Part shown: one piece after another, positions 1-64,000 of the stretch
Layout: every line of letters starts with the position of its first letter
Position numbering within the stretch: position 1 is the first letter of the stretch
Assembly (NCBI GenBank): GCA_016783135.1
Contig: JADHXC010000004.1
Coordinates: forward strand, 2,798-66,797
DNA length: 64,000 nt
Direction: 5' to 3'
Origin: Dehalococcoidales bacterium
GTDB taxonomy: Bacteria; Chloroflexota; Dehalococcoidia; Dehalococcoidales; Fen-1064
Made by a program: the position numbers and the translations under genes
The notes under the pieces: model-generated
Told to the model about the DNA's origin: nothing
Seen by the model: only the letters and a program-made list of their open reading frames with translations
Database searches by the model: none

Positions 1-39
1 CCTGGCATGCCTTTAATGTTGTGAGGGCTGAGATTGCGC

Positions 40-84
40 GCCTCTGTTTCAGAGGCATATCGCAAAGGCCGACGAAACGTCGGC
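40..84. other. Twin GC-rich hairpins (7-bp stems, 3-nt loops)
   Basis: gcctctg-ttt-cagaggc (40-56) and gccgacg-aaa-cgtcggc (68-84), read directly. There is no U-tract, so the role (terminator of a gene left of the window, or REP-like) is unresolved. Confidence 0.4.
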
Positions 85-118
85 ACACTCTTCGCAATGA
101 CCGCCACACATCTCCAGC

Positions 119-149
119 TTGACAGCAGGCATGTGACTCGGCCTATAAT
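119..149 (+). promoter_or_regulatory. Candidate sigma-70 promoter upstream of acd-etfBA
   Basis: Perfect TTGACA (119-124) and perfect TATAAT (144-149), but with a long 19-nt spacer. It would leave a ~150-nt leader before the TTG start at 304. Confidence 0.3.
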
Positions 150-303
150 ATGCAATCTGCCATCGGGGTGTGACGGTCCCCGCAGGGTTCGGCGGGTGGT
201 TACCAGTCAAACGGGTCTCCTGACAGCCAGGTCTGGTATCGTGGTCGGGTGTCTATTCCCCCTGGTCAGCCATTGACGAAATACAGGCTTCTGGAGGAGC
301 GTC

Positions 304-1461
304 TTGGATTATGGCCTGAGTGAAGAACAGAAGACATTGAAAAGCCTGGCAAGGCGTATTGCCGAAGAGAGGATTCTACCGGTCCGGGCAGAGCTTGATG
401 AGACCGAGGAGTTCCCCCGGTCAATCATGAAGGACCTTGCCGATAGTGACATGTTCCGTATCTTTATCGCCGAGGAATATGACGGTCTCGGTGGGGGCTG
501 TCTTGACCTGTGCCTGGTGGTTGAGGAACTGAGCCGGGTGTGCAGCGGTGTCACCGTCTGCTACGCCGCCACCGCTCTGGGGGCTTCCGCAATACTAGAA
601 TTCGGTAGTGAGGAGCAAAAGCAGAAGTACCTGCCGGATATTGCTGCCGGTAAAAAGCTGGCTGCTTTCGGCCTGACCGAGTCCACCGCTGGCAGTGACG
701 TCGCTGGTATAAAGACTACCGCCGAAAAGGTACCTGAGGGCTACGTACTAAACGGCACCAAGCAGTTTATCACCAACGGTGGCGAAGCCGAGATATACAC
801 CATTATTGCCCTGACAAACAAATCAAGAGGACCTCGTGGTGCCAGTGCCTTCGTGGTGGAGAAAGACACGCCGGGCTTCACCTTCGGCAAGAAAGAGAAG
901 AAGATGGGCATCCGCACATCCCCCACCAGGGAACTGGTCTTCCGTAACTGCCTGGTCCCGGAAGAGAACCTGATTGGCAGGGAGGGTATGGGGTTCATCA
1001 TGACGATGAGGATACTGGACCGGTCGCGTCCCGGTATTGGTGCCCAGGCTGTGGGTATTGCCCAGGGAGCCCTGGAAGCGGCGGTAGACTACACCGCGCA
1101 GCGTATCCAGTTCGGGAAACCCATCATCTCGCTACCCGTTGTCCAGCAGAAAATAGCGGAGATGGCCACCCAGGTGGAAGCAGCCCGGTTACTGGTGTAC
1201 GGCACAGCCCGGACGATTGACGGCGGTGCCCGGAGCTACACCGAGGAGACGTCCATGGCCAAGGTCTTTGCCTCCGATGTGGCCATGAAGGTCACCACCG
1301 AGGCGGTCCAGGTCTGCGGCGGGGCCGGCTATATGCGTGACTACCCGATGGAAAAGATGATGCGGGACGCCAAGATTACCCAGATATACGAAGGCTCCAA
1401 CGAGATACTCCGGGGCAACATCGCCGTTGCAGTGAGGAAGAGGAAGGCGCGCCGCGAGTAG
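304..1461 (+). CDS. Acyl-CoA dehydrogenase (butyryl/short-medium chain type)
   Basis: 385 aa with TTG start 4 nt after GGAGGAG. The N-terminus MDYGLSEEQ, the motifs GLTESTAGSD and QIYEGSNEI, and the length are typical of the ACAD family. Confidence 0.92.
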   Translation: MDYGLSEEQKTLKSLARRIAEERILPVRAELDETEEFPRSIMKDLADSDMFRIFIAEEYDGLGGGCLDLCLVVEELSRVCSGVTVCYAATALGASAILEFGSEEQKQKYLPDIAAGKKLAAFGLTESTAGSDVAGIKTTAEKVPEGYVLNGTKQFITNGGEAEIYTIIALTNKSRGPRGASAFVVEKDTPGFTFGKKEKKMGIRTSPTRELVFRNCLVPEENLIGREGMGFIMTMRILDRSRPGIGAQAVGIAQGALEAAVDYTAQRIQFGKPIISLPVVQQKIAEMATQVEAARLLVYGTARTIDGGARSYTEETSMAKVFASDVAMKVTTEAVQVCGGAGYMRDYPMEKMMRDAKITQIYEGSNEILRGNIAVAVRKRKARRE

Positions 1462-1542
1462 GGGCTCTTCCGGGGGGCCTGAGGGCACTCTTCTGTCATA
1501 GCACGGGGCATAGCACGAGGAAATGGGGAGCGGCGGACGGGA

Positions 1543-2328
1543 ATGAACATAGTTGTCTGTCTCAAACAGGTCCCGGGCACCACTGATGTCAGGATTGACC
1601 CGGAGACGAACACCCTCCGGAGACAGGGCATTAAGAATATCGTCAACCCGTTCGATACCTACGCCCTTGAAGAGGGAGTCCGCCTCAAGGAGCGCTATGG
1701 CGGCAAGGTCACGGCCATCAGTATGGGGCCTCCCCAGGCTGAGGAGATACTCCGCGAGGCCATCAGTTGCGGTGCTGATGAAGCCATCCTCCTCAGTGAC
1801 GCTGCCTTTGCCGGCGCCGATACCCTGGCTACTTCCTATACGCTTTCGCAGGCGATGCGGAAGATTGAGCAGTACGACCTGGTAATCTGCGGTCGGCAGA
1901 CCATAGATGGCGATACCGGCCAGGTCGGTCCGGAGCTTGCCGAATGGCTGGACGTCCCGTTTGCTGCCTACGTCAGCAAGGTCGAGGAGATAAATGGCGA
2001 CCTGATGAAGGTCGAGCGTATGGTTGAGGACGGGCATGAGATTGTGGAGATGCCCCTGCCCGGCATAATCACCGTCACGAAGGAGATAAACGTGCCCCGC
2101 CTTCCGTCGCTGCGCGGGATGGCTCGGTCCAGGAAGGCAGAGATACCGGTGTGGACAGCGGGAGACCTAGGGGTGGATGAAGGCATGGTGGGTCTGTCCG
2201 GCTCGGCAACAACGGTTGTCAGGGTGTTCTTCCCCGAGCGTATCCACGAGGGTGAGATGCTTGAGGGCGACCCGGAAAGCCAGGTGGACGCCCTGCTTGA
2301 GAAGCTCAGGGAAGCCAGGATAGCGTAG
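1543..2328 (+). CDS. etfB: Electron transfer flavoprotein beta subunit
   Basis: 261 aa. MNIVVCLKQVP...NPFD...GRQTIDGDTGQVGP are EtfB hallmarks. It lies directly between acd and etfA. Confidence 0.92.
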   Translation: MNIVVCLKQVPGTTDVRIDPETNTLRRQGIKNIVNPFDTYALEEGVRLKERYGGKVTAISMGPPQAEEILREAISCGADEAILLSDAAFAGADTLATSYTLSQAMRKIEQYDLVICGRQTIDGDTGQVGPELAEWLDVPFAAYVSKVEEINGDLMKVERMVEDGHEIVEMPLPGIITVTKEINVPRLPSLRGMARSRKAEIPVWTAGDLGVDEGMVGLSGSATTVVRVFFPERIHEGEMLEGDPESQVDALLEKLREARIA

Positions 2329-2342
2329 GGGTTGGCGGCGAT

Positions 2343-3527
2343 ATGGGGATTCGGGTTGATATTGACGAATGTACCGGCTGTGGCAGTTGCATTGATGCCT
2401 GTCCCTTCGGTCTGATTGAGATAATCGACGACGTAGCCCGGATAGGGGAGGGCTGCAACCTCTGCGGTGCCTGCCGGGATGTCTGTCCCGTCGATGCCAT
2501 TATTATCGATGTAGTTGCCGACACAGCCCCGGCGGACGATTCCTATCGTGGTGTCTGGGTGTTTGCCGAGCGGCAGGACGGCGAGATACGGGGAGTGGGC
2601 TACGAGCTTCTCTCAAAAGGCAGAGAGCTTGCCGATGCTCTGAACACGGAGCTCTGCGCGGTATGCTTCGGCCACAATCCGGATGGCATCGAGCAACTGA
2701 CAGCCTGCGGAGCCGACCGTGTCTACCTTGTCGATGACCCTTCCCTTGCCTCTCAACAGGAGGAGGTCTACGCCGCCGAGCTGGTCCGGCTTATCCGGGA
2801 GCGCAGGCCGGAGATTGTCCTTGCCGGAGCGACGTCTTTCGGGCGGGCTTTCTTCCCCCGCGTGGCCGCCGTCCTCAAGACGGGCCTGACCGCCGACTGC
2901 ACCGGGCTTGATATCGACACCGAAAAAAGGCTCCTTTTACAGACGCGTCCCACCTTTGGCGGCAACATCATGGCCACTATTGTCTGCCAGACAAGGCGAC
3001 CGCAGATGTCCACCGTCCGCCCGCGGGTCTTCAAGCGCAACACGCCGGACACCTCCCGTAAGGGAGGCATCATCAGGGTTGATTTCGACAAAGAACGCGT
3101 CACCGCCCGCACCAGACTGCTTGATTTCGTGAAGGACCTCACCGAGAAGGTGAAACTGGAGGATGCCGACATCATTGTCTCCGGAGGCAGGGGACTGGGC
3201 AAACCGGAGAACTTCGACCTCATACGGGAACTGGCCGACGCCCTGGGTGCAGCCGTAGGTTCCTCCCGGCCGCCGGTGGACGAGGGCTGGATTCCCTATT
3301 CCCACCAGGTAGGACAGACGGGCAAGACGGTCTGCCCCAGGCTCTATATTGCCTGCGGTATCTCCGGGGCGGTGCAGCACCTGGCCGGTATGCAGACCAC
3401 CGACATGATTGTGGCCATCAACGACGACCCCGCCGCGCCGATATTCGAGGTAGCCACGTACGGTCTGGTTGGCGACCTCTTCAAGATAGTGCCGCTGCTG
3501 ACGGAGAAGCTGAAAGGAGGTCAGTAA
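2343..3527 (+). CDS. etfA: Electron transfer flavoprotein alpha subunit with N-terminal 2x[4Fe-4S] ferredoxin domain
   Basis: 394 aa. The N-terminus carries CTGCGSCIDACP and CNLCGACRDVCP. The C-terminal part has SGGRG, SRP.VD.GW and IACGISGAVQH, which are EtfA FAD-binding motifs. Confidence 0.92.
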   Translation: MGIRVDIDECTGCGSCIDACPFGLIEIIDDVARIGEGCNLCGACRDVCPVDAIIIDVVADTAPADDSYRGVWVFAERQDGEIRGVGYELLSKGRELADALNTELCAVCFGHNPDGIEQLTACGADRVYLVDDPSLASQQEEVYAAELVRLIRERRPEIVLAGATSFGRAFFPRVAAVLKTGLTADCTGLDIDTEKRLLLQTRPTFGGNIMATIVCQTRRPQMSTVRPRVFKRNTPDTSRKGGIIRVDFDKERVTARTRLLDFVKDLTEKVKLEDADIIVSGGRGLGKPENFDLIRELADALGAAVGSSRPPVDEGWIPYSHQVGQTGKTVCPRLYIACGISGAVQHLAGMQTTDMIVAINDDPAAPIFEVATYGLVGDLFKIVPLLTEKLKGGQ

Positions 3528-3528
3528 A

Positions 3529-4017
3529 TTGAAGGACAAACTTTACGAACAATCAGAGACAGGCTGCTGCCCGCGATTTGACCCGGAGCCCTGGGACGAA
3601 AAAGAGGTAACCTTGCAGGACAAGCTATTCCTCAAAGACCATGTTAGAAGCTTTCTGCATATCCCGCTGAACATGGAAAAAGTAATGGTAAGAAATATGA
3701 CCAGGATTCAGGAAGCGGACGCCCTTGCCCCTGAGCCGCTGATGCTTTCGGATGAGAAATCGCTTTGGGGCTCCGATATCTACATTGCGGTCAGCAAAGA
3801 AGTGCCGGGAGCAGAGATGACAAGAGTCTCGGGAACATTTCTAACCAAGGTTTTTGAAGGGCCATACTCGAACACCGGCAAGTGGGTTAAAGAAATGAAA
3901 GCTCATGTCAAATCAAAGGGCAAGGAGCTCAAGAAACTGTATTTCTTCTATACCACCTGCCCGGCATGTGCCAAGGTTTACGGCAAAAACTACACCGTTT
4001 TGCTGGCTACGGTTTAG
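3529..4017 (+). CDS. Conserved hypothetical Cys-containing protein (CCPRFDPEPWD ... CPACAKVYG); low-GC cassette gene
   Basis: 162-aa ORF with TTG start 1 nt after the etfA stop. GC is clearly lower than the neighbours. I do not recognise a family with confidence. Confidence 0.55.
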   Translation: MKDKLYEQSETGCCPRFDPEPWDEKEVTLQDKLFLKDHVRSFLHIPLNMEKVMVRNMTRIQEADALAPEPLMLSDEKSLWGSDIYIAVSKEVPGAEMTRVSGTFLTKVFEGPYSNTGKWVKEMKAHVKSKGKELKKLYFFYTTCPACAKVYGKNYTVLLATV

Positions 4018-4040
4018 ATGACCCAGGGAAGAGGGCCGGT

Positions 4041-4091
4041 GACCTCTTCAGGATAGTGCCGCTGCTGACGGAGAGGTTGAGGAGTGGGTGA
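4041..4091 (+). repeat. Duplicated 3' end of etfA (orphan copy, reads DLFRIVPLLTERLRSG*)
   Basis: The first 34 nt match 3474-3507 at 33/34 positions, and the copy continues in frame to its own TGA. Compare the genuine etfA tail DLFKIVPLLTEKLKGGQ*. Confidence 0.85.
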
Positions 4092-4224
4092 GTTCGCTAG
4101 GACATCGGTGTTCGTCGCGAGGAGAAACCGGACGGGGAATTGCCGTGTACTGAGGCTATGACCCGTCTGTCCGGGTCAAATAGGGGTTTGGAGGGACGAG
4201 GCCTGCCCTCCAGAGGAGTGCTTG

Positions 4225-4845
4225 ATGGTTACTAGAGAAGGTGACAGGAACAGACGCCTGCCCGGTGTTGGATACCTGTTTTTCAGTCTCCTTGTTATTG
4301 CCGGGCTGGTTACCCTGGCAGCGTTTACCCTAGGGATACGGGAGGACACGGCGTTCGGCTTTCTGGCTCCGTACAGGCAGTATCTCGTGGCGGTAGAGTT
4401 CGTGGCCCTCGGGGTGCTGGCCATTGAGATGGTCGGTCGCTGGCTGCATCGCTTGGCACTTCTGCGAATGAGGCCCGATAGTGCTGCAGCCGTGCGCATC
4501 ATCGTGCGCATTGTCGCCTACGGGGTCCTTCTCTCGGCTGTGGTCTCAATTCTTACTGCCAATATCGCTGCCGCACTGACAACCGGGGCCTTTGCCGGGA
4601 TGGTCGCCGGGCTGGGGACACAGACGGTTATCGGCAACGCTGTCGCCGGTATCTTCGTGGCCCTCTATCGTCCGATTCGCATTGACGATGACGTAACCAT
4701 AGTTGGCAACACGGGCAGAGTGAGCAATATCACCCTGATGCACACAGTACTGTCCACGGTCGACGGGGAAATCCTGATACCCAGTGCCCAGATTATCTCC
4801 ACCGTGTTGGTCCGGCACAAGCAGACCGGCGCAGGACAATCATGA
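4225..4845 (+). CDS. Small mechanosensitive ion channel (MscS-like) family protein
   Basis: ATG 6 nt after AGAGGAG. There are N-terminal TM helices, then an MscS beta-domain pattern: IGNAVAGIFVALYRPIRIDDDVTIVGNTGRVSNITLMHTVL...DGEILIPSAQI. Confidence 0.75.
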   Translation: MVTREGDRNRRLPGVGYLFFSLLVIAGLVTLAAFTLGIREDTAFGFLAPYRQYLVAVEFVALGVLAIEMVGRWLHRLALLRMRPDSAAAVRIIVRIVAYGVLLSAVVSILTANIAAALTTGAFAGMVAGLGTQTVIGNAVAGIFVALYRPIRIDDDVTIVGNTGRVSNITLMHTVLSTVDGEILIPSAQIISTVLVRHKQTGAGQS

Positions 4846-4895
4846 GTGACTTCGTCGGTTGGGTCTCAAGAGCCAAGTACCGGAAGTAGCAAGTC

Positions 4896-5645
4896 ATGAC
4901 CACATACTCAGACTATGACCCGTTTGCCTGGGTCTACAACAAGTACTGGGGTGACGATTTCACCCCGCGTGTCTTTCCTATCCTAGAGCAGCTTGTGCTC
5001 CGGCAGCTTCCCGCCGGGGCGCATATCCTCGACCTCTGCTGCGGTACCGGGCAGCTTGCCGGGACACTGACCGCCCTCGGTTACCGCGTCACCGGTGTTG
5101 ACGGCTCATCGGAGATGCTGTGTTTCGCCCGCGAAAACGCCCCGGACGCCGAATTTGTCCACGCCGATGCCCGTTCCTTCACGCTGCCGGACAGCCATGA
5201 TGCCGTCGTCAGCGTCTTTGACAGTCTGAACCACGTCATGACCCTGGAGGAGCTGACAGCGGCCTTCCGCAACGTCCACGCCGTCCTGCGTGAGGGTGGG
5301 TCGTTCTTCTTCGACCTTAACATGGCGGCGGGCTATGGCTTCACCTGGAATGACAACTTCGGCATCGTCGAGGAGGACCACCTCTGTATTGTCCGCACCA
5401 GCTACAACCCCGACGAGAAAATCGCCCGATTCGATACCACCATCATGCTCCTCGAGGACGGCTGGGAGCGGAAGGACGTGACCCTCCTCCAGAAGTGCTA
5501 CTCTCCTGCTGAGGTACTCTCTGCCCTGGCGGAAGCCGGCTTCACCGATGTGGAGACCTGCGCCCATGATGAGCGTGAGGGCATGACTGGCCTGACCGAA
5601 AGCGCCGACCGGGGTTTCTTCCTTTGCCGGAAGCCGACCTTGTAG
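4896..5645 (+). CDS. Class I SAM-dependent methyltransferase
   Basis: 249 aa. Motif I is ILDLCCGTGQL, followed by GVDGSSEML and post-I/II patterns. Confidence 0.85.
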   Translation: MTTYSDYDPFAWVYNKYWGDDFTPRVFPILEQLVLRQLPAGAHILDLCCGTGQLAGTLTALGYRVTGVDGSSEMLCFARENAPDAEFVHADARSFTLPDSHDAVVSVFDSLNHVMTLEELTAAFRNVHAVLREGGSFFFDLNMAAGYGFTWNDNFGIVEEDHLCIVRTSYNPDEKIARFDTTIMLLEDGWERKDVTLLQKCYSPAEVLSALAEAGFTDVETCAHDEREGMTGLTESADRGFFLCRKPTL

Positions 5646-5884
5646 GCGACTCCAACCGGACAAGAACGTCGCCGCTGTTTGCGCCTTCCTACCCGACAGG
5701 CGTACACTGTAACCATTATCCGGTATTCGGCGGCATGTTCGTTCATTCCTCCGGGATATTCATCCCACAAAATCAGGACTAGCGGGAGTATTGCGTGAGA
5801 GGCGGTTCACCCAGATACACTGGACAGGGCGATGATCCTGAGATAGGAATCGGAGGGGGTGGAGGATTTTCCCATCTTCTGAAC

Positions 5885-7099
5885 ATGCGGACTTTTACGT
5901 CCTTCAAGAACCCGGTATTCCGTCTCTACTTCGTAGCACTGCTGGGTCAGATGGCGGCGATGAACATGCAAATGTTTGCCCGCCTGTGGCTGATGAAGGA
6001 GCTAACTAATTCGCCGGCCATCGTGGGAGCAACAGCTTTCGCTCACGCGGTACCTATGCTCGGCCTGTCCCTTTTTGGCGGGGTGATAGCGGACCGGTTG
6101 CAGAAGAAGTACGTGATGCTCATTGGCCAGGTAGGCTCGGCACTCGCTGTCCTGGGCGTTGCCGTTGCCCTGTCCCTTGGTTATCTCAGTCCCGAAGTCG
6201 AGGGTTCGTTCTGGATACTGGTCGGGGCCTCCGTTCTGCAGGGGACCATCATGGCTCTCATGATGCCCTCCCGCCAGGCCATCCTCCCCGAGATAGTCGG
6301 TGAGGAACAACTGATGAACGCCCTTTCGCTGAATAACCTGGGTATGAACGTGCTCCGCGTCATGGCCCCCGCGGCCTGCGGCTTCCTCATAAAGGAGCTG
6401 GACTATGCTGTCGTTTACTACATCATGTCCGGGATGTACGTTGTGGCGGTCGTGTTTATTGCTCTTCTACCCCGCACCAGTACCATCACCGTTGGCGGTG
6501 GCGGTGCCCTCGACGGTATTAAGGAGGGTCTCAAGTACCTGCGGGGTCAGACCACCATCATACTCGTCCTTCTCTTGACTCTCGTCGCCGTGGTACTTTC
6601 CATGCCCTACATGTACCTCCTGCCCTTTTTGTGCGAGGATGTCCTGCACGTCGATGAAGCTGGCGGCGGAATGCTATTGAGCGTTTCCGGTATCGGTGCC
6701 ATCGTCGCCTCGCTCGTTCTCGCTTCTCTTCCCAACAAGAAACGCGGCCTGATGCTGCTGGCCAGTTGTCTTGTATTGGGGCTGGCCCTGACTGCCTTCT
6801 CGATGTCTCAGTCCTGGTACCTGTCGCTGACTCTGATGGTCTTCGTCGGGCTGGGAACAACGGGACGGATGACCCTGGGCAATACCCTCATCCAGTACTA
6901 TGTTGAAGATGAGTACCGCGGCCGTGTGATGAGTATCTACATGATGGAGTTCGGGCTGACCAGCTTCGGGACCTTTGCCGCAGGGGTTATGGGAGAGGCC
7001 TGGGGAGTTCAGTGGGCAATTGGCGGGTTTGCTGTCGGCCTGGTCATCGTGTCTCTGGTGACCCTCTTCTTCGCCCGCCGGATACGCCAGCTGGACTAG
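5885..7099 (+). CDS. MFS transporter
   Basis: About 12 predicted TM segments. The N-terminus FKNPVFRLYFVALLGQ is typical of MFS_3/enterobactin-exporter-like proteins. The ORF-track start at 5795 adds a Gly-rich non-membrane extension, so I prefer the ATG at 5885. Confidence 0.8.
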   Translation: MRTFTSFKNPVFRLYFVALLGQMAAMNMQMFARLWLMKELTNSPAIVGATAFAHAVPMLGLSLFGGVIADRLQKKYVMLIGQVGSALAVLGVAVALSLGYLSPEVEGSFWILVGASVLQGTIMALMMPSRQAILPEIVGEEQLMNALSLNNLGMNVLRVMAPAACGFLIKELDYAVVYYIMSGMYVVAVVFIALLPRTSTITVGGGGALDGIKEGLKYLRGQTTIILVLLLTLVAVVLSMPYMYLLPFLCEDVLHVDEAGGGMLLSVSGIGAIVASLVLASLPNKKRGLMLLASCLVLGLALTAFSMSQSWYLSLTLMVFVGLGTTGRMTLGNTLIQYYVEDEYRGRVMSIYMMEFGLTSFGTFAAGVMGEAWGVQWAIGGFAVGLVIVSLVTLFFARRIRQLD

Positions 7100-7146
7100 C
7101 AGGCCGACGGAAAGACCCCTTTTTGGCCATTCACTCTGATAAAAGT

Positions 7147-7542
7147 CTACCGGATGCAGCTTGCCTCGCCGACGACTATCTTGTCCTGCGCCTGGTTTTC
7201 CATCCAGACGTCCAGCTTGACGCGGGTGCCGGCTTCCTCCGGCTCTAACGCGGTGACCAGCCCGTGCGTGGTCACTACGTCGCCATTTATCGCGCCGCCG
7301 CCGATGTAGGACACTTTGATTCTACCGTGGTACAACCACTTCTCACCGAAGTAGCCGTACAGCATCTCGAGGATATAGCTGAGGAGTGTGGAACCGCCAA
7401 TCAGTGCCCCGCGCATACCGAAGTCCCGGGCATAGTCATCGGTGTGGATGACGTTACGGGTATCGGGGTCGATTGGCATATAGGCCGTTTTCGTCAGGGT
7501 AGGGATTTCGTTGCCGACTGTTGTCTGTCCTGTCGTTTCCAT
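7147..7542 (-). CDS. MaoC-like (R)-specific enoyl-CoA hydratase, hotdog fold (catalytic subunit)
   Basis: 131 aa. The hydratase-2-like motif is D..N.IHTDDYA. It is adjacent to a second hotdog ORF. Confidence 0.8.
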   Translation of the reverse strand: METTGQTTVGNEIPTLTKTAYMPIDPDTRNVIHTDDYARDFGMRGALIGGSTLLSYILEMLYGYFGEKWLYHGRIKVSYIGGGAINGDVVTTHGLVTALEPEEAGTRVKLDVWMENQAQDKIVVGEASCIR

Positions 7543-7554
7543 CCTGCCTCCTCG

Positions 7555-7968
7555 CTATTCTACGTACACTCCGGTTTCGCGACTCCGCAGTATTACCTCG
7601 CCGGACTCGTCCGTGGTCTCCAGTTCGGTCACTATGTAGTTACGGCCTCGCCTGGTGTACTTGTCGACGATTTTGCCGCTGATGAATATCCTGCTTCCAA
7701 CCTTCATCGGCTTCAGGAATTCTTGCTCGCTCTTTGCCCAGATGGAGACGCGCATCGCCGGCAGGGCATCGAACTTCATCCGGGCGTGATGCGAGATTGT
7801 GAGCCCGGGTGCGGCAAGTCCTTTCTCCACCAGTCCGCCCGCCTGCCACCGGACCAGGTCCATCCTGTCCCTGACGGTCTCCTCGTCCAGGGTCATCTCG
7901 AACGTGCCCATATCCTGACCGATGGTGATAGCTTCGAAGTTCTTCTGACTGTCCGTTGGAGTGCTCAT
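7555..7968 (-). CDS. MaoC-N/hotdog-fold protein (non-catalytic partner, HadA-like)
   Basis: 137 aa. A hotdog-like C-terminal sheet pattern (GKIVDKYTRRGRNYIVTELETTDESGEVILRSRETGV) is present with no hydratase motif. It sits 12 nt upstream of the MaoC gene. Confidence 0.7.
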   Translation of the reverse strand: MSTPTDSQKNFEAITIGQDMGTFEMTLDEETVRDRMDLVRWQAGGLVEKGLAAPGLTISHHARMKFDALPAMRVSIWAKSEQEFLKPMKVGSRIFISGKIVDKYTRRGRNYIVTELETTDESGEVILRSRETGVYVE

Positions 7969-8152
7969 CTCACGGTCACCTCCCGCGGTTCGGTAACGAG
8001 GTGGGACGTATTGGCGTAATTATAGCAGGGCACTGCCTGTATGTCATACAGGTGGTATTTCATACGGGTCGCATCTCATACCAGTGGGAAAGACATCCCC
8101 GGCTGGGGTTCTGAAACTGCTTCGCGTGCCCGCAATGACAGGGGGCACATCA

Positions 8153-8181
8153 TTGACAAAGCGGCAGGGCTTGCCTAAAGT
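8153..8181 (+). promoter_or_regulatory. Candidate sigma-70 promoter for the corrinoid/methyltransferase pair
   Basis: TTGACA (8153-8158), 17-nt spacer, TAAAGT (8176-8181). Confidence 0.3.
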
Positions 8182-8257
8182 ATAGACTGGTCGATTGAAT
8201 CGGACTGACAACCCCGGCATGTCATATCAGGTGTCCGGTACAGGGAGGGGAAGAACC

Positions 8258-8896
8258 ATGACGGACCTGGTGGAAATCACCCGCAGCCTGGTGGCGATGG
8301 ACATCGAACGGACTGAAGAGCTGACCAGGGCGGCAATAGCTGCCGGTATACCGGCCAGTGAGATACTGGAGAAGGGCCTTATCACCGGGATGCAGACCGT
8401 AGGTGAACAGTTTGAGGCCGGGGAAATCTTCCTGCCCGAACTGCTGATGTCGGGAGAGGCAATGAAGGCCGCCCTCAATCATCTGAAACCCCTGCTCACC
8501 GCTCAGCCCGGCGGCCGGCGCTTCGCCGGTAAGGCAGCCATCGGCACTGTCCAGGGGGATATCCATGACATCGGCAAGAACATCATCATCATGATGCTGG
8601 AAGGTAACGGCTGGGAGGTAACCGACCTCGGTGTTGACGTATCTCCCGAGGACTTTTGCACAGCGGTCAGAGAAAACAATTTCCAGGTCCTCGGGTTATC
8701 CGCCCTGCTGACGATGACCATGCCCAATCAGACCCGCACAATCGAAGCCTTGAAAGCTGCGGGACTGAGGGACAGGGTCAAGGTAGCCATCGGAGGGGCT
8801 GTCTGCACACAGGCCTTCGCCGACCAGATAGGAGCGGACTGCTATGCTGCCGACGCCGCTGACGCAGCGCGGAAGTTCGCTGAGCTGGTCTCGTAA
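8258..8896 (+). CDS. Cobalamin-binding corrinoid protein (methyltransferase cognate, MtaC/MtbC-like)
   Basis: The B12-binding signature GDIHDIGKNI (DxHxxG) is present, along with the SALLT and GG motifs. The ATG at 8258 is preceded by GGAGGGG. The ORF-track start at 8195 lacks an RBS. Confidence 0.85.
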   Translation: MTDLVEITRSLVAMDIERTEELTRAAIAAGIPASEILEKGLITGMQTVGEQFEAGEIFLPELLMSGEAMKAALNHLKPLLTAQPGGRRFAGKAAIGTVQGDIHDIGKNIIIMMLEGNGWEVTDLGVDVSPEDFCTAVRENNFQVLGLSALLTMTMPNQTRTIEALKAAGLRDRVKVAIGGAVCTQAFADQIGADCYAADAADAARKFAELVS

Positions 8897-8939
8897 CTGG
8901 CAGTCACCATTGGTAGATTCCTTCCTGACGAGGTGATAT

Positions 8940-9983
8940 ATGACCGGTATGACAGGTGTTGAGAGGATTGTGAAGGCACTCCGGCTCGAGGAGCCGGACC
9001 GGATCCCCTTTATCGAGCCACCCAACGCAACCATCAGGGAACAACTGCTCCCTAACGCTTCGGTCTACGATACCATCGAGCACTTCGACCTTGACGGGAC
9101 TGACCTCGATGACCGGGGTTACCCCGGCTACCTGACCGAGAAGGTGGACGCGAATCACTTCCGCAACCAGTGGGGAACGGTGGTGCGTACCATCGCCGGT
9201 ACGTTACCTCATCCCGTCGAACCGGCCATCAAGTCGGAGAAAGACCTGGAGACCTGGTCACTGCCCGACCCCGATGACCCGGCCCGGTACAACAGGATTC
9301 GAGAGATGGTCAGACGCTATAAGGGGCAGCGGGCCATAATCGCGTCTTTCGCCGACCCCTTCAATGTGGCCAACGAGATCCGCGGTGCGACCAACCACTA
9401 CATGGACTTCGTGCGCAATCCCGACCTCGTGGACCGGCTTGCCGACCTTATCAAGGACTACTACATGAAGTACATGCGGAACTGCATAGAGGTTGGTGTT
9501 GACGCTATCTGGGTCAAGGGTGACTACGCAACCACGAAGTGGCCCATGCTTTCCAGGGAACACTTCGTCCGCCATGTCATTCCCGTGCTTAAAGACCTGG
9601 TTGACGAAGCAAAGAGCCTCGGTGTCTTCGTGATGAAGCATACCGACGGCAATATCTATCCGATACTCGACCTGATTGTGGATACCGGCATCCACGGTCT
9701 GCACCCGATAGACCCCAACGCCGGCATGGACCTCGGTGACGTCAAGGAGAAGTACGGCCACCGAATCTGCCTCATGGGCAACGTGGACTGTGCCTACGTC
9801 CTTACCTGGGGTACCGTGGAAGAGGTGCGTGAAGACGTCAGGCGCTGCATCCGGCAGGCGGCGAAGGGTGGTGGCTACATCTGCATGTCCAGCAACTCCA
9901 TCCATCCGGCAGTCAAGCCGGAGAACTACGCCGAGATGGTGAGGGCAGTCCACGAGTTGGGACAGTATCCCATCTCCATCTAG
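8940..9983 (+). CDS. Uroporphyrinogen-decarboxylase (URO-D) family methyltransferase (MtaA/MtbA-like, corrinoid-dependent)
   Basis: 347 aa. It has a URO-D-like layout (ERIVKAL..EEPDRIPF ... HTDGNI..ILD ... LHPIDP) and is immediately downstream of the corrinoid protein. Confidence 0.8.
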   Translation: MTGMTGVERIVKALRLEEPDRIPFIEPPNATIREQLLPNASVYDTIEHFDLDGTDLDDRGYPGYLTEKVDANHFRNQWGTVVRTIAGTLPHPVEPAIKSEKDLETWSLPDPDDPARYNRIREMVRRYKGQRAIIASFADPFNVANEIRGATNHYMDFVRNPDLVDRLADLIKDYYMKYMRNCIEVGVDAIWVKGDYATTKWPMLSREHFVRHVIPVLKDLVDEAKSLGVFVMKHTDGNIYPILDLIVDTGIHGLHPIDPNAGMDLGDVKEKYGHRICLMGNVDCAYVLTWGTVEEVREDVRRCIRQAAKGGGYICMSSNSIHPAVKPENYAEMVRAVHELGQYPISI

Positions 9984-10020
9984 CCGGGAATCACATTATG
10001 GGAACGGACCTTGCGATGTC

Positions 10021-10449
10021 TTAGTAGCGGTCGTCATTACGGATATGGTGGCCACCGCTATCACCAGGGGACTCCTCGCTGGCAATGCCTTCAGCCATGT
10101 ACTTCAGCGCACTGAAAATACTGAGAACAGCCCGCTGTAGTTCGACAGGCTCCCGTGAGAGATAGGCAACCACGTAAGGGTCCAGCCGGCCATTGTCGTG
10201 ACTATTGGCCGTGTCAGAGTGTACCGGAGACAGGTATCCGGCGAAGGCCAGCAGTTCGACTTCCCCGATACCGACATGAGGCGCAACCTTACGCAGTACC
10301 CTCGCCGAAGGAAATCGCTGTCCGCTCTCGACACGAGTCAGGTGTGACGGTGACACGCCGGATAGCGCAGCAAGCTGGACTCGTGTCATGTCCGCCCGAT
10401 TCCTCAGTTGCTTGACTATCTTGCCTATGTCCTTGACATCCTGGGGCAT
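10021..10449 (-). CDS. XRE-family helix-turn-helix transcriptional regulator
   Basis: 142 aa. The HTH_3 pattern is IVKQLRNRADMTRVQLAALSGVSPSHLTRVESGQRFPS. Confidence 0.8.
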   Translation of the reverse strand: MPQDVKDIGKIVKQLRNRADMTRVQLAALSGVSPSHLTRVESGQRFPSARVLRKVAPHVGIGEVELLAFAGYLSPVHSDTANSHDNGRLDPYVVAYLSREPVELQRAVLSIFSALKYMAEGIASEESPGDSGGHHIRNDDRY

Positions 10450-10670
10450 TTTCCCCTCCTTCTTCTCCCGGTCATGCTATCAATGCCTGATATAAGTGAC
10501 GGGCGGTCCGGCACCACGCCTTTCCGGTGTTCTTCCACCAGCAGTTTTGCCCATCCGGTCACTCAATGTTCCTGAACGCATAAATACAATAATACTATTG
10601 TCCCTATTTGTCAATAGCATTGTGTCCAATTGGCATATTTACCTCATGGATGCCACCTATACCAGTATCC

Positions 10671-10767
10671 AGTTTCACAAATCCGCGTAACATTTAGAGT
10701 CTGTGTCTCCTCGCTCCGCTCGGAGTCCCGGCTCAGAATGACATTACAATGGCATGTCACCCTGAGC
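10671..10767 (+). repeat. ~97-bp dispersed repeat, copy 1 (inverted partner at 22224-22320)
   Basis: agtttcacaaatccgcgtaacatttagagtctgtgtctcctcgctccgctcggag...gtcaccctgagc aligns to the reverse complement of 22224-22320 with about 9 mismatches and no gaps. Confidence 0.9.
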
Positions 10768-10799
10768 TTACCTGCTGGCGGCGTAATCAACCACCGAGT

Positions 10800-10964
10800 A
10801 AACGGGGTTTTCTCCGGTCCTTCGTGGACAAGATTGAAGTGAGTGACGCTGAGGTGAAGATGTACTATACTATCCCTGTGCCCCCCGATAGCGCCAGGGA
10901 GGAAACGGCGGGAGTTGTACCTATCGTACACCACGGTAAAGGGAGAGGGGGTGAGGGTGGATAA
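10800..10964 (+). pseudogene. Probable C-terminal remnant of a large serine recombinase/integrase
   Basis: The translation ..RGFLRSFVDKIEVSDAEVKMYYTIPVPPDS... resembles the conserved C-terminal tail of large serine recombinases. No catalytic N-terminal part is present. This rests on recollection of the family pattern, not a search. Confidence 0.35.
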
Positions 10965-11063
10965 CAAATACACACTCATTGACCTGCGGAAGGGCAGAGA
11001 CAATATCTGTCTGGACATATCTAGCACAACCGTTAAACACCAGCAAGGAGGATACGGAGTCTG

Positions 11064-11567
11064 ATGGGATACCATGAACACAGGCACCTTGCCCCCAGGA
11101 ATATCAATTGTGCCGTTGTCACTATTTCTGACAGTCGCACCGAGGCGGAGGATGAGTCCGGCAAGCTCGTCAGGCAGCGACTCAGTGATAACGGTCACCG
11201 GGTGGTGGCATACTCCCTCCTGAAGAACGAACCGGAGGCTATCCGGTCGAAGGTAATGGAACTGGTGGGGCAGGAAGATGTCCAGGTGATTATCACCAGC
11301 GGCGGCACGGGTGTAAGCCAGCGGGACGTTACCGTCGATACAGTGGAACCGATGCTGGAGAAAAAACTCGATGGGTTCGGGGAGCTGTTCCGGTCACTGA
11401 GCTACCAGGAGATTGGCACCGGCAGCATCATGAGCCGGGCGACCGCCGGAGTTATTGGTGGCAAGGTCATCCTCTGCTTCCCCGGCTCACTGGGTGCGGC
11501 CACCCTGGTAATGGACAAAGTAATCCTGCCGGAACTTGGACACCTGGTGCGGGAGGCAACGCGGTAG
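11064..11567 (+). CDS. moaB: Molybdenum cofactor biosynthesis protein B (MoaB/MogA family)
   Basis: 167 aa. VVTISDSR...ESG..V, IITSGGTGVSQRDVT and PGSLGA motifs are present. The RBS is AAGGAGG. Confidence 0.88.
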   Translation: MGYHEHRHLAPRNINCAVVTISDSRTEAEDESGKLVRQRLSDNGHRVVAYSLLKNEPEAIRSKVMELVGQEDVQVIITSGGTGVSQRDVTVDTVEPMLEKKLDGFGELFRSLSYQEIGTGSIMSRATAGVIGGKVILCFPGSLGAATLVMDKVILPELGHLVREATR

Positions 11568-11618
11568 CAGTCCTTATGAGGTATCTTTCCCAGATACTCG
11601 CTTGTTAAGCGGTTAGCC

Positions 11619-12092
11619 CTACTTCCTACGGTACGTCCCGCTTTTACCGCCGGTCTTGCTCTCCAGGTAAATCTCCTTGATGGTCATGCCCTTGTCCACC
11701 GCCTTGCACATGTCGTAGATGGTCAGGGCGCTGACCGAGGCGGCCACCAGGGCCTCCATCTCCACTCCGGTCTTACCGGTACTCTTCGCCCGTGCGGTAA
11801 TACCGATGCAGTCCTCCCCGGACACATCAAACTCAACAGCGACCTCGTCAATGAGTATCGTGTGGCACAACGGTATCAGGTCGGACGTCTTCTTGGCGGC
11901 CACGATGCCGGCAATACGGGCCACGGCGAGGACATCGCCCTTCTTGAGGGTATTCGCCTTCACCTGCTCCAGAGTACCCGGCTTCATCACCACTGTGCCC
12001 CTGGCTACCGCTTCGCGCACCGTGTCAGCTTTCTTACCTATATCCACCATGCGGGCCTCACCGCTTGAGTTTACGTGGCTCAGTTCCATCAT
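11619..12092 (-). CDS. moaC: Cyclic pyranopterin monophosphate synthase
   Basis: 157 aa. [24 protein letters not shown] and EMEAL motifs are present. Confidence 0.93.
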
Positions 12093-12126
12093 CGTCCGTC
12101 TCCTGTCTGCAAATGTACCGGTATCG

Positions 12127-14598
12127 CTATGGCTTCAGGGTAAAAGAGCCTGTAGCCCGTATATCCCGCGAGGAGCTGCCGACCAGTACCTCAAACTCCC
12201 CGGGTTCGGCCACCCACTCCTGCCGGTCCGGGTCGTAGAATGAGAGGTCTCTCTGCCCCAGGGTAAAGCTTACTGTCCGGGTCTCCCCGGGAGTCAAACT
12301 CACCTTGGTAAAGCCCTTCAACTCCTTGTGCGGCCTCACCAGGCTAGATTCAATATCATGGATATAGAGCTGGACGACCTCTTTCCCTTCCCTCTCACCC
12401 GTGTTAGTGATGTCTATGCGCACCGTCAGGTCGTCGCCAACCGCCACCTCCGCCGGTATCGTCAGCCTGCCATATTCGAATGTGGTATAGGAAAGGCCGT
12501 GCCCGAAGGGGAACAGGGGCTCGATTTTCTTGGCGTCGTAGTAACGGTAGCCGACGAAGATGCCCTCGCCATAGAGCACCCTGCCGTTTTCGCCGGGGTA
12601 GTTGATGAAGGCGGGGTTGTCCTCGATGCGACGGGGAACGGTCTCCGGCAGCTTCCCTGATGGGTTGACATCTCCGAAGAGAACATCGGCAATCGCGTTG
12701 CCACATTCCTGCCCGGCGAACCATGCTTCGAGCACGGCGGGCACGCGGTCGAGCCATTCGGCTATCGCGACCGCGTTGCCGTTGTTGAGGACAACGACGG
12801 TGTGCCGATTGGCGCGTGCGACCGCCTCGATAAGCTCGACCTGGGCGCCGGGGAGGTCCATACTCTCACGGTCGTTGCCTTCTCTGTCGTATTCCTCAGA
12901 GGTGCCTACGAACACCACGGCGACGTCCGACCGCGCGGCCAGGCCAGCCGCACGAGCGACTGCGTTCTCGGGAAAGGGCGGTTCGCATCCCAGCCTGATG
13001 CGCCGGAAAGGCCAGGCGCGTTCGGGGTTCCACCAGTACTCTATCTTCAGGTCATAGAACCTGCCGGCCTCCATTGTGATGGTACCCGTCCTTTCGCCAC
13101 GCAGGAAGAGGTCTTCCTCGGCCTCACCAAACCGTTTCTCGACGACAAGCCGGCCATCGATATAGATGCGCCCGAAGCCGTCCGTGAGCACCCCGAACCA
13201 GTAGTCCCCGGACTCCGGGGCCAGGAAGGTCCCCGTCCACCGGATGGAGAAGTCGTCTCTGTCGATGCCTGGTACGGGAAAGACCCCGCTGCGCCACCTC
13301 AGAGCGAACCTGCTGTCCACCCTGGTCAGCACCGGGTCTCCGGACAGGTCATTGTTATTGAAGTACTCGCCGGTCAGTCCCTGTCCTTCCCCACCGGATG
13401 GTCCCAGGCATCTCGCATCCAGAAGCGAAGTGAAGCGGTCGATGCGGCATCCCGGCTCATGCACTACCTCGACGGAATCACCACAGGCCCTGGTAATCCC
13501 CTCCAGCGGCGTGACCGTGTAGCGCGGCGTGACCTGGGAGCTGCCGGCGCCTACCACCCTGGCTTCGGTGGCGTTCGGCCCGATGACTGCTATCGATGTG
13601 AGTTGCTCCAGCTTCAAGGGGAGCAACTCCTGGTCGTTCTTGAGAAGGACAATTGCTTCACTGGCGGTCTCGCGGGCCAGCGCCCGATGCTCCGGGGTGT
13701 CGGCGGCCTCGGGAGACGATGTTCTGGTCTCCTCGAAAGCCCCGGACCTGACGACGACCCGGAGGACACGCCGCACCATTCCATCAATCGTCTCCTGGCT
13801 GACTTCGCCTTGCCTCACGGCCGCCACCAGCGCTTCGCCGAAGAATCGTGCCGGACCGGGCATTTCCATATCGAGGCCGGAGTTCGCCGCCGGTACCAGA
13901 TTGTAGACGCCCCCCCAGTCGGACACCACGAACCCCTCGAACCCCCATTCGTCTTTGAGGACCTCGGTAAGCAGCCACCTGTTCTCCGAAGCAGCGACAC
14001 CGTTGATACGGTTGTAGGAACTCATCACCGTCCAGGGCTGTGCCTCCCGGACGGCCATCTCGAAGGCGGGGAAGTATATCTCCCGGATTGCTCTCTCTGA
14101 TGCCTCGGAGCTCATGGAGAATCTCTCGAACTCGGAGTTGTTCAGGGCGAAGTGCTTGATGGAGGTACCGATGTTCCGACTCTGGACGCCGCTTATGTGG
14201 GCTACCGCCATTCGCGCTGCCAGATAGGGGTCTTCGGAGAAGCTCTCGAAGTTACGCCCGCCCAGCGGAGAGCGGTGGATATTGACGCAGGGGCCAAGGA
14301 GTATGTGACACCCCATGGACTTCGTCTCTTCGCCCAGCGCCACGCCCACCCTCTCGATGAGATCCGTGTTCCAGGTAGCTCCCATGGCGGAACCCGTGGG
14401 GTAGCAGGTGGCCGGTATTACGTGGCCAGGCTCATGGTCGGACTCCGTCCGTGTACCGTAGGGCCCGTCTGTCATCTTGAGGGAGGGAATGCCCAGGCGG
14501 TCTATGCTCCGCGTGTGCCAGGCATCGGTACCGGCCAGCATTGACACCTTCTCTTCGAGCGTCATCCTGCCCAGCAGTTCCTCAACTCGGTCTTCCAC
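12127..14598 (-). CDS. Glycoside hydrolase family 3 beta-glucosidase with inserted PA14 domain
   Basis: 823 aa. KHFALNN and the nucleophile region VVSDWGG are present. PA14-like [19 protein letters not shown] is inserted into the alpha/beta sandwich, and there is a C-terminal Fn3-like domain. The GTG start follows GAGGGGGG. Confidence 0.92.
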
Positions 14599-14789
14599 GG
14601 TACCCCCCTCTGCCAGTTCCTGAGTCGTATCTGATTATAGAAGCTGGACGAAAGGAAAGCAAAGGCCTAGCCTGTTGCGAGACCTAGGACAGAACCCCGT
14701 GCACGCGCAGAAGAGTGGTGTAATCTCAGGGTGGTTCATTTCGTGCAGCACCGAAGATAGCGGCAGCGTCGATACGTGTGTCGGTCTAC

Positions 14790-15722
14790 CTATCTCTGTG
14801 CAGCCAGCCTCTGTTTCTCAATGAGTGCACTCAGGTTTGGCGCCATAAACGGGTAAACCCCATCAGAAATCTTCAGCTTCTGCTGAGTCTCTGGAGACAG
14901 CTTCTCCAAAGGTGTCTTGTTCAGAATCAGGCCAGTTTCTTCTTCAGAGAACGATGGGCCAGCCACGATTTTGCGTAGATATGGCCTATCCACCGGACAC
15001 ACGAATTGACAGCGCATACAGCCAATGAGGGCATTATGCCAGTCGGGCTGAAGCTGAACCCAGTAGGGGAAATCCGGCTCTCTCTCGGTCAGAGAGCCCA
15101 GGCAGTTTTCAGCGTGAATCAGGAAGCGGTCGGCGGTAATACTCCCAGTCGAGCAGTTCTCACGGCAGAGCGAGCAGTTTTCGCAGGCTTCCATCGCTTT
15201 GGATTCCTGCCAGTCCTCCTCTTCACAGGGACAATCGGTATAGTAAGCGACCAGGCGGCAGAAGCTACCCATCCCCGGCACATAGCTGATATTGTTTCTA
15301 CCATATCTTGCCAGTCCGCTTCGCACCGCCAGCGTTTTCAGTGCTAGATGAGCTTTTACCACCTTGTATCCGGCAGTCTCCAGCACACTCGTTAGAATTC
15401 CTTCGGCACGAGATTCGTTTGATGTTTTCGCAAAGTAATCCGGTGGGATATCTGCCGGATAAGTGATTCCCTGCCATTCAAAGCTGAGACGCGTGATTGG
15501 TTGAGGCATTGCCACGACCACGATTGTCTTCGCCTCGGGCAGGTTTTCATTGGTTTTCAAATAGAAATGCCATGTTTCATACAGTCGCCTATTCAGGAGT
15601 CCCTGCCTGACGAGTTCCCCAACCGCATCCTGCGTTTCCAGTAGGTGTGTTATGGATACGGTCCTGGACTTGTACCGAGACTGCCTCATTCTCCTTAGTA
15701 TCGTGTCGATGATGTCGCTCAT
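14790..15722 (-). CDS. Epoxyqueuosine-reductase (QueG)-like / reductive-dehalogenase-superfamily 2x[4Fe-4S] protein
   Basis: CENCSLCRENCSTGSI and CMRCQFVCPVD cluster motifs sit in the C-terminal third, and there is no TAT signal. Start chosen at MSDIID; the ORF track extends to 15767. Confidence 0.7.
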   Translation of the reverse strand: MSDIIDTILRRMRQSRYKSRTVSITHLLETQDAVGELVRQGLLNRRLYETWHFYLKTNENLPEAKTIVVVAMPQPITRLSFEWQGITYPADIPPDYFAKTSNESRAEGILTSVLETAGYKVVKAHLALKTLAVRSGLARYGRNNISYVPGMGSFCRLVAYYTDCPCEEEDWQESKAMEACENCSLCRENCSTGSITADRFLIHAENCLGSLTEREPDFPYWVQLQPDWHNALIGCMRCQFVCPVDRPYLRKIVAGPSFSEEETGLILNKTPLEKLSPETQQKLKISDGVYPFMAPNLSALIEKQRLAAQR

Positions 15723-15813
15723 TGCTCTGATTGTACGGATTCCGGGAGCATTTCGCAACGAACTCAAAAGCTATAGCTTAACATCTGTCAGGCCAGGCGC
15801 TATAATCACTGTG

Positions 15814-16296
15814 ATGAGACTGAATCGCAAAGACAACAGGTTGTCGCTGGATAGTCCGGACGGCTCCGCGTCGACTGGTATGACGATACCGTGTTTCCGC
15901 TGCGGGCTGTGCTGCACCCGGTACCAGCCGCCGTTGACCACTGCCGAAGCGGAGACTATCGCCCTGGCCCTGGGCATGGCTCTGGATGCATTCCTGGACA
16001 GGTACATCGACGATGCCTGGTTTGAGCCGGGTCGTTTTCTCCTTGATACGGATACGGACGCTTGTGTCTTCCTTAATCCGGTCACAGACGATAGTAAGGC
16101 GGCATCCTGTAAGATTCACCCGCTGAGACCGCTGGCCTGCCGTGACTGGCAGGCCAGTCTGCACAAGAAGGAGTGCCTGGAGGGTTTACAGCGCTACTGG
16201 GGACTGACTGCTACCCCTTCGGGGAAGCTGGTGGGTTCCAAAGAGGACCTGCGGAGGTTCCGGGCCTTCATGCAGTCGCAAGGCCGCCAGAAGTAA
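15814..16296 (+). CDS. YkgJ-family (UPF0153) Zn/Fe-chelating cysteine-cluster protein
   Basis: CFRCGLCCTRY ... ACVFL ... CKIHPLRPLACRDW is the CxxCxxCC family signature. The ORF-track start at 15652 would overlap the divergent gene, so the ATG at 15814 is preferred. Confidence 0.7.
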   Translation: MRLNRKDNRLSLDSPDGSASTGMTIPCFRCGLCCTRYQPPLTTAEAETIALALGMALDAFLDRYIDDAWFEPGRFLLDTDTDACVFLNPVTDDSKAASCKIHPLRPLACRDWQASLHKKECLEGLQRYWGLTATPSGKLVGSKEDLRRFRAFMQSQGRQK

Positions 16297-16352
16297 AAGG
16301 ACACCCGGGGGCAGATACCAGGAGTGTGCTGAAAAATCCTTTCGACCATCCC

Positions 16353-16388
16353 CCTCTCCCCCCTTCCTGGCCAGGAAGGGGGGAGAGG
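16353..16388. repeat. 36-nt perfect palindrome (cctctccccccttcctgg|ccaggaaggggggagagg)
   Basis: Verified base by base. It is followed by a second hairpin, ctggggg-aca-cccccag, at 16396-16412. Confidence 0.95.
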
Positions 16389-16504
16389 ATTATATCTGGG
16401 GGACACCCCCAGACCCCTTCAGAAAGGCACCCCCTCTGGACTCCCTTTTTCCAACACCCTACCACGTACTATCAGATGTTCTTCTACACACCACCAGGCA
16501 ATTC

Positions 16505-16533
16505 TTGACACCCGCCCAGCAGGGCATTAACAT
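16505..16533 (+). promoter_or_regulatory. Candidate sigma-70 promoter for the crotonase gene
   Basis: TTGACA (16505-16510), 17-nt spacer, TAACAT (16528-16533). Confidence 0.3.
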
Positions 16534-16613
16534 AGCACAATACCAGACCAAGGCTGCTGATGCTACTTAAGACACCTGTGTAATGTGATTCCGGAGAAGG
16601 AGGGAATTCTGCC

Positions 16614-17462
16614 ATGGAGTACAAGCATATTATCTACCAGCCCGGGAAGGTAACCCGCATAATACTTAACCGGCCGCGCTACTACAATGCCCAGAGCCGG
16701 CTGATGCGTGACGAGATGGACGATGCCTTTGTCCGGGCGGCCGAGGACGACCAGGTGGGCGCTATCGTTCTCTCCGGGGAAGGGAAGCATTTCTCTGCCG
16801 GGCATGACCTGGGTACGCCCGAGGAACTGGAGGAGCGTGAGAAATCGGGCTTTCCAACAACAACGCTGGGACGGTACAAGCGGACACGCGCCCTGTGCCT
16901 GGAAAACAGCCTGCGCTGGCGGAACGTGCCTAAACCGACAATCGCCATGGTGCACGGCTACTGCATCTTCGGGGGGTGGATATTCGCCGCGGCCATGGAT
17001 GTCCTGTTTGCATCCGAAGATACCCTGTTCCTGCCCTCGCACGTGCAGTACTTCTCCATGCCGTGGGACATCGGGCCGCGCAAGACCAAAGAAATCCTGT
17101 TCGAGCACCGCTTCATGACGGCCTGGGAGGCCTACCAGCACGGTTTTGTCAACCGGGTCTTTCCACGGGAGCGACTTGAAGAGGAGACTCTGGCCTACGC
17201 CGGGCGGGTCGCCGACAACTACATCAGGGACCCGGCACGTCTGCGCACTGTCAAGTTTAGCGCGAACCACATGCAGGATACCCTGGGGTACACAACGGAG
17301 CTTGAGACAGCCTACCAGAGCTACTTCATCGCCACCGAGTTGCGGGATACGGAACGCCCCCTCGACGACAAGGGCGGGATTGCGCAAGCGAGCCTGGCGC
17401 ATAAGAACCTGGAGGCGAGTCAGTCGTGGCTGGAGTCGACCCCGCAGCAAACGGGGCGTTGA
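16614..17462 (+). CDS. Enoyl-CoA hydratase/isomerase (crotonase) family protein
   Basis: 282 aa. ILNRP...NA, VLSGEGKHFSAGHDLG and the MVHGYCIFGGW oxyanion-hole regions are present. The RBS is GGAGGG. Confidence 0.88.
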   Translation: MEYKHIIYQPGKVTRIILNRPRYYNAQSRLMRDEMDDAFVRAAEDDQVGAIVLSGEGKHFSAGHDLGTPEELEEREKSGFPTTTLGRYKRTRALCLENSLRWRNVPKPTIAMVHGYCIFGGWIFAAAMDVLFASEDTLFLPSHVQYFSMPWDIGPRKTKEILFEHRFMTAWEAYQHGFVNRVFPRERLEEETLAYAGRVADNYIRDPARLRTVKFSANHMQDTLGYTTELETAYQSYFIATELRDTERPLDDKGGIAQASLAHKNLEASQSWLESTPQQTGR

Positions 17463-17556
17463 CAACCCCACGCCAGTCACGTAACATGAAGTGGCAGGCT
17501 CCATGGTATGGGGCCGAGTACGGAGAGGGCAGGTCGCCCTCGTAAGGAGGTTTTGT

Positions 17557-17592
17557 ATGGACGATAAAAACGCTGGGGGAGGCAAGTACTAG
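17557..17592 (+). CDS. Candidate 11-codon micro-ORF (MDDKNAGGGKY)
   Basis: ATG lies 6 nt after a perfect TAAGGAGG. No homology can be judged, so it may be a spurious or leader ORF. Confidence 0.2.
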   Translation: MDDKNAGGGKY

Positions 17593-17720
17593 CCTCCTGC
17601 TAGCGGCCTCTCTGGGTCCGGCGGTGCTGGACACAGACTTCGAGGCCGATATCATTGACCCGATACCGGGAGTCGTGGGTCGGCTTCTCTAGCGGCCAGG
17701 CCACCGGACAGGACGAGAGA

Positions 17721-17760
17721 ACGGAGAGGGTGAGTATCTCACCCTCTCCGTTTGTTTTTG
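17721..17760 (+). terminator. Rho-independent terminator
   Basis: Perfect 13-bp stem acggagagggtga / tcaccctctccgt, 5-nt loop, then tttgttttt. Confidence 0.8.
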
Positions 17761-18003
17761 ATACCTTTATTGCTCGATTGCTACTTCCTGCGGCGATGGC
17801 CTTACTCTACCTTAACCTTCAGGGTCTACAGTTATAGTGGAGGCCAGGATAAGAAGACCATACCTGCAAGCACTTCGAGCACAGGGAGATGGAGAGAAAG
17901 ACAGGCATCAGGATTTCTGGCTCCCACACCGCCACAAGTGGTGGCTGCTGGTGGTACCTCATCCAGAAAGAAGGATGTATTCCCGGGGATGGATGCTTCT
18001 GCC

Positions 18004-18987
18004 CTACCCGCCTATCTGCCGCATCTGTCGTTTCGCGGGGACGACCTCTTCAGCGAGGTGGTGCTGCTCCTGCTTCAGGGTGGCCGCTTGCAGTATCAGT
18101 TGCTCCAACTCCTCGATGGTGGCACCGCGGCGCAGTGGGCCCTTGAGGTCGATTTCATCGTCGTCCAGGAGGCACGGTCGCAGGCCGCCGTCAGCAGTGA
18201 GGCGGAAGCGATTACACTCGGTGCAGAAGCACTCGGTTACCGCACCGATAAAGCCGAGCGTCCCGGTGGCTTCAGGTAGCTGGTAATACCTGGCGGGGCC
18301 GTTACCCGAGCTCGGGAAACAGGGGATGAGCTTGCCGAGTGACTGTTCAATAGTCGATATTATCTCACTTGTTGCAACTACTCCGTTGTCCTCAGCCGTG
18401 GAGCTAACGAACGGCATACACTCGATGAACCGCACATGCCAGCCGTCAGCCACTGTCTTTCTGGCGAAGTCCAGGATTTCGTCGTCGTTCACATCCCGGA
18501 GGGCCACCATGTTGAGTTTGACCGGATTCAGACCGACCTCTCTGGCAACCTCGATACCGTTGAGCACGTCCCGGAGTTTATCGCCTCTGGTGATTTGCTG
18601 AAACCTGTCTGCCTTCAGAGTATCCAGGCTGACATTGACCCTCTTCAGGCCAGCCGCTTTCAGCTCGGCGGCATGGTGGGCAAGGAGCGTGCCGTTGGTG
18701 GTCATCGAGACCTCGTCGATGCCCTCAACCCGCACAAGCATCTCGACCAGCCGGCTCAGGTGCAGCCGGGCAAGGGGTTCGCCACCGGTAAGGCGCACCT
18801 TCTGCACACCGAGGTGCGCGGCCGCCTGGACAACCCGAAGGATTTCCTCGTAGCGGAGAATATCATCGTGCGAAAGGTGCGGTGCTGACCTGCCTGAGCA
18901 ATAAATGCAGTCGAGGTCACAGCGGTCTGTGACCGAGATGCGCATGTAATTGATGCGCCGATGGTAAGAGTCAGCGAGTCCTATCAT
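18004..18987 (-). CDS. moaA: GTP 3',8-cyclase (radical SAM)
   Basis: 327 aa. The radical-SAM cluster is CDLDCIYC, followed by RLTGGEPL. The C-terminal auxiliary cluster is CFCTECNRFRLTADGGLRPCL. Confidence 0.93.
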   Translation of the reverse strand: MIGLADSYHRRINYMRISVTDRCDLDCIYCSGRSAPHLSHDDILRYEEILRVVQAAAHLGVQKVRLTGGEPLARLHLSRLVEMLVRVEGIDEVSMTTNGTLLAHHAAELKAAGLKRVNVSLDTLKADRFQQITRGDKLRDVLNGIEVAREVGLNPVKLNMVALRDVNDDEILDFARKTVADGWHVRFIECMPFVSSTAEDNGVVATSEIISTIEQSLGKLIPCFPSSGNGPARYYQLPEATGTLGFIGAVTECFCTECNRFRLTADGGLRPCLLDDDEIDLKGPLRRGATIEELEQLILQAATLKQEQHHLAEEVVPAKRQMRQIGG

Positions 18988-18996
18988 GTTGCCCCC

Positions 18997-20127
18997 CTAT
19001 TCTACCGAAGAGCCAGCGGTCGGGCCGCCCTCCAGTCCTGTACTTTCTCGCCTGATAATGTGTACCGCCGTTGCCTTGAAAGTGGCGTAGACGCTCTTTC
19101 CCTTTTCCAGGGCCATCTCCTCGGCCGACCTCCTGGTTACCAGGGCTGCCAGCGTGAAGCCGCAGTCCACCTCAATGCGGGCAGTCGGTCCCGTGGCGAC
19201 CACGCGTGTGATTCGCCCGGTGAACGAGTTGCGGGCGCTGCTGGAGAGCCGCGATAGTGCCAGTGTGACCTCCTCGGCCCGGATACACGCGGAGACCTCC
19301 TCCCCGACGGGAAGGTCTGACAGCGCCTCCACCGGATTTCCTCCGACGTCTACGGTGACGACCCTGTCCTCGTTGGAAGCTATCACGCCGTTGAGGATAT
19401 TCTCCACGCCCACGAAATCGGCTATCTTCCGGGAGCGCGGTGCATTGAATACCTCTCGCCAGTCACCGGTCTGGAGGATTTCGCCATCGAGTAGCATACC
19501 CGCCCTGTCCGCCAGCCGCTGGCCCTGGGACAGGTCGTGGGTGGCCATTACTATTGTGGTATCGTGACGCTCGATGATACTGACAATCAGGTTTTCGATT
19601 CTCGCCGTCGAGACGGGGTCGAGATTTGCCGTCGGTTCGTCGAGCAGGAGTACCTCCGGTTCGGTAGCGATTGCCCTGGCAATAGCCACCATCTGCACTT
19701 CCCCACCGGATAGTGTCCGGGCGTTCCGTTTTCTGTCGGTGGTAAGCCCTACCATCTCCAGGACACGGTCAACCCGGATGCGGATGTCGCTCCGGGACAT
19801 TCCTCTCCATCTCAGGCCATAGGTAATATTGTCATAGACGGTGGTGTTGAATACCACCGGTTTCTGGAGCACGAAAGCCATCCGCCGCCGCGCTTCCAGC
19901 CGGAGTCTGGCCGATTCGGTAACGTCGGTACCGTCGAAGTAGAGCTGCCCGCGATCCGGCGTGTCAATAAGGTCGAGCAGCCGCAGCAGTGTGGTCTTTC
20001 CGGAGCCGGTCGGACCGATGAGGGCAAAGACCTCGCCCCGCTTTATCCTGATATTGATGTTCTTCAGGATATCCCGGTCACCACGCCGCTGGCACAGGTC
20101 AACGGTTTCTATTAAAGACATCATCAC
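18997..20127 (-). CDS. ABC transporter ATP-binding protein with C-terminal TOBE/Mop domain (tungstate/molybdate type)
   Basis: 376 aa. Walker A is GPTGSGKTT, the signature is LSGGE and Walker B is LLLDEP. The C-terminal part (~120 aa) looks like a TOBE fold. Confidence 0.88.
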   Translation of the reverse strand: MMMSLIETVDLCQRRGDRDILKNINIRIKRGEVFALIGPTGSGKTTLLRLLDLIDTPDRGQLYFDGTDVTESARLRLEARRRMAFVLQKPVVFNTTVYDNITYGLRWRGMSRSDIRIRVDRVLEMVGLTTDRKRNARTLSGGEVQMVAIARAIATEPEVLLLDEPTANLDPVSTARIENLIVSIIERHDTTIVMATHDLSQGQRLADRAGMLLDGEILQTGDWREVFNAPRSRKIADFVGVENILNGVIASNEDRVVTVDVGGNPVEALSDLPVGEEVSACIRAEEVTLALSRLSSSARNSFTGRITRVVATGPTARIEVDCGFTLAALVTRRSAEEMALEKGKSVYATFKATAVHIIRRESTGLEGGPTAGSSVE

Positions 20128-20869
20128 CTCTGCTGCAACCTGTTGAGGACGACGTTCACTACCAGGGCAATGAATATCAGGATTATGCCCAGGGCAAATG
20201 CCAGCTCCAGATTACCCTTGGAAGTTTCCAGTGATATTGCCGTGGTGAGCACCCTGCTCAAATCCACGATATTGCCACCAACCAGGAGGGCTATACCGAC
20301 CTCTGAGATTGCCCGACCGAACCCCATGATGACGGCGGCCACTACTGCGTACCTTGCCTCCCTGAAGACCACGGTTGCTGTCTGAACACCGCTAGCTCCC
20401 AGAGACCGGGCGGTATCCAGCATGGTCTGGTCAATCCCTCTCAGTGCCGAAATAGTCAGACCGAGCAGTATCGGCGTTATCAGCACCATCTGGCCGATTA
20501 CCATAACGGTGGGCGTGAACAGCAGGTTGAGTCCGCCCAGAGGACCGGCGCGAGAGAACACAGCAAATACAATCAGGCCGATAACGACGGTAGGGACGCT
20601 GTAGAATGTCTGGATTATGCTCACCAGTACACGTTTGCCGGGGAAGCGGTTGAAGTGAATCACGCTGGCCAGTGGCAGGCATATCAGCGTGGCGAGTACG
20701 GTCGAGGTCAGTGATATCCTCAGTGACCGTCCGGTTATCGCCAGTACCTCGGGGTCGAGGGAGATGATAAGCTCAACCGCCCTGGTCAGGCCGTTCCAGA
20801 TTTCAGCCAGTTTCTTGCTCCAAATGCTATTTCCCGGGGTAACCCTATCCCCTATACAGTCGGGGACAT
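20124..20869 (-). CDS. ABC transporter permease (TupB/ModB-like) with an apparent 1-nt frame break after codon 3
   Basis: The long frame reads ..AVELIISLDPEVLAITGRSLRISLTSTVLATLICLPLAS.. upstream of the first canonical start (GTG 20663) and has no ATG/GTG/TTG. The RBS-preceded ATG at 20869 is 1 nt out of frame across a C4 run (20862-20865). Confidence 0.7.
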
Positions 20870-20891
20870 CTTAACGAGCTTCCTCTCAGTG

Positions 20892-21842
20892 CTATTCAGG
20901 CTCGGCGCCGGCACAGGGGGTGAACAACTGCATACCGTACTCTTTGGCACCATAGTTACCGATGAGCTCCTGTACGTCTGGTGAGGTGAGGAAGGTTATC
21001 AGGTTGTTAGCCCTTTCGAAGTTGGCCTCACCCACGATGTCCGAATTTACGGCAATTGCAGAATAGACGTTGAGCAGTATCCCACCCTTGTCCACGATAG
21101 GCACCAGCTCCAGTTTGCCCTTGTAGGATAGATAGGTACCCATATCGGTGAGAGTGTAGGCTTGCTTCTCGCTGGCCATCATCAGGGTGGCTCCCATGCC
21201 GGTACCTGCCTCGATGTACCAGGACCCGGCACCACGGACTGCCTCGTAATCATAGCCGGCGGCTGCCCAGATTGCCTTTTCCCTGGAGTGCGTCCCGGAG
21301 TCATCGCCCCGGGAGACGAAGCTGGCGTTGCCGGTGTCCATCAGCTTCTCAAAGGTTTTTTCAGGGGTGAGTCCCTTGATTCCGGCGGGGTCGGCCTCCG
21401 GGCCGACGATAAGGAAGTAGTTATAGGCAAAGGGGACTCGCTCCACGCCATATCCTTCGGCGATGAATTCCAGCTCGTGGGTTTTGGAGTGGACGGTGAT
21501 GATGTGGACATCACCCCGGCGACCGTACTCCAGGGCTTTGCCGGTCCCGGCGTACATGACGTCCAGCTCGACGCCGTATTTGTCCTCGAACATAGGCTCG
21601 AGGTATCCCCAGAGTCCGGTATCGTAGAGACTGGTGGTCGTGGCCACCCTCACGGCAGCAGAGACCAAGCACCCGGTTAGTGTTGTCAAGATGCCCACGA
21701 CTAGCAGCAGGGCCGCTAGGGCGCTGGCAATCCTCAATCCGGGACCCCTTCCCAACAGGGATACAGGGAACCGGCAGATACGGACGTGGGATGACATTGG
21801 GCTATGGTGGGCAGTGAGGCACGCACGTGCGTGTATGATCAA
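20892..21842 (-). CDS. Tungstate/molybdate ABC transporter substrate-binding lipoprotein (TupA-like)
   Basis: VATTTSLYDTGL and RGDDSGTH anion-binding motifs are present, with a lipobox LTGC. The start is uncertain: TTG 21842 lies 6 nt after GGAGA, and the alternatives are ATG 21797 and TTG 21860. Confidence 0.8.
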   Translation of the reverse strand: MIIHARACLTAHHSPMSSHVRICRFPVSLLGRGPGLRIASALAALLLVVGILTTLTGCLVSAAVRVATTTSLYDTGLWGYLEPMFEDKYGVELDVMYAGTGKALEYGRRGDVHIITVHSKTHELEFIAEGYGVERVPFAYNYFLIVGPEADPAGIKGLTPEKTFEKLMDTGNASFVSRGDDSGTHSREKAIWAAAGYDYEAVRGAGSWYIEAGTGMGATLMMASEKQAYTLTDMGTYLSYKGKLELVPIVDKGGILLNVYSAIAVNSDIVGEANFERANNLITFLTSPDVQELIGNYGAKEYGMQLFTPCAGAEPE

Positions 21843-21845
21843 AAC

Positions 21846-21950
21846 CACTCTCCTTTCCAAGTCCGGGAGGCGTGAGGGTTTTCCCTCACACCCTATCGTT
21901 TGCCTCTCGTAGGTGGGACACCCTTAGAGAAGACAACTCGGAGACCGCTA
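21846..21950 (-). ncRNA. Candidate Moco/Wco (molybdenum-cofactor) riboswitch
   Basis: The minus strand reads GGUCUCCGAG...CCUACGAGAGGC...GUGAGGG-AAAA-CCCUCAC-GCCUCCCGGACUUGGAAAGGAGAG. The CUCCGAG / CCCGG / GGAAAGGAG blocks match my recollection of the Moco motif, and UCUCC pairs with the GGAGA Shine-Dalgarno. It is not confirmed by a covariance model. Confidence 0.5.
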
Positions 21951-22039
21951 TTCAGCTAAACGGGTTCTATCTTATGCTGTAATGCTATCATAAATATATC
22001 CTACTGGCTGGTGGCACGTCAACCATACGCTCCCGGCCT

Positions 22040-22159
22040 GTCATTGGGAGCGAAGCGAGGTAATCTTGTCCCTCCCTTGAGATTGCTTCGTCGCTGGTAC
22101 TCCTCGCAATGACGTGAGTGTTCGATGCCATTGCGAGCGAAGCGCGGCAATCTTGTCCC
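22040..22159. repeat. Three copies of a ~33-nt 'cattgcgagcgaagcg.ggcaatcttgtccc' REP-like unit (direct, inverted, direct)
   Basis: The units are at 22040-22072, 22079-22113 (reverse orientation, with a short insert) and 22127-22159. Copies 1 and 2 can form a long hairpin. Confidence 0.85.
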
Positions 22160-22223
22160 CCGACTAGTACTCAATTGCAGAAATACCGGCTAGCATCTTC
22201 CACGGGGTGAGACCCTTCGCTAT

Positions 22224-22320
22224 GCTCAGGGTGACACACCATTGACATGTCATTCTTAGTCGGGGCTCCGAGCGGAGCGAGGAGACACAGAATCTAAATG
22301 TTGCGCGGATTTGTGCAACT
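22224..22320 (-). repeat. ~97-bp dispersed repeat, copy 2 (inverted partner of 10671-10767)
   Basis: The reverse complement aligns to 10671-10767 over ~97 nt with about 9 substitutions. Confidence 0.9.
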
Positions 22321-22405
22321 AGAAGACCAGTGGCGCGTCTCTGCGTTGCTCAGGATAACAAGGGTGGTTATCTCAGGCACACTCTTTTTAGTGACGGCGG
22401 ACGCA

Positions 22406-23374
22406 TCACGCCTCATCGGAATCCTGGTTTACCTTACCACCCTCGGGTAGCTGCTCTGCCGGGGTCTCGCTGGTGAGCTTCAACCTGTCCCCGAAGCGGT
22501 CCAGCTTTCTACTGGCCTCCTCGTATTTTGTGCCGGTGTGATGGATATGCCCGCCCAGGGTCTCGAAGTCGCCCTGGAAACCGGTGAAGTCGTTCTGGAG
22601 GCGCTCCAGCCGGTTGAGAATCTCGCCGGCGGCCTGCTCTATGTGCAGCCCTTTCAGTCCCAGCATGATAACCTGGAGGTAGGCATAGAAACTGTTGGGA
22701 GAGACCGGGATAACCCTTTTCTCCAGGGCGTAGGAATAGACCCCGCCTTCTTCGGTCCCTTCGCGGAGTATCGTCTCGTAGTAGATATTCTCCGCCGGGA
22801 TGTACATCAGGGCAAAGTCGAAGGTACCTTCGTCGGGCCGGATGTACTTGGTAACGTCGTCGATGTGCTTCTTGACAGTACGGGTGAACTGTCGCCGCCG
22901 AGCCTGACGCTGAGCGTCAGACTCGGCGGCCAGCATCCGCTGGAAGTCCTCGAGGGGGAACTTGGAGTCAATCGGTACTTTCCTGTCGCCGATTTCAATG
23001 ATGGCATCGACCGCCTCACCGCTCTTGAAACGGTGTTGAAGACTGTAGTTCTGTCGCGGCAGGATATCTTCGAGCAGACGCTCCAGCATCAGTTCCCCGA
23101 AACCGCCGCGGAACTTCGGGGCGCGCAGTACTTCCTGGAGACTGGAAATGTCCCGGCCCACGGCCTCTATCTGCTCCGTTCCCTTGGCCAGCTTGCCCAG
23201 GCTCTCCTTCACCTCGCCGAAGACCCGGGTGGTATCCGCGATGCGTTCCCCGACGGTCCTGGACAGGGCATCGCTCTGTTCCCGCCACCTCTTTTCCTGG
23301 CGCGACCGGTCCCAGATAAACAGGATGACCAGTATTACCAGCACGATAAGGGTCACAATTCCCGTGATTTCCAT
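22406..23374 (-). CDS. rmuC: DNA recombination protein RmuC
   Basis: 322 aa. There is an N-terminal TM helix, a coiled coil, then RmuC nuclease-like core motifs (VDAII...PIDSKFPLE ... ALMYIPAENIYYE). Confidence 0.88.
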   Translation of the reverse strand: MEITGIVTLIVLVILVILFIWDRSRQEKRWREQSDALSRTVGERIADTTRVFGEVKESLGKLAKGTEQIEAVGRDISSLQEVLRAPKFRGGFGELMLERLLEDILPRQNYSLQHRFKSGEAVDAIIEIGDRKVPIDSKFPLEDFQRMLAAESDAQRQARRRQFTRTVKKHIDDVTKYIRPDEGTFDFALMYIPAENIYYETILREGTEEGGVYSYALEKRVIPVSPNSFYAYLQVIMLGLKGLHIEQAAGEILNRLERLQNDFTGFQGDFETLGGHIHHTGTKYEEASRKLDRFGDRLKLTSETPAEQLPEGGKVNQDSDEA

Positions 23375-23540
23375 ATGGGCCTCCCTGACGGGTGCGGTGT
23401 CAATAGTTAATTAAGCACTATTATACACCGCGAATCAAGCGGGATGGCATGATGGGACATTCCACATGGAGGAAGCCTGGGAGCTCCGCGCAACCTTGGG
23501 AAGAAGGGGGCGTGATGCGGTGCTCCTTGCCGGGGAAGTT

Positions 23541-23615
23541 TGAAGGGGGTTCACCCCCTTCAAAACAACCATTCCCCCTTCCCAAGGGGAAGGGGGAAAA
23601 AGGGGGATGGGGTTA
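23541..23615 (+). repeat. Compound G5/C5 hairpin element, copy A
   Basis: Hairpin 1 is tttgaaggggg-ttca-cccccttcaaa (23539-23564). Hairpin 2 is cccccttccc-aag-gggaaggggg (23574-23596). The tail is aaaagggggatggggttacc. The architecture is the same as 43129-43210. Confidence 0.85.
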
Positions 23616-23650
23616 CCATACAGTATTCATAAGAAAGGTCCAGGACTGCG

Positions 23651-25108
23651 CTAACCGCCGAACATCTTGGCGGCGAACTCGGCGGCCTTCATGGCGAAGC
23701 CGGGGAGGATGCCGATGAAGAGGACACCGAGGCAGGTAATGGCCAGTGCCACACGCAACGCCCCTGAGGAGGGTACTTTCTCAGTGGAGGCAGGTTCACC
23801 GAGCCACATTACCTTGACCACTCTCAGGTAGTAGAAGGCCGATATCACGCTGTTGATGACGGCGATAATGACCAGCCAGAGCAGGTCGCTCTGCACCGCT
23901 CCACTGAAGATGTAGAACTTGGCCATGAACCCGGCTGCCGGGGGCATGCCAATCAGTGATATCAGGCACAGCGTCAGACCGAGGGCAAGGACCGGCGCCC
24001 GCTTGCTCATCCCGGAAAAGTCCGCAATCAGGTCGCTGTTAATCTTGTTGGTGATGGCAATGATGGCGATGAAGGCCCCCAGGTTAGCCATCGAGTAGCT
24101 TAACAGGAAGAACATGACCGTGCTCTGGTTGAGTGTGCTCGTGGCTGCTCCGACACCCATAGCGGCCAGACCGACCAGCAGATAGCCGGCCTGGGCGATG
24201 CTGGAGTAACCGAACATACGCTTGATATTAATCTGGGGTAAGGCGGAAATATTACCCACCGTCATACCGATAGCTGCCAGCGCGGCGAAGACCAGACCCC
24301 AGTTCATGCTCAGCCATTCCGGGGTACCGAATGCGGAGAAGAAGACGCGGAGTATGATGGCAAAACCGGCCGCCTTACTGGCCACGGACAGGTAACCGGT
24401 TATCGGGGTTGGCGCCCCTTCGTAGACGTCGGGCACCCACATCTGGAAGGGTACCGCGGCAATCTTGAAACCGAAGCCGGCAATCAGCAGGACCGCACCC
24501 AGCATAAGCGCCGGGTTATCGCCGACTCCCGTGGCACCGAGGTTCTGGACAGCCTGTGATATTTCGGCAAGCTGTGTGGTACCGGTCGAGCCAAAGACCA
24601 GCGCCATTCCATAGAGCAGTACTGCCGAGGAGGTTGCACCCAGCAGCAGGTACTTGATTGACGACTCCGTTGATTTGGGGTCTTTGAGGAACCCGGCCAG
24701 AACGTAGAGTGAGATACTGGCCAGCTCGAGGGCGATGTAGATGGTGATAAGCTCGGAACTGGCCGCCATGAGCATCATGCCCAGTGCGGAAAGGACTATC
24801 AGTGCGTAGTATTCACCCTGGAAGCGACTGAACTTGGGCGCGTAGTCGACAGAGGCCAGGATAACCAGAGCGGCAATCCCCAGGAAGAGAAGTTTGAAGA
24901 AGAGGGCAAAGTTGTCCACGGACAGCATGCCGTTGAATGCGGCCTCGGAGGTGCCCCAGAGAGCGATGGCAAAAACGGCGGACACCACCAGACCGATAAT
25001 ACTGAGAACCACCAGCACCCCTTTTCTCTCGATAAAGAGGTCAAGCAGTATCAGCACTACTGCGGTTGCTGCCAGGCTCAGTTCTGGTGCCAACAGCTCA
25101 AGATTCAA
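23651..25108 (-). CDS. nuoN: NADH-quinone oxidoreductase subunit N
   Basis: 485 aa polytopic antiporter-like subunit, last gene of the nuo operon. Confidence 0.9.
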   Translation of the reverse strand: MNLELLAPELSLAATAVVLILLDLFIERKGVLVVLSIIGLVVSAVFAIALWGTSEAAFNGMLSVDNFALFFKLLFLGIAALVILASVDYAPKFSRFQGEYYALIVLSALGMMLMAASSELITIYIALELASISLYVLAGFLKDPKSTESSIKYLLLGATSSAVLLYGMALVFGSTGTTQLAEISQAVQNLGATGVGDNPALMLGAVLLIAGFGFKIAAVPFQMWVPDVYEGAPTPITGYLSVASKAAGFAIILRVFFSAFGTPEWLSMNWGLVFAALAAIGMTVGNISALPQINIKRMFGYSSIAQAGYLLVGLAAMGVGAATSTLNQSTVMFFLLSYSMANLGAFIAIIAITNKINSDLIADFSGMSKRAPVLALGLTLCLISLIGMPPAAGFMAKFYIFSGAVQSDLLWLVIIAVINSVISAFYYLRVVKVMWLGEPASTEKVPSSGALRVALAITCLGVLFIGILPGFAMKAAEFAAKMFGG

Positions 25109-25132
25109 GACCTACTCCTTAGAAACACCGCT

Positions 25133-26641
25133 CTAACCGCCTATCAAGGCCACTATCGGCGAGATACCGAGTCTGATTATGTCTGTCATTATCGCCGGAT
25201 AGATACCGATTATCATTATCAGGATGACAAAGGCGAACATGTAGACCTTCTCCAGGTTATCGGCATCTTTGACACCGTTATATTGCTCCAGTACCGGACC
25301 GTAGAACGTTCGCTGTATCATCCACAGGATATAGCCGGCGGCGAGTACCACACCCAGCACTGCCAGGATAGTGAAGACCTCTGCGCCCCCAACGACCTTA
25401 CTGGAGAAGCTGCCGATGAAGGTGATGAATTCGGCGGCAAAGCCGCTGGTCAGCGGCAGACCCAGCGAGCCAAGACCGGCGATAGAAAACACGATGGCAA
25501 TGACCGACATCTGCCTGGCCAGTCCGCCTAGCTTCCTGAGGTCCCGCTCCTTGACATTGTGTATCATCAGGCCGGCCATGGCGAAGAGCAACCCGGTGAG
25601 CAGGCCGTGGCTGAGCATTTGCAGACCCGCTCCGGTCAGGCTTATCTCATTGAGGGCAAAGATGCCGAGCAGCACGTAGCCCATGTGGCTCACGCTGCTA
25701 TAGGCAATCATCCGCTTGAGGTCGGTCTGCCTCAGGGTCAGCGCCGCGCCGTATAGTATGCTGATTACGGCCAGCGTCATTAGCATCGGTGCGAAGCTGC
25801 GGGCTACGTCCGGGAAAATGCTCACGCAGACGCGTATCATCCCGTAGCCGCCCATCTTGATTAGCGCCCCGGCAAGCATCACGCTACCGGCAGTCGGTGC
25901 GTCGGTATGGGCGTCCGGGAGCCAGGTATGCAGCGGGAACACCGGCAGCTTGACGGCAAAGGCGATGATGAGGAGCCAGAAGATTGACGCCGCCGGCATG
26001 ATGGACTGCACCATGCCAAGCCCGCCCTCCGAAATATCCACCATGCTCAGGCTGCCGGTGGTGAAATACAGGCTCAGGATACCGGCCAGCATGAAGGCAC
26101 TGCCGAAAAGTGTGTAGAGAACGTACTTAATAGACGAGTACTCTTTTCGGCCCGTACCCCAGATGGATATCAGGAAGTACATCGGGATGACTTCTATCTC
26201 CCAGAAGACGAAGAAGAGCAGCAGGTCGAGCGAGCAGAATACGCCCAGGATGCTCGCCTCCAGGAGAAGCAACCAGGCGAAGTACTCGCGGACTCTCACG
26301 TGGACCTTCCACGAGATAAGTATCACCATGAAGCCGAGGAAGGCCGTCAGCAGCACCAGCGGTGCGCTCAGGCCATCCACGCCCAGGTGGTAGTTGGCGA
26401 CCAGGTGGTGGTTGGCATTGAAGGCGGCATCAATCCAGCCGACCTTGTCCACGAACTGGAACCCCTCGAGCGTACGGTCGAAAAGGCTGAACATGGCGAC
26501 CGCAAAGCCAAGCGGGACAAGAGTGAAGATGGCTGAAAGCCACCGTATCAGCCTGTCGGACAATCCCGGGATGAAGGCAACCAGTACTGCCCCCACCATG
26601 GGCACAAAGACTATCGCAGTGAGAATGCCACTAAACTCCAA
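25133..26641 (-). CDS. nuoM: NADH-quinone oxidoreductase subunit M
   Basis: 502 aa antiporter-like subunit (HTWLPDAH motif). Confidence 0.9.
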   Translation of the reverse strand: MEFSGILTAIVFVPMVGAVLVAFIPGLSDRLIRWLSAIFTLVPLGFAVAMFSLFDRTLEGFQFVDKVGWIDAAFNANHHLVANYHLGVDGLSAPLVLLTAFLGFMVILISWKVHVRVREYFAWLLLLEASILGVFCSLDLLLFFVFWEIEVIPMYFLISIWGTGRKEYSSIKYVLYTLFGSAFMLAGILSLYFTTGSLSMVDISEGGLGMVQSIMPAASIFWLLIIAFAVKLPVFPLHTWLPDAHTDAPTAGSVMLAGALIKMGGYGMIRVCVSIFPDVARSFAPMLMTLAVISILYGAALTLRQTDLKRMIAYSSVSHMGYVLLGIFALNEISLTGAGLQMLSHGLLTGLLFAMAGLMIHNVKERDLRKLGGLARQMSVIAIVFSIAGLGSLGLPLTSGFAAEFITFIGSFSSKVVGGAEVFTILAVLGVVLAAGYILWMIQRTFYGPVLEQYNGVKDADNLEKVYMFAFVILIMIIGIYPAIMTDIIRLGISPIVALIGG

Positions 26642-26680
26642 GCCTGCTGACTCCTATCAAATCCTTTAGCCTATAAATAC

Positions 26681-28645
26681 TCATCCGAAGATATACAGGA
26701 TAATGGCAATCGCGGATGCCCCCAGGGCAATGGACAGCGCGTACAGTTGAAACTGTCCCGTCTGCACCTTGCGGACCACGTCTCCACTGGACATTATAGC
26801 ATTGGCTGCTCCATTCACCACCCCGTCGACACCTCTGGTATCCAGCTTCTGAAGTCCGGCGAAGAACCCCCCGAGCAGTGCCTTTCGCACGATTAAGTCT
26901 TCGTACAGTTCGTCCATCCAGTACTTCCGCGAGAACATCACGTATAGCGCCTGGAACCTGGCACCAATGCGTTCCGCAGAAATCTTTTTGGTATTGTACA
27001 TCAGGTAGGCAAGCAGAATACCGCCCAGCGCCAGCAGTAGCGATATAATCGGCCACGGCGAGTGGGTGAATATGCCGAAGAACCCGTCAATGAAACTCTT
27101 CGTATGTCCGTGCCCCATGAGCTCTCCGAAGTGTCCGAAGGCATTCCAGAAACCGGCCACGACCGCCAGGACGGCCAGGAAGACCAGGGGAGCCACCATG
27201 ACCTTCGGCGATTCGTGCGGGTGACCGTGTGCCTCCGGGTCGCCGCCGCGGTACTTCCCGTGGAAGGTCATGTAGATAACGCGGAACATGTAGAAGGCGG
27301 TCATGAACACGGTTATCATTGCCAGAATAAAGAGGACAACATTCCCGTCCAGCGCTGTTACCAGGATTTCGTCCTTGCTCCAGAAACCAGCCAGAGGCCA
27401 GACTCCTGCCAGGCTCAGAGAGCCGAGGAGGAAGGTGATATACGTCCAGGGCATTATCTTGCGCAGGCCGCCCATCAGCCGCATATCGAACGTTCCGGTG
27501 GCATGGTTGACGCTGCCCGCCCCAAGGAACAGGAGCGACTTGAAGAAGGCGTGGGTGGCTAAGTGGAAGATACCGAAGGTGGTGGCGGCCTTGGCCGCCT
27601 CTACTGTAACGTTTCCTTCATGGAAAAGTATGATACCAGCCGCCCCCAGCCCGAGCATCATGTAGCCAAGCTGGCTGATGGTGGAATAGGCAAGCACACG
27701 CTTTATATCGTTCATAACCAGGCCCATTGAGGCCGCAAAGATGGCCGTAAACCCTCCGATGGTCGCCACCACGGTTACTGCCTCGAGGGAGTGGGCGAAT
27801 ATCGGGAAGGTGCGGGCTACCAGGAACACGCCCGCCGAGACCATCGTCGCGGAATGGATAAGGGCGCTGACCGGTGTCGGACCTTCCATGGCATCCGGCA
27901 GCCAGATGTGGAACGGGAACTGGGCTGATTTACCCATCGCTCCGGCGAAGATACCGATAGCCACCCAGGTGAGGGTGGCGCCGGCGAGTGCACCCGCTGC
28001 CGCCAGACCGCTCAGTTCCGCAGTGTCAAACGTCCCAGTGTTGGCGAAGAGGAGCAGTATCGCTACCAGGAAACCGAAATCGCCAAACCGGGTGACGATG
28101 AAGGCTTTCTTGGCAGCGTTGGCTGCGGACGGTTTGTGGAACCAGAAACCGATAAGCAGATACGAGCACAGACCGACCATCTCCCAGAAGACGAACATCA
28201 TGAGGAGGTTGTTGGCAATGACCAGGCCCAGCATGGAGGCGGTGAAAAGGGACATCCAGGCGTAGTACCGGGTGTAGCCCGCTTCATCATGCTGCATGTA
28301 GCCCAACGAGTATATCTGTACCATCAGGCTGACGACGGTGACCACGACCAGCATCACGGCGGTCAGCGAGTCCATTATGATGCCCAGATTGATTGTGAAG
28401 TCACCGATAGTCAGCCAGGGTGCGTTGTTTATGGTGACATCCGGCAGTATGATTTCGTGGTTCGGTGCTCCCATCACTTCGGTCAGTGCCCAGATGGAAA
28501 GTACAGCCGAAGCACCAATGGCCGTAATAGCTATCAAGCCCGATACGCTTGATTTGGAGTTAACGAACGGCCTGATAAAGAGACTTATCAGTCCAAACGA
28601 AATCACGGGCAGCAGGAATATGAACCAGTATGCTTGGTCCGGCAT
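26681..28645 (-). CDS. nuoL: NADH-quinone oxidoreductase subunit L
   Basis: 654 aa, with HIWLPDAMEGPTPVSALIH and a long C-terminal lateral-helix region. Confidence 0.9.
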   Translation of the reverse strand: MPDQAYWFIFLLPVISFGLISLFIRPFVNSKSSVSGLIAITAIGASAVLSIWALTEVMGAPNHEIILPDVTINNAPWLTIGDFTINLGIIMDSLTAVMLVVVTVVSLMVQIYSLGYMQHDEAGYTRYYAWMSLFTASMLGLVIANNLLMMFVFWEMVGLCSYLLIGFWFHKPSAANAAKKAFIVTRFGDFGFLVAILLLFANTGTFDTAELSGLAAAGALAGATLTWVAIGIFAGAMGKSAQFPFHIWLPDAMEGPTPVSALIHSATMVSAGVFLVARTFPIFAHSLEAVTVVATIGGFTAIFAASMGLVMNDIKRVLAYSTISQLGYMMLGLGAAGIILFHEGNVTVEAAKAATTFGIFHLATHAFFKSLLFLGAGSVNHATGTFDMRLMGGLRKIMPWTYITFLLGSLSLAGVWPLAGFWSKDEILVTALDGNVVLFILAMITVFMTAFYMFRVIYMTFHGKYRGGDPEAHGHPHESPKVMVAPLVFLAVLAVVAGFWNAFGHFGELMGHGHTKSFIDGFFGIFTHSPWPIISLLLALGGILLAYLMYNTKKISAERIGARFQALYVMFSRKYWMDELYEDLIVRKALLGGFFAGLQKLDTRGVDGVVNGAANAIMSSGDVVRKVQTGQFQLYALSIALGASAIAIILYIFG

Positions 28646-28839
28646 TAGAGTTTCCTTAACACCTCGCTAATCACGTGCTCCTTGTCCTGAGGTACCAGGA
28701 TGCGGTAGGTGGTCGCCTCCTGGCCTATCGGCAGACCAGACTCAGGCATAAGCCGGGTGGGTATACCTTCACCCTCGAAGAACTCTTTCCACATCTCCGC
28801 CATCATTAGATTAGGCGCTTTCTTAATCTCAACCCACAT
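28645..28839 (-). CDS. DUF2007-like small protein embedded between nuoK and nuoL
   Basis: 64 aa. The pattern MAEMWKEFFEGEGIPTRL....YRILVPQDKEHVISEVL resembles the DUF2007 'putative signal-transducing' fold. Its stop overlaps the nuoL start as TAATG, and its start lies 6 nt after the nuoK stop. Confidence 0.6.
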   Translation of the reverse strand: MWVEIKKAPNLMMAEMWKEFFEGEGIPTRLMPESGLPIGQEATTYRILVPQDKEHVISEVLRKL

Positions 28840-28845
28840 TGTCTG

Positions 28846-29157
28846 TTACCGTTTCATCAGGTTTATTTCCGTGGAATCGACGGTCCCACGCTGGCGATAG
28901 AGCGCGATGATTATCGCCAGGCCCACGGCGGCTTCGGCTGCCGCCACTGCCATGATGAATATCACGAAGACCTGTCCGGTCAGCTCTACCGGTGCGATGT
29001 ACCGGGAGAAGGCCACCATGGCGATATTCACCGCATTCAGCATTATCTCAATGCACAGCAGGATAGCTATCATGTTACGCTTGGCAAGTGCCCCGTAGAG
29101 CCCTATGGCGAACAGGACTGCCGAAAGCGCCAGGTAATGTTCCAGACCTACAGACAT
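28846..29157 (-). CDS. nuoK: NADH-quinone oxidoreductase subunit K
   Basis: 103 aa, three TM helices, conserved Glu in ..[15 protein letters not shown].. Confidence 0.9.
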
Positions 29158-29162
29158 CTTGC

Positions 29163-29651
29163 TTACTTCTCCCTGACCAGTACGATAGCCCCGAGAATCG
29201 CCGCCAGCAGCAGCACGGCGGCAATCTCCACAGACAATATATAGCCGTTTTCACCGAAGAGCTTGCCCGCCAGTTCCGTAGTGGTCGGTTCCAGTGGTGC
29301 CACTGCGGATATCTGCCACGGGGTATTGAACACGGCAAAGCACACCGTTCCCAGGAAAACCAGGGCGGCAGCCACCGCGGGAATGCGCAATTTATTAGCC
29401 GGATTACCATGCTGGATATCGCGGGTAAGCATGATGCCCAGGATTAGCAATATCGAAATGGCACCGACATAGACCAGGATCTGCACTGCCGCCAGGAAGT
29501 CGGCGCTCAGTGTAATGTAGAGTCCGGCCACAGTTATAAAGCACAGCACCAGGGAAAGCGCCGCCCGGAAGACGTCACGCAGCATGACTACCGCCAGCGC
29601 AGCGGCCACGCCGACAACGGCCAACAGCCAGAATGCAACATCCAGTGGCAT
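29163..29651 (-). CDS. nuoJ: NADH-quinone oxidoreductase subunit J
   Basis: 162 aa membrane subunit at the canonical operon position. Confidence 0.88.
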
Positions 29652-29657
29652 CAGTGC

Positions 29658-30152
29658 CTACTCCTTCCTTTCAATCAACAGGGTCTGCTCCGGCAGCGTA
29701 TCATCGAGTTCGGGGTGGAAATAGCTGCTGGGTTTCCTGCCATCCATCATAAGCTGGTCCCTTTTGAGCATCAGGGCACCCCGCCGGTATTTTGCCAGTT
29801 CAAAAGCGTAGCCCATGAACAGGGCGTTGTACGGGCAGGCCTCCACACAGAGGCCGCAGGAGATACAGTACCCCGTGTCCACTTCAAACTTTTCAACCGT
29901 GTAGTTATTTTCCTCACCCGGGGACGTCTCGATATGGATGACCCCCTGGGGGCAGGTCTTGGCGCAGGTAGCGCACCCGGTGCACTTCTCCTTGTCCCAG
30001 ATAAGCTCATTACCGCGGGTCCGGCGCGAAACCACCAGCCTCTGTTCCGGGTACTGTGTGGTTACCCGGCGCCGTACCAGATTCCTGAGGGTTACCGTGA
30101 GGCCTTTGGCGATGCCGGCCCCGTATCGTTCAAACTTCAACTCTACCCCCAC
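29658..30152 (-). CDS. nuoI: NADH-quinone oxidoreductase subunit I (2x[4Fe-4S])
   Basis: CTGCATCAKTCP and CISCGLCVEACP are present. Confidence 0.92.
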   Translation of the reverse strand: MGVELKFERYGAGIAKGLTVTLRNLVRRRVTTQYPEQRLVVSRRTRGNELIWDKEKCTGCATCAKTCPQGVIHIETSPGEENNYTVEKFEVDTGYCISCGLCVEACPYNALFMGYAFELAKYRRGALMLKRDQLMMDGRKPSSYFHPELDDTLPEQTLLIERKE

Positions 30153-31257
30153 CCAGCTTGGAGAGTCTGGACCACAGCAATATGAGCACGCCCAACATGG
30201 CGAAATTAATCGGGATAATGTACAGCGGCAGGTCTCCAGGCCACGCCAGGATTTCCAGTGCCGTGACCAGCAGGTTAATCAGCGCCAGCGGGAAGAGGAA
30301 CTTCCACGCCAGTGCCATAAGCTGGTCTATCCTGACACGCGGTAACGTAGACCGTGTCCATACCATAGTGAAGAATACCAGGAGTATCTTGACGATGAAC
30401 CATAGCCACGGCGGCAGGACCGGACCCTGCCAGCCGCCGAGGAAGAGCGTGGTGATTATGGCGGACATGACCACTGCTTCGCCATACTCGCCCAGGTAAA
30501 ACATGGCGAACTTCATACCGGAATACTCGGTGTGGAAACCGGCGGTAAGCTCCGAATCTGCCTCCATGAGGTCAAACGGGCTGCGGTTTATCTCCGCACA
30601 GCCGCCGACGAAGAGGAGGAAGAACCCGAGGGGCTGCAGGATGATGAAGGGTACTCTCTCCTGTGCCAGTACGATGTCATTCAATGAAAGCGAACCGGCC
30701 AGCAGCACGACTCCAGCGATAGAGAGGACGACGGGCATCTCGTAGCTGACGACGGCGGCCACGTTTCGCATCGCACCTAGCAGGGAGTACTTGTTGCTCG
30801 AACTCCAGCCGGCCATAAACACCCCGATGGTGGATATCGAGCTGATGGCGATAACGAAGAGGACGCCGATGTCGAGGTCAGCCAGCATGGCACCGTTCTG
30901 GAAAGGCACTACGGCAAATATCATTATCACCGGGGCGAAGACCACCGCCGGCGCCAGCCAGTAGACCAGCTTATCGGCATTGGACGGCGTGATATTTTCC
31001 TTGAGCAGTACCTTGATGGCATCCGCTATTGCCTGGAGCACACCGAAGGGGCCGGTCCGGTTGGGGCCGACCCGCGCCTGGAAGAATGCTATGCCCCGCC
31101 GCTCTACGTAGATGACGACGATAACCATCACCAGCACAAAGACAATACAGATAACGGTGAAAACCAGCCAGTGCCACCACTCGTTCCCCGGCCAGTCCGG
31201 GGGCACGGCATTCAGGTGGCGCATAGCGCCGGAGAAAACAGTATCAAGCGCGGTCAC
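30130..31257 (-). CDS. nuoH: NADH-quinone oxidoreductase subunit H
   Basis: 375 aa. RVGPNRTGPFGVLQ..AD and NRSPFDL.EADSEL motifs are present. Confidence 0.92.
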   Translation of the reverse strand: MTALDTVFSGAMRHLNAVPPDWPGNEWWHWLVFTVICIVFVLVMVIVVIYVERRGIAFFQARVGPNRTGPFGVLQAIADAIKVLLKENITPSNADKLVYWLAPAVVFAPVIMIFAVVPFQNGAMLADLDIGVLFVIAISSISTIGVFMAGWSSSNKYSLLGAMRNVAAVVSYEMPVVLSIAGVVLLAGSLSLNDIVLAQERVPFIILQPLGFFLLFVGGCAEINRSPFDLMEADSELTAGFHTEYSGMKFAMFYLGEYGEAVVMSAIITTLFLGGWQGPVLPPWLWFIVKILLVFFTMVWTRSTLPRVRIDQLMALAWKFLFPLALINLLVTALEILAWPGDLPLYIIPINFAMLGVLILLWSRLSKLGGGRVEV

Positions 31258-32360
31258 TATCTGTCAACCTCACCCATAGTAATAGCAAAGCTACCAAAGA
31301 TGAGAATCAGGTCCTGTATTTTCCACCCGATTATCATATCACGCAGGGCTGTCAGGTTCATCAGGCTGGGTGCCCTGATATGGCACCGGTACGGGGCGAT
31401 GGAACCATCGGACACCAGGTGGAAACCCACTTCTCCCGTGGGTGCTTCGACGTGGGCATAGGCCTCACCAACCGGCGGGCGGACCAGGTGCGGTACGTCG
31501 CTCCGTATCTCTCCGGACGGTATCTGTTCCATTGCCTGCTCGATGATACGCAGGCTCTGCCTCATCTCTTCTACCCTGACGCGATAGCGGTCGTAGCAAT
31601 CGCCCTGGATGCCGGTGGGTATATCGAATTCAAAGCGGTCGTAGATGGAGTAAGGGTCTGCCTTACGTATGTCCCATTTCACTCCGCTGCCGCGAAGCGT
31701 TGGTCCGCTGGCACCGATGTTAATCGCCAGGTCCCGCGGCAGTATACCCACACCTTTGGCGCGGACCAGCAGTATCTCATTCTCTTTGAGGAGCCGGTCA
31801 TACTCGTCTATACGTTCGCGCATGCGGGGGATGAATTTACGCAGGGCCGGCAGAAACTCCTCGGGAATGTCATGGCTAACACCGCCGATACGCATGTAAT
31901 TATAGAGCAGGCGCTGGCCGCAGACCATATCAAAGAGGTCGCAGATGTTCTCCCGTTCGCGGTACATGTAGAGGAACGGTGTGAAATATGCTCCGCAGTC
32001 GTTAAAGAATGAACCGACGGATACCAAGTGGGCGGCGATGCGCTGTAGCTCGGACATGATGACCCGGAGGTATTCGGCCCGCTCCGGAATGGGAATACCG
32101 GCCAGCTTCTCCACGGTGAGGACATAGGCCAGGTTGTTGGTCATCGAAGCCACGTAGTCGAGGCGGTCCGTCAGTGGGATAACCCCGCCATAGGTGCGCT
32201 CCTCGGCCAGCTTTTCAATGCCCCGGTGCAAATAGCCAAAGACCGGGTCCAGGTCAAGGACGACCTCTCCGTCGAGGGTGGCCCTCATCCGGAATACGCC
32301 GTGCGTACTCGGATGCACCGGTCCGATATTGAGAACAAACGGCTCTGTTCTCAGTTCCAT
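31257..32360 (-). CDS. nuoD: NADH-quinone oxidoreductase subunit D
   Basis: 367 aa. NIGPVHPSTHGVFR and GYLHRG.EKL motifs are present. Confidence 0.93.
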   Translation of the reverse strand: MELRTEPFVLNIGPVHPSTHGVFRMRATLDGEVVLDLDPVFGYLHRGIEKLAEERTYGGVIPLTDRLDYVASMTNNLAYVLTVEKLAGIPIPERAEYLRVIMSELQRIAAHLVSVGSFFNDCGAYFTPFLYMYRERENICDLFDMVCGQRLLYNYMRIGGVSHDIPEEFLPALRKFIPRMRERIDEYDRLLKENEILLVRAKGVGILPRDLAINIGASGPTLRGSGVKWDIRKADPYSIYDRFEFDIPTGIQGDCYDRYRVRVEEMRQSLRIIEQAMEQIPSGEIRSDVPHLVRPPVGEAYAHVEAPTGEVGFHLVSDGSIAPYRCHIRAPSLMNLTALRDMIIGWKIQDLILIFGSFAITMGEVDR

Positions 32361-32801
32361 CTACATGAAGTCCTTTCGCTGCGGGTGTCCTTGAAAGTCC
32401 GACCAGAGGACGATACGCTTCATGTTCGGGTGGCCTTTAAACGTAATCCCCATAAGGTCGTAGATTTCCCGTTCCTGGTGGTCGGCACTCCGCCAGAGGC
32501 CGACCAGCGACGGCAGTGTGAGGTTGTCACGACCCTGGCAACGGGTCTTGATGACCAGGCTGTGATTGTGCTCAATGGAGACGAACAGGTAGACAACCTC
32601 GAAGTACTGGTAGTAGTCAACCGCCGTGATTGTGGTCAGGTAGTCGAAGTCGAGCCCCGGGGTATTCTTGAGAAAGGCACCCACATCCAGCAAGGAGTCG
32701 CTGTCAACGAGAATAGCAGTGCCGGTAGCATCAATGACTGCATCCGGCAGTCGTTCGCTAATTTGTCCGGCAATCTCCCGGGTGGATAGAGAAGTAGTCA
32801 T
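32361..32801 (-). CDS. nuoC: NADH-quinone oxidoreductase subunit C
   Basis: 146 aa. ..W.SADHQEREIYDLMGI.F.GHP.. is present. Confidence 0.9.
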   Translation of the reverse strand: MTTSLSTREIAGQISERLPDAVIDATGTAILVDSDSLLDVGAFLKNTPGLDFDYLTTITAVDYYQYFEVVYLFVSIEHNHSLVIKTRCQGRDNLTLPSLVGLWRSADHQEREIYDLMGITFKGHPNMKRIVLWSDFQGHPQRKDFM

Positions 32802-32827
32802 CTGCCTTTCTTATCGGATAGTGCTTT

Positions 32828-33019
32828 TTATATTTTCTCCAACTCGGCTTCAGGAAAAGCCATGTTGTAGCCGGTGCTGTCCGCCTTCATAATGACATAA
32901 TCGGCGGGGTCTTCCTTTACTTCAACAATTTCGCCTTCCCAATTGGCGATTTTATATCCTCCGGGCCAACCCGGCCTATCCAGAACCCTGGCCCTGTCAC
33001 CCACACTGAACTTGGCCAT
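32828..33019 (-). CDS. Small SH3-like (PsaE/NdhS-reminiscent) protein embedded between nuoB and nuoC
   Basis: 63 aa: MAKFSVGDRARVLDRPGWPGGYKIANWEGEIVEVKEDPADYVIMKADSTGYNMAFPEAELEKI. The ATG is preceded by GAGGAGGGGAGG. It starts 38 nt after the nuoB stop and ends 26 nt before the nuoC start. The ORF-track start at 33145 overlaps nuoB and was rejected. Confidence 0.6.
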   Translation of the reverse strand: MAKFSVGDRARVLDRPGWPGGYKIANWEGEIVEVKEDPADYVIMKADSTGYNMAFPEAELEKI

Positions 33020-33057
33020 CGCCTCCCCTCCTCGTTCTAAGGTTAATATGCGGCAGG

Positions 33058-33657
33058 CTATTCCTTGATGATATTGGTTCTCTTGGCTATCTTCTCCTGC
33101 AGCATCTGTATACCGTGCAGCAGGGCCTCGGGACGCGGCGGGCAACCGGGCACGTAAACATCAACCGGAATTATACGATTATACCCTGGTACTACGTTGT
33201 AGGAAGAGCGGAAGATACCGCCGCTGATACCGCAGGCACCCATGGCGATAACCCATTTCGGCTCCGCCATCTGATTATATATCCGTCTTACGTTGGGTGC
33301 CATCTTCCAGGTCAGCGTGCCCGCGGTAATCAATACGTCTGCCTGACGCGGCGAGGCACGCAGGATTTCCATACCGAAACGGGACATGTCGAAACGGGGG
33401 CCCATCACGGAAATAAACTCGAAGGCGCAGCAGGCCGGGAAGCAGATGACCGGCCACAGTGAGGAACGTCGCCCCCAGTTGATTAACCAGTCGGCGGTGG
33501 TCAGCAGTATATTCTGGCTCAGCTCTTCGTCCAGCCAGGCATCAGGGTCCGAGAGCGGTTCCATGGCACCGGCCTTCAGTTCCTCGATGACCTTGCTCTC
33601 GGACTGGTCGAGTTCCGAATCCGAATAGACGTAGTCCCTGGCTCTGCTTACTTCCAT
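33058..33657 (-). CDS. nuoB: NADH-quinone oxidoreductase subunit B
   Basis: SLWP..F..ACCAFE, GACGISGG and PGCPP N2-cluster motifs are present. Starting at MEVSR (33657) gives a short overlap with nuoA. An acidic ~45-aa N-terminal extension remains. Confidence 0.9.
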   Translation of the reverse strand: MEVSRARDYVYSDSELDQSESKVIEELKAGAMEPLSDPDAWLDEELSQNILLTTADWLINWGRRSSLWPVICFPACCAFEFISVMGPRFDMSRFGMEILRASPRQADVLITAGTLTWKMAPNVRRIYNQMAEPKWVIAMGACGISGGIFRSSYNVVPGYNRIIPVDVYVPGCPPRPEALLHGIQMLQEKIAKRTNIIKE

Positions 33658-34019
33658 TCTAGAACTCTCTTCCTCCAGGCGTAAAGGTAACCAACAACAA
33701 TGAGGGCGATGAAGATAAGTACTATAATGAAACCGGAAGTCCCGAGGTCCCTCACATTGACCGCCCACGGATAGATAAACGCGACCAGTACATCCAGGGC
33801 CAGGAAAATCAGGGCGTAGAAGTAGTAGCGAAAGTTGAACTGTACCCACGTCTTCCCGATGGTTTCCATGCCGCACTCAAACGTGGCGTTCTTGACAGCG
33901 TTGGGATGGTGGGGAACTAGCTTGAGGTATCTGAATACAACGGGAAGAATAATTAAAAGGAGACTAAAAAGAACGGCAACAATGATGAAGAGTCCGACGA
34001 AACCGTAATCAGAGAGCAA
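33648..34019 (-). CDS. nuoA: NADH-quinone oxidoreductase subunit A
   Basis: 123 aa, three TM helices, FECG motif. The TTG start lies 6 nt after AAGGGGGG. Confidence 0.9.
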   Translation of the reverse strand: MLSDYGFVGLFIIVAVLFSLLLIILPVVFRYLKLVPHHPNAVKNATFECGMETIGKTWVQFNFRYYFYALIFLALDVLVAFIYPWAVNVRDLGTSGFIIVLIFIALIVVGYLYAWRKRVLEWK

Positions 34020-34051
34020 CTGTTACCCCCCTTTGTTACAAGCCAAAAGAG

Positions 34052-34081
34052 AGTATACCACACGCGATTTAGTAAAAGCAA
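34052..34081 (-). promoter_or_regulatory. Candidate nuo operon promoter (extended -10)
   Basis: The minus strand reads TTGCTT, an 18-nt spacer ending in TGg, then TATACT, about 35 nt upstream of the nuoA start. Confidence 0.3.
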
Positions 34082-34819
34082 GATAGATTCGGTAACAGTT
34101 TCTTTTGACGCAACACGGATGGATTCGGTATAAGGTAGGCCGACCTTTAAGAGGCACTGGTTGAAGACAACAGCGCCTCTTAAATAAGACCTCCCAGGTA
34201 CCTTGTTACCCGGCAACTTTTCGGTCCTGCTACTACCTTTTGGCTTACACCTACTCAGTTGCCACTCTTCCAATTAGTTACCAATAATTCGGGTACCTGG
34301 GAGGGTGTAACTATATGGCATGCCCAGAGGAGTTGTCAAAGCAATTGACAGCCCAGGAGCAGTATACCAGACGATTCCTGACCAGTATGAGGCCATCTGG
34401 CTGCACATTACTCTTACTTGCTTCGCCTATCTTCGTCGGACGTCGGCTTTCTTTCTATGGTGCTAACCTGCCGCGGTTGCCAGACTGTCGGGCCAGTTCG
34501 CCTTGAGCCCTGGTATCGAGCGAAACGCGGCATCGTGAGGTGTCAAATGACTGTTCTCAACCACATCAAGAGAGCGCAACGCCTGTCTTGACTGAGGTGT
34601 ACCCCATCCTTAGGGTAGGATAGGGGCTGTACTAAGAGAGGGATGCCAACCTTAACCCCCATTTCCTGTGTATTCTCTTTATGACGCCTCCTTGTTGCAT
34701 TACCTACAACGTAAGTCTCGCGGGTTCTGAGCCGTCGTCGGCTGGGCAACCATAAGATGAGGTAGGATGGAAAAGATGGACACCGAAGTCAGGTAAAATA
34801 GAAAGACGGAGGTGTCAGA

Positions 34820-34966
34820 ATGAAAGGGGTTCCGCACGGAAGGTACACGAAGGAGTTTCGAGAAGAAGCGGTGAAACTGGTAACGGAAGGGAATCTATCC
34901 TTACCGGAGGCAGCCCGCCGGCTGTCGGATTGCTTCGCTGTCTATTCGCTCCGGCCCATAGTTTAA
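34820..34966 (+). pseudogene. IS3-family transposase OrfA N-terminal (HTH) remnant
   Basis: My own translation gives MKGVPHGRYTKEFREEAVKLVTEGNLSLPEAARRLS..., which is the typical IS3/IS911 OrfA HTH. It then degenerates and stops after 48 codons, and no OrfB follows. Confidence 0.6.
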
Positions 34967-35126
34967 TCCTGGAACGATAGGCGGTATTTATGTGAAATGT
35001 CACCGTAATATTGGACGAGTACACCTACTTGATAAATCGGCTAACTCGGGTTATAGTGGTGAAGGATTATGAGCGGGCTGCCGGGGGACTCTTCAGGGTA
35101 ACCTGCTGACCGGGAACGATAGCCGG

Positions 35127-36668
35127 ATGATGGGATTGAAGTCTGGCAAAGAAGTCAGCGAAGGCTTCTTCGATACCATAATAGATACCGGGGCCGGGTC
35201 ACTACTGGGCGCGGTGGGCCACCTTCTCAACGAGCGGGGGGTTCAGGCATACCTGGTAGGTGGTTTTGTCCGTGACGTGTTACTGCACCGTCGTACCGCT
35301 GATATTGATATTGCCGTGGCCTCTGATGCGCTGGAGGTTGCCAGGATGGTAGCTGGCGCGCTGGGTGGCAGGTTTGTTACACTGGACGAGGAAAACGGGG
35401 TAGCACGGATAATACTGGTGGGTGGTGGCGTATTCCCGGGTGAAAACCAGTGGCAGGTAGATTTCTCCACATTCCGTGGTAGTATCGAAGAGGACCTGGC
35501 GCGGCGTGATTTTACGGTAGATGCGATGGCAGTTGAACTCAACCAAATAACTACAACCGACCGGGCAGTACGGCTGGTGGACCCATTCGGAGGTCTTTTC
35601 GGCCTCCGAATGGGCATCATCCGGAGTGTTTCCGAGACCGCCTTTGAGTCCGATGCCGTTCGTCTGCTGCGAGCCGTGCGTCTGGCTGCCGAGCTTGGCT
35701 TCAGTATCGATAGTGTTACCGAAGCCCAGGTCCAGCACCATGCCGGCCTCATCGCCGGTGTTGCCGGGGAACGTATCAGGGAAGAGTTGCTGCGCCTCCT
35801 GGCCGTTCCCGGCAGTGGGCATTTCCTGGTCCACCTGGATAGCCTGGGTCTGCTTACAGCACTGATTCCGGAACTAGCCGCCGCCAGAGGCGTGGAACAG
35901 CCCGGAGAGCACTTCTGGGACATCTTCGAGCATTCTCTGAAGACCGTGCTCGCAGTCGACTTCTTGCTGCGGGAAGGGTCATGGGAGTATGGCGATGATG
36001 GGCTTTTAGCGACGGTCCCGTGGTCATCGGAGCTGACCGCGCACTTTGGCCTGGAGGTCGGCAGCGGGAGCACCGGAAGGTCGCTCCTGAAGCTGGCGGC
36101 ACTATTGCATGATATTGCCAAGCCGCAGACCAGAAACATTGATGAAGACGGGCGGATGCGCTTTCTGGGGCATGCCGGAGAGGGGGCCTCAGTAGCTGTC
36201 GGTGTCCTGGAGCGGCTGAGGTTCAGCAAGCGGGAGATAAAATTCGTGGAGGCAATAGTGCTGCACCACCTGCGCCCGATGCAGATGAGTCAGGTCGGGC
36301 TTCCCAGCCGGCGAGCGGTCTACCGTTATTTCCGCGATACCGGGGATGCTGCTATTGAGATACTCTTCCTTAGCCTGGCTGACCATCTTGCCACGCGGGG
36401 CCCGCACCTGGAGATGGCTGGCTGGCAGGAGCATATCGATATCGTGGAATACGTTCTCGCTCAGCATTTCGAGCAGGAGAGCCGGCCGCAGCCGGTTAAG
36501 CTGATAGATGGCCATGACCTGATAAACACCTTCGGCATGAGTCCGGGAGTCGGGCTTGGCAAACTCCTCGAGGCGGTAAGGGAGGCCCGGGCCGCCGGGG
36601 AAGTAACCACACGACAGGAAGCACTGGAATTCGTCCGCAGCCATTTATCTACTGAGGAAAGAGGATAG
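35127..36668 (+). CDS. cca: CCA tRNA nucleotidyltransferase family protein with C-terminal HD domain
   Basis: 513 aa. The head domain has YLVGGFVRDVLL...DIDIA and RDFT.NA. The HD region has LLHDIAKP...GH. Confidence 0.85.
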   Translation: MMGLKSGKEVSEGFFDTIIDTGAGSLLGAVGHLLNERGVQAYLVGGFVRDVLLHRRTADIDIAVASDALEVARMVAGALGGRFVTLDEENGVARIILVGGGVFPGENQWQVDFSTFRGSIEEDLARRDFTVDAMAVELNQITTTDRAVRLVDPFGGLFGLRMGIIRSVSETAFESDAVRLLRAVRLAAELGFSIDSVTEAQVQHHAGLIAGVAGERIREELLRLLAVPGSGHFLVHLDSLGLLTALIPELAAARGVEQPGEHFWDIFEHSLKTVLAVDFLLREGSWEYGDDGLLATVPWSSELTAHFGLEVGSGSTGRSLLKLAALLHDIAKPQTRNIDEDGRMRFLGHAGEGASVAVGVLERLRFSKREIKFVEAIVLHHLRPMQMSQVGLPSRRAVYRYFRDTGDAAIEILFLSLADHLATRGPHLEMAGWQEHIDIVEYVLAQHFEQESRPQPVKLIDGHDLINTFGMSPGVGLGKLLEAVREARAAGEVTTRQEALEFVRSHLSTEERG

Positions 36669-38153
36669 ATGCTCAGAAGAAACAGCTGGGTTCTCATCAC
36701 CGTTATAGTAGTGTTCGCTCTGGCCCTCTGGGTGTTGCTCCCTATCGAGGGAGAAAGATTGGGGCGTCAGGGAATCCAGTTCGGGCTTGACCTTAAGGGT
36801 GGCGTCCGTCTTGTCTACCAGGCTGATTTATCAGGAGTGACGCCAGGTACTGAGGACGAGATAATGGACGGTGTGTTGGCCGTTATTGCCAACCGCATCA
36901 ATCCGCTGGGTGTCACCGAACCTGACTTCCACAGGCGTGGTGACGACCAGATAGTGGTTGAACTCCCCGGGACTGACATTACCGATATCCAGAAGGAACG
37001 CATCGGACGTACCGCGTTACTCGGGTTCCGCGAACGGGTGGAGGTGCCCATCGGGGGTGAGGAAGTAGAGGTTGAAGTAGGGACTGAGGAGGAAGGTGAG
37101 GAGCCGGTTGACGGCGGAGAAGAGGAACAGGCCGAAGAAGGCGAAGGCGAGGTAGAAGAGCCGGTCGATGAGGGAGAGGAAGAGGAAAGTGAGCCGGTAA
37201 CGATATGGATGTGGGTACCGGCCACGGGCACGGTTAACGGTGAGGAGAAGGCGCTCAACAGCAGCTACTTCAAAGAGAACACCTATATCGACCGCGGACA
37301 GTTCGGTGAGATAGAACTGCACTTTGAGTGGAACGAGGAGGGAATAGAACTATCCGAGCAAATTACCGGTCGACTGGTGGTAGGCAATCAGCCGCTGGGC
37401 ATCTTCGAGGGGGACCAGCCTCTGCTCGGTGATGACGGCCAGCCGATTGCTCCCAGAGTCCAGGCGGTAATCACAGATAGAGGCATCATTACAGGGTTGA
37501 GCATGACGGAAGCCACAGAGCTTTCCAAGCAGTTAAACGCCGGGCGTCTGCCGGTACCGCTTACCAGAGTGGGGGAAATGACGGTTAAGCCCAAGCTCGG
37601 GGAGGATTTTGTTGACCTCAGTGTCCGGGCAGGTTTAATTGGCATTGCTCTGGTGATGCTCTTCATGATTACGTACTACCGTATCCCCGGACTCATGGCC
37701 AGCCTGGCACTGGTCTTCTATGGGGTGATAGTATTGGCACTATTTAAGCTGCTGGGGGTTACACTTACCCTGGCGGGTATCGGTGGTTTCGTCCTGTCCA
37801 TTGGTATGGCTGTAGATGCCAATGTGCTCATCTTCGAACGAATGAAGGAGGAGTTCCGGATGGGCCGGGCATTAGGTGCCGCTACTGAAGCCGGGTTCAA
37901 CCGTGCCTGGACAGCGATAAGAGACAGCAATATCACTACAATGATTGTCTGCGGTATTCTCATCTGGGTGGGTGGGTCTATTGCCTTCGGCGGCTCGGTG
38001 CAGGGTTTCGGTGTGACTCTACTGATTGGCGTGACAGTCAGCATGATTACGGCCATCGTCGTGACCAGGACGTTCCTGCGACTTTTCATAGGAACCAATC
38101 TGGCAAAGCAAACACGTCTGTTCACCATATACTCAGGAAAGAAAGATGTTTGA
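36669..38153 (+). CDS. secD: Protein translocase subunit SecD (with acidic insert)
   Basis: 494 aa. LGLDLKGG and the C-terminal 6-TM domain are present. A ~45-aa Glu-rich insert is encoded at about nt 37056-37196. Confidence 0.9.
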   Translation: MLRRNSWVLITVIVVFALALWVLLPIEGERLGRQGIQFGLDLKGGVRLVYQADLSGVTPGTEDEIMDGVLAVIANRINPLGVTEPDFHRRGDDQIVVELPGTDITDIQKERIGRTALLGFRERVEVPIGGEEVEVEVGTEEEGEEPVDGGEEEQAEEGEGEVEEPVDEGEEEESEPVTIWMWVPATGTVNGEEKALNSSYFKENTYIDRGQFGEIELHFEWNEEGIELSEQITGRLVVGNQPLGIFEGDQPLLGDDGQPIAPRVQAVITDRGIITGLSMTEATELSKQLNAGRLPVPLTRVGEMTVKPKLGEDFVDLSVRAGLIGIALVMLFMITYYRIPGLMASLALVFYGVIVLALFKLLGVTLTLAGIGGFVLSIGMAVDANVLIFERMKEEFRMGRALGAATEAGFNRAWTAIRDSNITTMIVCGILIWVGGSIAFGGSVQGFGVTLLIGVTVSMITAIVVTRTFLRLFIGTNLAKQTRLFTIYSGKKDV

Positions 38154-39051
38154 TATCGTCGGTAAGAGGCCAGTTTACTTCGCCATTTCTGCGGTTCTCC
38201 TGGCAGGTAGTATCATTGTCCTGCTGGTGCTGGGACTGAACCCGGGGATAGACTTCAGCAGTGGCTCGATCACGACGCTGAACTTCGAGCAGGCCGTAGA
38301 CCCGACCGAAGCGGAAGAGGCGCTGTCCGGTCTGGGATTCAGCAGCCGGATTGATGAGTGGCAGGGCGACCTGGTTATCCACACGATTCAGTTGACCACC
38401 GAGGAAAAGACCAGTATCAGGGAAGGCCTTGAGGAGAAGTTCGGACCTGCTGAAGAGATGGGTTTTGAAAGTGTTGACCCGGTGATTGCAGAAGAGACGG
38501 CAGGAACCGCCGGTATCGCTGTGGCCGTGTCGGCGGTAGGGATACTGCTCTATCTCACCTGGGCCTTCCGCCGCATGCCGAGGCCCTTGCACTATGGTAC
38601 CTGTGCCGTCATAGCGCTGATGCATGATGTCGCCATTGTGCTCGGAGTGTTCTCTCTCCTTGGCGGCATATTCGGCTGGGAAATCAACCTGATGTTTATC
38701 ACAGGCATACTCGCAGTGATTGGTTACAGCGTGAATAATACCGTGGTGGTCTTTGACCGGATACGGGAAAACCTGCAGAGGGGAGTCAGCCCGAACTTTG
38801 AGGTGGTGGTCAACAGCAGCCTGGTGGAAACCATGAGCCGCTCGTTGAATACCAGCCTGACGACACTGGCGGTGGTGCTGGCCCTGGTGCTGTTTGTCGG
38901 TGTATCAATTCAGAACTTCGCTGTGGTCCTGCTGATTGGTGTTATTGCCGGGACTTATAGTTCTCTCTTTGTAGCGCCCCAGTTGCTCGCGGTCTGGCAT
39001 AAGGGGAAGTGGCGGGGCTTCGTGCAAGGCCCGACCCTGACAACACGATAG
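38146..39051 (+). CDS. secF: Protein translocase subunit SecF
   Basis: 301 aa. GIDFSSG and ...GYSVNNTVVVFDRIREN are present. It overlaps the secD stop. Confidence 0.9.
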   Translation: MFDIVGKRPVYFAISAVLLAGSIIVLLVLGLNPGIDFSSGSITTLNFEQAVDPTEAEEALSGLGFSSRIDEWQGDLVIHTIQLTTEEKTSIREGLEEKFGPAEEMGFESVDPVIAEETAGTAGIAVAVSAVGILLYLTWAFRRMPRPLHYGTCAVIALMHDVAIVLGVFSLLGGIFGWEINLMFITGILAVIGYSVNNTVVVFDRIRENLQRGVSPNFEVVVNSSLVETMSRSLNTSLTTLAVVLALVLFVGVSIQNFAVVLLIGVIAGTYSSLFVAPQLLAVWHKGKWRGFVQGPTLTTR

Positions 39052-39090
39052 GTCCGGAAGAGAGGATTCCCCGGGGAGGAACAAGGCCGT

Positions 39091-39996
39091 ATGTTCTCCA
39101 CGAGAAGTGGTGCTGCCAGACTCGCCCTCGGGACTATCATTGTCTTGATTGCCGTTAAGGTGATTGTGGCGGTGGTAACCGGCAGCATCAGCATTACCGC
39201 CCAGGCGACAGACAGCTTCCTTGACCTGATTGCCGTAGCTATCACCCTCTTCGCGGTCCGCATGGCCATGATGCCCGCTGATGAAGAACACCCTTTCGGT
39301 CACGGCAAGGTTGAGGGTATTGCTGCTATTATACAGGCAGTGCTGATTGTCGGCGCTGGTGGCTTCATCGTCTATTCTGCAGTTATGCGGATAGTAGATG
39401 GTGCTACGGTGGAAATGACTGAGGCCGGCATCGGCGTTATGCTCTTCTCTACGGTCGTCAGTATCTTCCTGGCGCGTCATCTGTCCCGGGTATCGCGGTC
39501 CACCAGGTCGTTAGCGCTGGAAGCGTCTGCCCGCAATATCACCGCCGATATCTATTCTGCCGCCGGTGTCCTGCTGGCGATGGTGTCGATACGCCTCACC
39601 GGACTGGCCATTATTGACCCTATCATTGCCCTCTGTGTTGCCATACTGATATTTAAGTCCGCCTATGATGTCATCCGGAAGTCTGTCAGGGAACTGGCTG
39701 ATGCCCGGCTGCCGGAGGAAGAGGAGAAAACACTGACCACCACTATCATCGAGCACCGTGGCCAACTGGCCGGTTTCCACGCAATACGAAGTCGGAGGGC
39801 AGGGAACCAGCGCTTCATCGACCTGCACCTGGTAATGCCCCGAAATGCCAGCCTGGAAGAGGCTCACGCTATGTGCGACCACATCGAAGAGGATATCAAG
39901 ACCAGGCTGCCCGGTACCAGTGTCACCATCCATTGTGAGCCCTGCCAGGTGGAGTGCGCAGAGTGCCGCGTACTCGGTTGCAGTCTCCGGCAGTAG
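39091..39996 (+). CDS. Cation diffusion facilitator (CDF) family transporter with Cys-rich tail
   Basis: 301 aa. SISITAQATDSFLD, HPFGHGKVE and the C-terminal cytoplasmic domain are present. The tail is CEPCQVECAECRVLGC. Confidence 0.88.
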   Translation: MFSTRSGAARLALGTIIVLIAVKVIVAVVTGSISITAQATDSFLDLIAVAITLFAVRMAMMPADEEHPFGHGKVEGIAAIIQAVLIVGAGGFIVYSAVMRIVDGATVEMTEAGIGVMLFSTVVSIFLARHLSRVSRSTRSLALEASARNITADIYSAAGVLLAMVSIRLTGLAIIDPIIALCVAILIFKSAYDVIRKSVRELADARLPEEEEKTLTTTIIEHRGQLAGFHAIRSRRAGNQRFIDLHLVMPRNASLEEAHAMCDHIEEDIKTRLPGTSVTIHCEPCQVECAECRVLGCSLRQ

Positions 39997-40030
39997 GGGC
40001 CTACACCCTACGGCAGTAGGGGCCTACACC
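39988..40030. repeat. Tandem duplication of a 20-nt unit (cggcagtaggggcctacacc, period 23)
   Basis: Two exact copies lie at 39988-40007 and 40011-40030. They straddle the stop codons of the convergent CDF and LysE genes. Confidence 0.9.
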
Positions 40031-40662
40031 GCCTGCTGGATACCGGACACGATAAACCAACCCCCGAAGCCCACCAGCAGCAGGCTGCACGCGATAAACA
40101 ACCCTTCCTGGAACCGTTTCCCCCACAGCGCCTGCGTCCTGTATATCAGGACGGATACAATCGTGAGCCACACCAGGTCGCATGACCAGTGGACCGCGGT
40201 GAACGCCACCAGCCCGGCAGCACCGTAGTCGACCACCTTCATGATGAGCATACTGCCCACGGTCGCCCACCACAGCAGGAAAAACGGGTTGAGGGCGCTG
40301 AGGACGATGCCGGCAGTAATCGCGTTGTAGGACAGGTCCCGGCCCTGATGGACCACCTCGGTGCGGGCGCGGAACATGCCGATTCCGAGCCAGATAATCA
40401 TCGCTCCCCCGGCTATGCTCAACACGAGTTGCACCGTGGTATTCTCAAAGAACCGGGCAAAGCCGAAGTATATCAGCAGTATCAGAGGGACCTCTATCAC
40501 GGCGTGGCCGATGGCTATCAGTGGCCCTGCCCAGGGACTGCGGTAGCTCTTGGCCACGGTGATAGCAAACATCGGTCCGGGCATCATCACGCCGGACAGT
40601 GAAATTACGGCTACACTCAGCAGGACTGGCAGCAAGGCGGCACCTCTCCCAGATTGTAGCAT
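40024..40662 (-). CDS. LysE/RhtB family amino-acid exporter
   Basis: 212 aa, 6 TM helices. PGP.F motif near the N-terminus (MPGPMFAITV). Confidence 0.85.
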   Translation of the reverse strand: MLQSGRGAALLPVLLSVAVISLSGVMMPGPMFAITVAKSYRSPWAGPLIAIGHAVIEVPLILLIYFGFARFFENTTVQLVLSIAGGAMIIWLGIGMFRARTEVVHQGRDLSYNAITAGIVLSALNPFFLLWWATVGSMLIMKVVDYGAAGLVAFTAVHWSCDLVWLTIVSVLIYRTQALWGKRFQEGLFIACSLLLVGFGGWFIVSGIQQAV

Positions 40663-40770
40663 ACTGACTTTATTTCACACACTAAGGTTATACGTTCTCC
40701 TTGAGTTCACCGGCTTGATTCACTATACTTGCGGTATAGTACGGGTTGGCATTCCTTGGGGGTGGCCGAT

Positions 40771-41964
40771 ATGTCCCTGGACCTTACGAAGCTCATTTCC
40801 CAGGTGGGCGACATGGTGGCTCGGCTGAAGGCCAGAGGCCGGGAGCGTCAGGAACGCCTTGAGCATGCCCGGGAGGCCCTCGGCAGGTATGCCGGTGACG
40901 TGGATGCCCTCAGAAACAAGATTGATGCCAGCCGTACCACCTGGCTGGTGGCCGGTCTGGTGGATGGGCTTGACGGGCATCACGGGGCGCCTGCCACGCC
41001 CGCCGACTTCACCGTGGTTGCCACTGACGGCTCCCATATCGACGTTGACCGGCACCGTGCCGCCCGGTGCTACCTGATAAACATCGGCTCGGTGGTGCTG
41101 CGCTACGGTACCAGTCCGGCAGCCGTTCTGGACAGCCAGCCCAGTCTCTATTCCGGGGATGAGGACCTGGTGATTGCCGCACCCGGAGTGCGCGGTCGTG
41201 AGCAGGTGATTGAGGGTGCGCTCCTGGGCATGAAGCGTGCCGTCGATGAAGCCCGTCGTCTGTCCGAGTTGGCGGCCGAGACGTCAACGGATAGCCCGAC
41301 CGTGGCACTGCTCGACGGCTCTCTGATACTCTGGGGACTGGAGCCATACCCCGAGTTCGTCACCGAGGAGTTGCTGGACAAAGGGTTCCTGAGGTGTCTG
41401 GAGAGACTGCGCAAGCTGAGCGGGGAGAGACAGCTTGCTGTGGCGAGCTACATCAGCTTTCCCCGCAGTATGGATGTCGTCAATGCCCTGCGGGTGGCGC
41501 TCTGCCCCCGGGAGACAGTCGACAGCGACCGCTGCCTGACCTGTGAGACCAGGGAATGCGACGCCGTGGCCGGTGTTCGCGACCGCGAGCTTTTTGCCGG
41601 GCTGCTTGAACCGGGGGAGAGGTCGGACACCTTCATCAGCTCCTCCAAAATCCAGAGTCGGTACGGCCCCCACCAGGTCCACTTCTTTTATCTGAACGTG
41701 GATAACGAGGTTGCCCGGATTGAGGTGCCTCACTGGGTGGCAACCAGCGAAAGTCTGCTTGGCCTTACCCACAGCCTTATCCTTGACCAGTGCCGGCGCG
41801 GACACGGCTACCCGGTGGTGCTGAGTGAGGCCCACGAGAAGGCGGTTGTCACCGGCGCCGACGCCGCCAGCTTCTGGCGGCTGGTGGAATCGTCCCTAGT
41901 GGAGGAAAAACTGCCCACCACCGGCTCGGCAAAGAGCTGGAGCAAGAGAACGAGGTGGGTCTAG
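40771..41964 (+). CDS. nurA: NurA-domain 5'-3' nuclease
   Basis: VVATDGSHIDVDRH (catalytic DGS) and VALLDGSLILWGL are present, with a later ..GYPVVLSEAHEKAVV.. block. Start chosen at ATG 40771; the ORF track gives 40729. Confidence 0.75.
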   Translation: MSLDLTKLISQVGDMVARLKARGRERQERLEHAREALGRYAGDVDALRNKIDASRTTWLVAGLVDGLDGHHGAPATPADFTVVATDGSHIDVDRHRAARCYLINIGSVVLRYGTSPAAVLDSQPSLYSGDEDLVIAAPGVRGREQVIEGALLGMKRAVDEARRLSELAAETSTDSPTVALLDGSLILWGLEPYPEFVTEELLDKGFLRCLERLRKLSGERQLAVASYISFPRSMDVVNALRVALCPRETVDSDRCLTCETRECDAVAGVRDRELFAGLLEPGERSDTFISSSKIQSRYGPHQVHFFYLNVDNEVARIEVPHWVATSESLLGLTHSLILDQCRRGHGYPVVLSEAHEKAVVTGADAASFWRLVESSLVEEKLPTTGSAKSWSKRTRWV

Positions 41965-42018
41965 CCATTACTTACGGAAGTACATGCTCGTAGTAAGGAG
42001 AGAACGGCTGTAGACGAC

Positions 42019-42639
42019 TTGAAGAATCTCATGCCGGTGGGGAAATCAGGAGTAAAACCTGCTGCCAGGGTCTTATCCCGGGCGTTTCATGATTCCCCGA
42101 TATTTACCCATCTGCTTCCGGACCCTGTGGAAAGGAAGAACAAGCTGCACTACCTTTTCGAAATAGTGGTTCGCGATAGTATTCGCCACGGGGAGGTCTA
42201 CGCGACTTCTCAGGACCTGGAAGGTATAGCCGTGTGGATACCCTCGGAAAGGGGCGAGAGTATGTCGCCAGGGAGAATGATACGGTCTGGCGCATTGTCT
42301 CTCCCATTCAGATTCGGAAGAGACTTCTCGTCAAGGCAGGGTCCTGTTACCGCTTCTATTGACTCGGCGCACAAGCGTCATGCACCTTTCCGCCACTGGT
42401 TTCTCCAGGCTATCGGTGTAGACCCCGCTTATCAGGGAAAGGGGTATGCCAGTAGACTGTTGAAACCCATGCTTGCCAGAATAGACAGGGAGAATATGCC
42501 CTGCTATCTTGATACCGAAGAAGAGAAGAATGTTTCCATTTACCAGCATTACAACTTCAAGGTACTTGAGGAAGCGGAAATCCCGAGCACCGATATTGTT
42601 CTCCGGGCCATGTTGAGGGAGAAGTCCGGTCAGCAATAG
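42019..42639 (+). CDS. GNAT family N-acetyltransferase
   Basis: 206 aa. The acetyl-CoA site is IGVDPAYQGKGYASRLL. Confidence 0.85.
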   Translation: MKNLMPVGKSGVKPAARVLSRAFHDSPIFTHLLPDPVERKNKLHYLFEIVVRDSIRHGEVYATSQDLEGIAVWIPSERGESMSPGRMIRSGALSLPFRFGRDFSSRQGPVTASIDSAHKRHAPFRHWFLQAIGVDPAYQGKGYASRLLKPMLARIDRENMPCYLDTEEEKNVSIYQHYNFKVLEEAEIPSTDIVLRAMLREKSGQQ

Positions 42640-42755
42640 CACCCTGTTGCACCGTTTGACCGTGTGGGTATACAATACTCACCAAATAACAAGCATCAAA
42701 TTCCAAAACCCAAAGGGGCGGGTATACAATACGATGGAGGCATATTTGTAGCGGT

Positions 42756-43160
42756 ATGCGAAGAAGAGCCACTGTTATCGTAGTGAAGGACGGGAAGGCA
42801 CTGCTGATAAAGGGCAGAGGGCAGCATCGCTGGTCTTTCCCGGGTGGGAGAATAGAAAGAGGTGAGACGTTTGCCGTTACGGCGGCAAGGGAGTTGTACG
42901 AGGAGCTGGGATTGCGTGCGGCCAGGGTGACCCGCCTCCGCGATGGTGATTTCGCCACGTCTCAGAATCAGCACAAAGCGTTTCTTGTGGAAACTGACGA
43001 TGAACCACACGTCCTGGAGCGTAGCATAGACACGTTCACGTGGTGGGACATGAAGACCCCCGTACCAGTATTTGAGCACGTTACAGCGGTAGTCGGTGCC
43101 TACCATCGTCAAGCGCACACCAGAAGGGAGTCGAAGAGGGGCGAAGCCCTTCTTACATAA
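42756..43160 (+). CDS. NUDIX hydrolase
   Basis: 134 aa. The Nudix box is GGRIERGETFAVTAARELYEELGL. The last few codons run into the hairpin repeat. Confidence 0.85.
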   Translation: MRRRATVIVVKDGKALLIKGRGQHRWSFPGGRIERGETFAVTAARELYEELGLRAARVTRLRDGDFATSQNQHKAFLVETDDEPHVLERSIDTFTWWDMKTPVPVFEHVTAVVGAYHRQAHTRRESKRGEALLT

Positions 43161-43210
43161 ATCTTCCCCTTCCCCTGACAGGGGAAGGGGATTAAGGGGA
43201 TAGGGTACCT
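43129..43210 (+). repeat. Compound G/C-run hairpin element, copy B
   Basis: Hairpin 1 is gaagagggg-cgaa-gcccttctt (imperfect). Hairpin 2 is tccccttcccct-gac-aggggaagggga (43165-43191, 12 bp perfect). The tail is ttaaggggatagggtacc. It parallels 23541-23615. Confidence 0.85.
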
Positions 43211-43266
43211 TCACAGGAAAAAGGATATATCCCTGGAATTATGAATTATACCAGGAGGAAACGTTA

Positions 43267-43341
43267 ATGGGCACCAAGGGTAGAAAGAACGTCAAGAAAT
43301 CCAAGCAGAAAAAGGAGAAGAAGGAAGAGAAGAAGAAGTAG
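43267..43341 (+). CDS. Candidate 24-aa lysine-rich micro-protein (MGTKGRKNVKKSKQKKEKKEEKKK)
   Basis: ATG lies 8 nt after AGGAGG. The stop is 10 nt before the next ORF, whose own RBS is weak, which suggests translational coupling. Confidence 0.3.
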   Translation: MGTKGRKNVKKSKQKKEKKEEKKK

Positions 43342-43351
43342 AGAACCGGGA

Positions 43352-43954
43352 ATGACTGAATCAGCGGAAAGAGTCGGTGAGGTAATCGAGGCCGGCACCA
43401 CCCAGTTCGTCGCCGAGTGCTACGAGCTCTACCAGCCGCCGCCATTGGGCAGCCTGGTGCAGGTGGGCGATGCCGGAGAAGAGCTTCTCGGAGTTGTCTA
43501 TTATGCCACCACGGCCAGCCTGGAGCCGGGACGGCGTCCCATCGCCCGCGGTAAGGATGAGGTTTCCGAGGAGGCGGTCTACCAGGCCAGCCCCCAACTT
43601 GAAAAGCTGTTCCGTAGTGAGTTCAGCGCGTTAGTAGTGGGACACGCCGAGGGGCGTAAGCTACTCCAGTACCTTCCGGCGCGGCCGGCCCGCATCCACA
43701 GCTTCGTCTACCGGTGCCCCCCGGACAGCGTCAGGGACTTCAGCACTTCATTTGATTTCCTGAGCCTGCTACTCAGCACAGCGCTACCGGTATCGGTGGA
43801 GGAACTGGTCGCGGCAACCCTGCGCCAGATGAGCGCGGCCCACGAGGACAACCGGGGCTTCCTCGTTGCGGCGGGGAAGGAACTGGCGACGCTCCTCAGT
43901 GGCGAGTACGGCCGGCTCAGGGCGATTCTGGAGAGGATTGTGCCGCCGGAATAG
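43352..43954 (+). CDS. Stand-alone HAS-barrel-like protein (resembles the N-terminal region of HerA)
   Basis: 200 aa. VGEVIEAGTTQFVAECYE...LGSLVQVGD...LLGVVYYATT ... P.RIHSFVYRCPPDSVRDF mirrors the layout of the N-terminal ~130 aa of the HerA ORF at 44439. Confidence 0.55.
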   Translation: MTESAERVGEVIEAGTTQFVAECYELYQPPPLGSLVQVGDAGEELLGVVYYATTASLEPGRRPIARGKDEVSEEAVYQASPQLEKLFRSEFSALVVGHAEGRKLLQYLPARPARIHSFVYRCPPDSVRDFSTSFDFLSLLLSTALPVSVEELVAATLRQMSAAHEDNRGFLVAAGKELATLLSGEYGRLRAILERIVPPE

Positions 43955-43970
43955 GAGTGCTGTCTGTGTA

Positions 43971-44435
43971 ATGAACGATTTCAGGTTCAATGACTACGGA
44001 GTACTGACTGACGGCGAGATAGAACTCGTTGTCAGTCAGAAACGCCCCGCCAATCCACAGAAGGGGTATCTACCGATGTACGAGTTTGATATTCACCTCC
44101 CCGGTAAGCCCGGGGCGATTGGCGGCGTCAGCCTGCGGATTGGGAATACGGAACACGTGATAAAGTATGCCGGTCACATCGGGTACGGGATTAACGAGAG
44201 ATACCGGGGCAACCGCTATGCCGCCAAGTCCTGCAATCTCGTCAGGCAGGTCGCTCTAGACCACGGCCACAATGTATTGTGGATAACCTGCAACCCTGAC
44301 AACCATCCGTCGCGCAGGACGTGCGAAATACTTGGCTGTGAATTTGTTGAGATTGTTGACCTGCCGGAGGATACCGACATGTACCGGGAGGGTGAAAGGC
44401 AGAAGTGCCGCTACAGGTGGGACCTGGAGGAGTAG
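43971..44435 (+). CDS. GNAT family N-acetyltransferase
   Basis: 154 aa from MNDFRF. The motif is GYGINERYRGNRYAAKS. The ORF-track start at 43866 would overlap the preceding gene by 89 nt. Confidence 0.8.
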   Translation: MNDFRFNDYGVLTDGEIELVVSQKRPANPQKGYLPMYEFDIHLPGKPGAIGGVSLRIGNTEHVIKYAGHIGYGINERYRGNRYAAKSCNLVRQVALDHGHNVLWITCNPDNHPSRRTCEILGCEFVEIVDLPEDTDMYREGERQKCRYRWDLEE

Positions 44436-44438
44436 GTA

Positions 44439-46034
44439 GTGACTGAAGAGAATATCAATCAGCGGCTCGGTATCGTTGTTTCTGGTTCGGTAGACAAAGG
44501 CACTGAGGTCAGGCTGGATAGCGCGGCTTCGGTGGAGGATATGGTCGTCGGGCGCTATGTCACTATTGAGGGACGGCAGCGGCGTTTCTTCGGCATGATT
44601 ACCGATATCAGCCTGGGCGTGACCGACCCCGAACTTACCGTGGCCCCGCCCCGTGAGGTCGATTCCTTCCTGTCCGAGGTGCTCAGCGGGACGGCAACCT
44701 ACGCGACTCTCCACGTCCTGCCCATGCTGACGATGGGTATCGAGGGGCCGGAGCCAGTGAAGACCGTTCCCAGCCATTTCTCGGCGGTGAACCTGGCTTC
44801 GGACACGGATATGGAGCTTATCTTCGGTGAAGAGGACGATACCCGCTTCAACGTCGGTAACCCGCTGGATATGGAGACCAAACTGTGCCTCGACCTGCCG
44901 GAATTTGTCAAGCGCTCCAACGGCATCTTCGGCAAGAGCGGCACCGGCAAGACCTTCCTGACCCGGATTCTGCTCATCGGTATGCTCCAGAAGAGCAAGG
45001 CGGTTAACCTGATATTCGACATGCACAACGAGTACGGCTGGGAGGGGAGCAGTGAGGAGGGCCAGCGTAAGGTCAAGGCATTGAAGCAGCTATTCCCGGA
45101 CCAGGTAGCCGTGTTTACCCTGGATGAAGAGAACTCGCGACGCCGGGGTGTGAGTACCGACTTCGTGGTAAGGATAGGGTATGACGAGATTGAGCCGGAA
45201 GACATTGTATTGCTCCGCCAGACGCTGAACCTCACCGAGCCGGCGGTTGAGGCGGTCTATCAACTGCATCGCAGGTTCCGTGGTGAGTGGATAGAGAGGA
45301 CGCTTGCCCTGCAGGACTCCGATGAAATACCGGAAGGTCTGAACATACACGAAAGCACCCTGAAGAACCTCCAGAGAGGTCTCCAGACAATCCGGCGGCT
45401 GCCCTTCATCCAGCCCCACGTGCCCACCAATGCTGTCCGCACCATGCTGGAATACCTCGACCGCGGCATGAACGTCGTCCTTGAGTTCGGCCGGTACCGC
45501 GATATCACCGCCTATATGCTGGTGGCCAACATGCTCGCACGGCGCATCTATGCCCAGTACCAGGAGAGGATGGAGCGGGCGATGGGTGAGGGTCTTGCCC
45601 AGCCGAATCCCCTGGTTATCACCATTGAGGAAGCGCACAAGTTCCTCAACCGGGAGGTTGCCAGCCAGGCTATCTTCGGCACAATCGCCCGTGAGATGCG
45701 CAAGTATAATGTCAGTCTGCTGGTAATCGACCAGAGACCGAGCGGCATCGACGAAGAGGTTATGTCCCAGATGGGCACCAAGATAACCTGCCTGCTCGAC
45801 AACGAGAGGGATATCGACAGCGTGCTTGCCGGTGTTGCCGGGAAGAATGAGCTGAAGTCGGTGCTCTCCAGACTGGCCCCGAAGCGGCAGGCGCTCATCT
45901 TCGGTCATGCCGTGCCGATGCCGGTGGCGTTCCAGCCCCTGGAGTACGGCTCGGCGGAGTCCTACAAACGCTTTATGCCCGCCGGAGATACCGGCCAGCG
46001 GGCGCAGAAGGACATCGAGGAGCTCTGGGACTGA
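44439..46034 (+). CDS. herA: HerA-like (DUF87) hexameric ATPase/translocase
   Basis: 531 aa with GTG start after GGAGGAG. There is an N-terminal HAS barrel, Walker A GIFGKSGTGKTF, Walker B ITIEEAHKF, and LLVIDQRPS. Confidence 0.85.
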   Translation: MTEENINQRLGIVVSGSVDKGTEVRLDSAASVEDMVVGRYVTIEGRQRRFFGMITDISLGVTDPELTVAPPREVDSFLSEVLSGTATYATLHVLPMLTMGIEGPEPVKTVPSHFSAVNLASDTDMELIFGEEDDTRFNVGNPLDMETKLCLDLPEFVKRSNGIFGKSGTGKTFLTRILLIGMLQKSKAVNLIFDMHNEYGWEGSSEEGQRKVKALKQLFPDQVAVFTLDEENSRRRGVSTDFVVRIGYDEIEPEDIVLLRQTLNLTEPAVEAVYQLHRRFRGEWIERTLALQDSDEIPEGLNIHESTLKNLQRGLQTIRRLPFIQPHVPTNAVRTMLEYLDRGMNVVLEFGRYRDITAYMLVANMLARRIYAQYQERMERAMGEGLAQPNPLVITIEEAHKFLNREVASQAIFGTIAREMRKYNVSLLVIDQRPSGIDEEVMSQMGTKITCLLDNERDIDSVLAGVAGKNELKSVLSRLAPKRQALIFGHAVPMPVAFQPLEYGSAESYKRFMPAGDTGQRAQKDIEELWD

Positions 46035-46035
46035 T

Positions 46036-46647
46036 ATGTCTCCCCCTGGCTTCGAGCGAGTCGAGCTTGTAGGTGACAGGGTGCGGCTTCGTCCCGCGCG
46101 ACCCACTGATGCTGCGGACGCCTACCGTCTCGTGTCCGACGAAGAGGTGCTATCACGCCTGTTGTGGGAGGGCCCAGCGGACGAAGCAGAGATGTCCGAT
46201 GTCTTCCGCCGCTGGCAGGCAGGACTGGAGACCGGCGAAGACTACAACCTGGCCATTGATCGTACCGACAACCCTGGACTGATAGGATGCATCGGCTCTC
46301 GCCTTAGAGAGCACCCTTTGCAGGCCAACGTCGGCTACTGGCTGGGTGCGCCCTACTGGAACCGGGGCTACATGACCGAGGCGATTCGCCTCATCTGCCA
46401 CTTCTCCTTTGAGTATCTCGGTGTAGTTCGCGCGCATGCGGGTGTATTTGTCGGGAATGTGGGCAGCAGACGGGCGCTGGAGAAGAACGGTTTTTCCCTG
46501 GACGGTACCTTGAGAAGCGACGTTATCAAGCGTGGGGAGTGGCGGGACGAATGGTTTCTCAGCCTGCTGCGCTCCGAGTGGGAGGGAAACCGGGAGAGGT
46601 TTCTTCCCCGGCAGGAGGATATTGTCGTAATGAGGAGCGGCGAATGA
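46036..46647 (+). CDS. GNAT family N-acetyltransferase (RimJ/RimL-like)
   Basis: 203 aa from MSPPGFERVELVGDRVRLRPARPTDA.. The motif is WNRGYMTEA. It starts 1 nt after the herA stop. Confidence 0.85.
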   Translation: MSPPGFERVELVGDRVRLRPARPTDAADAYRLVSDEEVLSRLLWEGPADEAEMSDVFRRWQAGLETGEDYNLAIDRTDNPGLIGCIGSRLREHPLQANVGYWLGAPYWNRGYMTEAIRLICHFSFEYLGVVRAHAGVFVGNVGSRRALEKNGFSLDGTLRSDVIKRGEWRDEWFLSLLRSEWEGNRERFLPRQEDIVVMRSGE

Positions 46648-47522
46648 CGCCTGCCAGTCGCCCCCGACCGGAAAGGGAATCGCTTCCCGTGCAGACCAGG
46701 CGACTGCTACGTCATGCCGGTCTGCGGGCAAGGAAGGGACTGGGACAGCACTTCCTCATCGATGAGAGTGTACTGCGACTTATTATCAAGACTGCCGAGC
46801 TTGCTTCGACCGATGTTGTTGTTGAGATTGGGCCTGGGCTGGGTGTCCTGACCCGTGAGTTGGCTGAAAGGTCCGGCCGGGTAATTGCCGTCGAGCTGGA
46901 CGACAGGCTTGCCGCAGTCCTGAAGGAGTCCCTGGCTGCTTTCGATAATGTTACCATAATCAACGGCGATATCCTCAAGATAGACCCGGCAGTCCTGCTG
47001 CGGGAAACCGGGGGGCCTGAGTACAAGGTGGTGGCCAATCTGCCCTACTACATCACCTCGCCGGTACTGCGACACTTCCTGGAGGCCTCGACAAGGCCGA
47101 GGACGATGGTGGTGATGGTGCAGAAGGAGGTGGCCGAAGTCATTGCCGCAAAACCGGGCCGGATGAGCCTGCTCAGTGTGGGCGTGCAGCTCTATGGTGA
47201 GCCGGAGATTGTCGGCCACGTAGCGGCAGAGTGCTTCTACCCGGTGCCGGAGGTTGATTCCGCGATACTGAAGATAAGCGTGTCCGCCGAACCAGGGGTA
47301 GCAGTGCGTGACGAGGCGGGTTTCTTCAGTGTGGTGCGGGCCGGGTTCAGCGCCTCCCGTAAGCAACTGGTCAACTCGCTGGTGCGGGGACTGGGATTGC
47401 CCAGAGCAGAGGTGCTGCGTATGCTGGAGGAGTCCGGAATCGAGCCGAGGCGGCGGGCGGAGACCCTGTCCCTTGAAGAGTGGTCACAACTGTGGAAGGT
47501 ATATTCCGGAACTTACTACTGA
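46644..47522 (+). CDS. rsmA: 16S rRNA (adenine1518-N6/adenine1519-N6)-dimethyltransferase
   Basis: KGLGQHFL, VVEIGPGLGVLT and NLPYYITSP motifs are present. The ATG overlaps the stop of the upstream GNAT (ATGA). Confidence 0.92.
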   Translation: MTPASRPRPERESLPVQTRRLLRHAGLRARKGLGQHFLIDESVLRLIIKTAELASTDVVVEIGPGLGVLTRELAERSGRVIAVELDDRLAAVLKESLAAFDNVTIINGDILKIDPAVLLRETGGPEYKVVANLPYYITSPVLRHFLEASTRPRTMVVMVQKEVAEVIAAKPGRMSLLSVGVQLYGEPEIVGHVAAECFYPVPEVDSAILKISVSAEPGVAVRDEAGFFSVVRAGFSASRKQLVNSLVRGLGLPRAEVLRMLEESGIEPRRRAETLSLEEWSQLWKVYSGTYY

Positions 47523-47547
47523 AGCTATCCCAAAAAGGAGGGCGGCA

Positions 47548-48627
47548 ATGCCTAATGTTTGGAAGAAACTCTTCATAGTAGCAACAATTCTACTGGTTAC
47601 GTGCACCGCTTTCTGTGGTTCCTTCTGGTATCAGTTAGACGATACTAAAAAACAACTGGATGATACCAAAGCCCAACTGGTGAATACCAGGGTTGAATTA
47701 GATACTTCCAGAGAACAACTTGCTGAAACTAAGACCTTGCTGGATAATACTGAGGCTCAGCTGGCGGATACTGAGGCTCAACTAGCGGATACTGAAGCTC
47801 AGTTAGTGGATACTAAAGTTCAGCTGGATACCACCGAAACAGAGTTGAACGTTACCAATAATCAGCTAGTTACTATCACAGCCCAACTGCATTCCACCAA
47901 GAACGAACTTGCTTCAACTCAAAGTTATTTGGATACAGAAAAGAATGAAAACAGTCAAATGGTAAATCAGTACAGCAGCATTAGAGACCAGATTCATGTC
48001 CGGCTGGGACTAACACCACAAGACGAGCAGAGCTTTATAACCCCTGACAACTTATCAGTATCGGCAAAAGTACAGGAAATTACTGGAGGTTATTCTGAGA
48101 ACGTAAGTGAGTACTGGCGAGATTTCGAGCTATTGTATCGGTGGGTAGCAAACAACATATCATATTCTTATGACAGCTACATACCGTTCCTTCCGGAAAC
48201 CATGTCTGGTGAACTATCATGGAGTAAAGAGTGTTGGCGAACACCGGAGGAGACTCTGGAAGATGAGACCGGCGACTGTGAAGATATGGCAGTGTTACTC
48301 GCAAGCATGTTACGGGGTTATAACGAAGGAAGATATCGCGTCTGGGTCATAATAATTCATTCCAATGTCCCTGAAGTCCCGGGGCACGCAGCGGTTGCTT
48401 TCCCGGTTGCTGGCGGTAAACTCACTATTCTTGACCCGGCAGGGAATTACTATACCGGCTATCTATACGGAACTCTCCGGTCTGAGAGTACTTCTGTTGC
48501 TGTTAATCAATGGTTATCCTACTGGCAGAATGACATTCCGGGAGCAGAAATAGTCACAGCTTTCTCAGAGACTGACCATCAACAGTTTCCCAGCACAGCG
48601 GAGTTCATATCGTGGACAGAAGAATAA
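47548..48627 (+). CDS. Membrane-anchored coiled-coil protein with C-terminal transglutaminase-like cysteine-protease domain
   Basis: ATG follows AAAGGAGGG. There is an N-terminal TM helix, about 14 heptads of the DT.AQL. type, then ETGDCEDMAVLLASMLRG ... GHAAVAF ... DP (Cys-His-Asp). GC is far below the neighbours. Confidence 0.75.
   Translation: MPNVWKKLFIVATILLVTCTAFCGSFWYQLDDTKKQLDDTKAQLVNTRVELDTSREQLAETKTLLDNTEAQLADTEAQLADTEAQLVDTKVQLDTTETELNVTNNQLVTITAQLHSTKNELASTQSYLDTEKNENSQMVNQYSSIRDQIHVRLGLTPQDEQSFITPDNLSVSAKVQEITGGYSENVSEYWRDFELLYRWVANNISYSYDSYIPFLPETMSGELSWSKECWRTPEETLEDETGDCEDMAVLLASMLRGYNEGRYRVWVIIIHSNVPEVPGHAAVAFPVAGGKLTILDPAGNYYTGYLYGTLRSESTSVAVNQWLSYWQNDIPGAEIVTAFSETDHQQFPSTAEFISWTEE
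47746..47829 (+). repeat. 21-bp tandem repeat (4 near-identical units encoding [D/N]T[E/K][A/V]QL[A/V/D])
   Basis: The aatactgaggctcagctggcg-like unit is repeated at 47746, 47767, 47788 and 47809. More degenerate heptad periodicity extends over about 47635-47940. Confidence 0.9.
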
Positions 48628-48682
48628 CCCCCGTGCAAGTCTGGAGCTTGGATAAGAAGATATTTATACGAGCAGAATCACC

Positions 48683-49549
48683 ATGCTGACTTTACAGGCA
48701 CCGGCCAAGCTGAACCTGACTCTTGAAGTCATCGGCAAACGTGATGACGGCTATCACGAAATCCGCAGCGTGGTCCAGACGATAGGATTGTGCGACCGCC
48801 TCCTCTTTCAAGCCAGCCGACAAACGGAATACAGTTCAAACATGCCGGAGTGGCTCCCTGAGCAGAGCCTGGTAACTAGGGCGGTCGACCTCCTCCGCGA
48901 GGCTACCGGGTGCAACCTGGGAGTGGAGATTCAGGTCGAAAAGTACATCCCGCTGATGTCCGGTCTGGGTGGGGACAGCAGTGATGCCGCCGCCGTACTT
49001 CGCGGGCTCAACCGCTTATGGGAACTCGACCTGCCTCAGGATAAGCTGCGGGAGCTTGCATCAAGGCTGGGCTCCGATGTAGCCCTGTTCCTGTACGGAG
49101 GGACGGTCCTGATGGAGGGCCGGGGGGAGCAAGTAACACCACTACCGTCGTTGCCGACAATGTGGGTTGTCCTGGTGCTGCCGGAAATACCGCAGGAGTC
49201 AGGGAAGACCGGTCGTGCCTATGAGAGCCTTCAAGAGGCGGACTACACGGATGGTAGAGCCACCGAACGGCTGGTGGAGGTGCTGAAGACCGGCAGGGAC
49301 TTCGCCCCGTCGCTGCTATTCAACGCCTTCGAGCGTAGTGCTTATGCCGGTTCCTCGGAACTGATGGCATGCCGGGAGCGGATGCTCTCCGCCGGTGCCG
49401 ATAACGTCTACCTCGCCGGGTCAGGACCGGCGCAGTTCTGTCTCTTGAAGGAGAGGGACGGGGCTGAGGGACTGCACGACCGGTTAAGTCGGCAGGGGAT
49501 GGAGGTATATCTGGTGGAGACGCTGGCAACCGGAGAGTGGCTGAGCTAG
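48683..49549 (+). CDS. ispE: 4-diphosphocytidyl-2-C-methyl-D-erythritol kinase
   Basis: 288 aa. APAKLNL.L.V and the GHMP motif IPLMSGLGGDSSDAAA are present. Confidence 0.92.
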   Translation: MLTLQAPAKLNLTLEVIGKRDDGYHEIRSVVQTIGLCDRLLFQASRQTEYSSNMPEWLPEQSLVTRAVDLLREATGCNLGVEIQVEKYIPLMSGLGGDSSDAAAVLRGLNRLWELDLPQDKLRELASRLGSDVALFLYGGTVLMEGRGEQVTPLPSLPTMWVVLVLPEIPQESGKTGRAYESLQEADYTDGRATERLVEVLKTGRDFAPSLLFNAFERSAYAGSSELMACRERMLSAGADNVYLAGSGPAQFCLLKERDGAEGLHDRLSRQGMEVYLVETLATGEWLS

Positions 49550-49653
49550 TTCAGCAGCTAGAATAAACCGCCCGCACCAACTATAATTGATTACAGGAGA
49601 GAGCCCGCGCAGACGCGGAGAGAGTCCGCACAAACACGCTAAAGGAGTATGAG

Positions 49654-50157
49654 ATGACCGATACTGAGCATAACCTGCAGGCTGCCTTTGCCGGAGAGAG
49701 CCAGGCTAACCGCCGCTACATTTTCTTCGCGGAGAAGGCGGAGAAAGAGGGCCACCCGCAGATAGCCAGGCTGTTCCGGGCCGCCGCCGAGGCAGAGACG
49801 ATTCACGCCCGCAACCACTTCAATGCCATGGACGGCATCGGCTCGACCAGGGATAACCTGACGGCAGGCGTTATCGGCGAGCACCGTGAGTTCACCGGGA
49901 TGTACCCTTCGTTCATAGAGCAGGCCAGGATTGACGACTACAAGCGGGCGGAGAGGACCTTCGACCTGGCCAACCAGGTGGAAAAGGTCCACTACAACCT
50001 GTTCCAGGAGGTGCTGAAGGCCCTGGAGTCCGAGCAGGAAATAAAGGACGAGCCTGTTTTCGTCTGCCAGGTCTGCGGCTTCACTGTGGCCGGGGAAGCC
50101 CCGGAAAAGTGTCCGGTCTGTGGTGCGCCGACAAAGTCATTTATGCGGGTTGATTGA
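49654..50157 (+). CDS. Rubrerythrin
   Basis: 167 aa. The ferritin-like diiron domain has E..A.RRY...A..E and E..H. The C-terminal rubredoxin is CQVCG...CPVCG. Confidence 0.92.
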   Translation: MTDTEHNLQAAFAGESQANRRYIFFAEKAEKEGHPQIARLFRAAAEAETIHARNHFNAMDGIGSTRDNLTAGVIGEHREFTGMYPSFIEQARIDDYKRAERTFDLANQVEKVHYNLFQEVLKALESEQEIKDEPVFVCQVCGFTVAGEAPEKCPVCGAPTKSFMRVD

Positions 50158-50202
50158 GGGCTGCGGCACAGGCCTTAGTGTTCGGCACCCCGCCGCCACC
50201 CC

Positions 50203-50904
50203 CTACTCCAGCTTCCCATGCCCGTGCGACAGCAGGTAGGCCTCTATCGCCGCCAGTCTCGCGTCCTCGGGGAAGCCTTTCATGCCTTCCAGTAGCTGGT
50301 TTACCTCATCCTCGGGGACGAGTATTATCCCCAGATATCTGATGGGGGAACTGGTGAAGGAAGCCAGCAGGCCGCCGATAAGGGGAATTCCCCTGGTCCG
50401 CTCTATCTGGTCCAGCCTGCTCATGACAAAGTCCGCGTTTGCGCTTATCCTTATGTCCACCGGCCGGAACTCGTAGACACTTTCAGTACCGGATACCGGG
50501 AAGGTGAGTGTCAGCTTGAAGTCACCCACTTCGTCGGGCACCGCGTAAGCAATATAGCCCGTCCTGGACTCACCGCTTGCCAGTATCGTTTGCCATAGCT
50601 CATTATCAAGAGACTTGAGGGGAACAGGGTCGAAGAAGTCGTCACCGCTTGCCAGCACTATCTGTTCGTTCCACTGCCGCTGAGCATCCCTCTGGCTACG
50701 AAGGTGTTCAACCTCGTACTTGATGATGAGAAAGGTATTCCCCTCGCCCGGTGTATCCCCATCAAGCTTGTCGATAATCTGGGCGCTGTGCAGCAGGAAA
50801 GCGTGGGCTTCGTCGCCGGTCCGGTCGCCGCGGGTAAGACCCGATGAACAGGCCGTGGCCGTTGCCAGGACCGCTATCATGGCCACCAGGAGTATCTTTG
50901 TCAT
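50203..50904 (-). CDS. Putative lipoprotein (DUF4352-like beta-sandwich, uncertain)
   Basis: The signal peptide plus lipobox is MTKILLVAMIAVLATATAC. No enzymatic motif was recognised. Confidence 0.6.
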   Translation of the reverse strand: MTKILLVAMIAVLATATACSSGLTRGDRTGDEAHAFLLHSAQIIDKLDGDTPGEGNTFLIIKYEVEHLRSQRDAQRQWNEQIVLASGDDFFDPVPLKSLDNELWQTILASGESRTGYIAYAVPDEVGDFKLTLTFPVSGTESVYEFRPVDIRISANADFVMSRLDQIERTRGIPLIGGLLASFTSSPIRYLGIILVPEDEVNQLLEGMKGFPEDARLAAIEAYLLSHGHGKLE

Positions 50905-50995
50905 CTTAGTCGTTCTTTCCGGTCCGTCAGTCAGACCTGCCCCGGTCAAGCGAAAGCCCCACTTACCGTAGAATACACCCAGGCAGGCCCGATAA

Positions 50996-52255
50996 TCAAC
51001 CGCGCTCCTGGAGCCACTTCGTGACCACCTCCCGTTCTTCCTGCCGGGTGGCTATCTCCCCGTCAAGCCTGGCGGCGCGCAGGCGTTCGAGGAATTCCCT
51101 CACTCCGGGGCCGGGTGCCACACCCATCTGTATCAGGCAGTCACCGGTCAGGGACGGTTTGACGTAACGCAGCCAGCCATAGAACAGCCCGATGTTCCGG
51201 CTGACTGCCGGGGAATCGGTGGCCACCGCGCTGACGAGCAGCGCCGCCGGGGCATAGCCCTGAAGAGCGGTATAGATACGGCTCGGGGCGAGATTGGCGG
51301 TAGCCAGAAGTTTAAGTTTGGTCTTGAGACGCTGACTGTCCCGCACGACCTCTGCCGACCTTCCGGGTACTCTGAGGAGTGAGATGAAGTCCTCCATCTC
51401 CTTGTCGGTCAGAGGGTATGTCAGCAAAGCCAGGTAGACGCTGGCCAGTTGTGACTCCGGTATGGTCACCTCGCGGGCCCGCTGGAACCTTGCCGAGAGC
51501 GTATGACTGGCCTTCAGTGCGGGGTGGAGTCGGGATAGCACCTTCAGTTCCTTCGCCCGCCGGAGCACTTTCTCCGGCTGTGCCTCTTTCAGGACCAGTT
51601 CCAACTCGTGCCGCACGCGGTCGCTACTGATGGTGTCCAGCATGGGTATGTCCCGGGCAAGCAGCCTGCGGGTATCCGCTTCCAACTGGAAGTCCAGCCG
51701 CTGCTCATAACGCAGGGCGCGCCAGATGCGGGTAGCATCGTCGGTGAAGCTCTTCTCGTGGAGGACACGGACCAGCCTTTTCTCCAGGTCTGCCCGGCCA
51801 CCATAGCTATCAATGAGTTCTCCGTAGCAGCCGGGATTGAGGTTAATGGCCATTGCGTTAATAGTGAAGTCGCGACGGAAGAGGTCCTCGCTCAGGGAGC
51901 CGGGGTTTACCCTCGGCAGGGCACCCGGACGGTCGTAGGTCTCGGAACGTGCCCGGGCAAAATCGATGCTCCATTTGCCCCAGCGAAGCCTGGCGGTGCC
52001 GAAGCGACGGTGCACGGTGAGTTTCCCCTGCGTAACGCTGGCTGCCTGTTGTGCCAGGGCCACGGCATCGCCTTCAACCACGAGGTCGAGGTCAAGGTTG
52101 CTGCGGTCGAGGAGAAGGTCGCGCACAACACCGCCAACAAGGTAGAGGTGATATCCCTGGTAAGCGGCAATAGCGCCCACGGCCTCCAGAAAACCGGTCA
52201 GCTCCGACGGCAGGTACTCTTTTATTCTACTCGACAGGTTCTTCGTCTCTGCCAT
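50996..52255 (-). CDS. CCA-adding/poly(A)-polymerase family tRNA nucleotidyltransferase (no HD domain)
   Basis: 419 aa. LYLVGGVVRDLLL...DLDLVVEG and RRDFTINAMA head motifs are present. It lacks the HD region seen in the paralog at 35127. Confidence 0.82.
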   Translation of the reverse strand: MAETKNLSSRIKEYLPSELTGFLEAVGAIAAYQGYHLYLVGGVVRDLLLDRSNLDLDLVVEGDAVALAQQAASVTQGKLTVHRRFGTARLRWGKWSIDFARARSETYDRPGALPRVNPGSLSEDLFRRDFTINAMAINLNPGCYGELIDSYGGRADLEKRLVRVLHEKSFTDDATRIWRALRYEQRLDFQLEADTRRLLARDIPMLDTISSDRVRHELELVLKEAQPEKVLRRAKELKVLSRLHPALKASHTLSARFQRAREVTIPESQLASVYLALLTYPLTDKEMEDFISLLRVPGRSAEVVRDSQRLKTKLKLLATANLAPSRIYTALQGYAPAALLVSAVATDSPAVSRNIGLFYGWLRYVKPSLTGDCLIQMGVAPGPGVREFLERLRAARLDGEIATRQEEREVVTKWLQERG

Positions 52256-52361
52256 TCTCTGCTCTTATCCGGCGTAATCTTGCCAGAATTATGTTCGGAC
52301 TAGTGTGGCCCGACCCACCTCGCCCGAATTATAACACACGTTCCGACTTCGGTTATTCTGG

Positions 52362-53897
52362 TTGTGCGCCATACACAAAGCTGATACGATGGATTGTATA
52401 TACTGTCGGGCGATATCGTGCGTCGCCCGACAAGTCTGTTTTGTGGAAAGACCAGTGGAACCGGAAAACCCCGGACAACTACAGGAGACTACCGAGCGTC
52501 TCGGCACGGAGCGGCTGAGCAAGCTGCTGCTGCGCCTGAGCCTGCCCAGTATTGCCTCGATGATAACCATCTCGCTGTACCACTTAGCTGACACTATCTG
52601 GCTGGGCCAGCTCAGCTATCAGGCGATTGCCGCAGTGACGGTTACCTTCCCATTTTACATCCTGATTATCGCTGTTGGTGTCGGCACCGGCGTAGGGGCC
52701 AACGCTCTTGCTTCGCGGCGTTTCGGCGAGAGGGACATCGAGGCCACCAACTGCGTCGCCGGGCAGGTGTTTCCATTGACCGTGGCCCTTGGTATCTTAC
52801 TTGTGGTGGTAAGCTCGCTTCTTGCCCGGCCGATTGCGACCCTGCTGGGCGCCAGTGAGGACATTGTAGACATGGCGGCCGACTACATATTTTTCTTCGG
52901 GTTCGGTACTCCTTTCATGCTCTTCCGCCTGATGACGCGCAACGTTTTTCAGGCTGCGGGGGATGCCATCAAGCCGATGATGTTCACAATTTCCGGCGCC
53001 ATCGTCAACGTGGTACTGGACCCGTTCTTCATCTTCGGCTGGGGTCCGTTTCCGGAGATGGGTGTCGGTGGGGCGGCACTGGCGACATCGATTGCCGGGG
53101 GGGTCGGCGCCGCGCTTAGCTTCTACTACCTTATAGGCAACCGCTCCGTATATCGCCTCAAGCTGCACCATCTCAAGCCGGATTTTGCCATTATAGCGCA
53201 GATATATCGGGTGGGTTTGCCGTCAATGATGATGGAGCTTACCGAGACTATTACCTTCGCTTTCTTCAACCGGATTGTCGCCGGATTCGGCTCGGTGGCA
53301 CTGGCAGCACTGGGGATAGCGATACGGATATCGGACCTTGCTTTCATGCCCATTATCGGCGTGGCGCACGGGTTGCTGCCGATTGTCGGTTTCTGTTTCG
53401 GGGCCGGCCTCTGGAAACGGCTCTGGGCAGCGGTACGACTGGCTTCGCTGGGCCTGGCGGTACTGCTGGGCCTCGCCACGGTATTCCTGGAGATATTCAC
53501 CCCGCAGGCAATCGCTATCTTCAATAACGACCCGGAACTGATAGATGTCGCCGTACCGGGGATGCGCCTCTTTATCTCCACCCTTATCCTGATAGGCCCT
53601 TCGATTATGTTCATCACTACCTTCCAGGGACTGTCAAAGGGGAAAACGGCGCTGGTGATGTCGCTGGCACGTCAGCTTCTCTTCTTCATTCCGGCCTTGT
53701 TGCTGCTGCCGAGGTACATCGGTATTAACGGCGTCTGGTTGTCGATACCGATATCAGACGGACTCGGCAGCATTGTGTCTGCTGTGTGGTTGTATCGCGA
53801 GTACCGACATCAGCAGCGGAGCGGGGTGTGGGATGTTGCGCCGGTAATCGATATTGTCCCGGAATCGGTGCCGAGGGGTCGGGCCACCCTGGATTAG
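52362..53897 (+). CDS. MATE family efflux transporter
   Basis: 12 TM helices. The N-terminal LLRLSLPSIASMI and the repeated MATE halves are present. The true start is probably an internal ATG (52389) or GTG (near 52440-52455). Confidence 0.85.
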   Translation: MCAIHKADTMDCIYCRAISCVARQVCFVERPVEPENPGQLQETTERLGTERLSKLLLRLSLPSIASMITISLYHLADTIWLGQLSYQAIAAVTVTFPFYILIIAVGVGTGVGANALASRRFGERDIEATNCVAGQVFPLTVALGILLVVVSSLLARPIATLLGASEDIVDMAADYIFFFGFGTPFMLFRLMTRNVFQAAGDAIKPMMFTISGAIVNVVLDPFFIFGWGPFPEMGVGGAALATSIAGGVGAALSFYYLIGNRSVYRLKLHHLKPDFAIIAQIYRVGLPSMMMELTETITFAFFNRIVAGFGSVALAALGIAIRISDLAFMPIIGVAHGLLPIVGFCFGAGLWKRLWAAVRLASLGLAVLLGLATVFLEIFTPQAIAIFNNDPELIDVAVPGMRLFISTLILIGPSIMFITTFQGLSKGKTALVMSLARQLLFFIPALLLLPRYIGINGVWLSIPISDGLGSIVSAVWLYREYRHQQRSGVWDVAPVIDIVPESVPRGRATLD

Positions 53898-53958
53898 GGT
53901 CGGTGTCCTGCTGCCGGCTTTTGCCTTCTGTTGTGCGGGTCTCCTATAATGGTGACGT

Positions 53959-54504
53959 ATGAAGGTTGTTTCTGTCGTAGGTATGGCCGGAGCGGGTAAG
54001 TCAGAGGTAGCCCGCCTGTTTGCGCGAAAGGGATTCGTCAGGATAAGGTTCGGCGACGTTACCGATGGTGAAGTCAGGAAGCGGGGGCTGGTGCTGAACG
54101 AGGCCAACGAACGCACCGTCCGCGAGTTGCTCCGCAAGGAGTACGGTATGGCCGCCTACGCCAAACTGAACCTGCCCCGGATTGAAACCGCTCTGGAGAC
54201 ATCAAATGTGGTTATTGACGGCCTCTACTCCTGGGAGGAGTATATTTACCTCAAGGACCACTTTGGCAAAGATATATGCCTGGTGGCGGTCTGGGCGTCA
54301 CCGGCTACCCGGTACGCTCGACTGGGCAGGAGACGGGAGAGGCCGTTGACCCCTGAAGAGGCGACCGGCCGGGACCGCACCGAGATAGAGAACCTCAACA
54401 AGGGCGGTCCCATCGCAGTCGCGGACTTTCTGGTTGTGAACGAGTCCGGTTTGGACGACCTTACCCGGCAAGCAAAGCACATCATATCCGTTGTGGGGGT
54501 CTGA
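53959..54504 (+). CDS. UPF0200-type P-loop nucleotide kinase (dephospho-CoA-kinase-like)
   Basis: 181 aa. The P-loop is GMAGAGKS, followed by the VVIDGLYSWEE core and the RGR..ERPL..EEA..RD..E lid region. Confidence 0.7.
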   Translation: MKVVSVVGMAGAGKSEVARLFARKGFVRIRFGDVTDGEVRKRGLVLNEANERTVRELLRKEYGMAAYAKLNLPRIETALETSNVVIDGLYSWEEYIYLKDHFGKDICLVAVWASPATRYARLGRRRERPLTPEEATGRDRTEIENLNKGGPIAVADFLVVNESGLDDLTRQAKHIISVVGV

Positions 54505-54979
54505 GTTGGAGCGACTGAGCATAGACGATTATTTCCTGAAGATAGCCTCGGTGGTGGCGGAGCGTTCCACCTGCCTCCGGCACCACATGGGGGCCATCGC
54601 CGTCCGGGACAAGCATATCCTGACCACCGGCTACAATGGTGCCGCCGCCGGCCTCAAGGACTGCCTGGAGCTGGGATGCCTGCGGGACGAACAGGGCATT
54701 CCTTCCGGGGAGAGGCACGAAATTTGCCGTGCCATCCACGCCGAGCAGAACGTCATTATCCAGGCGGCCCTTCACGGTGTCAGCATGGAGGGGTGCACGA
54801 TTTACTGCACCCACACGCCCTGTGTGCTCTGCGCCAAGATGCTGGTTAACGCCCGGATAAAGCGGTTCGTCAGCTTCGGGGAGTACAGCGATGACGTCTT
54901 CCGGGAGCTGTTCCGCGAAGCCGGGGTAGAGGTGGAGATAAGGGGAAGGCCGTCCGACCGTATCGGGTTCCTGGACTGA
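54491..54979 (+). CDS. dCMP deaminase (ComEB/cytidine-deoxycytidylate deaminase family)
   Basis: The zinc motifs HAEQNVI and PCVLCAKM are present. The start is either TTG 54491 or TTG 54506. Confidence 0.9.
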   Translation: MWGSELERLSIDDYFLKIASVVAERSTCLRHHMGAIAVRDKHILTTGYNGAAAGLKDCLELGCLRDEQGIPSGERHEICRAIHAEQNVIIQAALHGVSMEGCTIYCTHTPCVLCAKMLVNARIKRFVSFGEYSDDVFRELFREAGVEVEIRGRPSDRIGFLD

Positions 54980-54996
54980 CTGCAGGAGACGAGGGT

Positions 54997-55449
54997 ATGC
55001 CGGGCAACATACACATAATTGAGGCGATAGAGTCAGACCTGCCCGCGATCGTTGCCCTACTGTCTGAACTCGTCGATACCGTGGACAGCAGGGAAGGCCT
55101 GGACACGGCGGTCGCCACGGAGAACGTTTCTACCCTCCTGCACAGTCCCGCCTGCTATCTGCTGGTGGCGAAGGACGGGAGCGATGTCGTCGGTTGCATC
55201 AGCTTCGCGGTACGCCGTACGGCCCTGCACGACGGCCTGAGCGGCCTGATTGATAAGATGGTCGTCCGCCGGAGTTCCCGCGGGTCGGGCGTCGGCCTCC
55301 AGCTGGTCCAGGCTGTCGCCGAGACGTGCCGTCACCTTGGCTGTATCGAGCTTGAGGTCAGCACCGAGAAGACCAATCGCGCCGCGCGACGATTCTACCG
55401 CCAATGCGGGTTCAAAGAGGACGCTGTCCAGCTCGAAATGCAACTGTAA
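54997..55449 (+). CDS. GNAT family N-acetyltransferase
   Basis: 150 aa. The motif is VVRRSSRGSGVGLQLV. Confidence 0.85.
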   Translation: MPGNIHIIEAIESDLPAIVALLSELVDTVDSREGLDTAVATENVSTLLHSPACYLLVAKDGSDVVGCISFAVRRTALHDGLSGLIDKMVVRRSSRGSGVGLQLVQAVAETCRHLGCIELEVSTEKTNRAARRFYRQCGFKEDAVQLEMQL

Positions 55450-55460
55450 GGCCTAGTCCC

Positions 55461-55976
55461 CTACCGCAGGTTCTCTCCCTGGTAGGTACCGGAGTATCCT
55501 TCCGTCTCTCCGGTCAGCCACATGAAGACAAGCTGGGCGACTGCTGCGTTTCTCTGGAGGCGGAAGCCGCGCGGGTTGTGCACCACCATCAGCGAGCGGG
55601 AGCGGCCGGAGTAACCGGCGTCCCAGACGGCGCCGTGCACCGTGACCCCACTCCTGAGAAGACTGGAGCGCGGCCGGGACAATGCCATGACGTTGTTGGG
55701 CAGGTTTACCACTTCATTGTAAGTGATGATATAGGCACCGGGCATCAGCTCCAGAAAATCCAGCCCATCGAATACCAGCGGCGCCAGGTCGGACACAAGT
55801 CTCTGGTTGTTGCTGACGGTAATCCGGCCCTGTGTCTGGGGCAGGGCGACCTCCCATACCGTGAAGTCGAAGCCGTTGGGTTGCAACTGGGACTCCAGGT
55901 CCCGGTAACTCTCGACCAGCGGCGGGTCTGCCTCCAGCAGCTTGCGAATATCTTCTCTCGACAGGACGGCGGTCAT
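55461..55976 (-). CDS. dCTP deaminase/dUTPase-family protein (archaeal-type dUTP diphosphatase-like)
   Basis: 171 aa from MTAVLSREDI. ..RSSLLRSG... and AVWDAGYSGRS..L.V.N are typical of the Dcd/Dut trimeric family. Confidence 0.8.
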   Translation of the reverse strand: MTAVLSREDIRKLLEADPPLVESYRDLESQLQPNGFDFTVWEVALPQTQGRITVSNNQRLVSDLAPLVFDGLDFLELMPGAYIITYNEVVNLPNNVMALSRPRSSLLRSGVTVHGAVWDAGYSGRSRSLMVVHNPRGFRLQRNAAVAQLVFMWLTGETEGYSGTYQGENLR

Positions 55977-56054
55977 GATAATCAAGTATAGTACTGTCGA
56001 CAGTGATGGTGTCAAGGAGTAGCCGGTAGCGCGTATGCTATAATCGGGGGGCCT

Positions 56055-56708
56055 GTGGAGAGAAAATTAGCTAAGGATACATTCGACCGAATAGCCCCCG
56101 GCTGGTACAACTTCCGGCACTGGTCGATATTCCGCAACGAGCTGGAGACCCTGGCGCAGAGGTGGCGGAGAGGTCGGTTGCTGAACCTCGGTTGTGCTCA
56201 CGGCCCCGATTTCCTGCCGTTTACCGAAGGTTTCGACCTGCACGGCGTGGACTTCTCCGGGGAGATGCTGCGGCAGGGGCAGAAGTACGCACGTAAGTTC
56301 AGCTTCAACCCCGGCCTGGTGATGGCGGATGTTACCCGCCTGCCCTTCGCTGCGGAGACCTTTGACCGGGCGCTCTCGGTGGCTGCCTACCACCACCTGA
56401 AACGGGATGGGGCAGCGATAGCCCTTGGTGAACTCCACCGAGTCCTCAAGCCGGGCGGTGAGGCATTTATCACTGTCTGGAACCGGTGGCAGTCCAGATT
56501 CTGGCTGAAGGGGAGGGAGACGGCTGTCCCATGGCGGACCGGCGACGAGGTCCTGTACCGCTACTACTACCTGTTCACCTATCCGGAGCTGGAGGGGCTG
56601 GTGAAGAAGGCCGGTTTTCGGATACTGAAGTCCTTCCCGGAAAGCTCCTACCGTTTTCCGCTGAAGTTCTTCTCCCGGAACATCTGCCTGCTGGTGAGGA
56701 AAGAGTGA
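56055..56708 (+). CDS. Class I SAM-dependent methyltransferase
   Basis: 217 aa with GTG start. Motif I is LLNLGCAHGPD, followed by the post-I GVDFSGEML. Confidence 0.82.
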   Translation: MERKLAKDTFDRIAPGWYNFRHWSIFRNELETLAQRWRRGRLLNLGCAHGPDFLPFTEGFDLHGVDFSGEMLRQGQKYARKFSFNPGLVMADVTRLPFAAETFDRALSVAAYHHLKRDGAAIALGELHRVLKPGGEAFITVWNRWQSRFWLKGRETAVPWRTGDEVLYRYYYLFTYPELEGLVKKAGFRILKSFPESSYRFPLKFFSRNICLLVRKE

Positions 56709-56835
56709 CGCCTCCGCCTCCTGCCTGTTCCCGCGCTGTCCCCTCAATGAATGTTGACAAATCACGCCATCAGTAATAGCATTTCTTATAAGAGGCACAA
56801 GAACTACAGTATCATGCCGGGGAGGTGGTGTGGCT

Positions 56836-57051
56836 ATGATGATGAAAATTACCTGTCCGGAATGCGGTATAGAAGGCAGCTTCTCCCTGTCCAACGCGAG
56901 CTACGAGGGACCGTACCGGTGTTGGAAATGCCGCGCGCTTTTCACCGTCAAGATTGCGGGTAGCACACTGGAGTCCTGTGAGCCCCTGAGCCAGGAGGAG
57001 TTCGACCGGCAGCAGGAAGTCCAGTCCATGCAAGACAGGTTCAAGCGGTAG
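56836..57051 (+). CDS. Small zinc-ribbon protein
   Basis: CPECG ... CWKC (two CxxC pairs). The ATG lies 8 nt after GGAGGTG. Confidence 0.55.
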   Translation: MMMKITCPECGIEGSFSLSNASYEGPYRCWKCRALFTVKIAGSTLESCEPLSQEEFDRQQEVQSMQDRFKR

Positions 57052-57213
57052 GGGCATCCTGCCCCTTGGCACCCTACCTGCAGCGTAGTGGAGTTTTCTT
57101 CTTATGGGGGAAACAGTATCGGCTGTACTGGATAATGCACAACACCGTGTTGACAAAGTCCCGCCACCCGAGCTACGATGTGCCTGCTTGTAGAATCCGC
57201 CCGGGAGGCTATT

Positions 57214-57408
57214 ATGCCGGTTGTTATCGTTGAGATGTGGGAAGGTCGCAGTATCGACCAGAAGAAGAAACTGGTCGAGGGGATAACCGAGTCCTTCGTC
57301 CAGATAGGTGTACCGCGGGAAGCGGTGCAGGTCATTGTCAAAGACAATCCCAAGCACAATTGGTCGATTGCGGGTAAGCTGGCCTCAGAGCCAGCACCGG
57401 AAACATAG
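57214..57408 (+). CDS. 4-oxalocrotonate tautomerase family protein
   Basis: 64 aa. It has the N-terminal MPVV (catalytic Pro1) and ..GRS..QKK.L....T. The RBS is GGGAGG. Confidence 0.85.
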   Translation: MPVVIVEMWEGRSIDQKKKLVEGITESFVQIGVPREAVQVIVKDNPKHNWSIAGKLASEPAPET

Positions 57409-57522
57409 TATCAGGTGTGCCCGGACAAATTTGCCCGGGGTTGTATTTGTAGACAGACGACAGGTAATGTGGTTTAATCTACGTGTGGTCAAGACCACCT
57501 GACGTACTGAGATAAGGAGGCG

Positions 57523-57996
57523 GTGATGGACTTCGGGGCTCTGGGTGTCGTTCTTTCGATAATTGTAATAGTGGTGCTGTTTTCCTTTTTCCGGGGACGT
57601 GGCGGCGTCGCGCATCGTCCGGAAGTCGTTCAATTCCTGCTCTATGACGTGAAGCTGAACCAGGTACTGGTGGATACTTTCCATCAGCGAGAGAAGCCCA
57701 GGAGACTGGAGAAGACGAACTGGGAAATCAACAAGTCAAAGATTAGTTTTCTCGGTGAGTCATTGAAAGATACCTTGAAGCAGACCTTCGATATGGTCGA
57801 AGAAGTCAACCAGGACTTAAAGATGACCAGGAAGAACAAGTCGCTCAGCTACCAGGATATCAATGTTTCCAGGTTGAAGGAACCGTTGTCCAGGTGCCGT
57901 GAGGGACTTGAGGAGTGGCTGATGGACACCATTGGCACGACCGAGGTCTCCCCGAGGTATCCATCCATCAGCGGTTTTCTGTTTGGCGAACGCTGA
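57523..57996 (+). CDS. Hypothetical membrane-anchored protein
   Basis: 157 aa. The strong RBS is TAAGGAGG. There is a single N-terminal TM helix and no recognised domain. Confidence 0.55.
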   Translation: MMDFGALGVVLSIIVIVVLFSFFRGRGGVAHRPEVVQFLLYDVKLNQVLVDTFHQREKPRRLEKTNWEINKSKISFLGESLKDTLKQTFDMVEEVNQDLKMTRKNKSLSYQDINVSRLKEPLSRCREGLEEWLMDTIGTTEVSPRYPSISGFLFGER

Positions 57997-58060
57997 TATC
58001 CTGTTGTAACGTCGTTCGGGACACGCCACTTATGTCATGTCAAACTTCCCGGACCAGGGA

Positions 58061-58714
58061 TTAGTGTGTCAATTGATGGCGGTCCACCCCCCATTTCGCC
58101 TGGTAGGTCTTCTTCAACTCCCGGACATGTGCCCGGAATGCCGCCGAATGGATACTATCGGTGGTCATCACGAAGGCGTCTTCCCGGTTATCGGTATAGT
58201 AGCCTCGCCGCAGACCCACCTGGTTGAAGCCGTACCTGGTATAGAGGCCCTGAGCAACGATATTGGAAACGCGGACTTCCAGCGTAATAATACGGGCCTT
58301 CCTTCCGGCAGCCAGGTCGATAACGGACTGTAGCATCAGTTCCCCGATGCCCTGTCCCCGGTATGTTTCCCGGGTTGCGATACTGGTTATGTGGGCCTCG
58401 TCGACCAAGACCCAGAAACCGGCAAAGCCGGTAATGACCTCGTCGTCCTGCGCTGAAGGCTCTTTGTTCGGCAGCCTGTTGTTACCGAAGAGCTTCCGCA
58501 CCCGGGATATCAGAACGGCAAAGCCTTTCTCCGGTGGGTCTGACTTCCGGATTGCCTCAACCAGCTCCGGAGTGTTTCCGGCCTCGGCCCGGCAGGCCAC
58601 TATGTAGCAGGCCAGACGGTTGTCGAGTTCCCGCTCGAAATTGGGTGGCGGCCATTCCGTGGGGAAGGCCTCACGGTCAATTTCCAGCACCCGGTCGATA
58701 TCTTCATGGCGCAT
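58061..58714 (-). CDS. rimI: Ribosomal-protein-alanine N-acetyltransferase (RimI-like GNAT) with internal insert
   Basis: MRHEDIDRVLEIDREAFP..W and ..IATRETYRGQGIGELML.. are present. An insert of about 50 aa follows the first beta strands. The start is uncertain, and the ORF extends to 58846. Confidence 0.75.
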   Translation of the reverse strand: MRHEDIDRVLEIDREAFPTEWPPPNFERELDNRLACYIVACRAEAGNTPELVEAIRKSDPPEKGFAVLISRVRKLFGNNRLPNKEPSAQDDEVITGFAGFWVLVDEAHITSIATRETYRGQGIGELMLQSVIDLAAGRKARIITLEVRVSNIVAQGLYTRYGFNQVGLRRGYYTDNREDAFVMTTDSIHSAAFRAHVRELKKTYQAKWGVDRHQLTH

Positions 58715-59009
58715 CCGGCGAACGTAATCAGGCACAGGCTTATTCTCCGGCAGAGACTCATATTTATGGATAATTGTAGCACATTTACCCCGTACCGGTA
58801 CGGCCAGGCAGCGTGGTGAAGGAGCGGCACTGATGCCCCGTGCCATTGTCCTACAAGCATCCGTGGAATGGGCATGATATCTATTCCATCGCCTATCCTT
58901 TTTTCGCTTATTGCGTTATATATAGTGTGCCCGATGACCGCCGGATTGGCGCTACGTCTGCGCAGGATGTAGAATGAGCGTGAGCATCTGCATGAACGGG
59001 GGTTATCTG

Positions 59010-59561
59010 GTGCAGGATGAACAGGACCTTGTCCACCGCGCACAGAACGGAGACAGGGAGGCTTTTACCGAGTTATACGAGACCTATTTCAGCAAGCTCT
59101 ATCGCTATGTGGTTGTCCGTATAGGGAACAGGGCGGAGGCTGAGGACATGACCCAGCAGGTCTTCGTGAAGGCTTATAAGTCCATCTCCTCTTACAGGTG
59201 GAGGGGGGTGCCTTTCTCTGCCTGGCTGTTTCGTATCGCCCATAACCTTATCGTCGACTTCTTCAGGAAAGAGAGCAAGAGACCGACAGTCCCGCTCGAG
59301 GAATCGCTGGTGGCCAGTAATGACAACGTGCAGCAGGTTGTTGAGCGGCGGCTGGATATCGAGCGCGTAATGGCAGCAACCCGGCAGTTGACCGCGGCGC
59401 AGCGTGAGGTTATCAGCCTGCGCTTTGCCGGCGGGCTGGCTATCGCTGAGGTCGCCAGGACTATGGGCAAGAGTGAGGGAGCGGTTAAGGCGTTACAGCA
59501 CAGTGCGATAGCAGCCCTGCGCAGAGTGCTTCTCGTGGGAGAGAACGGTGTCAAAGAATAA
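59010..59561 (+). CDS. ECF (sigma-70 family) RNA polymerase sigma factor
   Basis: Region 2 reads LV.RAQNGDREAF.ELYE.Y...Y and ..FSAWLFRIAHN. The region 4 HTH is LS..QREVI.LRF..GL...E.A. The GTG start is preferred over the ORF-track start at 58974. Confidence 0.85.
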   Translation: MQDEQDLVHRAQNGDREAFTELYETYFSKLYRYVVVRIGNRAEAEDMTQQVFVKAYKSISSYRWRGVPFSAWLFRIAHNLIVDFFRKESKRPTVPLEESLVASNDNVQQVVERRLDIERVMAATRQLTAAQREVISLRFAGGLAIAEVARTMGKSEGAVKALQHSAIAALRRVLLVGENGVKE

Positions 59562-60639
59562 GGAGTTCAACAATATCCTCGACGAGTGCCTGGAGCGATT
59601 GCTCACCAGCGGAGAAACCGTGGAGCAGTGCCTGGAAAGGCATCCTGAGTATGCCGCCGAACTTGAACCGCTATTGCGGACGGCTATGGTTACCCGTGAG
59701 ACGTCAACCCTTGAGCCGAGCGTGGAGTTCAGGGCCAGAGCGCGGTACCAGTTGCACTCGGAGATGAGTAAAGTGGTGGTCAGGAGGTGGCGGCCTATCC
59801 TGACCTGGCAGCCCCGCTGGGTGATGGTAGCCGTCGTTGTCATGGTGGTGATGCTTGCCGGAGGTGGCACCGTCGTAGCGGCTGATTCCAGTATGCCGGG
59901 TACTCCACTCTACGGGGTGAAGCTGGCTACGGAGAACGTCAGGTTAACACTGAGTTCTTCCGATGTTGCCAGGGCGGAGCTGTATGCTACTCTGGCCGAC
60001 CGCAGGATTGCCGAGATAGCCTACGCCATCGAGAAGGGCAAACTCCAACAGGTAGAGAAGGTTACCAAACGTCTCAACAATCATCTGGCGATGATGTCCC
60101 ACCTGTCCCTGGCTGTCGAGAAGATAGAGGCTGTTGCCACGGAAAAAGCCCCGGCTCCGGCACAGGACAAAACGGTGAAGGAGAGGCCCATAAGCGAAAC
60201 AGCGCCGCAAAAATCGGCAGCGACGACAGCACGTCCTACGGTTGCTGCCGAAGACAGTCGGGGTCCATCGGCGCGGGCGATGTCTGAGAATGCTGCCAGA
60301 ATCAAGGAGCGGACCAAACTCAGGATATTGCTGGGGCAGTATGCAATCGACCATCCGGAACAGCTCCGCGCCCTGCTAGAGCAGGCTCCGGAATCGGCAA
60401 GGCCCGCGATACTACAAGCGATAGCGATATCAGTGACCAGCTATGAGAAAGTCCTGGAGGAACTGAATAACCAGTCCGATGATTCTCCGGCAGATGGTGA
60501 CTCCGGTCAGGACCAATCCGGTAACCCTCCGGCAGATGGTGACTCCGGTCAGGACCAGTCCGGTGACCCTCCAGCGAGTAATCGTATTCGCCGGGACCAA
60601 TCCACCAAACCTGCGGCAAATAGCGGTGCTCTCTACTGA
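59548..60639 (+). CDS. Anti-sigma-factor-like membrane protein (DUF5667-like) with repetitive acidic tail
   Basis: It overlaps the sigma gene stop. The N-terminal LDECLERLL..GETVEQCL...PEYA is a zinc-finger-less anti-sigma pattern. There is a single TM helix (VMVAVVVMVVML) and an extracytoplasmic helical domain. Confidence 0.65.
   Translation: MSKNKEFNNILDECLERLLTSGETVEQCLERHPEYAAELEPLLRTAMVTRETSTLEPSVEFRARARYQLHSEMSKVVVRRWRPILTWQPRWVMVAVVVMVVMLAGGGTVVAADSSMPGTPLYGVKLATENVRLTLSSSDVARAELYATLADRRIAEIAYAIEKGKLQQVEKVTKRLNNHLAMMSHLSLAVEKIEAVATEKAPAPAQDKTVKERPISETAPQKSAATTARPTVAAEDSRGPSARAMSENAARIKERTKLRILLGQYAIDHPEQLRALLEQAPESARPAILQAIAISVTSYEKVLEELNNQSDDSPADGDSGQDQSGNPPADGDSGQDQSGDPPASNRIRRDQSTKPAANSGALY
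60485..60572 (+). repeat. 42-bp tandem repeat, ~2.1 copies (encodes PADGDSGQDQSG[N/D]P)
   Basis: The units at 60485-60526 and 60527-60568 differ at 2 positions. Confidence 0.9.
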
Positions 60640-60659
60640 CGTGTCATCGCTCTTTGACG

Positions 60660-60691
60660 CCAGAGGGACTTCGGCCCTCTGGTTTCCCCTT
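60660..60691 (+). terminator. Probable rho-independent terminator after the anti-sigma gene
   Basis: ccagaggg-acttcgg-ccctctgg (8-bp stem) is followed by tttcccctt. Confidence 0.5.
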
Positions 60692-60810
60692 GTTCAGCAC
60701 CTTGCTGATGTTCTGGACGAGTACAGGAGTTTGCGTCCCGTCTGCGCCTGCCGCTACAATAGTGGTATAATTGGTCTTACGCCTCCTGCGAGCATTGAGC
60801 GGGTATTGCT

Positions 60811-62064
60811 GTGGGCAAAACGCTAGCCGAGAAGATACTTAGCGAGAAATCGGGTACCGAAGCCCGGGCGGGTGACATTGTCGTCGCTCAGGTGGACCTG
60901 GGCTTCATCCAGGACACAACCGGTCCCCTGACAGTCCGGCAGTTCCGGGAAGCGGGGTTCCGGGAGGTGTCCGGTTCCCTTCGCACGGCGGTGTTCCTTG
61001 ACCACGCCGCTCCCAGCCCGAACCGTGAGCTTGCCAACGACCACCTCTTCCTGCGCGAGTTCGTCCGTGATGCCGACTGTTTCTTCTCCGATGTCGGCGG
61101 GGGCATATCCCACCAGCTTGTGGCTGAGTCCCTGGCCAGGCCGGGCGACCTGATTGTCGGCAGCGACTCACACACGGTCACCGCCGGTGGTCTGGGGGCT
61201 TTCGCCTGTGGGATGGGCTCCACGGATGTCGCCGTTATCTTTCACCTGGGAAAGACCTGGTTCCGTGTACCGGAGAGTATCGGGGTATCGGTCAGTGGTC
61301 AATTCCCCGAGGGTGTCTCCGGCAAGGACCTCATCCTTCACCTCATCGGCCTCATCGGGGCGGATGGTGCCACCTACCAGTCCCTGGAGTTCGGTGGCGA
61401 TACCGTGAGCAGGATGAGCGTGTCACAGCGTTTGACAGTGGCCAATATGGCTATCGAGGCAGGTGCCAAGGTGGGACTTTTCCCCGCTGACGATATCACG
61501 CAGGAATACCTGGTGACGCAGGGCCGGGCCGGGGACTACCACCCACTGTTCCCGGATGAAGACGCAGACTACGTGCGGATGGTAGAGATTGATGCCGCCC
61601 GGCTGGAGCCGATGGTTGCCAGACCGCATACGGTGGATAATGTGGTCCCGGCACGCGAACTGAAAGGAACGAGGATTCAGCAGGTATACATCGGCACCTG
61701 CACCAATGGCCGCCTCGAAGACCTCGAGGTGGCCGCCCGGATTCTGAAAGGGAAGAGGCGGCACCCTGAGACCCGTCTGATGGTCCTCCCGGCCTCACAG
61801 ACGGTACTGCAGGCGGCTATCGCCGCGGGCTACATTGTAACCCTGCTCCAGGCCGGCGCGGTTATCCTCCCTCCGGGGTGCGGCGCCTGTCTCGGCCTGC
61901 ACCAGGGGGTGCTTGGCGACGGCGAGAACTGCCTGACGACGGCAAACAGGAACTTCAAAGGCCGCATGGGCAACTCGGAGGCCTTTGTTTACCTGGGCAG
62001 TCCGGCAACGGCGGCCGCCAGTGCCATCACCGGGGAGATAACCGACCCCAGGGAGCTCTGGTAG
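60811..62064 (+). CDS. leuC: Aconitase-superfamily dehydratase large subunit (3-isopropylmalate dehydratase / homoaconitase LeuC-HacA type)
   Basis: 417 aa. GSDSHT, IGTCTNGR and PGCGAC.G cluster ligands are present. Substrate specificity cannot be resolved from sequence alone. Confidence 0.88.
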   Translation: MGKTLAEKILSEKSGTEARAGDIVVAQVDLGFIQDTTGPLTVRQFREAGFREVSGSLRTAVFLDHAAPSPNRELANDHLFLREFVRDADCFFSDVGGGISHQLVAESLARPGDLIVGSDSHTVTAGGLGAFACGMGSTDVAVIFHLGKTWFRVPESIGVSVSGQFPEGVSGKDLILHLIGLIGADGATYQSLEFGGDTVSRMSVSQRLTVANMAIEAGAKVGLFPADDITQEYLVTQGRAGDYHPLFPDEDADYVRMVEIDAARLEPMVARPHTVDNVVPARELKGTRIQQVYIGTCTNGRLEDLEVAARILKGKRRHPETRLMVLPASQTVLQAAIAAGYIVTLLQAGAVILPPGCGACLGLHQGVLGDGENCLTTANRNFKGRMGNSEAFVYLGSPATAAASAITGEITDPRELW

Positions 62065-62598
62065 ATGGCTGGCGGACCCGAAAAGCGAAACGGAGGAGAT
62101 AGCGTGCTCACCGGCAGGGTCTTCAGGTTTGGTGATAATGTATCCACCGACCACATAATACCCGGCAGGTATACCTACCTGAGGAGCAATCTTCCCGAGC
62201 TGGCGAAGCACGTCATGGAGGATGCCGATGCCACCTTCGTCTCAAGGGTAAAGCCGGGTGATTTCATCGTGGGCGGGAATAACTTCGGCCTCGGTTCCAG
62301 TCGGGAGCATGCTCCCCTCGTCATCAAGATGGCCGGGGTCAGCGCAATACTGGCGAAATCGGTCGCCCGGATATTCTTCCGGAACGCGATAAACCTGGGA
62401 CTGCCGGTGCTGGTATGTGACACCGACGGCATCAAAGATGGCGACGAGCTGCGGGTTGACCTTGAAGCGGGAACGGTCACCAACCTGACCGGTGGCGGGC
62501 AGCTTGCTTTTGGCCGGATTCCCGGTGTGATGCTCCGTATCCTGGCGGAAGGCGGCCTGCTGCCCTATATCGGGAAGCACGGTAATTTCAATCTGTGA
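62065..62598 (+). CDS. leuD: Aconitase-superfamily dehydratase small subunit (LeuD-HacB type)
   Basis: GDNVSTDHIIP and NFG.GSSREHA are present. The true start may be the internal GTG near 62104. Confidence 0.88.
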   Translation: MAGGPEKRNGGDSVLTGRVFRFGDNVSTDHIIPGRYTYLRSNLPELAKHVMEDADATFVSRVKPGDFIVGGNNFGLGSSREHAPLVIKMAGVSAILAKSVARIFFRNAINLGLPVLVCDTDGIKDGDELRVDLEAGTVTNLTGGGQLAFGRIPGVMLRILAEGGLLPYIGKHGNFNL

Positions 62599-62637
62599 GC
62601 CACCTTCGCACCGACGGTGCGGGAAGGAGGCAGGATA

Positions 62638-63720
62638 ATGGCCTATGACATCACCTTGATTCCCGGCGACGGCGTCGGGCCTGAGGTTACGGTCGCGACG
62701 AGGCGGGTCATTGAGGCTACCGGGGCGGAATTCAACTGGGATGTTGTCACTGTGGGGGCTGCCGCACAGGAGACGCTGGGAACGCCCCTTCCTGAGGCCG
62801 TGCTTGAATCCGTCAGGAAAAACAGGGTTGCCCTCAAGGGGCCGGTGACCACGCCGGCAGGTTCCGGGTTCCGGAGTGTCAACGTGGCCCTGCGCAAGAA
62901 ACTGGATCTCTATGCCTGCCTGCGTCCCTGCAAAACCTACCCCGGGGTACCCTCGCCATTCCAGAACATAGACATCGTTATCGTCAGGGAGAACATAGAG
63001 GGCCTCTACAGCGGCATCGAGTTTGAGCGTGGTGCCCCAGAGACGGCGAGGTTGATAGAGTTTATCTCCGGGACGGTGGGTGAGAGTGTACTGCCGGACT
63101 CCGGGATAAGTATCAAGACGATTTCGGAAACGGGCAGCCGGAGAATCGTCAGGTTTGCCTTCGAGTATGCCCGGCAGCATAAACGCAAGAAGGTAACCGC
63201 GGTGCACAAGGCCAACATAATGAAGTTCTCCGACGGTCTCTTCCTGGCGGTTGCCCGGCAGGTGGCCGGGGAATACCCTGATATTGAGTTCGAGGACATG
63301 ATTGTGGACAATATGTCCATGCAGCTGGTGCAGAAGCCCCACCAGTTCGACGTCATCGTGGCCCCCAATCTGTACGGGGACATCCTGTCCGACCTCTGTG
63401 CCGGGTTGATTGGCGGACTCGGTCTGGCTCCCGGGGCCAACCTCAGCGATGACATGGCAGTGTTTGAGGCTACCCACGGCAGCGCCCCGAAATACGCCGG
63501 ATTGAACCGGGTCAACCCGATGGCGATGATGCTCTCCGGCGTGATGATGCTTCACCATCTGGGCGAAGGCGAGAAGGCTGACCGCCTGGAAGGGGCCATA
63601 GCCACCGTCATCGCGGAAGGCAAGAACGTTACCTACGACCTCAGGCCGGAAGCGCCGGAAATGGCTGTGGGCACCTCACAGGTGGCTGATGCCGTGATAG
63701 AGAAGCTCCGGGGTAGGTAA
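62638..63720 (+). CDS. Isocitrate/isopropylmalate/homoisocitrate dehydrogenase family protein
   Basis: ITLIPGDGVGPEV, VRENIEGLYSG and NLYGDILSDL motifs are present. The ATG at 62638 follows GGAAGGAGG. Confidence 0.9.
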   Translation: MAYDITLIPGDGVGPEVTVATRRVIEATGAEFNWDVVTVGAAAQETLGTPLPEAVLESVRKNRVALKGPVTTPAGSGFRSVNVALRKKLDLYACLRPCKTYPGVPSPFQNIDIVIVRENIEGLYSGIEFERGAPETARLIEFISGTVGESVLPDSGISIKTISETGSRRIVRFAFEYARQHKRKKVTAVHKANIMKFSDGLFLAVARQVAGEYPDIEFEDMIVDNMSMQLVQKPHQFDVIVAPNLYGDILSDLCAGLIGGLGLAPGANLSDDMAVFEATHGSAPKYAGLNRVNPMAMMLSGVMMLHHLGEGEKADRLEGAIATVIAEGKNVTYDLRPEAPEMAVGTSQVADAVIEKLRGR

Positions 63721-63829
63721 AGGCTCTTCATCGGAGCGCGGTTTATTCAGGCTATCGGTTTTTGATATATAATATGGTCTGGGTGCTCAGGGCGTAGTCT
63801 CGCAGCGAAGCAGGTACAGGGAGGAAGTA

Positions 63830-64000
63830 ATGGGCAAGATTTATATCATCGACGTAACTAACAGGGATGGTGTCCAGACGGCCAGGCTCGGCCTGTCCAA
63901 GCTGGAAAAGACCATAATCAACCTCTACCTCAACGAGATGGGTATTTTCCAGTCCGAGTTTGGATTCCCGACTACTCACCACGAATCACGCTACCTGCGG
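63830..64000 (+). CDS. HMGL-family 2-oxoacid/acetyl-CoA condensing enzyme, 5' partial (homocitrate / citramalate / 2-isopropylmalate / Re-citrate synthase type)
   Basis: My own translation gives MGKIYIIDVTNRDGVQTARLGLSKLEKTIINLYLNEMGIFQSEFGFP.., with the DxTxRDGxQ signature. The RBS is GGGAGGAAG. It is absent from the ORF track because it runs off the window. Confidence 0.8.
   Translation, partial: MGKIYIIDVTNRDGVQTARLGLSKLEKTIINLYLNEMGIFQSEFGFPTTHHESRYLR

Follow-up and report, generated by a model that had tools for sequence, protein, structure and literature searches.

Two conserved small genes lie within the 11-subunit complex I operon of a Dehalococcoidales bacterium

The window analysed here, a 64,000-nucleotide stretch of DNA from a Dehalococcoidales bacterium, carries a single unit of 13 genes on its minus strand, running from 34019 to 23651 in the order nuoA-B-sORF1-C-D-H-I-J-K-sORF2-L-M-N. 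All 13 co-directional ORFs of the original prediction, tightly spaced or overlapping, are present, and each of the eleven that it called canonical Nuo subunits has a domain match. On the minus strand throughout, these are nuoA (123 aa, 33648..34019; Pfam Oxidored_q4, E 5.7e-30), nuoB (199 aa, 33058..33657; Oxidored_q6, E 8.8e-28, and NCBIfam NuoB), nuoC (146 aa, 32361..32801; Complex1_30kDa, E 2.3e-39), nuoD (367 aa, 31257..32360; Complex1_49kDa, E 3e-94, and NCBIfam NuoD), nuoH (375 aa, 30130..31257; NADHdh, E 3.7e-118), nuoI in its plain form (164 aa, 29658..30152; Pfam and NCBIfam, with two CxxCxxCxxxCP motifs), nuoJ (162 aa, 29163..29651; Oxidored_q3, E 2.6e-31), nuoK (103 aa, 28846..29157; Oxidored_q2, E 1.1e-29), nuoL (654 aa, 26681..28645; Proton_antipo_N and Proton_antipo_M), nuoM (502 aa, 25133..26641; Proton_antipo_M, E 8.7e-75) and nuoN (485 aa, 23651..25108; Proton_antipo_M, E 2.1e-68). 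The core subunits score as bacterial Nuo over Ndh, with NuoD reaching 517 bits compared to 401 bits for NdhH.

The genes are closely packed. nuoA and nuoB overlap, 38 nt separate nuoB from sORF1 and 26 nt sORF1 from nuoC, nuoC and nuoD abut, nuoD and nuoH share 1 nt, and nuoH and nuoI overlap. Gaps of 6 nt (nuoI-nuoJ), 5 nt (nuoJ-nuoK) and 6 nt (nuoK-sORF2) follow; the sORF2 stop then overlaps the nuoL start as TAATG, and 39 nt and 24 nt separate nuoL from nuoM and nuoM from nuoN. A candidate sigma-70-like promoter, a consensus match only, lies 5' of nuoA at 34310..34339 on the minus strand (TTGACA-18-TATAGT, 11/12 matches), and a hairpin resembling an intrinsic terminator (12 bp, GC-rich with 8 GC pairs, plus a T-run) lies 53 nt past the nuoN stop at 23572..23598 on the same strand. 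The same 13-gene operon is found on the complete chromosome CP070842.1 of a relative, in which sORF1 and sORF2 are both annotated genes, and the 80 loci that we retrieved with NuoD all belong to Dehalococcoidia or Chloroflexota MAGs. A single 13-gene operon for a complex I of the type common in Dehalococcoidia, without the N-module, is the best explanation of the locus; we give even chances to the whole reading, in which the small proteins are supernumerary parts of that enzyme.

The catalytic core looks intact as judged from its residues. NuoB keeps the cysteines of the N2 cluster (ACCAFEF, GACG, GCPP), NuoI both 4Fe-4S motifs, and NuoD the quinone-site residues His20 and Tyr69, which we take to correspond to His38 and Tyr87 of Thermus Nqo4 at a constant offset of 18. 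On reading the NuoD sequence we found none of the NiFe cysteine motifs of hydrogenases. The usual Lys of its PKGE motif is replaced by Thr308, and this conserved catalytic-pocket Lys is usually Thr in operons with sORF1. For nuoB, the 272-aa GTG ORF called originally is most likely to be replaced by the ORF from the ATG at 33657, which overlaps the last 10 nt of nuoA and gives the 199-aa protein; alignment of N termini showed that its extension of about 45 aa, with the motif PDPDxWL, is conserved in the lineage.

We scanned about 60 ORFs across the 64-kb window for the NuoE, NuoF and NuoG domains and found none. The NuoF FMN motif GGAGF[PS] is likewise absent from the window and has no credible match in 160 related loci, where the sole hit (L043) is spurious; the claim that the window lacks nuoEFG is thus borne out by both searches. 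Beyond the nuo genes, 4Fe-4S motifs occur in the window only in EtfA and a QueG/RDH-like ORF. The predicted set of Acd, EtfB and a ferredoxin-domain EtfA is present at 304-3527, about 20 kb away, and any tie between it and complex I would be purely conjectural. Nuo without NuoEFG has been documented for Dehalococcoidia (PMC5736913, PMC4959651, PMC6005880): D. mccartyi CBDB1 and the single-cell genomes DEH-C11, DscP3 and Dsc4, of the same class, have the same nuoABCDHIJKLMN set. Lack of an NADH-oxidising module is therefore an already known trait of the class, and what appears to be new here is the two small ORFs, which bring the operon to 13 genes. The papers that we searched on Dehalococcoidia Nuo describe 11 subunits, and in none of them did we find small genes reported inside the operon.

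sORF1 (63 aa, 32828..33019, minus strand) starts at an ATG at 33019 preceded by a strong Shine-Dalgarno site, GAGGAGGGGAGG, and replaces the 105-aa TTG ORF called originally. sORF2 (64 aa, 28645..28839, minus strand) is translationally coupled to nuoL through the shared TAATG. We asked whether both could be chance ORFs or annotation noise within intergenic spacers, as their shortness and the lack of any curated family match above threshold would allow. Their dN/dS ratios (about 0.11 for sORF1 and 0.10 for sORF2, with synonymous sites saturated in each case) equal those of NuoK and NuoA, and their homologues (216 + 110 for sORF1 and 805 for sORF2) keep a length of 63-64 aa, or 59 aa in a distant sORF1 clade. 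Positions are fixed, AF2 models are confident, and contigs from near relatives in marine-sediment metatranscriptomes run across nuoK-sORF2 and across nuoB-sORF1. These conservation data refute the chance reading, which we regard as extremely improbable; the embedded ORFs of the original prediction are real and conserved. Both are co-transcribed genes under purifying selection that encode small soluble proteins. Their conservation matches or exceeds that of the flanking core subunits, which fits proteins buried in interfaces.

The two genes differ in how widely they occur. sORF2 lies between nuoK and nuoL in 73/73 informative metagenome loci, which were found using sORF2 as the query, and in all but one (L031) of about 47 genome loci with plain NuoI that cover nuoK-nuoL, so that the synteny expected for it holds very strongly. 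We infer that sORF2 is a near-universal, nuo-exclusive partner produced in step with NuoL by translational coupling, and that it in effect adds a twelfth conserved gene to the nuo set of this lineage. sORF1, when present, always occupies the nuoB-nuoC gap, but it was found in only 12 of the 74 genome loci covering both nuoB and nuoC and is confined to two clades. The original prediction named absence from orthologous operons and lack of detectable protein as counting against it, and the former is what we observed for sORF1, which is dispensable given that most orthologous operons lack it. A B12-radical-SAM maturase-like gene accompanies the second sORF1 clade.

Neither protein contains a cysteine or a cofactor motif, and neither could therefore carry electrons. 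The sORF1 protein is acidic and modelled as a five-stranded SH3-like barrel (pLDDT 86.5), for which the best Foldseek matches are KOW/SH3 domains (TM 0.65-0.77), a generic fold; the sORF2 model has a beta-alpha-beta-beta-alpha fold (pLDDT 90.8). Neither has detectable homology to a complex I accessory subunit of solved structure. Archaeal Fpo and Fqo (with FpoF and FqoF) and Campylobacter Nuo (with NuoX and NuoY) use an alternative input protein in place of NuoEFG. The original prediction saw sORF1 and sORF2 as candidates for small adaptors like those of cyanobacterial NDH-1 and archaeal Fpo/Fqo. A redox adaptor of the FpoF/FqoF type, which binds flavin and Fe-S clusters and has about 350 aa, is excluded by their size and lack of cysteine; the sORF1 barrel belongs to the fold class of the ferredoxin-docking subunit NdhS.

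NuoI of some relatives contains an inserted GltD-like NAD(P)H/FAD/Fe-S module, and because of this insertion we consider NuoI to be the electron entry point in the lineage. In these Dehalococcoidia NuoI is otherwise complete, and the module interrupts it in the stretch that separates its two cluster motifs. Mbx-like operons similarly have a GltD-type NAD(P)H module at the NuoI position, but there the GltD-related flavoprotein replaces NuoI (PMC4758237), and NuoI of the window itself is plain. As sORF1 and sORF2 cannot carry electrons, the donor would be a separately encoded partner delivering at NuoI. Reduced ferredoxin is the likeliest candidate; the alternatives are an NAD(P)H flavoprotein and a NuoEFG whose genes lie elsewhere. 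The small proteins would then be confined to stabilising the complex, helping its assembly or shaping a docking surface, with sORF1 as an optional SH3-like add-on in the NuoB/C/D (Q-module) region. That they are lineage-specific supernumerary soluble subunits or assembly partners of complex I is our preferred reading of these sequences, and we hold it with about half of our confidence. Complexome gels of D. mccartyi revealed none of its predicted Nuo subunits (PMC6005880), and the enzyme may thus be of low abundance.

A donor-docking role is possible. sORF1, and possibly sORF2, would form a site for reduced ferredoxin next to NuoI, by analogy with NdhS, NdhV and NdhO of cyanobacterial and chloroplast NDH-1, a ferredoxin-dependent enzyme that likewise has no N-module and in which these three subunits are small, soluble and free of cofactors. 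NdhS and PsaE share the SH3-like barrel, NdhS is similar to sORF1 in size and aligns with it topologically over the whole domain, PsaE and the ferredoxin-thioredoxin reductase variable chain gave weak sub-threshold matches, and no N-module is encoded nearby. Sequence homology is undetectable, however: sORF1 has no match to the Pfam NdhS family, hhalign gave a probability of 0.5% (E 0.11) against the NdhS sequences Tlr0636 and Ssl0352, a profile search against a PDB PsaE chain gave E 0.61, and neither NdhS nor PsaE is within the top 50 Foldseek matches. Furthermore, ndhS lies outside its operon whereas sORF1 is embedded and phyletically patchy, and most operons that equally lack NuoEFG also lack sORF1. 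For sORF2, the docking idea gains from its absence in 8/10 operons with GltD-fused NuoI, compared to the single absence among plain-NuoI loci, but this association comes down to roughly two independent events, L008, L014 and L031 run counter to it, and sORF2 sits among membrane-arm genes, coupled to nuoL rather than nuoI. On balance we think such a docking role unlikely. In a more elaborate version, sORF2, the conserved N-terminal extension of NuoB and, in operons that carry it, sORF1 would make up a Dehalococcoidia-specific docking platform through which reduced ferredoxin, or an NAD(P)H flavoprotein that can detach, feeds the complex. This seems to us distinctly unlikely; if true, a major lineage of the subsurface would have evolved a functional counterpart of NdhS/V/O on its own, and these proteins would be the partners long sought for its 11-subunit enzyme.

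The small proteins could instead be assembly factors or chaperones that remain outside the mature enzyme, sORF2 acting for NuoL and sORF1 for NuoB/C/D. Operon position and coupling to nuoL are compatible with this, as are the dispensability of sORF1 in many lineages, the maturase-like gene beside its second clade and the Lys-to-Thr change in the NuoD pocket of sORF1-bearing operons. Very high conservation over the full length suggests permanent contacts on several surfaces, and our searches linked neither protein to a known assembly factor of complex I, leaving this a doubtful account. That sORF2 is a signal-sensing regulator of the PII/DUF2007 type, gating the complex by a metabolite, appears improbable. 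Its similarity to DUF2007 (PF09413) is weak (14.3 bits; the relative P0128 reaches 20.8 bits), precomputed annotations assign PF09413.16 to several homologues, and the DUF2007 structure 2hfv ranks 19th in Foldseek (TMq 0.67, E 0.82). Every score falls short of the 25.7 bits that Pfam sets as its gathering threshold, however, a ligand-binding loop or motif is not evident in a protein of merely 64 aa, and the function of DUF2007 is itself hypothetical.

Supernumerary proteins as we prefer to see them have parallels in other bacteria. The nqo cluster of Paracoccus denitrificans and the nuo cluster of Rhodobacter capsulatus contain co-transcribed URFs among their genes; these are small and non-canonical like the ORFs here, a likeness by description, but come from another phylum and a 14-subunit enzyme with the N-module. 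Thermus thermophilus has Nqo15 (frataxin-like) and Nqo16, which are also lineage-specific soluble or small supernumerary subunits, and Nqo15 is thought to stabilise complex I (PMC3144371). Both differ from sORF1 and sORF2 in fold and in having genes outside the nqo operon, and neither was among the Foldseek matches.

The electron donor of the 11-subunit complex I widespread in anaerobes has been an open question since systematic searches for partners failed (PMC3144371). In Dehalococcoidia, which rank with the most abundant bacteria of the subsurface, sORF1 and sORF2 provide two concrete candidates for extra subunits, and the GltD-like insertion in relatives is a natural marker pointing to the NuoI face as the entry site. 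If the small proteins are only structural or assembly partners, what has been gained is a modest improvement in annotation. The fold of sORF1 is not specific to complex I, as a related barrel domain also occurs at the C terminus of hotdog proteins of the MaoC/FAS1 type.

Thirteen co-directional ORFs occupy positions 23651–34019 on the minus strand. ORF mapping together with Pfam and NCBIfam bore out the original prediction that 11 of them are canonical subunits (NuoA, B, C, D, H, I, J, K, L, M and N, with the matching Nuo subtypes). Two start sites were revised. The most plausible start of nuoB is the ATG at 33657, which gives a protein of 199 aa and overlaps the end of nuoA. The small ORF between nuoB and nuoC (sORF1) encodes 63 aa, from an ATG at 33019 with GAGGAGGGGAGG in front of it. 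The one between nuoK and nuoL (sORF2; 28645–28839, minus strand, 64 aa) begins 6 nt past the nuoK stop, and its stop codon and the start of nuoL overlap in TAATG. The 13-gene unit is flanked upstream by a promoter-like site (34339–34310, minus strand) and downstream by a strong hairpin followed by a T-run (23598–23572, minus strand). The predicted absence of nuoEFG also held: no NuoE, NuoF or NuoG domain was found in ~60 ORFs scanned across the 64-kb window, the NuoF FMN motif was absent from it and a scan of all related loci gave no credible match to that motif. Besides NuoI, only an EtfA with a ferredoxin domain and an ORF resembling QueG and reductive dehalogenases carry 4Fe-4S motifs in the window. 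Nuo complexes lacking this N-module are documented in Dehalococcoidia and many other phyla (PMC5736913, PMC4959651, PMC6005880, PMC3144371), and this is the part of the finding that is already known.

Several lines of evidence establish both small ORFs as genuine genes. We found 805 homologues of sORF2 and 216 of sORF1, with 110 more of the latter in a second clade; lengths are near-constant, all sources are Dehalococcoidia metagenome-assembled genomes, and public annotations label the proteins hypothetical. The dN/dS values of sORF2 (~0.10) and sORF1 (~0.11) resemble those of NuoK (0.11) and NuoA (0.13), at saturated synonymous divergence. A complete 2.30-Mb chromosome (CP070842.1) carries the identical 13-gene operon with the same neighbours, and both small genes are called there. 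Metatranscriptome contigs of near relatives from marine sediment cover sORF2 and the nuoK–sORF2 and nuoB–sORF1 junctions, which is modest evidence, as the contigs are those of relatives and DNA carry-over is possible. That the two are chance ORFs is scarcely credible.

To survey synteny, we used NuoD as a seed, took one genome per species and obtained 80 loci, all from Dehalococcoidia or Chloroflexota, with NuoD 69–90% identical. All 13 operon proteins were placed in these loci by tblastn and the features were mapped onto a NuoD tree. Among ~47 loci that have a plain two-cluster NuoI and cover nuoK–nuoL, sORF2 was missing from one (L031). A separate metagenome scan seeded with sORF2 gave another 80 loci, 7 of which lay at contig ends; the order nuoK–sORF2–nuoL was found in all 73 with flanks on both sides. 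The synteny expected of sORF2 is thus upheld, and its fixed position and near-universal presence make it a dedicated twelfth gene of Dehalococcoidia nuo operons. For sORF1 the expectation held in part: wherever found, it sits between nuoB and nuoC, but among the surveyed loci it is restricted to two clades, the window's own (L001, L002, L003, L005 and L006) and a distant one (L048, L049, L059, L061, L063, L068 and L069; 59 aa, 57–62% identity). Elsewhere the nuoB–nuoC gap is mostly less than ~100 nt, into which sORF1 cannot fit. Its identity between clades equals that of NuoB and NuoC, which fits an old gene with repeated losses; sORF1 is thus dispensable. Some relatives have an extra conserved 51-aa hydrophobic ORF (MNKGNVG..GWLFTIGFANLVWWKIILG) between nuoK and sORF2 (L030:13498–13653, L027:3743–3898 and L019:3623–3826), and one (L039) has a 240-aa ORF there.

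Both small proteins lack cysteines, transmembrane segments and cofactor motifs, NCBIfam holds no family for either and profile searches of both against PDB sequences gave no significant match. The AF2 model of sORF1 is a confident five-strand barrel (pLDDT 86.5), for which Foldseek against the PDB returned KOW domains of NusG/Spt5 and SH3 domains (best E 1.6e-3, TM 0.65–0.77). As modelled, sORF1 is a generic SH3-like small barrel. Its Pfam matches, to SH3/KOW and the ferredoxin-thioredoxin reductase variable chain, were all sub-threshold, and PsaE came up at a non-significant E of 0.61 in the profile search. A direct profile comparison with the NdhS sequences Tlr0636 and Ssl0352, taken from the PDB, aligned across the entire domain at a non-significant probability of 0.5% and E of 0.11; the two share a fold class, but the comparison gives no support for placing sORF1 in the NdhS family. 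Searched in full with a HMMER profile, 1.84 billion representatives yielded only 65 matches at E ≤ 1e-3. Among them are stand-alone relatives of ~70 aa outside nuo operons and MaoC/FAS1-type dehydratase (hotdog) proteins of ~470 aa encoded outside the window, whose C-terminus is an sORF1-like barrel (P0360, P0393, P0404 and P0409), so the domain is not intrinsically a complex I module. PF26460 was flagged on some sORF1 homologues. For sORF2, the AF2 model shows a beta-alpha-beta-beta-alpha fold (pLDDT 90.8). Foldseek found nothing significant in the PDB, listing the DUF2007 structure 2hfv at TM 0.67, and the Pfam DUF2007 scores (14.3 and 20.8 bits) fall below the cut-off of 25.7.

Judged by its motifs, the core of the complex appears to be catalytically intact. 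The pattern ACC...GACG...GCPP is present in NuoB and a pair of CxxCxxCxxxCP motifs in NuoI, and NuoD His20 and Tyr69 correspond, at a constant offset, to His38 and Tyr87 of Thermus Nqo4. NuoI of the window is plain. In 11 of 80 related genomes it reaches 590–640 aa (L038 at 12155–14065, L008, L014, L033, L041, L044, L055, L056, L062, L064 and L077), as a GltD/NfnB-like NAD(P)H-FAD module is inserted exactly between the two 4Fe-4S cluster motifs. The module comprises Fer4_20 and Pyr_redox_2, adds two Fe-S motifs to those of NuoI and matches the NCBIfam entry 'NAD(P)-binding protein' at 487 bits; in L077, NuoH is also fused to the long NuoI, for a total of 1003 aa. This natural fusion shows the surface of NuoI to be where electrons enter in the lineage and marks its bearers as probable users of NAD(P)H as donor. 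As NuoI of the window is plain, its donor has to be provided by a separate protein. The likeliest candidates are reduced ferredoxin and a detachable NAD(P)H module, either of them acting at NuoI. Alternatively, NuoEFG encoded elsewhere in the genome might supply the complex, given that both occur in one related genome of the Chloroflexi (PMC5736913).

sORF2 is absent from 8 of 10 fusion operons that cover nuoK–nuoL as against one plain operon. We downgraded this anticorrelation because the NuoD tree reduces it to about two independent events and because there are counter-examples (L008 and L014 have both features, L031 neither); it is a hint and not a test. Features of NuoJ, K, L, M, N and H that track sORF2 loss were limited to conservative substitutions. 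A single feature, in NuoD, was found to track sORF1. In both clades, most operons with sORF1 have Thr in place of the conserved Lys of the EAPKGE motif (Thr308 in the window, 31437–31439). NiFe hydrogenases have this motif as PRG, and by our own count its Lys is Lys407 in the 49-kDa subunit of Yarrowia. The residue is Thr in 15 and Lys in 5 operons with sORF1, and Lys in 60, Arg in 4, Gln in 4 and Thr in 1 without it; the pattern suggests that sORF1 is linked to the pocket of the Q-module, but the counts are phylogenetically structured.

Without a redox centre, the small proteins can only stabilise, assemble or offer a docking surface. There is about an even chance that both are lineage-specific supernumerary proteins of complex I, in which sORF2 would be a constitutive partner produced in step with NuoL and sORF1 an optional add-on of the Q-module. 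The original prediction cast them as candidate adaptors for ferredoxin or F420 input; we consider a role in docking a donor unlikely. A role as assembly factors has a similarly small chance, and a PII-like regulator is quite improbable. The main value of these results is that the question of the 'missing partner' becomes testable in Dehalococcoidia. Literature on embedded nuo ORFs, on DUF2007 with complex I and on DET0931 contained no mention of the embedded small genes that we could find; the nearest precedents are the URFs embedded in nqo/nuo clusters of Alphaproteobacteria, and subunits confined to particular lineages, for example Nqo15 of Thermus and NdhS/O/V of cyanobacteria.

Other features of these operons were also observed. 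An acidic N-terminal extension of NuoB (~45 aa, PDPDxWL; 33520–33657 in the window) is conserved in all surveyed Dehalococcoidia operons, and many of these NuoB proteins, including that of the window, have ICFPACC around the tandem N2 cysteines and not the usual FGLACC. In one clade (L061 at 8284–10011, L039, L048, L049, L058, L059, L063, L068, L069, L073, L078 and L080), which includes every second-clade sORF1 member, the gene for a B12-binding radical-SAM protein (~570 aa, CxxxCxxC) lies between nuoC and nuoD; this protein may serve to mature or modify the complex. Relative to the near-identical L082, the window has an intergenic insertion of ~800 nt upstream of nuoA (34119–34916), in which we found no credible ORF, Rfam match or terminal repeats.

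The predicted acyl-CoA dehydrogenase, EtfB and EtfA set, in which EtfA carries a 2x[4Fe-4S] ferredoxin domain at its N-terminus, is present at 304–3527 (plus strand). The top NCBIfam match of the Etf subunits is to those of acryloyl-CoA reductase, and we take the EtfA architecture to be typical of electron-bifurcating Etf, here putative; a link from these genes to Nuo, ~20 kb away, is one that we only infer. The sole Rfam match across the window and the long region upstream of nuoA was a Moco (molybdenum cofactor) riboswitch (21834–21955, minus strand, 68.7 bits), upstream of a modABC-like molybdate transporter (18997–21860) and near MoaA (18004–18987) and MoaC (11619–12092). A 325-aa Fe-S protein (14790–15767, minus strand) shows weak similarity to QueG and reductive dehalogenases, under both family cut-offs. 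On the plus strand are a gene for a corrinoid (B12-binding) protein adjoining a URO-D-family methyltransferase-like gene (8195–9983), and the pair formed by the NurA nuclease (40729–41964) and the HerA helicase (44439–46034).

Follow-up and report, generated by a model that had tools for sequence, protein, structure and literature searches.

A small Dehalococcoidales gene, predicted to encode an SH3-like barrel, alternates between the nuoB-nuoC junction and heat-shock loci

Anaerobes possess complex I-like enzymes of 11 subunits that lack NuoEFG, and how electrons enter them is an open question: their donor is unresolved, and extra subunits have been explicitly raised as "not excluded" (PMC11238625). 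In the complexome of D. mccartyi, Nuo was not detected (PMC6005880). Among small proteins of photosynthetic electron transport, NdhS (CRR31; PF11623) is an SH3-like barrel of about 60 residues found in an EFG-less complex I-type enzyme, and photosystem I has an SH3-like subunit on its stromal side, PsaE (PF02427). NdhS, which acts together with NdhV, occurs in oxygenic phototrophs only; in the structure of Fd-NDH-1L it occupies a groove of NdhI on the peripheral arm, at a distance of about 25 Å from ferredoxin, and has been interpreted as a foothold for NdhV and not as a ferredoxin binder (PMC7021789). An earlier, sequence-only reading of the locus described here likened a 63-codon open reading frame between nuoB and nuoC to NdhS and PsaE, took NdhS to be the ferredoxin-binding subunit, a premise that this structure contests, and suggested that the enzyme would then act as a ferredoxin:quinone oxidoreductase.

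The frame, which we call ORF63, lies in a 64,000-nucleotide stretch of a Dehalococcoidales contig, referred to throughout as the window. It and its surroundings comprise the following features, all on the minus strand.

34310..34339, minus strand: promoter-like TTGACA-18-TATAGT, 11 of 12 matches in a consensus scan, a pattern match only
23651..34019, minus strand: operon nuoA-B-ORF63-C-D-H-I-J-K-orf64-L-M-N, from the ORF list and from tblastn and Pfam synteny with a related locus, L001
34019-33648, minus strand: nuoA
33058..33657, minus strand: nuoB, from the ORF list, tblastn synteny and Oxidored_q6 (Pfam) on the syntenic L001 gene
33022..33033, minus strand: Shine-Dalgarno sequence GAGGAGGGGAGG of ORF63, 2 nt before its ATG, read directly from the sequence
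32828..33019, minus strand: ORF63, a protein-coding gene for 63 aa, stop included, with a predicted SH3-like five-stranded beta-barrel product
32361..32801, minus strand: nuoC (146 aa), from the ORF list, alignment and Complex1_30kDa on the syntenic L001 gene
32360-31257, minus strand: nuoD
28839-28645, minus strand: orf64, a second small ORF, between nuoK and nuoL

ORF63 runs from an ATG at 33019-33017 to a TAA at 32830-32828, and its translation is the 63 residues quoted in the sequence-only reading. Upstream, nuoB probably starts at ATG 33657, overlapping the end of nuoA by 10 nt as in L001, and stops at TAG 33060-33058, 38 nt before ORF63; downstream, the nuoC ATG at 32801 follows the ORF63 stop by 26 nt. 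Since nuoD abuts nuoH, nuoEFG are absent from the operon, which reaches 23651 at its nuoN end. In a scan of the window, neither a promoter-like nor a terminator-like site turned up between nuoB, ORF63 and nuoC, so that ORF63 combines the features of an operon member: short spacers on both sides, its own Shine-Dalgarno sequence and no intervening signal. The promoter-like site about 290 nt upstream of nuoA is the sole strong candidate for transcribing nuoA-nuoB-ORF63-nuoC and the later genes. The reading frame, its coordinates, the strong Shine-Dalgarno sequence, the two spacers and the EFG-less operon reported earlier all match the sequence.

ORF63 is a real gene. A search of a large protein database returned 216 clusters of homologues at E <= 0.01, with 75-100% identity and nearly all exactly 63 aa long; all are unnamed or "hypothetical" and all come from Dehalococcoidia or Dehalococcoidales MAGs. 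An alignment of 30 sequences has 17 invariant columns and 22 further ones conserved to at least 90%, and this conservation covers nearly the whole surface of the 63-aa protein. Codon alignments of 20 orthologues gave a median dN/dS of 0.08 over the 37 of 190 pairs with unsaturated dS, synonymous sites being saturated in most pairs (median pS 0.82, median pN 0.14). The gene is under strong purifying selection, and the homologue clusters, the conserved columns and the low dN/dS bear out the earlier claim that it is genuine. At the divergent locus L011, it encodes the most conserved of the operon's proteins, 79% identical to the window protein, compared with 72% for NuoD, 60% for NuoB, 58% for NuoC and 53% for NuoI. 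No paralogue was found in the window, and scanning one genome for each GTDB species returned 20 loci in 20 different MAGs, hence one copy per genome.

AlphaFold2, run with the 30-sequence alignment, predicts an SH3-like barrel with fair confidence (pLDDT 83.3, pTM 0.66), with strands at residues 9-12, 28-34, 41-46, 52-56 and 60-62 and a short helix within the long first loop. The model has the hallmarks of small SH3-like beta-barrels, namely five antiparallel strands, a partly open barrel and a long first (RT-like) loop, and with about 60 residues it shares size and fold with NdhS. All 50 top Foldseek matches in the PDB are SH3-like, KOW, Tudor or PWWP-type domains. The KOW domains of NusG/Spt5 come first (E 8e-4, TMq 0.74, 20-23% identity), followed by the SH3-like domain of thiocyanate hydrolase and nitrile hydratase, PetP at rank 7, and PWWP and Tudor-like domains; NdhS appears at ranks 21 and 34 (6khi_S, with TMq 0.71 and TMt 0.75, and 6a7k_B), at a TMq of about 0.7 and 14% identity, behind the KOW domains. 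Because Foldseek returns only SH3-like barrels, the "SH3-like" part of the earlier claim stands, whereas a specific kinship to NdhS does not. The best structural matches can be given as the KOW domain of NusG/Spt5, R67 DHFR, the C-terminal domain of nitrile hydratase beta, and PetP. Unlike KOW and related modules, ORF63 carries 8-9 inserted residues in its first loop, has an acidic to neutral net charge and stands alone.

In sequence comparisons, ORF63 is without detectable kinship to NdhS or PsaE. The protein found no match in Pfam (at E <= 10), NCBIfam or PDB sequence searches. Across 30 family members, the Pfam matches are confined to KOW and other SH3-like families (R67 DHFR, SH3_15, KOW2_Spt5, NHase_beta_C, SH3_3 and similar families, as well as KOW and Ribosomal_L21e), all below family thresholds; NdhS and PsaE were never matched by any member at E <= 1, and a profile search of PDB sequences with the family did not find NdhS. 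Profile-profile alignment with hhalign, using NdhS and PsaE query sequences checked beforehand against the PDB, gave NdhS of Synechocystis and Thermosynechococcus a probability of 0.4% (E 0.15) and PsaE a probability of 47% over 53 columns, whereas two functionally unrelated SH3-like controls, R67 DHFR and the KOW domain of E. coli NusG, reached 71% and 55%. Since PsaE scores below unrelated barrels, the residue pattern behind the earlier comparison, which PsaE shares as GD+VR+...G.V..V...ELE and which reads G-D-R-x-R-V ... G-x-I-V-E-V ... E-L-E in ORF63, is a generic signature of the fold class, and the proposed homology has to be given up. ORF63 further differs from NdhS in possessing a long RPGWPGGY loop, in being missing from most sister nuo operons and in being often encoded at heat-shock loci, and its host lineage, unlike that of PsaE, is non-photosynthetic. 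An argument from charge against ferredoxin docking was dropped as uninformative, with net charge lying between -4 and +2 among orthologues and at -1 in the NdhS core.

The detectable relatives of ORF63 are instead domains attached to hydratases. Searched exhaustively with the family profile, 1.84 billion representative proteins gave 61 matches in total, and those beyond the 63-aa family include proteins of 65-80 aa and the C-terminal 70 or so residues of proteins of 460-500 aa that carry an N-terminal FAS1_DH/MaoC double-hotdog hydratase (hmmsearch E 8.6e-16 to 1e-4 for the hydratase-attached relatives). P0131, P0162, P0165 and P0174 are fused examples; the stand-alone P0129 and P0136 are encoded directly downstream of a FAS1_DH gene for 390-420 aa. 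Two giant repeat proteins also matched, P0124 and P0144, and were judged to reflect repeats or low complexity, matching other SH3-like repeats. A precomputed PF26460 flag on the homologue P0022 was not reproduced with Pfam, which gave only sub-threshold KOW2_Spt5 and DHFR_2.

The ORF63 family aligns to the hydratase-attached domains with an hhalign probability of 99.9% (E 4.5e-33) and shows 46-55% identity to the P0131 C-terminus (46% for ORF63 itself), and the two groups share the same length and the motif layout GDRV+VKDRPxWP...GYV...EK. On these profile comparisons, ORF63 is homologous to the hydratase-attached SH3-like domains; Pfam and NCBIfam contain no model for either group. The relatives differ in their longer, variable hairpin before the last strand and in always being fused to or encoded right downstream of a hydratase, which ORF63 never is: tblastn with four hydratase queries found no FAS1_DH/MaoC hydratase in the window or at any ORF63 locus, and only the ORF63 part matched. 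Kinship with a bolt-on domain of an enzyme fits a module for protein-protein interaction.

The ORF63 family is restricted to a subgroup of uncultured Dehalococcoidales, in which it alternates between the nuoB-nuoC junction and heat-shock/chaperone loci. In the genome scan, 14 of the 20 loci lie between nuoB and nuoC, and the other six are free of nuo genes within 4 kb. A metagenome scan yielded 80 further orthologous loci, half of them (40) linked to nuoB/nuoC and the other 40 unlinked. The homologues anticipated in other nuo operons do exist, at the same junction of other EFG-less operons; with short spacers, this junction holds ORF63 in the window and in 55 other loci (15 genomic and 40 metagenomic). 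The anticipated co-occurrence with EFG-less operons, however, is not consistent. Among 81 closely related EFG-less operons from a NuoC-anchored genome scan, drawn from the best 80 loci per scan, ORF63 is present in only 15, where the nuoB-nuoC gap is 211-287 nt. In the remaining 66, nuoC directly follows nuoB with a gap of 6-85 nt and NuoB and NuoC are unchanged in length, so most sister lineages run the complex without ORF63. None of these 66 genomes is among the ORF63-positive genomes of the pattern scan, which recovered 13 of the 15 in-operon copies. The same lengths and gaps led us to reject the idea that ORF63 is a split-off piece of NuoB or NuoC. Large nuoB-nuoC gaps in other phyla held no analogous small ORF and consist of C-terminal extensions of NuoB or N-terminal extensions of NuoC.

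In a weakly resolved neighbour-joining tree of NuoB and NuoC, the ORF63-positive operons group into one main clade of 11, with three taxa scattered elsewhere. The tree of ORF63 itself, also weakly resolved, places the context classes in clusters of their own, nested among nuo-linked copies that are paraphyletic and basal, so that the gene may originally have been located in nuo. By sequence, free and nuo-linked proteins cannot be told apart; the orthologues outside nuo are 75-90% identical. A nuo operon was established for one of the six free-copy genomes, CAYOHA01, which has ORF63 beside groESL (L012) and the nuo operon elsewhere (L301); the best 80 NuoC-anchored loci did not include the other five.

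The neighbours of 46 unlinked loci were clustered and confirmed with Pfam. They fall into the arrangements below, with the reservation that the chaperone context comes from short metagenomic contigs and that each class may represent one lineage sampled several times.

11 loci: an Hsp20 gene, then ORF63, on the same strand, with gaps of mostly about 70-120 nt
8 loci: a GreA-like gene (about 299 aa), then ORF63
6 loci: the trigger factor gene tig, clpP, then ORF63
1 locus (L263): a perfect CIRCE, hrcA, grpE, then ORF63, 12 nt after the grpE stop
1 locus (L012): ORF63, then groES-groEL
about 13 loci: other or undetermined context, including a group that has an extended -10 promoter of its own

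The Hsp20-ORF63 loci belong to a larger class of about 18, in which a Zn_ribbon_8 gene and dnaJ often follow. CIRCE-like inverted repeats with 2-4 mismatches lie ahead of five hsp20-type loci, and a perfect CIRCE ahead of the hrcA-grpE-ORF63 genes of L263. The window copy has no CIRCE element, and recurrent adjacency to chaperone and protease genes is a property of its orthologues and not of the window copy. Chaperone and protease genes make up roughly 1% of a genome, and by our own rough reasoning it is therefore unlikely that one small gene would come to lie in four independent neighbourhoods of this kind by chance. In free copies with their own TGnTATAAT promoter, a candidate RNA-thermometer-like leader was rejected; it folds no better than shuffled sequences (z -0.15 to -0.56).

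The second small ORF of the operon, the DUF2007-like orf64, serves as an internal control. It has 246 relatives in the genome collection, and among the best 80 of these loci, 75 have it between nuoK and nuoL and the other five are cut by a contig end; they include genomes whose nuoB-nuoC junction lacks ORF63. Thus, orf64 behaves as a dedicated nuo-operon gene and ORF63 does not, being without the consistent nuo linkage of a dedicated subunit both in the related operons (66 of 81 without it) and among its own loci (40 of 80 and 6 of 20 unlinked). This makes orf64 the better candidate for a lineage-specific component of complex I.

The explanation we favour, while giving it somewhat less than an even chance, is that ORF63 is a protein-binding module with a post-translational role in folding, assembly or stabilisation, for which complex I is the client in this genome. 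The protein would be a small soluble SH3-like barrel, co-transcribed with nuoB, nuoC and nuoD and translated from a strong ribosome-binding site, and would bind through its invariant RPGWPGGY loop and KTGYNMAFPE hairpin; lineages would express it either with the genes of the complex I Q-module or with heat-shock and proteostasis genes. From this we infer that ORF63 binds protein and that the nuo-embedded copy acts on complex I, in its assembly or maintenance and not in electron input; we think that it is not a dock for a redox partner. The orthologues outside nuo in both scans speak for such a role, as do the four proteostasis arrangements (hsp20, tig-clpP, CIRCE-hrcA-grpE and groES-groEL), the conservation of nearly the whole surface and the retention of a nuo operon in the free-copy genome CAYOHA01, while the recurrence of the nuoB-nuoC junction in 55 further loci, and the lack of an intervening promoter-like or terminator-like site in the window, argue for a real link to complex I. 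Against it, the association with chaperones is guilt by association, the window copy is without CIRCE, eight of the free copies lie behind a GreA-like gene, with some 13 in other or undetermined contexts, and no known chaperone, co-chaperone or complex I assembly factor matches ORF63 in sequence or fold. Moreover, so tight and position-invariant an embedding in nuo is equally expected of a stoichiometric subunit. That is the main rival, which we hold to be unlikely though far from negligible: ORF63 would be a lineage-specific accessory subunit, the 12th or 13th, of the EFG-less complex I-like enzyme, structural or regulatory and seated on the peripheral arm as NdhS, NdhO, PsaE and PetP are on their complexes, analogous and not homologous to NdhS. 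In the window and 55 further loci, its invariant position, the short spacers and the strong Shine-Dalgarno sequence suit a subunit, as do a conservation equal to or above that of the core subunits, a fold like that of NdhS and PetP, and the paraphyletic, basal placement of the nuo-linked copies in the weakly resolved tree. In cyanobacteria, too, genes for NDH-1 subunits such as ndhS lie apart from those of the core. The literature, too, leaves room for extra subunits in 11-subunit enzymes (PMC11238625). Yet 66 of 81 closely related operons do without ORF63 and keep NuoB and NuoC at unchanged length, half of the orthologues are at heat-shock or chaperone loci, including a CIRCE-controlled hrcA-grpE locus, which would be odd for a respiratory subunit, and the dedicated pattern is the one shown by orf64, flanked by nuoK and nuoL in 75 of its best 80 loci.

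A more specific proposal, which we regard as improbable, is that ORF63 is an extra subunit capping the NuoB/C/D/I module in the 11-subunit NuoEFG-less enzyme of this Dehalococcoidales subclade and helping to form a dock for the electron donor, be it ferredoxin, flavodoxin or a hydrogenase module, a solution that would be convergent with NdhS/PsaE and not descended from them. The version put forward in the sequence-only reading, an NdhS/PsaE-type ferredoxin-docking adaptor that makes the EFG-less enzyme a ferredoxin:quinone oxidoreductase, strikes us as very doubtful. It can draw on the SH3-like fold, with NdhS among the Foldseek matches at a TM of about 0.7, on the location inside an EFG-less nuo operon and on the open question of the donor (PMC11238625). 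It has to contend with the failure of all 30 members to match NdhS or PsaE in Pfam and with hhalign scores that are negligible for NdhS and below the controls for PsaE; with the lack of a conserved basic surface, a weak point given that the NdhS core is also near neutral; and with the position of NdhS itself, about 25 Å from ferredoxin and not its direct binder (PMC7021789). Without kinship to NdhS or PsaE, and with half of the orthologues outside nuo, most of them next to heat-shock and chaperone genes, ORF63 is unlikely to be a ferredoxin dock dedicated to complex I, and the inferred ferredoxin:quinone activity is weakened by the 66 of 81 related operons that lack ORF63 and by the 40 of 80 metagenomic and 6 of 20 genomic orthologues found elsewhere. 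About as improbable to our minds as the convergent dock is a small expression factor of KOW/Tudor type, binding nucleic acid, RNA polymerase or the ribosome, whose place in nuo would be incidental. The best Foldseek matches (NusG/Spt5 KOW domains, ribosomal L21e-type proteins and PWWP-ssDNA complexes), the sub-threshold Pfam matches to KOW2_Spt5, KOW and Ribosomal_L21e, a conserved surface rich in aromatic residues, and the free copies after a GreA-like transcription factor gene (eight) or after trigger factor and clpP (six) all point that way. An acidic-to-neutral net charge would be unusual for such a binder, however, every KOW-type match is below its family threshold, and the closest true homologues are attached to hydratases and not to the expression machinery. 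One further reading starts from those homologues: ORF63 would serve a hotdog-fold hydratase, encoded at another place in the genome, as its small partner subunit and merely hitch-hike in the nuo operon. The profile-profile homology to proteins following or fused to FAS1_DH/MaoC hydratases and the 46% identity to the P0131 C-terminus recommend it, but with no hydratase gene in the window or within 3-4 kb of about 100 ORF63 loci, and none among the recurrent neighbours of free copies, we give it hardly any credence.

With electron input to the 11-subunit enzymes still in question, a conserved gene placed between nuoB and nuoC readily suggests itself as a missing component. ORF63 is probably not a dedicated electron-input adaptor, because it is missing from about four-fifths of the sister operons, is unrelated to NdhS and PsaE, and has orthologues equally often in heat-shock operons. 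The family is undescribed, with no curated model and only "hypothetical" members, while its fold class is very common. Its switching between nuo and hrcA-grpE, hsp20-dnaJ, tig-clpP or groESL hints at a role in the folding or assembly of protein complexes in a lineage that is uncultured but environmentally abundant.

A second small ORF of the nuo operon, orf64, lies between nuoK and nuoL, with a 1-nt overlap between its stop and the nuoL start. The genes concerned are as follows:

Window 28846-29157 (-), nuoK
Window 28645-28839 (-), orf64, 64 aa
Window 26681-28645 (-), nuoL

We found 805 homologue clusters of orf64 and 246 relatives in species-representative genomes; among the best 80 of these 246, the order nuoK-orf64-nuoL was seen in all 75 loci with both flanks readable. 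The operons that carry orf64 at this position include some that lack ORF63, the small SH3-like gene found between nuoB and nuoC in the window. The AF2 model of orf64 (pLDDT 90.2) has a beta-alpha-beta-beta-alpha fold, for which comparison with PDB structures gave no significant match; the DUF2007 structure 2hfv reached a TMq of 0.68. A precomputed flag links some orf64 homologues to DUF2007 (PF09413), and none of the papers searched names DUF2007 together with complex I. As a lineage-specific component of complex I, orf64 is a better candidate than ORF63.

Further upstream in the operon, the following gene overlaps the end of nuoA by 10 nt:

Window 33058-33657 (-), nuoB

Its product has an acidic N-terminal extension of ~55-60 residues (MEVSRARDYVYSDSELDQSESKVIEELKAGAMEPLSDPDAWLDEELSQ...) preceding the conserved core. 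Large nuoB-nuoC gaps of 327-442 nt occur in two loci of Isosphaeraceae (Planctomycetota; L076, L077); a separate ORF in these gaps was rejected, as they hold a long Pro/Ala/Lys-rich extension in the NuoB or NuoC frame.

Elsewhere in the window, a riboswitch of the Moco/tungsten class (Rfam RF01055; match at 68.7 bits) precedes an ABC-type transporter operon, an arrangement consistent with tungstate or molybdate uptake:

Window 21834-21955 (-), Moco/tungsten riboswitch
Window 20892-21860, substrate-binding protein, 322 aa
Window 20124-20663, permease
Window 18997-20127, ATPase

An SH3-like domain homologous to ORF63 accompanies an uncharacterised family of FAS1_DH/MaoC double-hotdog hydratases of roughly 390-500 aa, either fused to each such hydratase or encoded by the downstream gene. 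Examples are found at L027/L028 4728-6210 and L029 4733-6195 and in the database proteins P0131, P0162, P0165, and P0174, with hydantoinase A/B-type and ring-hydroxylating dioxygenase genes among the neighbours. The small domain is covered by no Pfam or NCBIfam model.

Orthologues of ORF63 also occur as free copies, unlinked to nuo genes. In one group (L017, L020, L257, L267), an extended -10 promoter, TGATATAAT, lies ~70 nt upstream of the gene, and the 5' leader is conserved, with no significant secondary structure in this group (z -0.15 to -0.56). Other orthologues sit in the following heat-shock and proteostasis loci:

L263 1342-3189, CIRCE (the HrcA operator)-hrcA-grpE-ORF63
L203, L206, L215, L217, L230 (hsp20-type), CIRCE-like site...hsp20-ORF63-(Zn ribbon)-dnaJ
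L018, L210, L220, L236, L243, L256, tig-clpP-ORF63
L012, ORF63-groES-groEL

The placement of the orthologues within these canonical loci suggests that the heat-shock gene set of Dehalococcoidales includes an uncharacterised small SH3-like member.

Follow-up and report, generated by a model that had tools for sequence, protein, structure and literature searches.

HerA-NurA has been described as a two-protein complex, with the HAS barrel of HerA as the NurA-binding face (PMC3326311, PMC9960219). In the Deinococcus radiodurans complex, the HAS-barrel face of HerA docks a NurA dimer (PMC9960219; PDB 7wrw and related entries). The locus described here lies within positions 40771-47522 of the window, the 64-kb stretch of a Dehalococcoidales (Chloroflexota) genome that was analysed. 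As in Deinococcus, chromosomal genes encode a NurA-domain nuclease and a HerA that combines a RecA-like ATPase and a helix bundle with a HAS barrel at its N-terminus. For Deinococcus the operon is described as having two genes, whereas a third conserved gene, HASp, is located here between nurA and herA; in the window genome these two genes lie 2.5 kb from each other, and the intervening DNA also holds cargo genes. The sequence relationship is also remote; 7wrw chains are not among the PDB relatives listed for the window HerA (phmmer, E ≤ 0.001).

The same two enzymes are encoded by the archaeal herA-mre11-rad50-nurA operon for double-strand-break repair (Sulfolobus 4d2i; Thermococcus 9x1l/9x1m). 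The archaeal gene order differs, HASp is an extra gene in the bacterial locus, and mre11 and rad50 are not nearby in the window; Mre11 and Rad50 from a related Chloroflexota locus (L090) gave no tblastn match across its 64 kb. The SIR2-HerA/Nezha and DUF4297-HerA anti-phage systems likewise contain a HerA-family ATPase, whose HAS barrel docks the partner effector; their structures appear both in the Foldseek results for HASp and in the PDB sequence results for HerA.

Gene content and enzymes of the locus

The Pfam, NCBIfam and ORF checks agreed with the earlier note on the coordinates, starts and spacing of every gene it had listed (Table 1). The end of NurA and the start of HerA are separated by 2474 nt, matching the approximate 2.5 kb given before, and the tight, co-directional string on the herA side was reproduced. 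The successive gaps from the micro-ORF through HASp, GNAT2, herA and GNAT3 to rsmA are +10, +16, +3, +1 and -4 nt, the last being an ATGA overlap. Close gene spacing is common in the window and is thus weak functional evidence on its own.

Table 1. Features of the locus, in window coordinates
Feature	Position	Strand	Product	Support or remark
nurA	40771..41964	+	NurA-family nuclease, 397 aa	Pfam PF09376, E 8.7e-30, residues 81-360
GNAT1	42019..42639	+	acetyltransferase	Pfam Acetyltransf_1/7; alternative start, ATG at 42031
Direct repeat	42666..42732	.		13 nt, GGGTATACAATAC, two exact copies in the GNAT1-Nudix spacer
Nudix	42756..43160	+	Nudix hydrolase, 134 aa	Pfam NUDIX, E 9e-17
Inverted repeat	43165..43191	.		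perfect, 13 bp, TCCCCTTCCCCTG a CAGGGGAAGGGGA; begins 5 nt past the Nudix stop codon
micro-ORF	43267..43341	+	lysine-rich microprotein, 24 aa	encodes MGTKGRKNVKKSKQKKEKKEEKKK
HASp	43352..43954	+	stand-alone HAS-barrel protein, 200 aa	AlphaFold2 and Foldseek; Pfam sub-threshold
GNAT2	43971..44435	+	154 aa	Pfam Acetyltransf_3
herA	44439..46034	+	FtsK/HerA-type hexameric translocase ATPase, 531 aa	Pfam DUF87, E 6.5e-30; HAS-barrel, E 1.4e-8
GNAT3	46036..46647	+	203 aa	Pfam Acetyltransf_3, E 3e-30
rsmA (ksgA)	46644..47522	+	16S rRNA dimethyltransferase	TIGR00755, 236.5 bits vs cut-off 171

An N-terminal helical extension of about 80 residues precedes the NurA domain. Acidic and histidine residues that are invariant among 18 sequences from four phyla are D86-G87 (the DGS motif), E160, D182, D271 and H334. 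HerA carries its own N-terminal HAS barrel and has invariant Walker A (G165..G170 K171) and EEAH (E397 E398 A399 H400) motifs. Judged from these invariant motifs, both enzymes look active. Sequence relatives of HerA in the PDB include Sulfolobus HerA (4d2i, E 1.7e-15) and Thermococcus HerA (9x1l, E 8.8e-15); no PDB entry is related to NurA at E ≤ 0.01.

Fold and family of HASp

HASp is the name given here to the protein that had been noted as a HAS-barrel paralog. The assignment is weak by sequence, with a Pfam HAS-barrel score of 16.5 bits that falls below the 25.2-bit cut-off, and was confirmed by structure prediction. The AlphaFold2 model (pLDDT 96, pTM 0.90) consists of a barrel at residues 7-121 followed by a five-helix bundle at residues 124-196. 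All 50 PDB matches listed by Foldseek are HerA-family translocases, aligned over approximately 126-200 columns, and among those listed are archaeal and Deinococcus HerA, defence-system HerA and TdpA. Profile-profile alignment places HASp 2-143 on HerA 6-149, a result that is not significant alone (probability 3%, E 0.015). The C-terminal bundle has no structural relative in the PDB (best E 3.3). The PF09378 HAS-barrel domain is N-terminal in HerA and in the F1-ATPase alpha/beta subunits; the HASp barrel shares this fold but lacks an attached ATPase domain and instead is free-standing, fused only to the helix bundle.

The HASp family comprises 754 clusters at 50% identity and has no Pfam family of its own. 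Some members pass the PF09378 threshold (P0196, for example, at 27.1 bits) and several relatives have a precomputed PF09378 match. HASp is acidic, with a pI of 4.96 compared to a family median of 5.9, and searches of 72,556 plasmids and 50,697 phages found no match to it. A literature search did not find a stand-alone HAS-barrel partner of HerA-NurA, and HASp is considered previously undescribed. HerA already has a HAS barrel, to which HASp would add a second one.

Conserved and variable parts of the neighbourhood

The earlier note had named neighbourhood conservation as the test of its proposals. Conservation was found for HASp and the micro-ORF and was not found for the GNATs, the Nudix gene or the rsmA link. 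HASp lies upstream of herA in all 69 Dehalococcoidales loci whose flank is 700 nt or longer, and nurA is upstream of herA in 31 of the 35 whose flank reaches 6 kb. The HASp-herA junction is normally overlapping or just a few nucleotides wide, with a distance of ≤47 nt in 65/76 loci. Chloroflexota, Latescibacterota, Gemmatimonadota and Handelsmanbacteria all have members with compact nurA-HASp-herA operons in which stop and start codons overlap. The position of HASp between nurA and herA is kept across at least four phyla at 22-35% sequence identity. Examples are L083, a compact triad in which HASp is just 31% identical, and L085, in which NurA and HASp overlap by 4 nt. The archaeal cluster is mirrored in Chloroflexota loci L090 and L092, where the order is nurA-HASp-herA-mre11-rad50, and in L099, where mre11 follows herA in the triad. 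These data identify the HAS-barrel protein as a conserved partner of the locus.

In the wider HerA clade, 57 loci have 6 kb or more of upstream sequence; NurA and HASp are both present in 10 of them, HASp only in 1, NurA only in 0 and neither in 46. The orthologs of this HerA clade in cyanobacteria, Chloroflexaceae and Herpetosiphon stand alone, without NurA or HASp within 8 kb. Distant HASp-like proteins in TM6/Dependentiae adjoin RNase HII (rnhB) with no herA within 5-6 kb, and a Chloroflexi-type HASp member in L089 has no adjoining herA; these cases show that the HASp family can exist without an adjacent herA. Across the order Dehalococcoidales, the synteny CDF, LysE, nurA ... HASp-herA is retained, which argues for vertical inheritance and against an island-like pattern of presence and absence. 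Immediately downstream of herA (71 loci), patatin is encoded in 30, MauE/DoxX in 13, RsmA in 3 and a GNAT in 2. In 51/80 Dehalococcoidales loci herA is followed by a gene for a patatin-like phospholipase, an arrangement that would fit a non-repair reading too.

The lysine-rich micro-ORF, which the earlier note had listed, is a genuine small gene, specific to the lineage and retained in the locus. Its family consensus is MG[ST]KGRKNVKKPKQ...KKK, and a motif search located it in 46/80 Dehalococcoidales loci. It is on the herA strand in every locus and always lies between nurA and HASp wherever NurA is also seen. The window copy is preceded by an AGGAGGA Shine-Dalgarno sequence 7 nt upstream, and a GGAGG-like sequence lies a few nucleotides 5' of the gene in nearly all loci. 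Codons differ synonymously at their third positions, with the encoded residues conserved. The micro-ORF has no match in Pfam, NCBIfam or Rfam and is absent from loci L081-L171. The 24-residue microprotein could bind DNA or acidic proteins of the module.

GNAT1, the Nudix gene, GNAT2 and GNAT3 are variable cargo, or passengers, and not components of the module. Among the 80 Dehalococcoidales loci, orthologs of GNAT1 and of the Nudix gene were each found in one (L007, at 46% identity, and L024, respectively), GNAT2 in three (L001, L014 and L035, 60-91% identity) and GNAT3 in four. The three GNATs are not orthologous to each other. In L001, the closest relative (98% HerA identity), GNAT3 is without a match, and the herA and rsmA matches lie only about 250 nt from each other, too little for the 612-nt gene. 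The description of GNAT3 as RimJ-like holds no further than the superfamily; its score on the RimJ equivalog is 23.7 bits against a cut-off of 190. The Nudix hydrolase reaches no NCBIfam equivalog. The G+C content of the GNAT1 and Nudix DNA, and less clearly of GNAT2, is 0.51-0.54 (GNAT1, 0.51-0.53), compared to mostly 0.58-0.63 in the flanking core genes.

The interval from nurA to the herA block ranges over 9-5323 nt across loci and forms a hypervariable slot. The nurA-HASp gap contains 102 ORFs, and the largest homologous cluster spans just 5 loci. The Pfam families encountered there are heterogeneous (LOG, 23S-IVP, cNMP-binding, methylases, IS200) and include restriction-modification-like pieces (HSDR_N, N6_Mtase, N6_N4_Mtase); GNATs make up about 3 of the 81 ORFs scanned in the gap. 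The 13-bp hairpin after the Nudix gene is unique in the window and is a likely terminator or unit boundary. Its perfect pairing just beyond the Nudix gene points to a separate unit of transcription, and nurA is probably transcribed separately from HASp-herA in the window. The two GGGTATACAATAC copies are 54 nt apart, start to start, and each has a -10-like TATACAAT; the repeat may be a promoter or operator.

A predicted NurA-HerA-HASp end-resection module

The best explanation, to which we assign a probability of about 0.7, is that the window carries a chromosomal, vertically inherited module for DNA double-strand-break end resection formed by NurA, HerA and HASp, with the GNATs and the Nudix hydrolase as passengers. 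The gene identities, the fold of HASp, the synteny and the co-occurrence are all observed. HASp is probably the third subunit of the NurA/HerA repair machine, to which it is linked by co-location, and would physically associate with NurA and HerA and affect both. The HAS-barrel face docks the NurA dimer in the archaeal and Deinococcus complexes, and we infer from this that the acidic HAS barrel of HASp engages NurA or stacks on the HAS ring of HerA. HASp would then serve as an adaptor or gate by which delivery of the translocated DNA to the nuclease is coupled or limited. Ancestrally, the three genes would have formed the compact operon in which stop and start codons overlap, and in some Chloroflexota this operon runs on into mre11-rad50. 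The junctions in Dehalococcoidales have become slots that collect unrelated small genes, chiefly nurA|HASp and less often HASp|herA and the one downstream of herA. Counting against the three-protein reading are the solo orthologs of the HerA clade, the HASp-like genes without an adjacent herA, the barrel that HerA already possesses, the probable separate transcription of nurA in the window and the patatin genes that follow herA in relatives.

The alternative that HASp is a mere syntenic neighbour with an unrelated function, for example a small oligomeric scaffold of another pathway, beside a classical two-component NurA-HerA is unlikely, although the least so of the competing readings. The HASp-like genes of TM6/Dependentiae and L089 that lack an adjacent herA speak for it, as does the HAS barrel that HerA itself has. 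Against it stand the nurA-HASp-herA position and overlapping codons kept across phyla, the 0/57 loci of the HerA clade with NurA but not HASp, and the identity of the sole recognisable fold of HASp as the domain that mediates HerA-NurA contact. Somewhat less probable still is the earlier suggestion of a defence module, here an anti-phage or anti-plasmid system in which HerA is the motor, NurA (and patatin in relatives) the effectors and HASp a sensor or adaptor. HerA ATPases drive several defence systems whose structures are among the HASp fold matches, PADLOC gave partial HerA matches (best E 1e-31, over the C-terminal third), and restriction-modification-like pieces lie in the gap beside the module. 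Patatin-like phospholipases, which often follow herA in Dehalococcoidales, are an effector type common in defence systems, but patatin is absent from the window and from the non-Dehalococcoidales triads. PADLOC matched neither NurA nor HASp nor the other neighbours, the anti-phage HerA models of NCBIfam have cut-offs of 800 and 850 bits but give 79 and 53, and no SIR2 or DUF4297 partner is present. The order-wide synteny, the mre11-rad50 linkage in other Chloroflexota and the lack of plasmid or phage copies of HASp also argue against a defence system.

The end-resection reading retains part of another proposal, an acetylation-regulated DNA-end-processing system: end processing is kept, and the acetylation part is not. 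Decoration or regulation of HerA-NurA by three GNATs and a Nudix hydrolase draws on the co-directional genes with herA-side gaps of -4 to +16 nt, on the insertion of GNAT2 exactly at the HASp-herA junction in three lineages, and on a different GNAT (Acetyltransf_9) that follows herA in Ca. Viridilinea (L101). It is nevertheless very improbable and already largely refuted by the neighbourhood analysis, in which each gene recurs in just 1-4 of 80 related loci and GNATs are rare both in the gap and directly downstream of herA. The lack of a GNAT3 match in L001, the low G+C, the non-orthology of the GNATs and the hairpin between the Nudix gene and the herA string point the same way. Least credible, with almost no weight, is a ribosome-linked function through GNAT3 and rsmA, for which the ATGA overlap between these genes and the 1-nt herA-GNAT3 gap were the attraction. 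GNAT3 is below every Rim equivalog threshold, and rsmA follows herA directly in only 3/71 relatives, so that its link to herA is not supported as part of the system. Located downstream of herA in approximately 10/80 loci, rsmA travels with ispE and rubrerythrin in relatives, an ordinary housekeeping synteny; it is a housekeeping neighbour whose linkage to herA is limited to a subset of relatives.

Gene content and conservation of the nurA-herA region

Genes were identified from the ORF list, translations and Pfam and NCBIfam scans, and each lies where an earlier note on this DNA had placed it, with the spacing described there. The region, from a Dehalococcoidales bacterium, encodes NurA and HerA, which constitute an archaeal-type DNA end-resection machine, three acetyltransferases (GNAT1, GNAT2 and GNAT3), a Nudix hydrolase, a micro-ORF, RsmA, and HASp, a stand-alone HAS-barrel protein with a C-terminal helical bundle. 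nurA and herA share a strand and are separated by 2474 nt. The successive gaps from the micro-ORF to rsmA are +10, +16, +3, +1 and -4 nt, the last being an ATGA overlap. Pfam divides HerA into an N-terminal HAS barrel and an FtsK/HerA-type ATPase core. At the sequence level, HerA and NurA both look catalytically competent because the Walker A (G165/G168/G170/K171) and EEAH (E397/E398/A399/H400) residues of HerA are invariant across 21 sequences and D86-G87, E160, D182, D271 and H334 of NurA are invariant in 18 sequences from four phyla; putative catalytic roles for the NurA residues are assigned by analogy.

Features of the nurA-herA region, other window genes and genes at homologous loci (L numbers). 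Ortholog counts refer to the 80 Dehalococcoidales loci.
Feature	Sequence	Coordinates	Strand	Match or remark	Orthologs
SecD-like membrane protein	window	36669-38153
CCA-adding/poly(A) polymerase-like paralog	window	35127-36668	+
NurA	window	40771-41964	+	PF09376, E 8.7e-30
GNAT1	window	42019-42639	+	Acetyltransf_1/7	1/80 (L007)
Direct repeat, two copies	window	42666-42678, 42720-42732		GGGTATACAATAC
Nudix hydrolase	window	42756-43160	+	E 9e-17	1/80 (L024)
Inverted repeat	window	43165-43191		perfect, 13 bp, 1-nt loop centre
Micro-ORF, 24 codons	window	43267-43341	+	product MGTKGRKNVKKSKQKKEKKEEKKK; AGGAGGA Shine-Dalgarno 7 nt upstream
HASp, 200 aa	window	43352-43954	+	HAS-barrel (PF09378) match 16.5 bits, cut-off 25.2
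GNAT2	window	43971-44435	+	Acetyltransf_3	3/80 (L001, L014, L035)
HerA	window	44439-46034	+	DUF87 E 6.5e-30; HAS-barrel E 1.4e-8
GNAT3	window	46036-46647	+	Acetyltransf_3, E 3e-30	4/80
RsmA	window	46644-47522	+	TIGR00755, 236.5 bits vs cut-off 171; equivalog score reached
Transglutaminase-like protein	window	47548-48627		ORF listed from 47308
CCA-adding/poly(A) polymerase-like paralog	window	50996-52255	-
Patatin-like phospholipase (examples; range L002-L077)	L008	3945-4760	herA strand
	L010	11753-12580	herA strand
	L022	11595-12386	herA strand
HASp-like gene, TM6/Dependentiae type	L084	6001-6600
HASp-like gene, TM6/Dependentiae type	L088	5001-5639
Solo herA, Herpetosiphon	L097	7887-9611
Acetyltransf_9 GNAT, Ca. 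Viridilinea mediisalina	L101	9615-10877
Solo herA, Sphaerospermopsis	L152	7989-9719
P0196	L172	3450-5167		372 aa

The window proteins were placed by tblastn on 80 species-level loci with HerA 64-98% identical, all from Dehalococcoidia or Chloroflexota MAGs. In the nearest of these, L001, HerA is 98% identical to that of the window. The conserved frame consists of a CDF transporter (+), LysE (-), nurA (+), a variable stretch and HASp-herA (+). HASp lies upstream of herA in every one of the 69 loci whose upstream flank reaches 700 nt, and nurA is found on the same strand and at the same locus as herA in 31 of the 35 whose flank reaches 6 kb. In 65/76 loci no more than 47 nt separate HASp from herA, and the genes often overlap. 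Locus L076, from Dehalogenimonas, a genus with cultured members, shows the arrangement nurA ... HASp-herA. nurA and HASp are separated by 9-5323 nt (median ~1.3 kb, n = 45 loci). These gaps hold 102 ORFs whose largest cluster covers only five loci. Their Pfam families are LOG/lysine-decarboxylase-like (5), 23S-rRNA-IVP (3), cNMP-binding (3), GNAT (3) and HSDR_N (3), along with DNA methylases, IS200, ADP-ribosylglycohydrolase, GyrI-like and others. The first gene after herA was scored in 71 loci: 30 have a patatin-like phospholipase gene there, 13 MauE/DoxX, 3 RsmA and 2 a GNAT.

The earlier note proposed a HerA-NurA module decorated with acetyltransferases and a Nudix hydrolase. Each of these genes has orthologs in one to four of the 80 loci, which refutes the proposal by the note's own criterion. 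GNAT3 has no tblastn match in L001, where the herA and rsmA matches lie ~250 nt apart, too close for the 612-nt gene to fit. The G+C content of the GNAT1/Nudix segment, and less clearly of GNAT2, is 0.51-0.54 compared with 0.58-0.63 in most flanking core genes. The inverted repeat starts 5 nt past the Nudix stop codon, is unique in the 64-kb window, and its hairpin is likely a boundary between transcription units. The sporadic orthologs, mixed gap ORFs, varied genes downstream of herA, low G+C and hairpin therefore identify the three GNAT genes, Nudix and the fusion to rsmA as lineage-specific juxtapositions in a variable slot. A repeat search revealed no direct repeats on either side of the cargo genes as marks of insertion, a scan for consensus promoters and terminators gave no excess over shuffled expectation, and an Rfam scan of positions 40000-49000 returned nothing at E <= 1. 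As a caution, the tight spacing of co-directional genes in this window (-4 to +16 nt) is no sign of shared function.

Two minor features concern the cargo genes. The GNAT1-Nudix spacer contains an exact 13-nt direct repeat, the two copies 54 nt apart, that includes the -10-like TATACAAT and is possibly a promoter or operator that has been duplicated. In Ca. Viridilinea mediisalina, a solo herA ortholog is immediately followed by the gene for a 421-aa Acetyltransf_9 (Eis-like) GNAT. This GNAT is unrelated to those of the window, and its placement is probably coincidental because GNATs are so common.

HASp and the micro-ORF

An exhaustive HMMER search of 1.84 billion representatives placed HASp in a family of 754 clusters at 50% identity, nearly all ~200 aa and stand-alone. 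More than 3150 homologs are found at E <= 1e-3, all unnamed or 'hypothetical', and precomputed Pfam matches are absent from the closest 120. The window HASp falls below the Pfam cut-off for the HAS barrel, a domain reportedly defined by Iyer et al. in 2004, and some homologs score above it. The HASp profile matched no PDB chain by sequence (best E 9.7). An AlphaFold2 model built from an 88-sequence alignment (pLDDT 96, pTM 0.90) has a β-barrel (residues 7-121) followed by a five-helix bundle (124-196). Foldseek was used to compare this model with the PDB, and each of the 50 matches listed is to a HerA-family translocase, with E-values of 2e-6 to 3e-4 and query-normalised TM-scores of ~0.36-0.49. 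The matches listed include Sulfolobus 4d2i, Thermococcus 9x1m, Deinococcus 7wrw, SIR2-HerA, DUF4297-HerA and TdpA. HASp is thus predicted to adopt the HAS-barrel fold. The earlier description of HASp as a HAS-barrel paralog holds for the modelled fold and the constant position upstream of herA; the sequence score stays below threshold. The hhalign program aligned HASp 2-143 with HerA 6-149, the same N-terminal region, as a weak match (probability 3%, E 0.015), and HASp and the HerA of this clade are remote homologs rather than recent duplicates. When modelled alone, the C-terminal helical bundle (pLDDT 94.7) resembles no PDB structure (best E 3.3) and gives no functional clue. HASp is acidic with a pI of 4.96 (family median 5.9).

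The micro-ORF encodes a lysine-rich 24-aa product, the MGSKGRKNVKKPK microprotein. A motif search located MG[ST]KGRKNVKKPKQ...KKK peptides of 18-30 aa in 46/80 Dehalococcoidales loci, invariably on the strand of herA; where nurA and HASp can both be seen, the peptide is encoded between them. A GGAGG-like sequence lies a few nt upstream of almost every copy, and the third codon positions show synonymous changes (GGC/GGA/GGG/GGT, GTC/GTA/GTG/GTT, AAG/AAA) that leave the residues unaltered. The micro-ORF is therefore a genuine protein-coding microgene, and its inclusion in the locus by the earlier note is confirmed. It was not found in the non-Dehalococcoidales loci examined and matched no Pfam, NCBIfam or Rfam family. 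Exact look-up in public protein collections returned only 28-30-aa versions, unnamed or called 'hypothetical protein'. A leader peptide of HASp is ruled out because the distance to HASp is variable (10 nt to ~1.4 kb) and other genes sometimes intervene. At 24 aa, this conserved gene is shorter than common gene callers accept and escapes routine annotation.

Distribution of the nurA-HASp-herA triad and its proposed role

More distant loci show the triad in compact form. NurA, HASp and HerA are contiguous in L083 (Dehalococcoidia, HASp 31% identical), nurA and HASp overlap by 4 nt ahead of herA in L085, and HASp and herA overlap by 1 nt in L086. An uncultured Chloroflexota MAG (L090/L091) carries the single block nurA-HASp-herA-mre11-rad50, these five genes recur in L092, and in L099 herA is followed by mre11. 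With three Chloroflexota loci tied in this way to mre11-rad50, the probable pathway is end resection at double-strand breaks; Mre11 and Rad50 were not found in the 64-kb window. A wider set of 80 loci from many phyla (49-73% identity, HerA alignment led by a distant member) was searched with HMMs for HASp and NurA. Compact triads were located in Latescibacterota (L104, L105, L114, L150, L170), Gemmatimonadota (L108, L144), Handelsmanbacteria (L158) and Chloroflexota (L092, L099). Of the 57 loci in which 6 kb or more of upstream sequence is available, 10 carry NurA together with HASp and a single one carries HASp alone; NurA never occurs alone, and the remaining 46 lack both. NurA beside herA is therefore always accompanied by HASp in this HerA clade. 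The herA orthologs of cyanobacteria, Chloroflexaceae and Herpetosiphon are solo, with unrelated neighbours (e.g. sigma factors, GST) and neither NurA nor HASp within 8 kb. Such solo orthologs, widespread in these groups at 50-57% identity, fall within the range L093-L171, several of them near a sigma-70 gene.

Distant HASp-like genes on TM6/Dependentiae-type contigs overlap the 3' end of the RNase HII gene and have no herA within 5-6 kb; the HASp family can therefore occur without adjacent herA. LexA-like, S6/S18 and MutL genes are nearby, and the source names one of the proteins 'HAS barrel-like protein'. A Chloroflexi-type member (L089) likewise has no herA beside HASp. Scans with the single distant HASp proteins P0244 and P0296 each matched their own genome only. 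P0196 was considered as a natural NurA-HASp fusion and rejected as most likely an assembly/frameshift artefact, because its contig comes from long reads at 2x coverage and shows a split nurA, a fragmented herA and other broken genes nearby.

NurA binds HerA through the HAS barrel (PMC3326311, PMC9960219), and the interface was mapped by removal of the HAS domain (PMC3326311). In the bacterial complex, contact is made between a negatively charged HAS surface on HerA and a positively charged surface on NurA (PMC9960219). NurA is a dimer in the archaeal and Deinococcus complexes and sits coaxially on the HAS-barrel side of the HerA hexamer. HASp would be an acidic free-standing copy of this NurA-docking domain encoded between nurA and herA. 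It is most simply viewed as a third subunit of the NurA-HerA machine because it resembles the NurA-docking domain and is encoded between the partners, often with stop/start overlaps. HASp could form a ring between the two enzymes as an adaptor or spacer, or could alternatively be a gate or decoy that sets when NurA couples to the HerA motor. A bolder reading is that HASp is an obligatory part of a widespread bacterial NurA-HASp-HerA resection machine in Chloroflexota, Latescibacterota, Gemmatimonadota and Handelsmanbacteria, that productive NurA-HerA coupling there needs a free HAS-barrel ring, and that the 18-30-aa lysine-rich microprotein is a fourth accessory factor in Dehalococcoidales. 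This reading is tentative, with a probability of about 0.4.

A role in defense, suggested in the earlier note for the HerA-NurA module, is kept alive by a single observation, the patatin-like phospholipase gene that follows herA in 51/80 Dehalococcoidales loci. The gene is on the herA strand within 735 nt, and often overlaps the herA stop codon or follows one small MauE/DoxX gene. Its absence from the window and from the triads of other phyla means that it is treated as order-specific synteny. The anti-phage SIR2-HerA and DUF4297-HerA systems have an adjacent SIR2 or DUF4297 effector, whereas Pfam and PADLOC found neither domain in the 9 proteins scanned here. PADLOC matched no HerA partner protein, and HerA itself scores far under the thresholds of the anti-phage models (NF042943, 79 bits vs cut-off 800; NF042944, 52.6 vs 850). 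Synteny is kept across the 80 Dehalococcoidales genomes, so the locus looks vertically inherited rather than patchy or island-like, and HASp is unmatched in plasmid and phage collections. A defense system is not supported by these data. Neither is the ribosome-linked function that was suggested by a 'RimJ-like' GNAT3 next to rsmA. GNAT3 scores 23.7 bits against RimJ (PRK10809, NCBIfam cut-off 190) and 20.3 against RimL (PRK10151, cut-off 184), both short of the equivalog score, and rsmA seldom directly follows herA (3/71 loci). 'RimJ-like' was an over-reading, and the sequence of GNAT3 places it in the Acetyltransf_3 superfamily only.

HASp and the microprotein are real, widespread and uncharacterised; the decorated-module idea is ordinary. 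To our knowledge, bacterial NurA-HerA has been studied only as a two-protein complex, in Deinococcus and Thermus. Searches of the open-access literature turned up neither a stand-alone HAS barrel that partners NurA-HerA, although an earlier mention is possible, nor a NurA-HerA system in Dehalococcoidia. nurA-HASp-herA would be a three-component variant of a known system whose stand-alone partner appears new to the literature. A third strictly co-occurring component, if true, alters the picture of NurA-HerA outside model organisms. HASp belongs to the domain type that mediates HerA-NurA contact and occurs in several phyla, yet is annotated 'hypothetical protein', and it raises the question of whether a free HAS-barrel ring adapts, gates or inhibits the nuclease. 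Dehalococcoidia have small genomes and are important in bioremediation. The triad bears on their annotation, as their double-strand-break repair set is poorly defined.

Other genes in the window

The gene between rsmA and ispE occupies a low-G+C patch (0.42-0.48), and its product combines a membrane anchor, a coiled coil and a transglutaminase-like domain (DUF553/Transglut_core). The gene looks like a recent insertion because rsmA is directly followed by ispE in relatives other than L001. Matches of its product to SMC, JetC and LmuB models (PADLOC, NCBIfam) are spurious and come from the coiled-coil region. Two paralogs flank the region on opposite strands and look like members of the CCA-adding enzyme/poly(A) polymerase family because their translations contain GG(F/V)VRD...DxD motifs. 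The SecD-like membrane protein, as translated, carries a long glutamate-rich acidic periplasmic insertion that includes GEEVEVEVGTEEEGEEPVDGGEEEQAEEGEGEVEEPVDEGEEEESEP.
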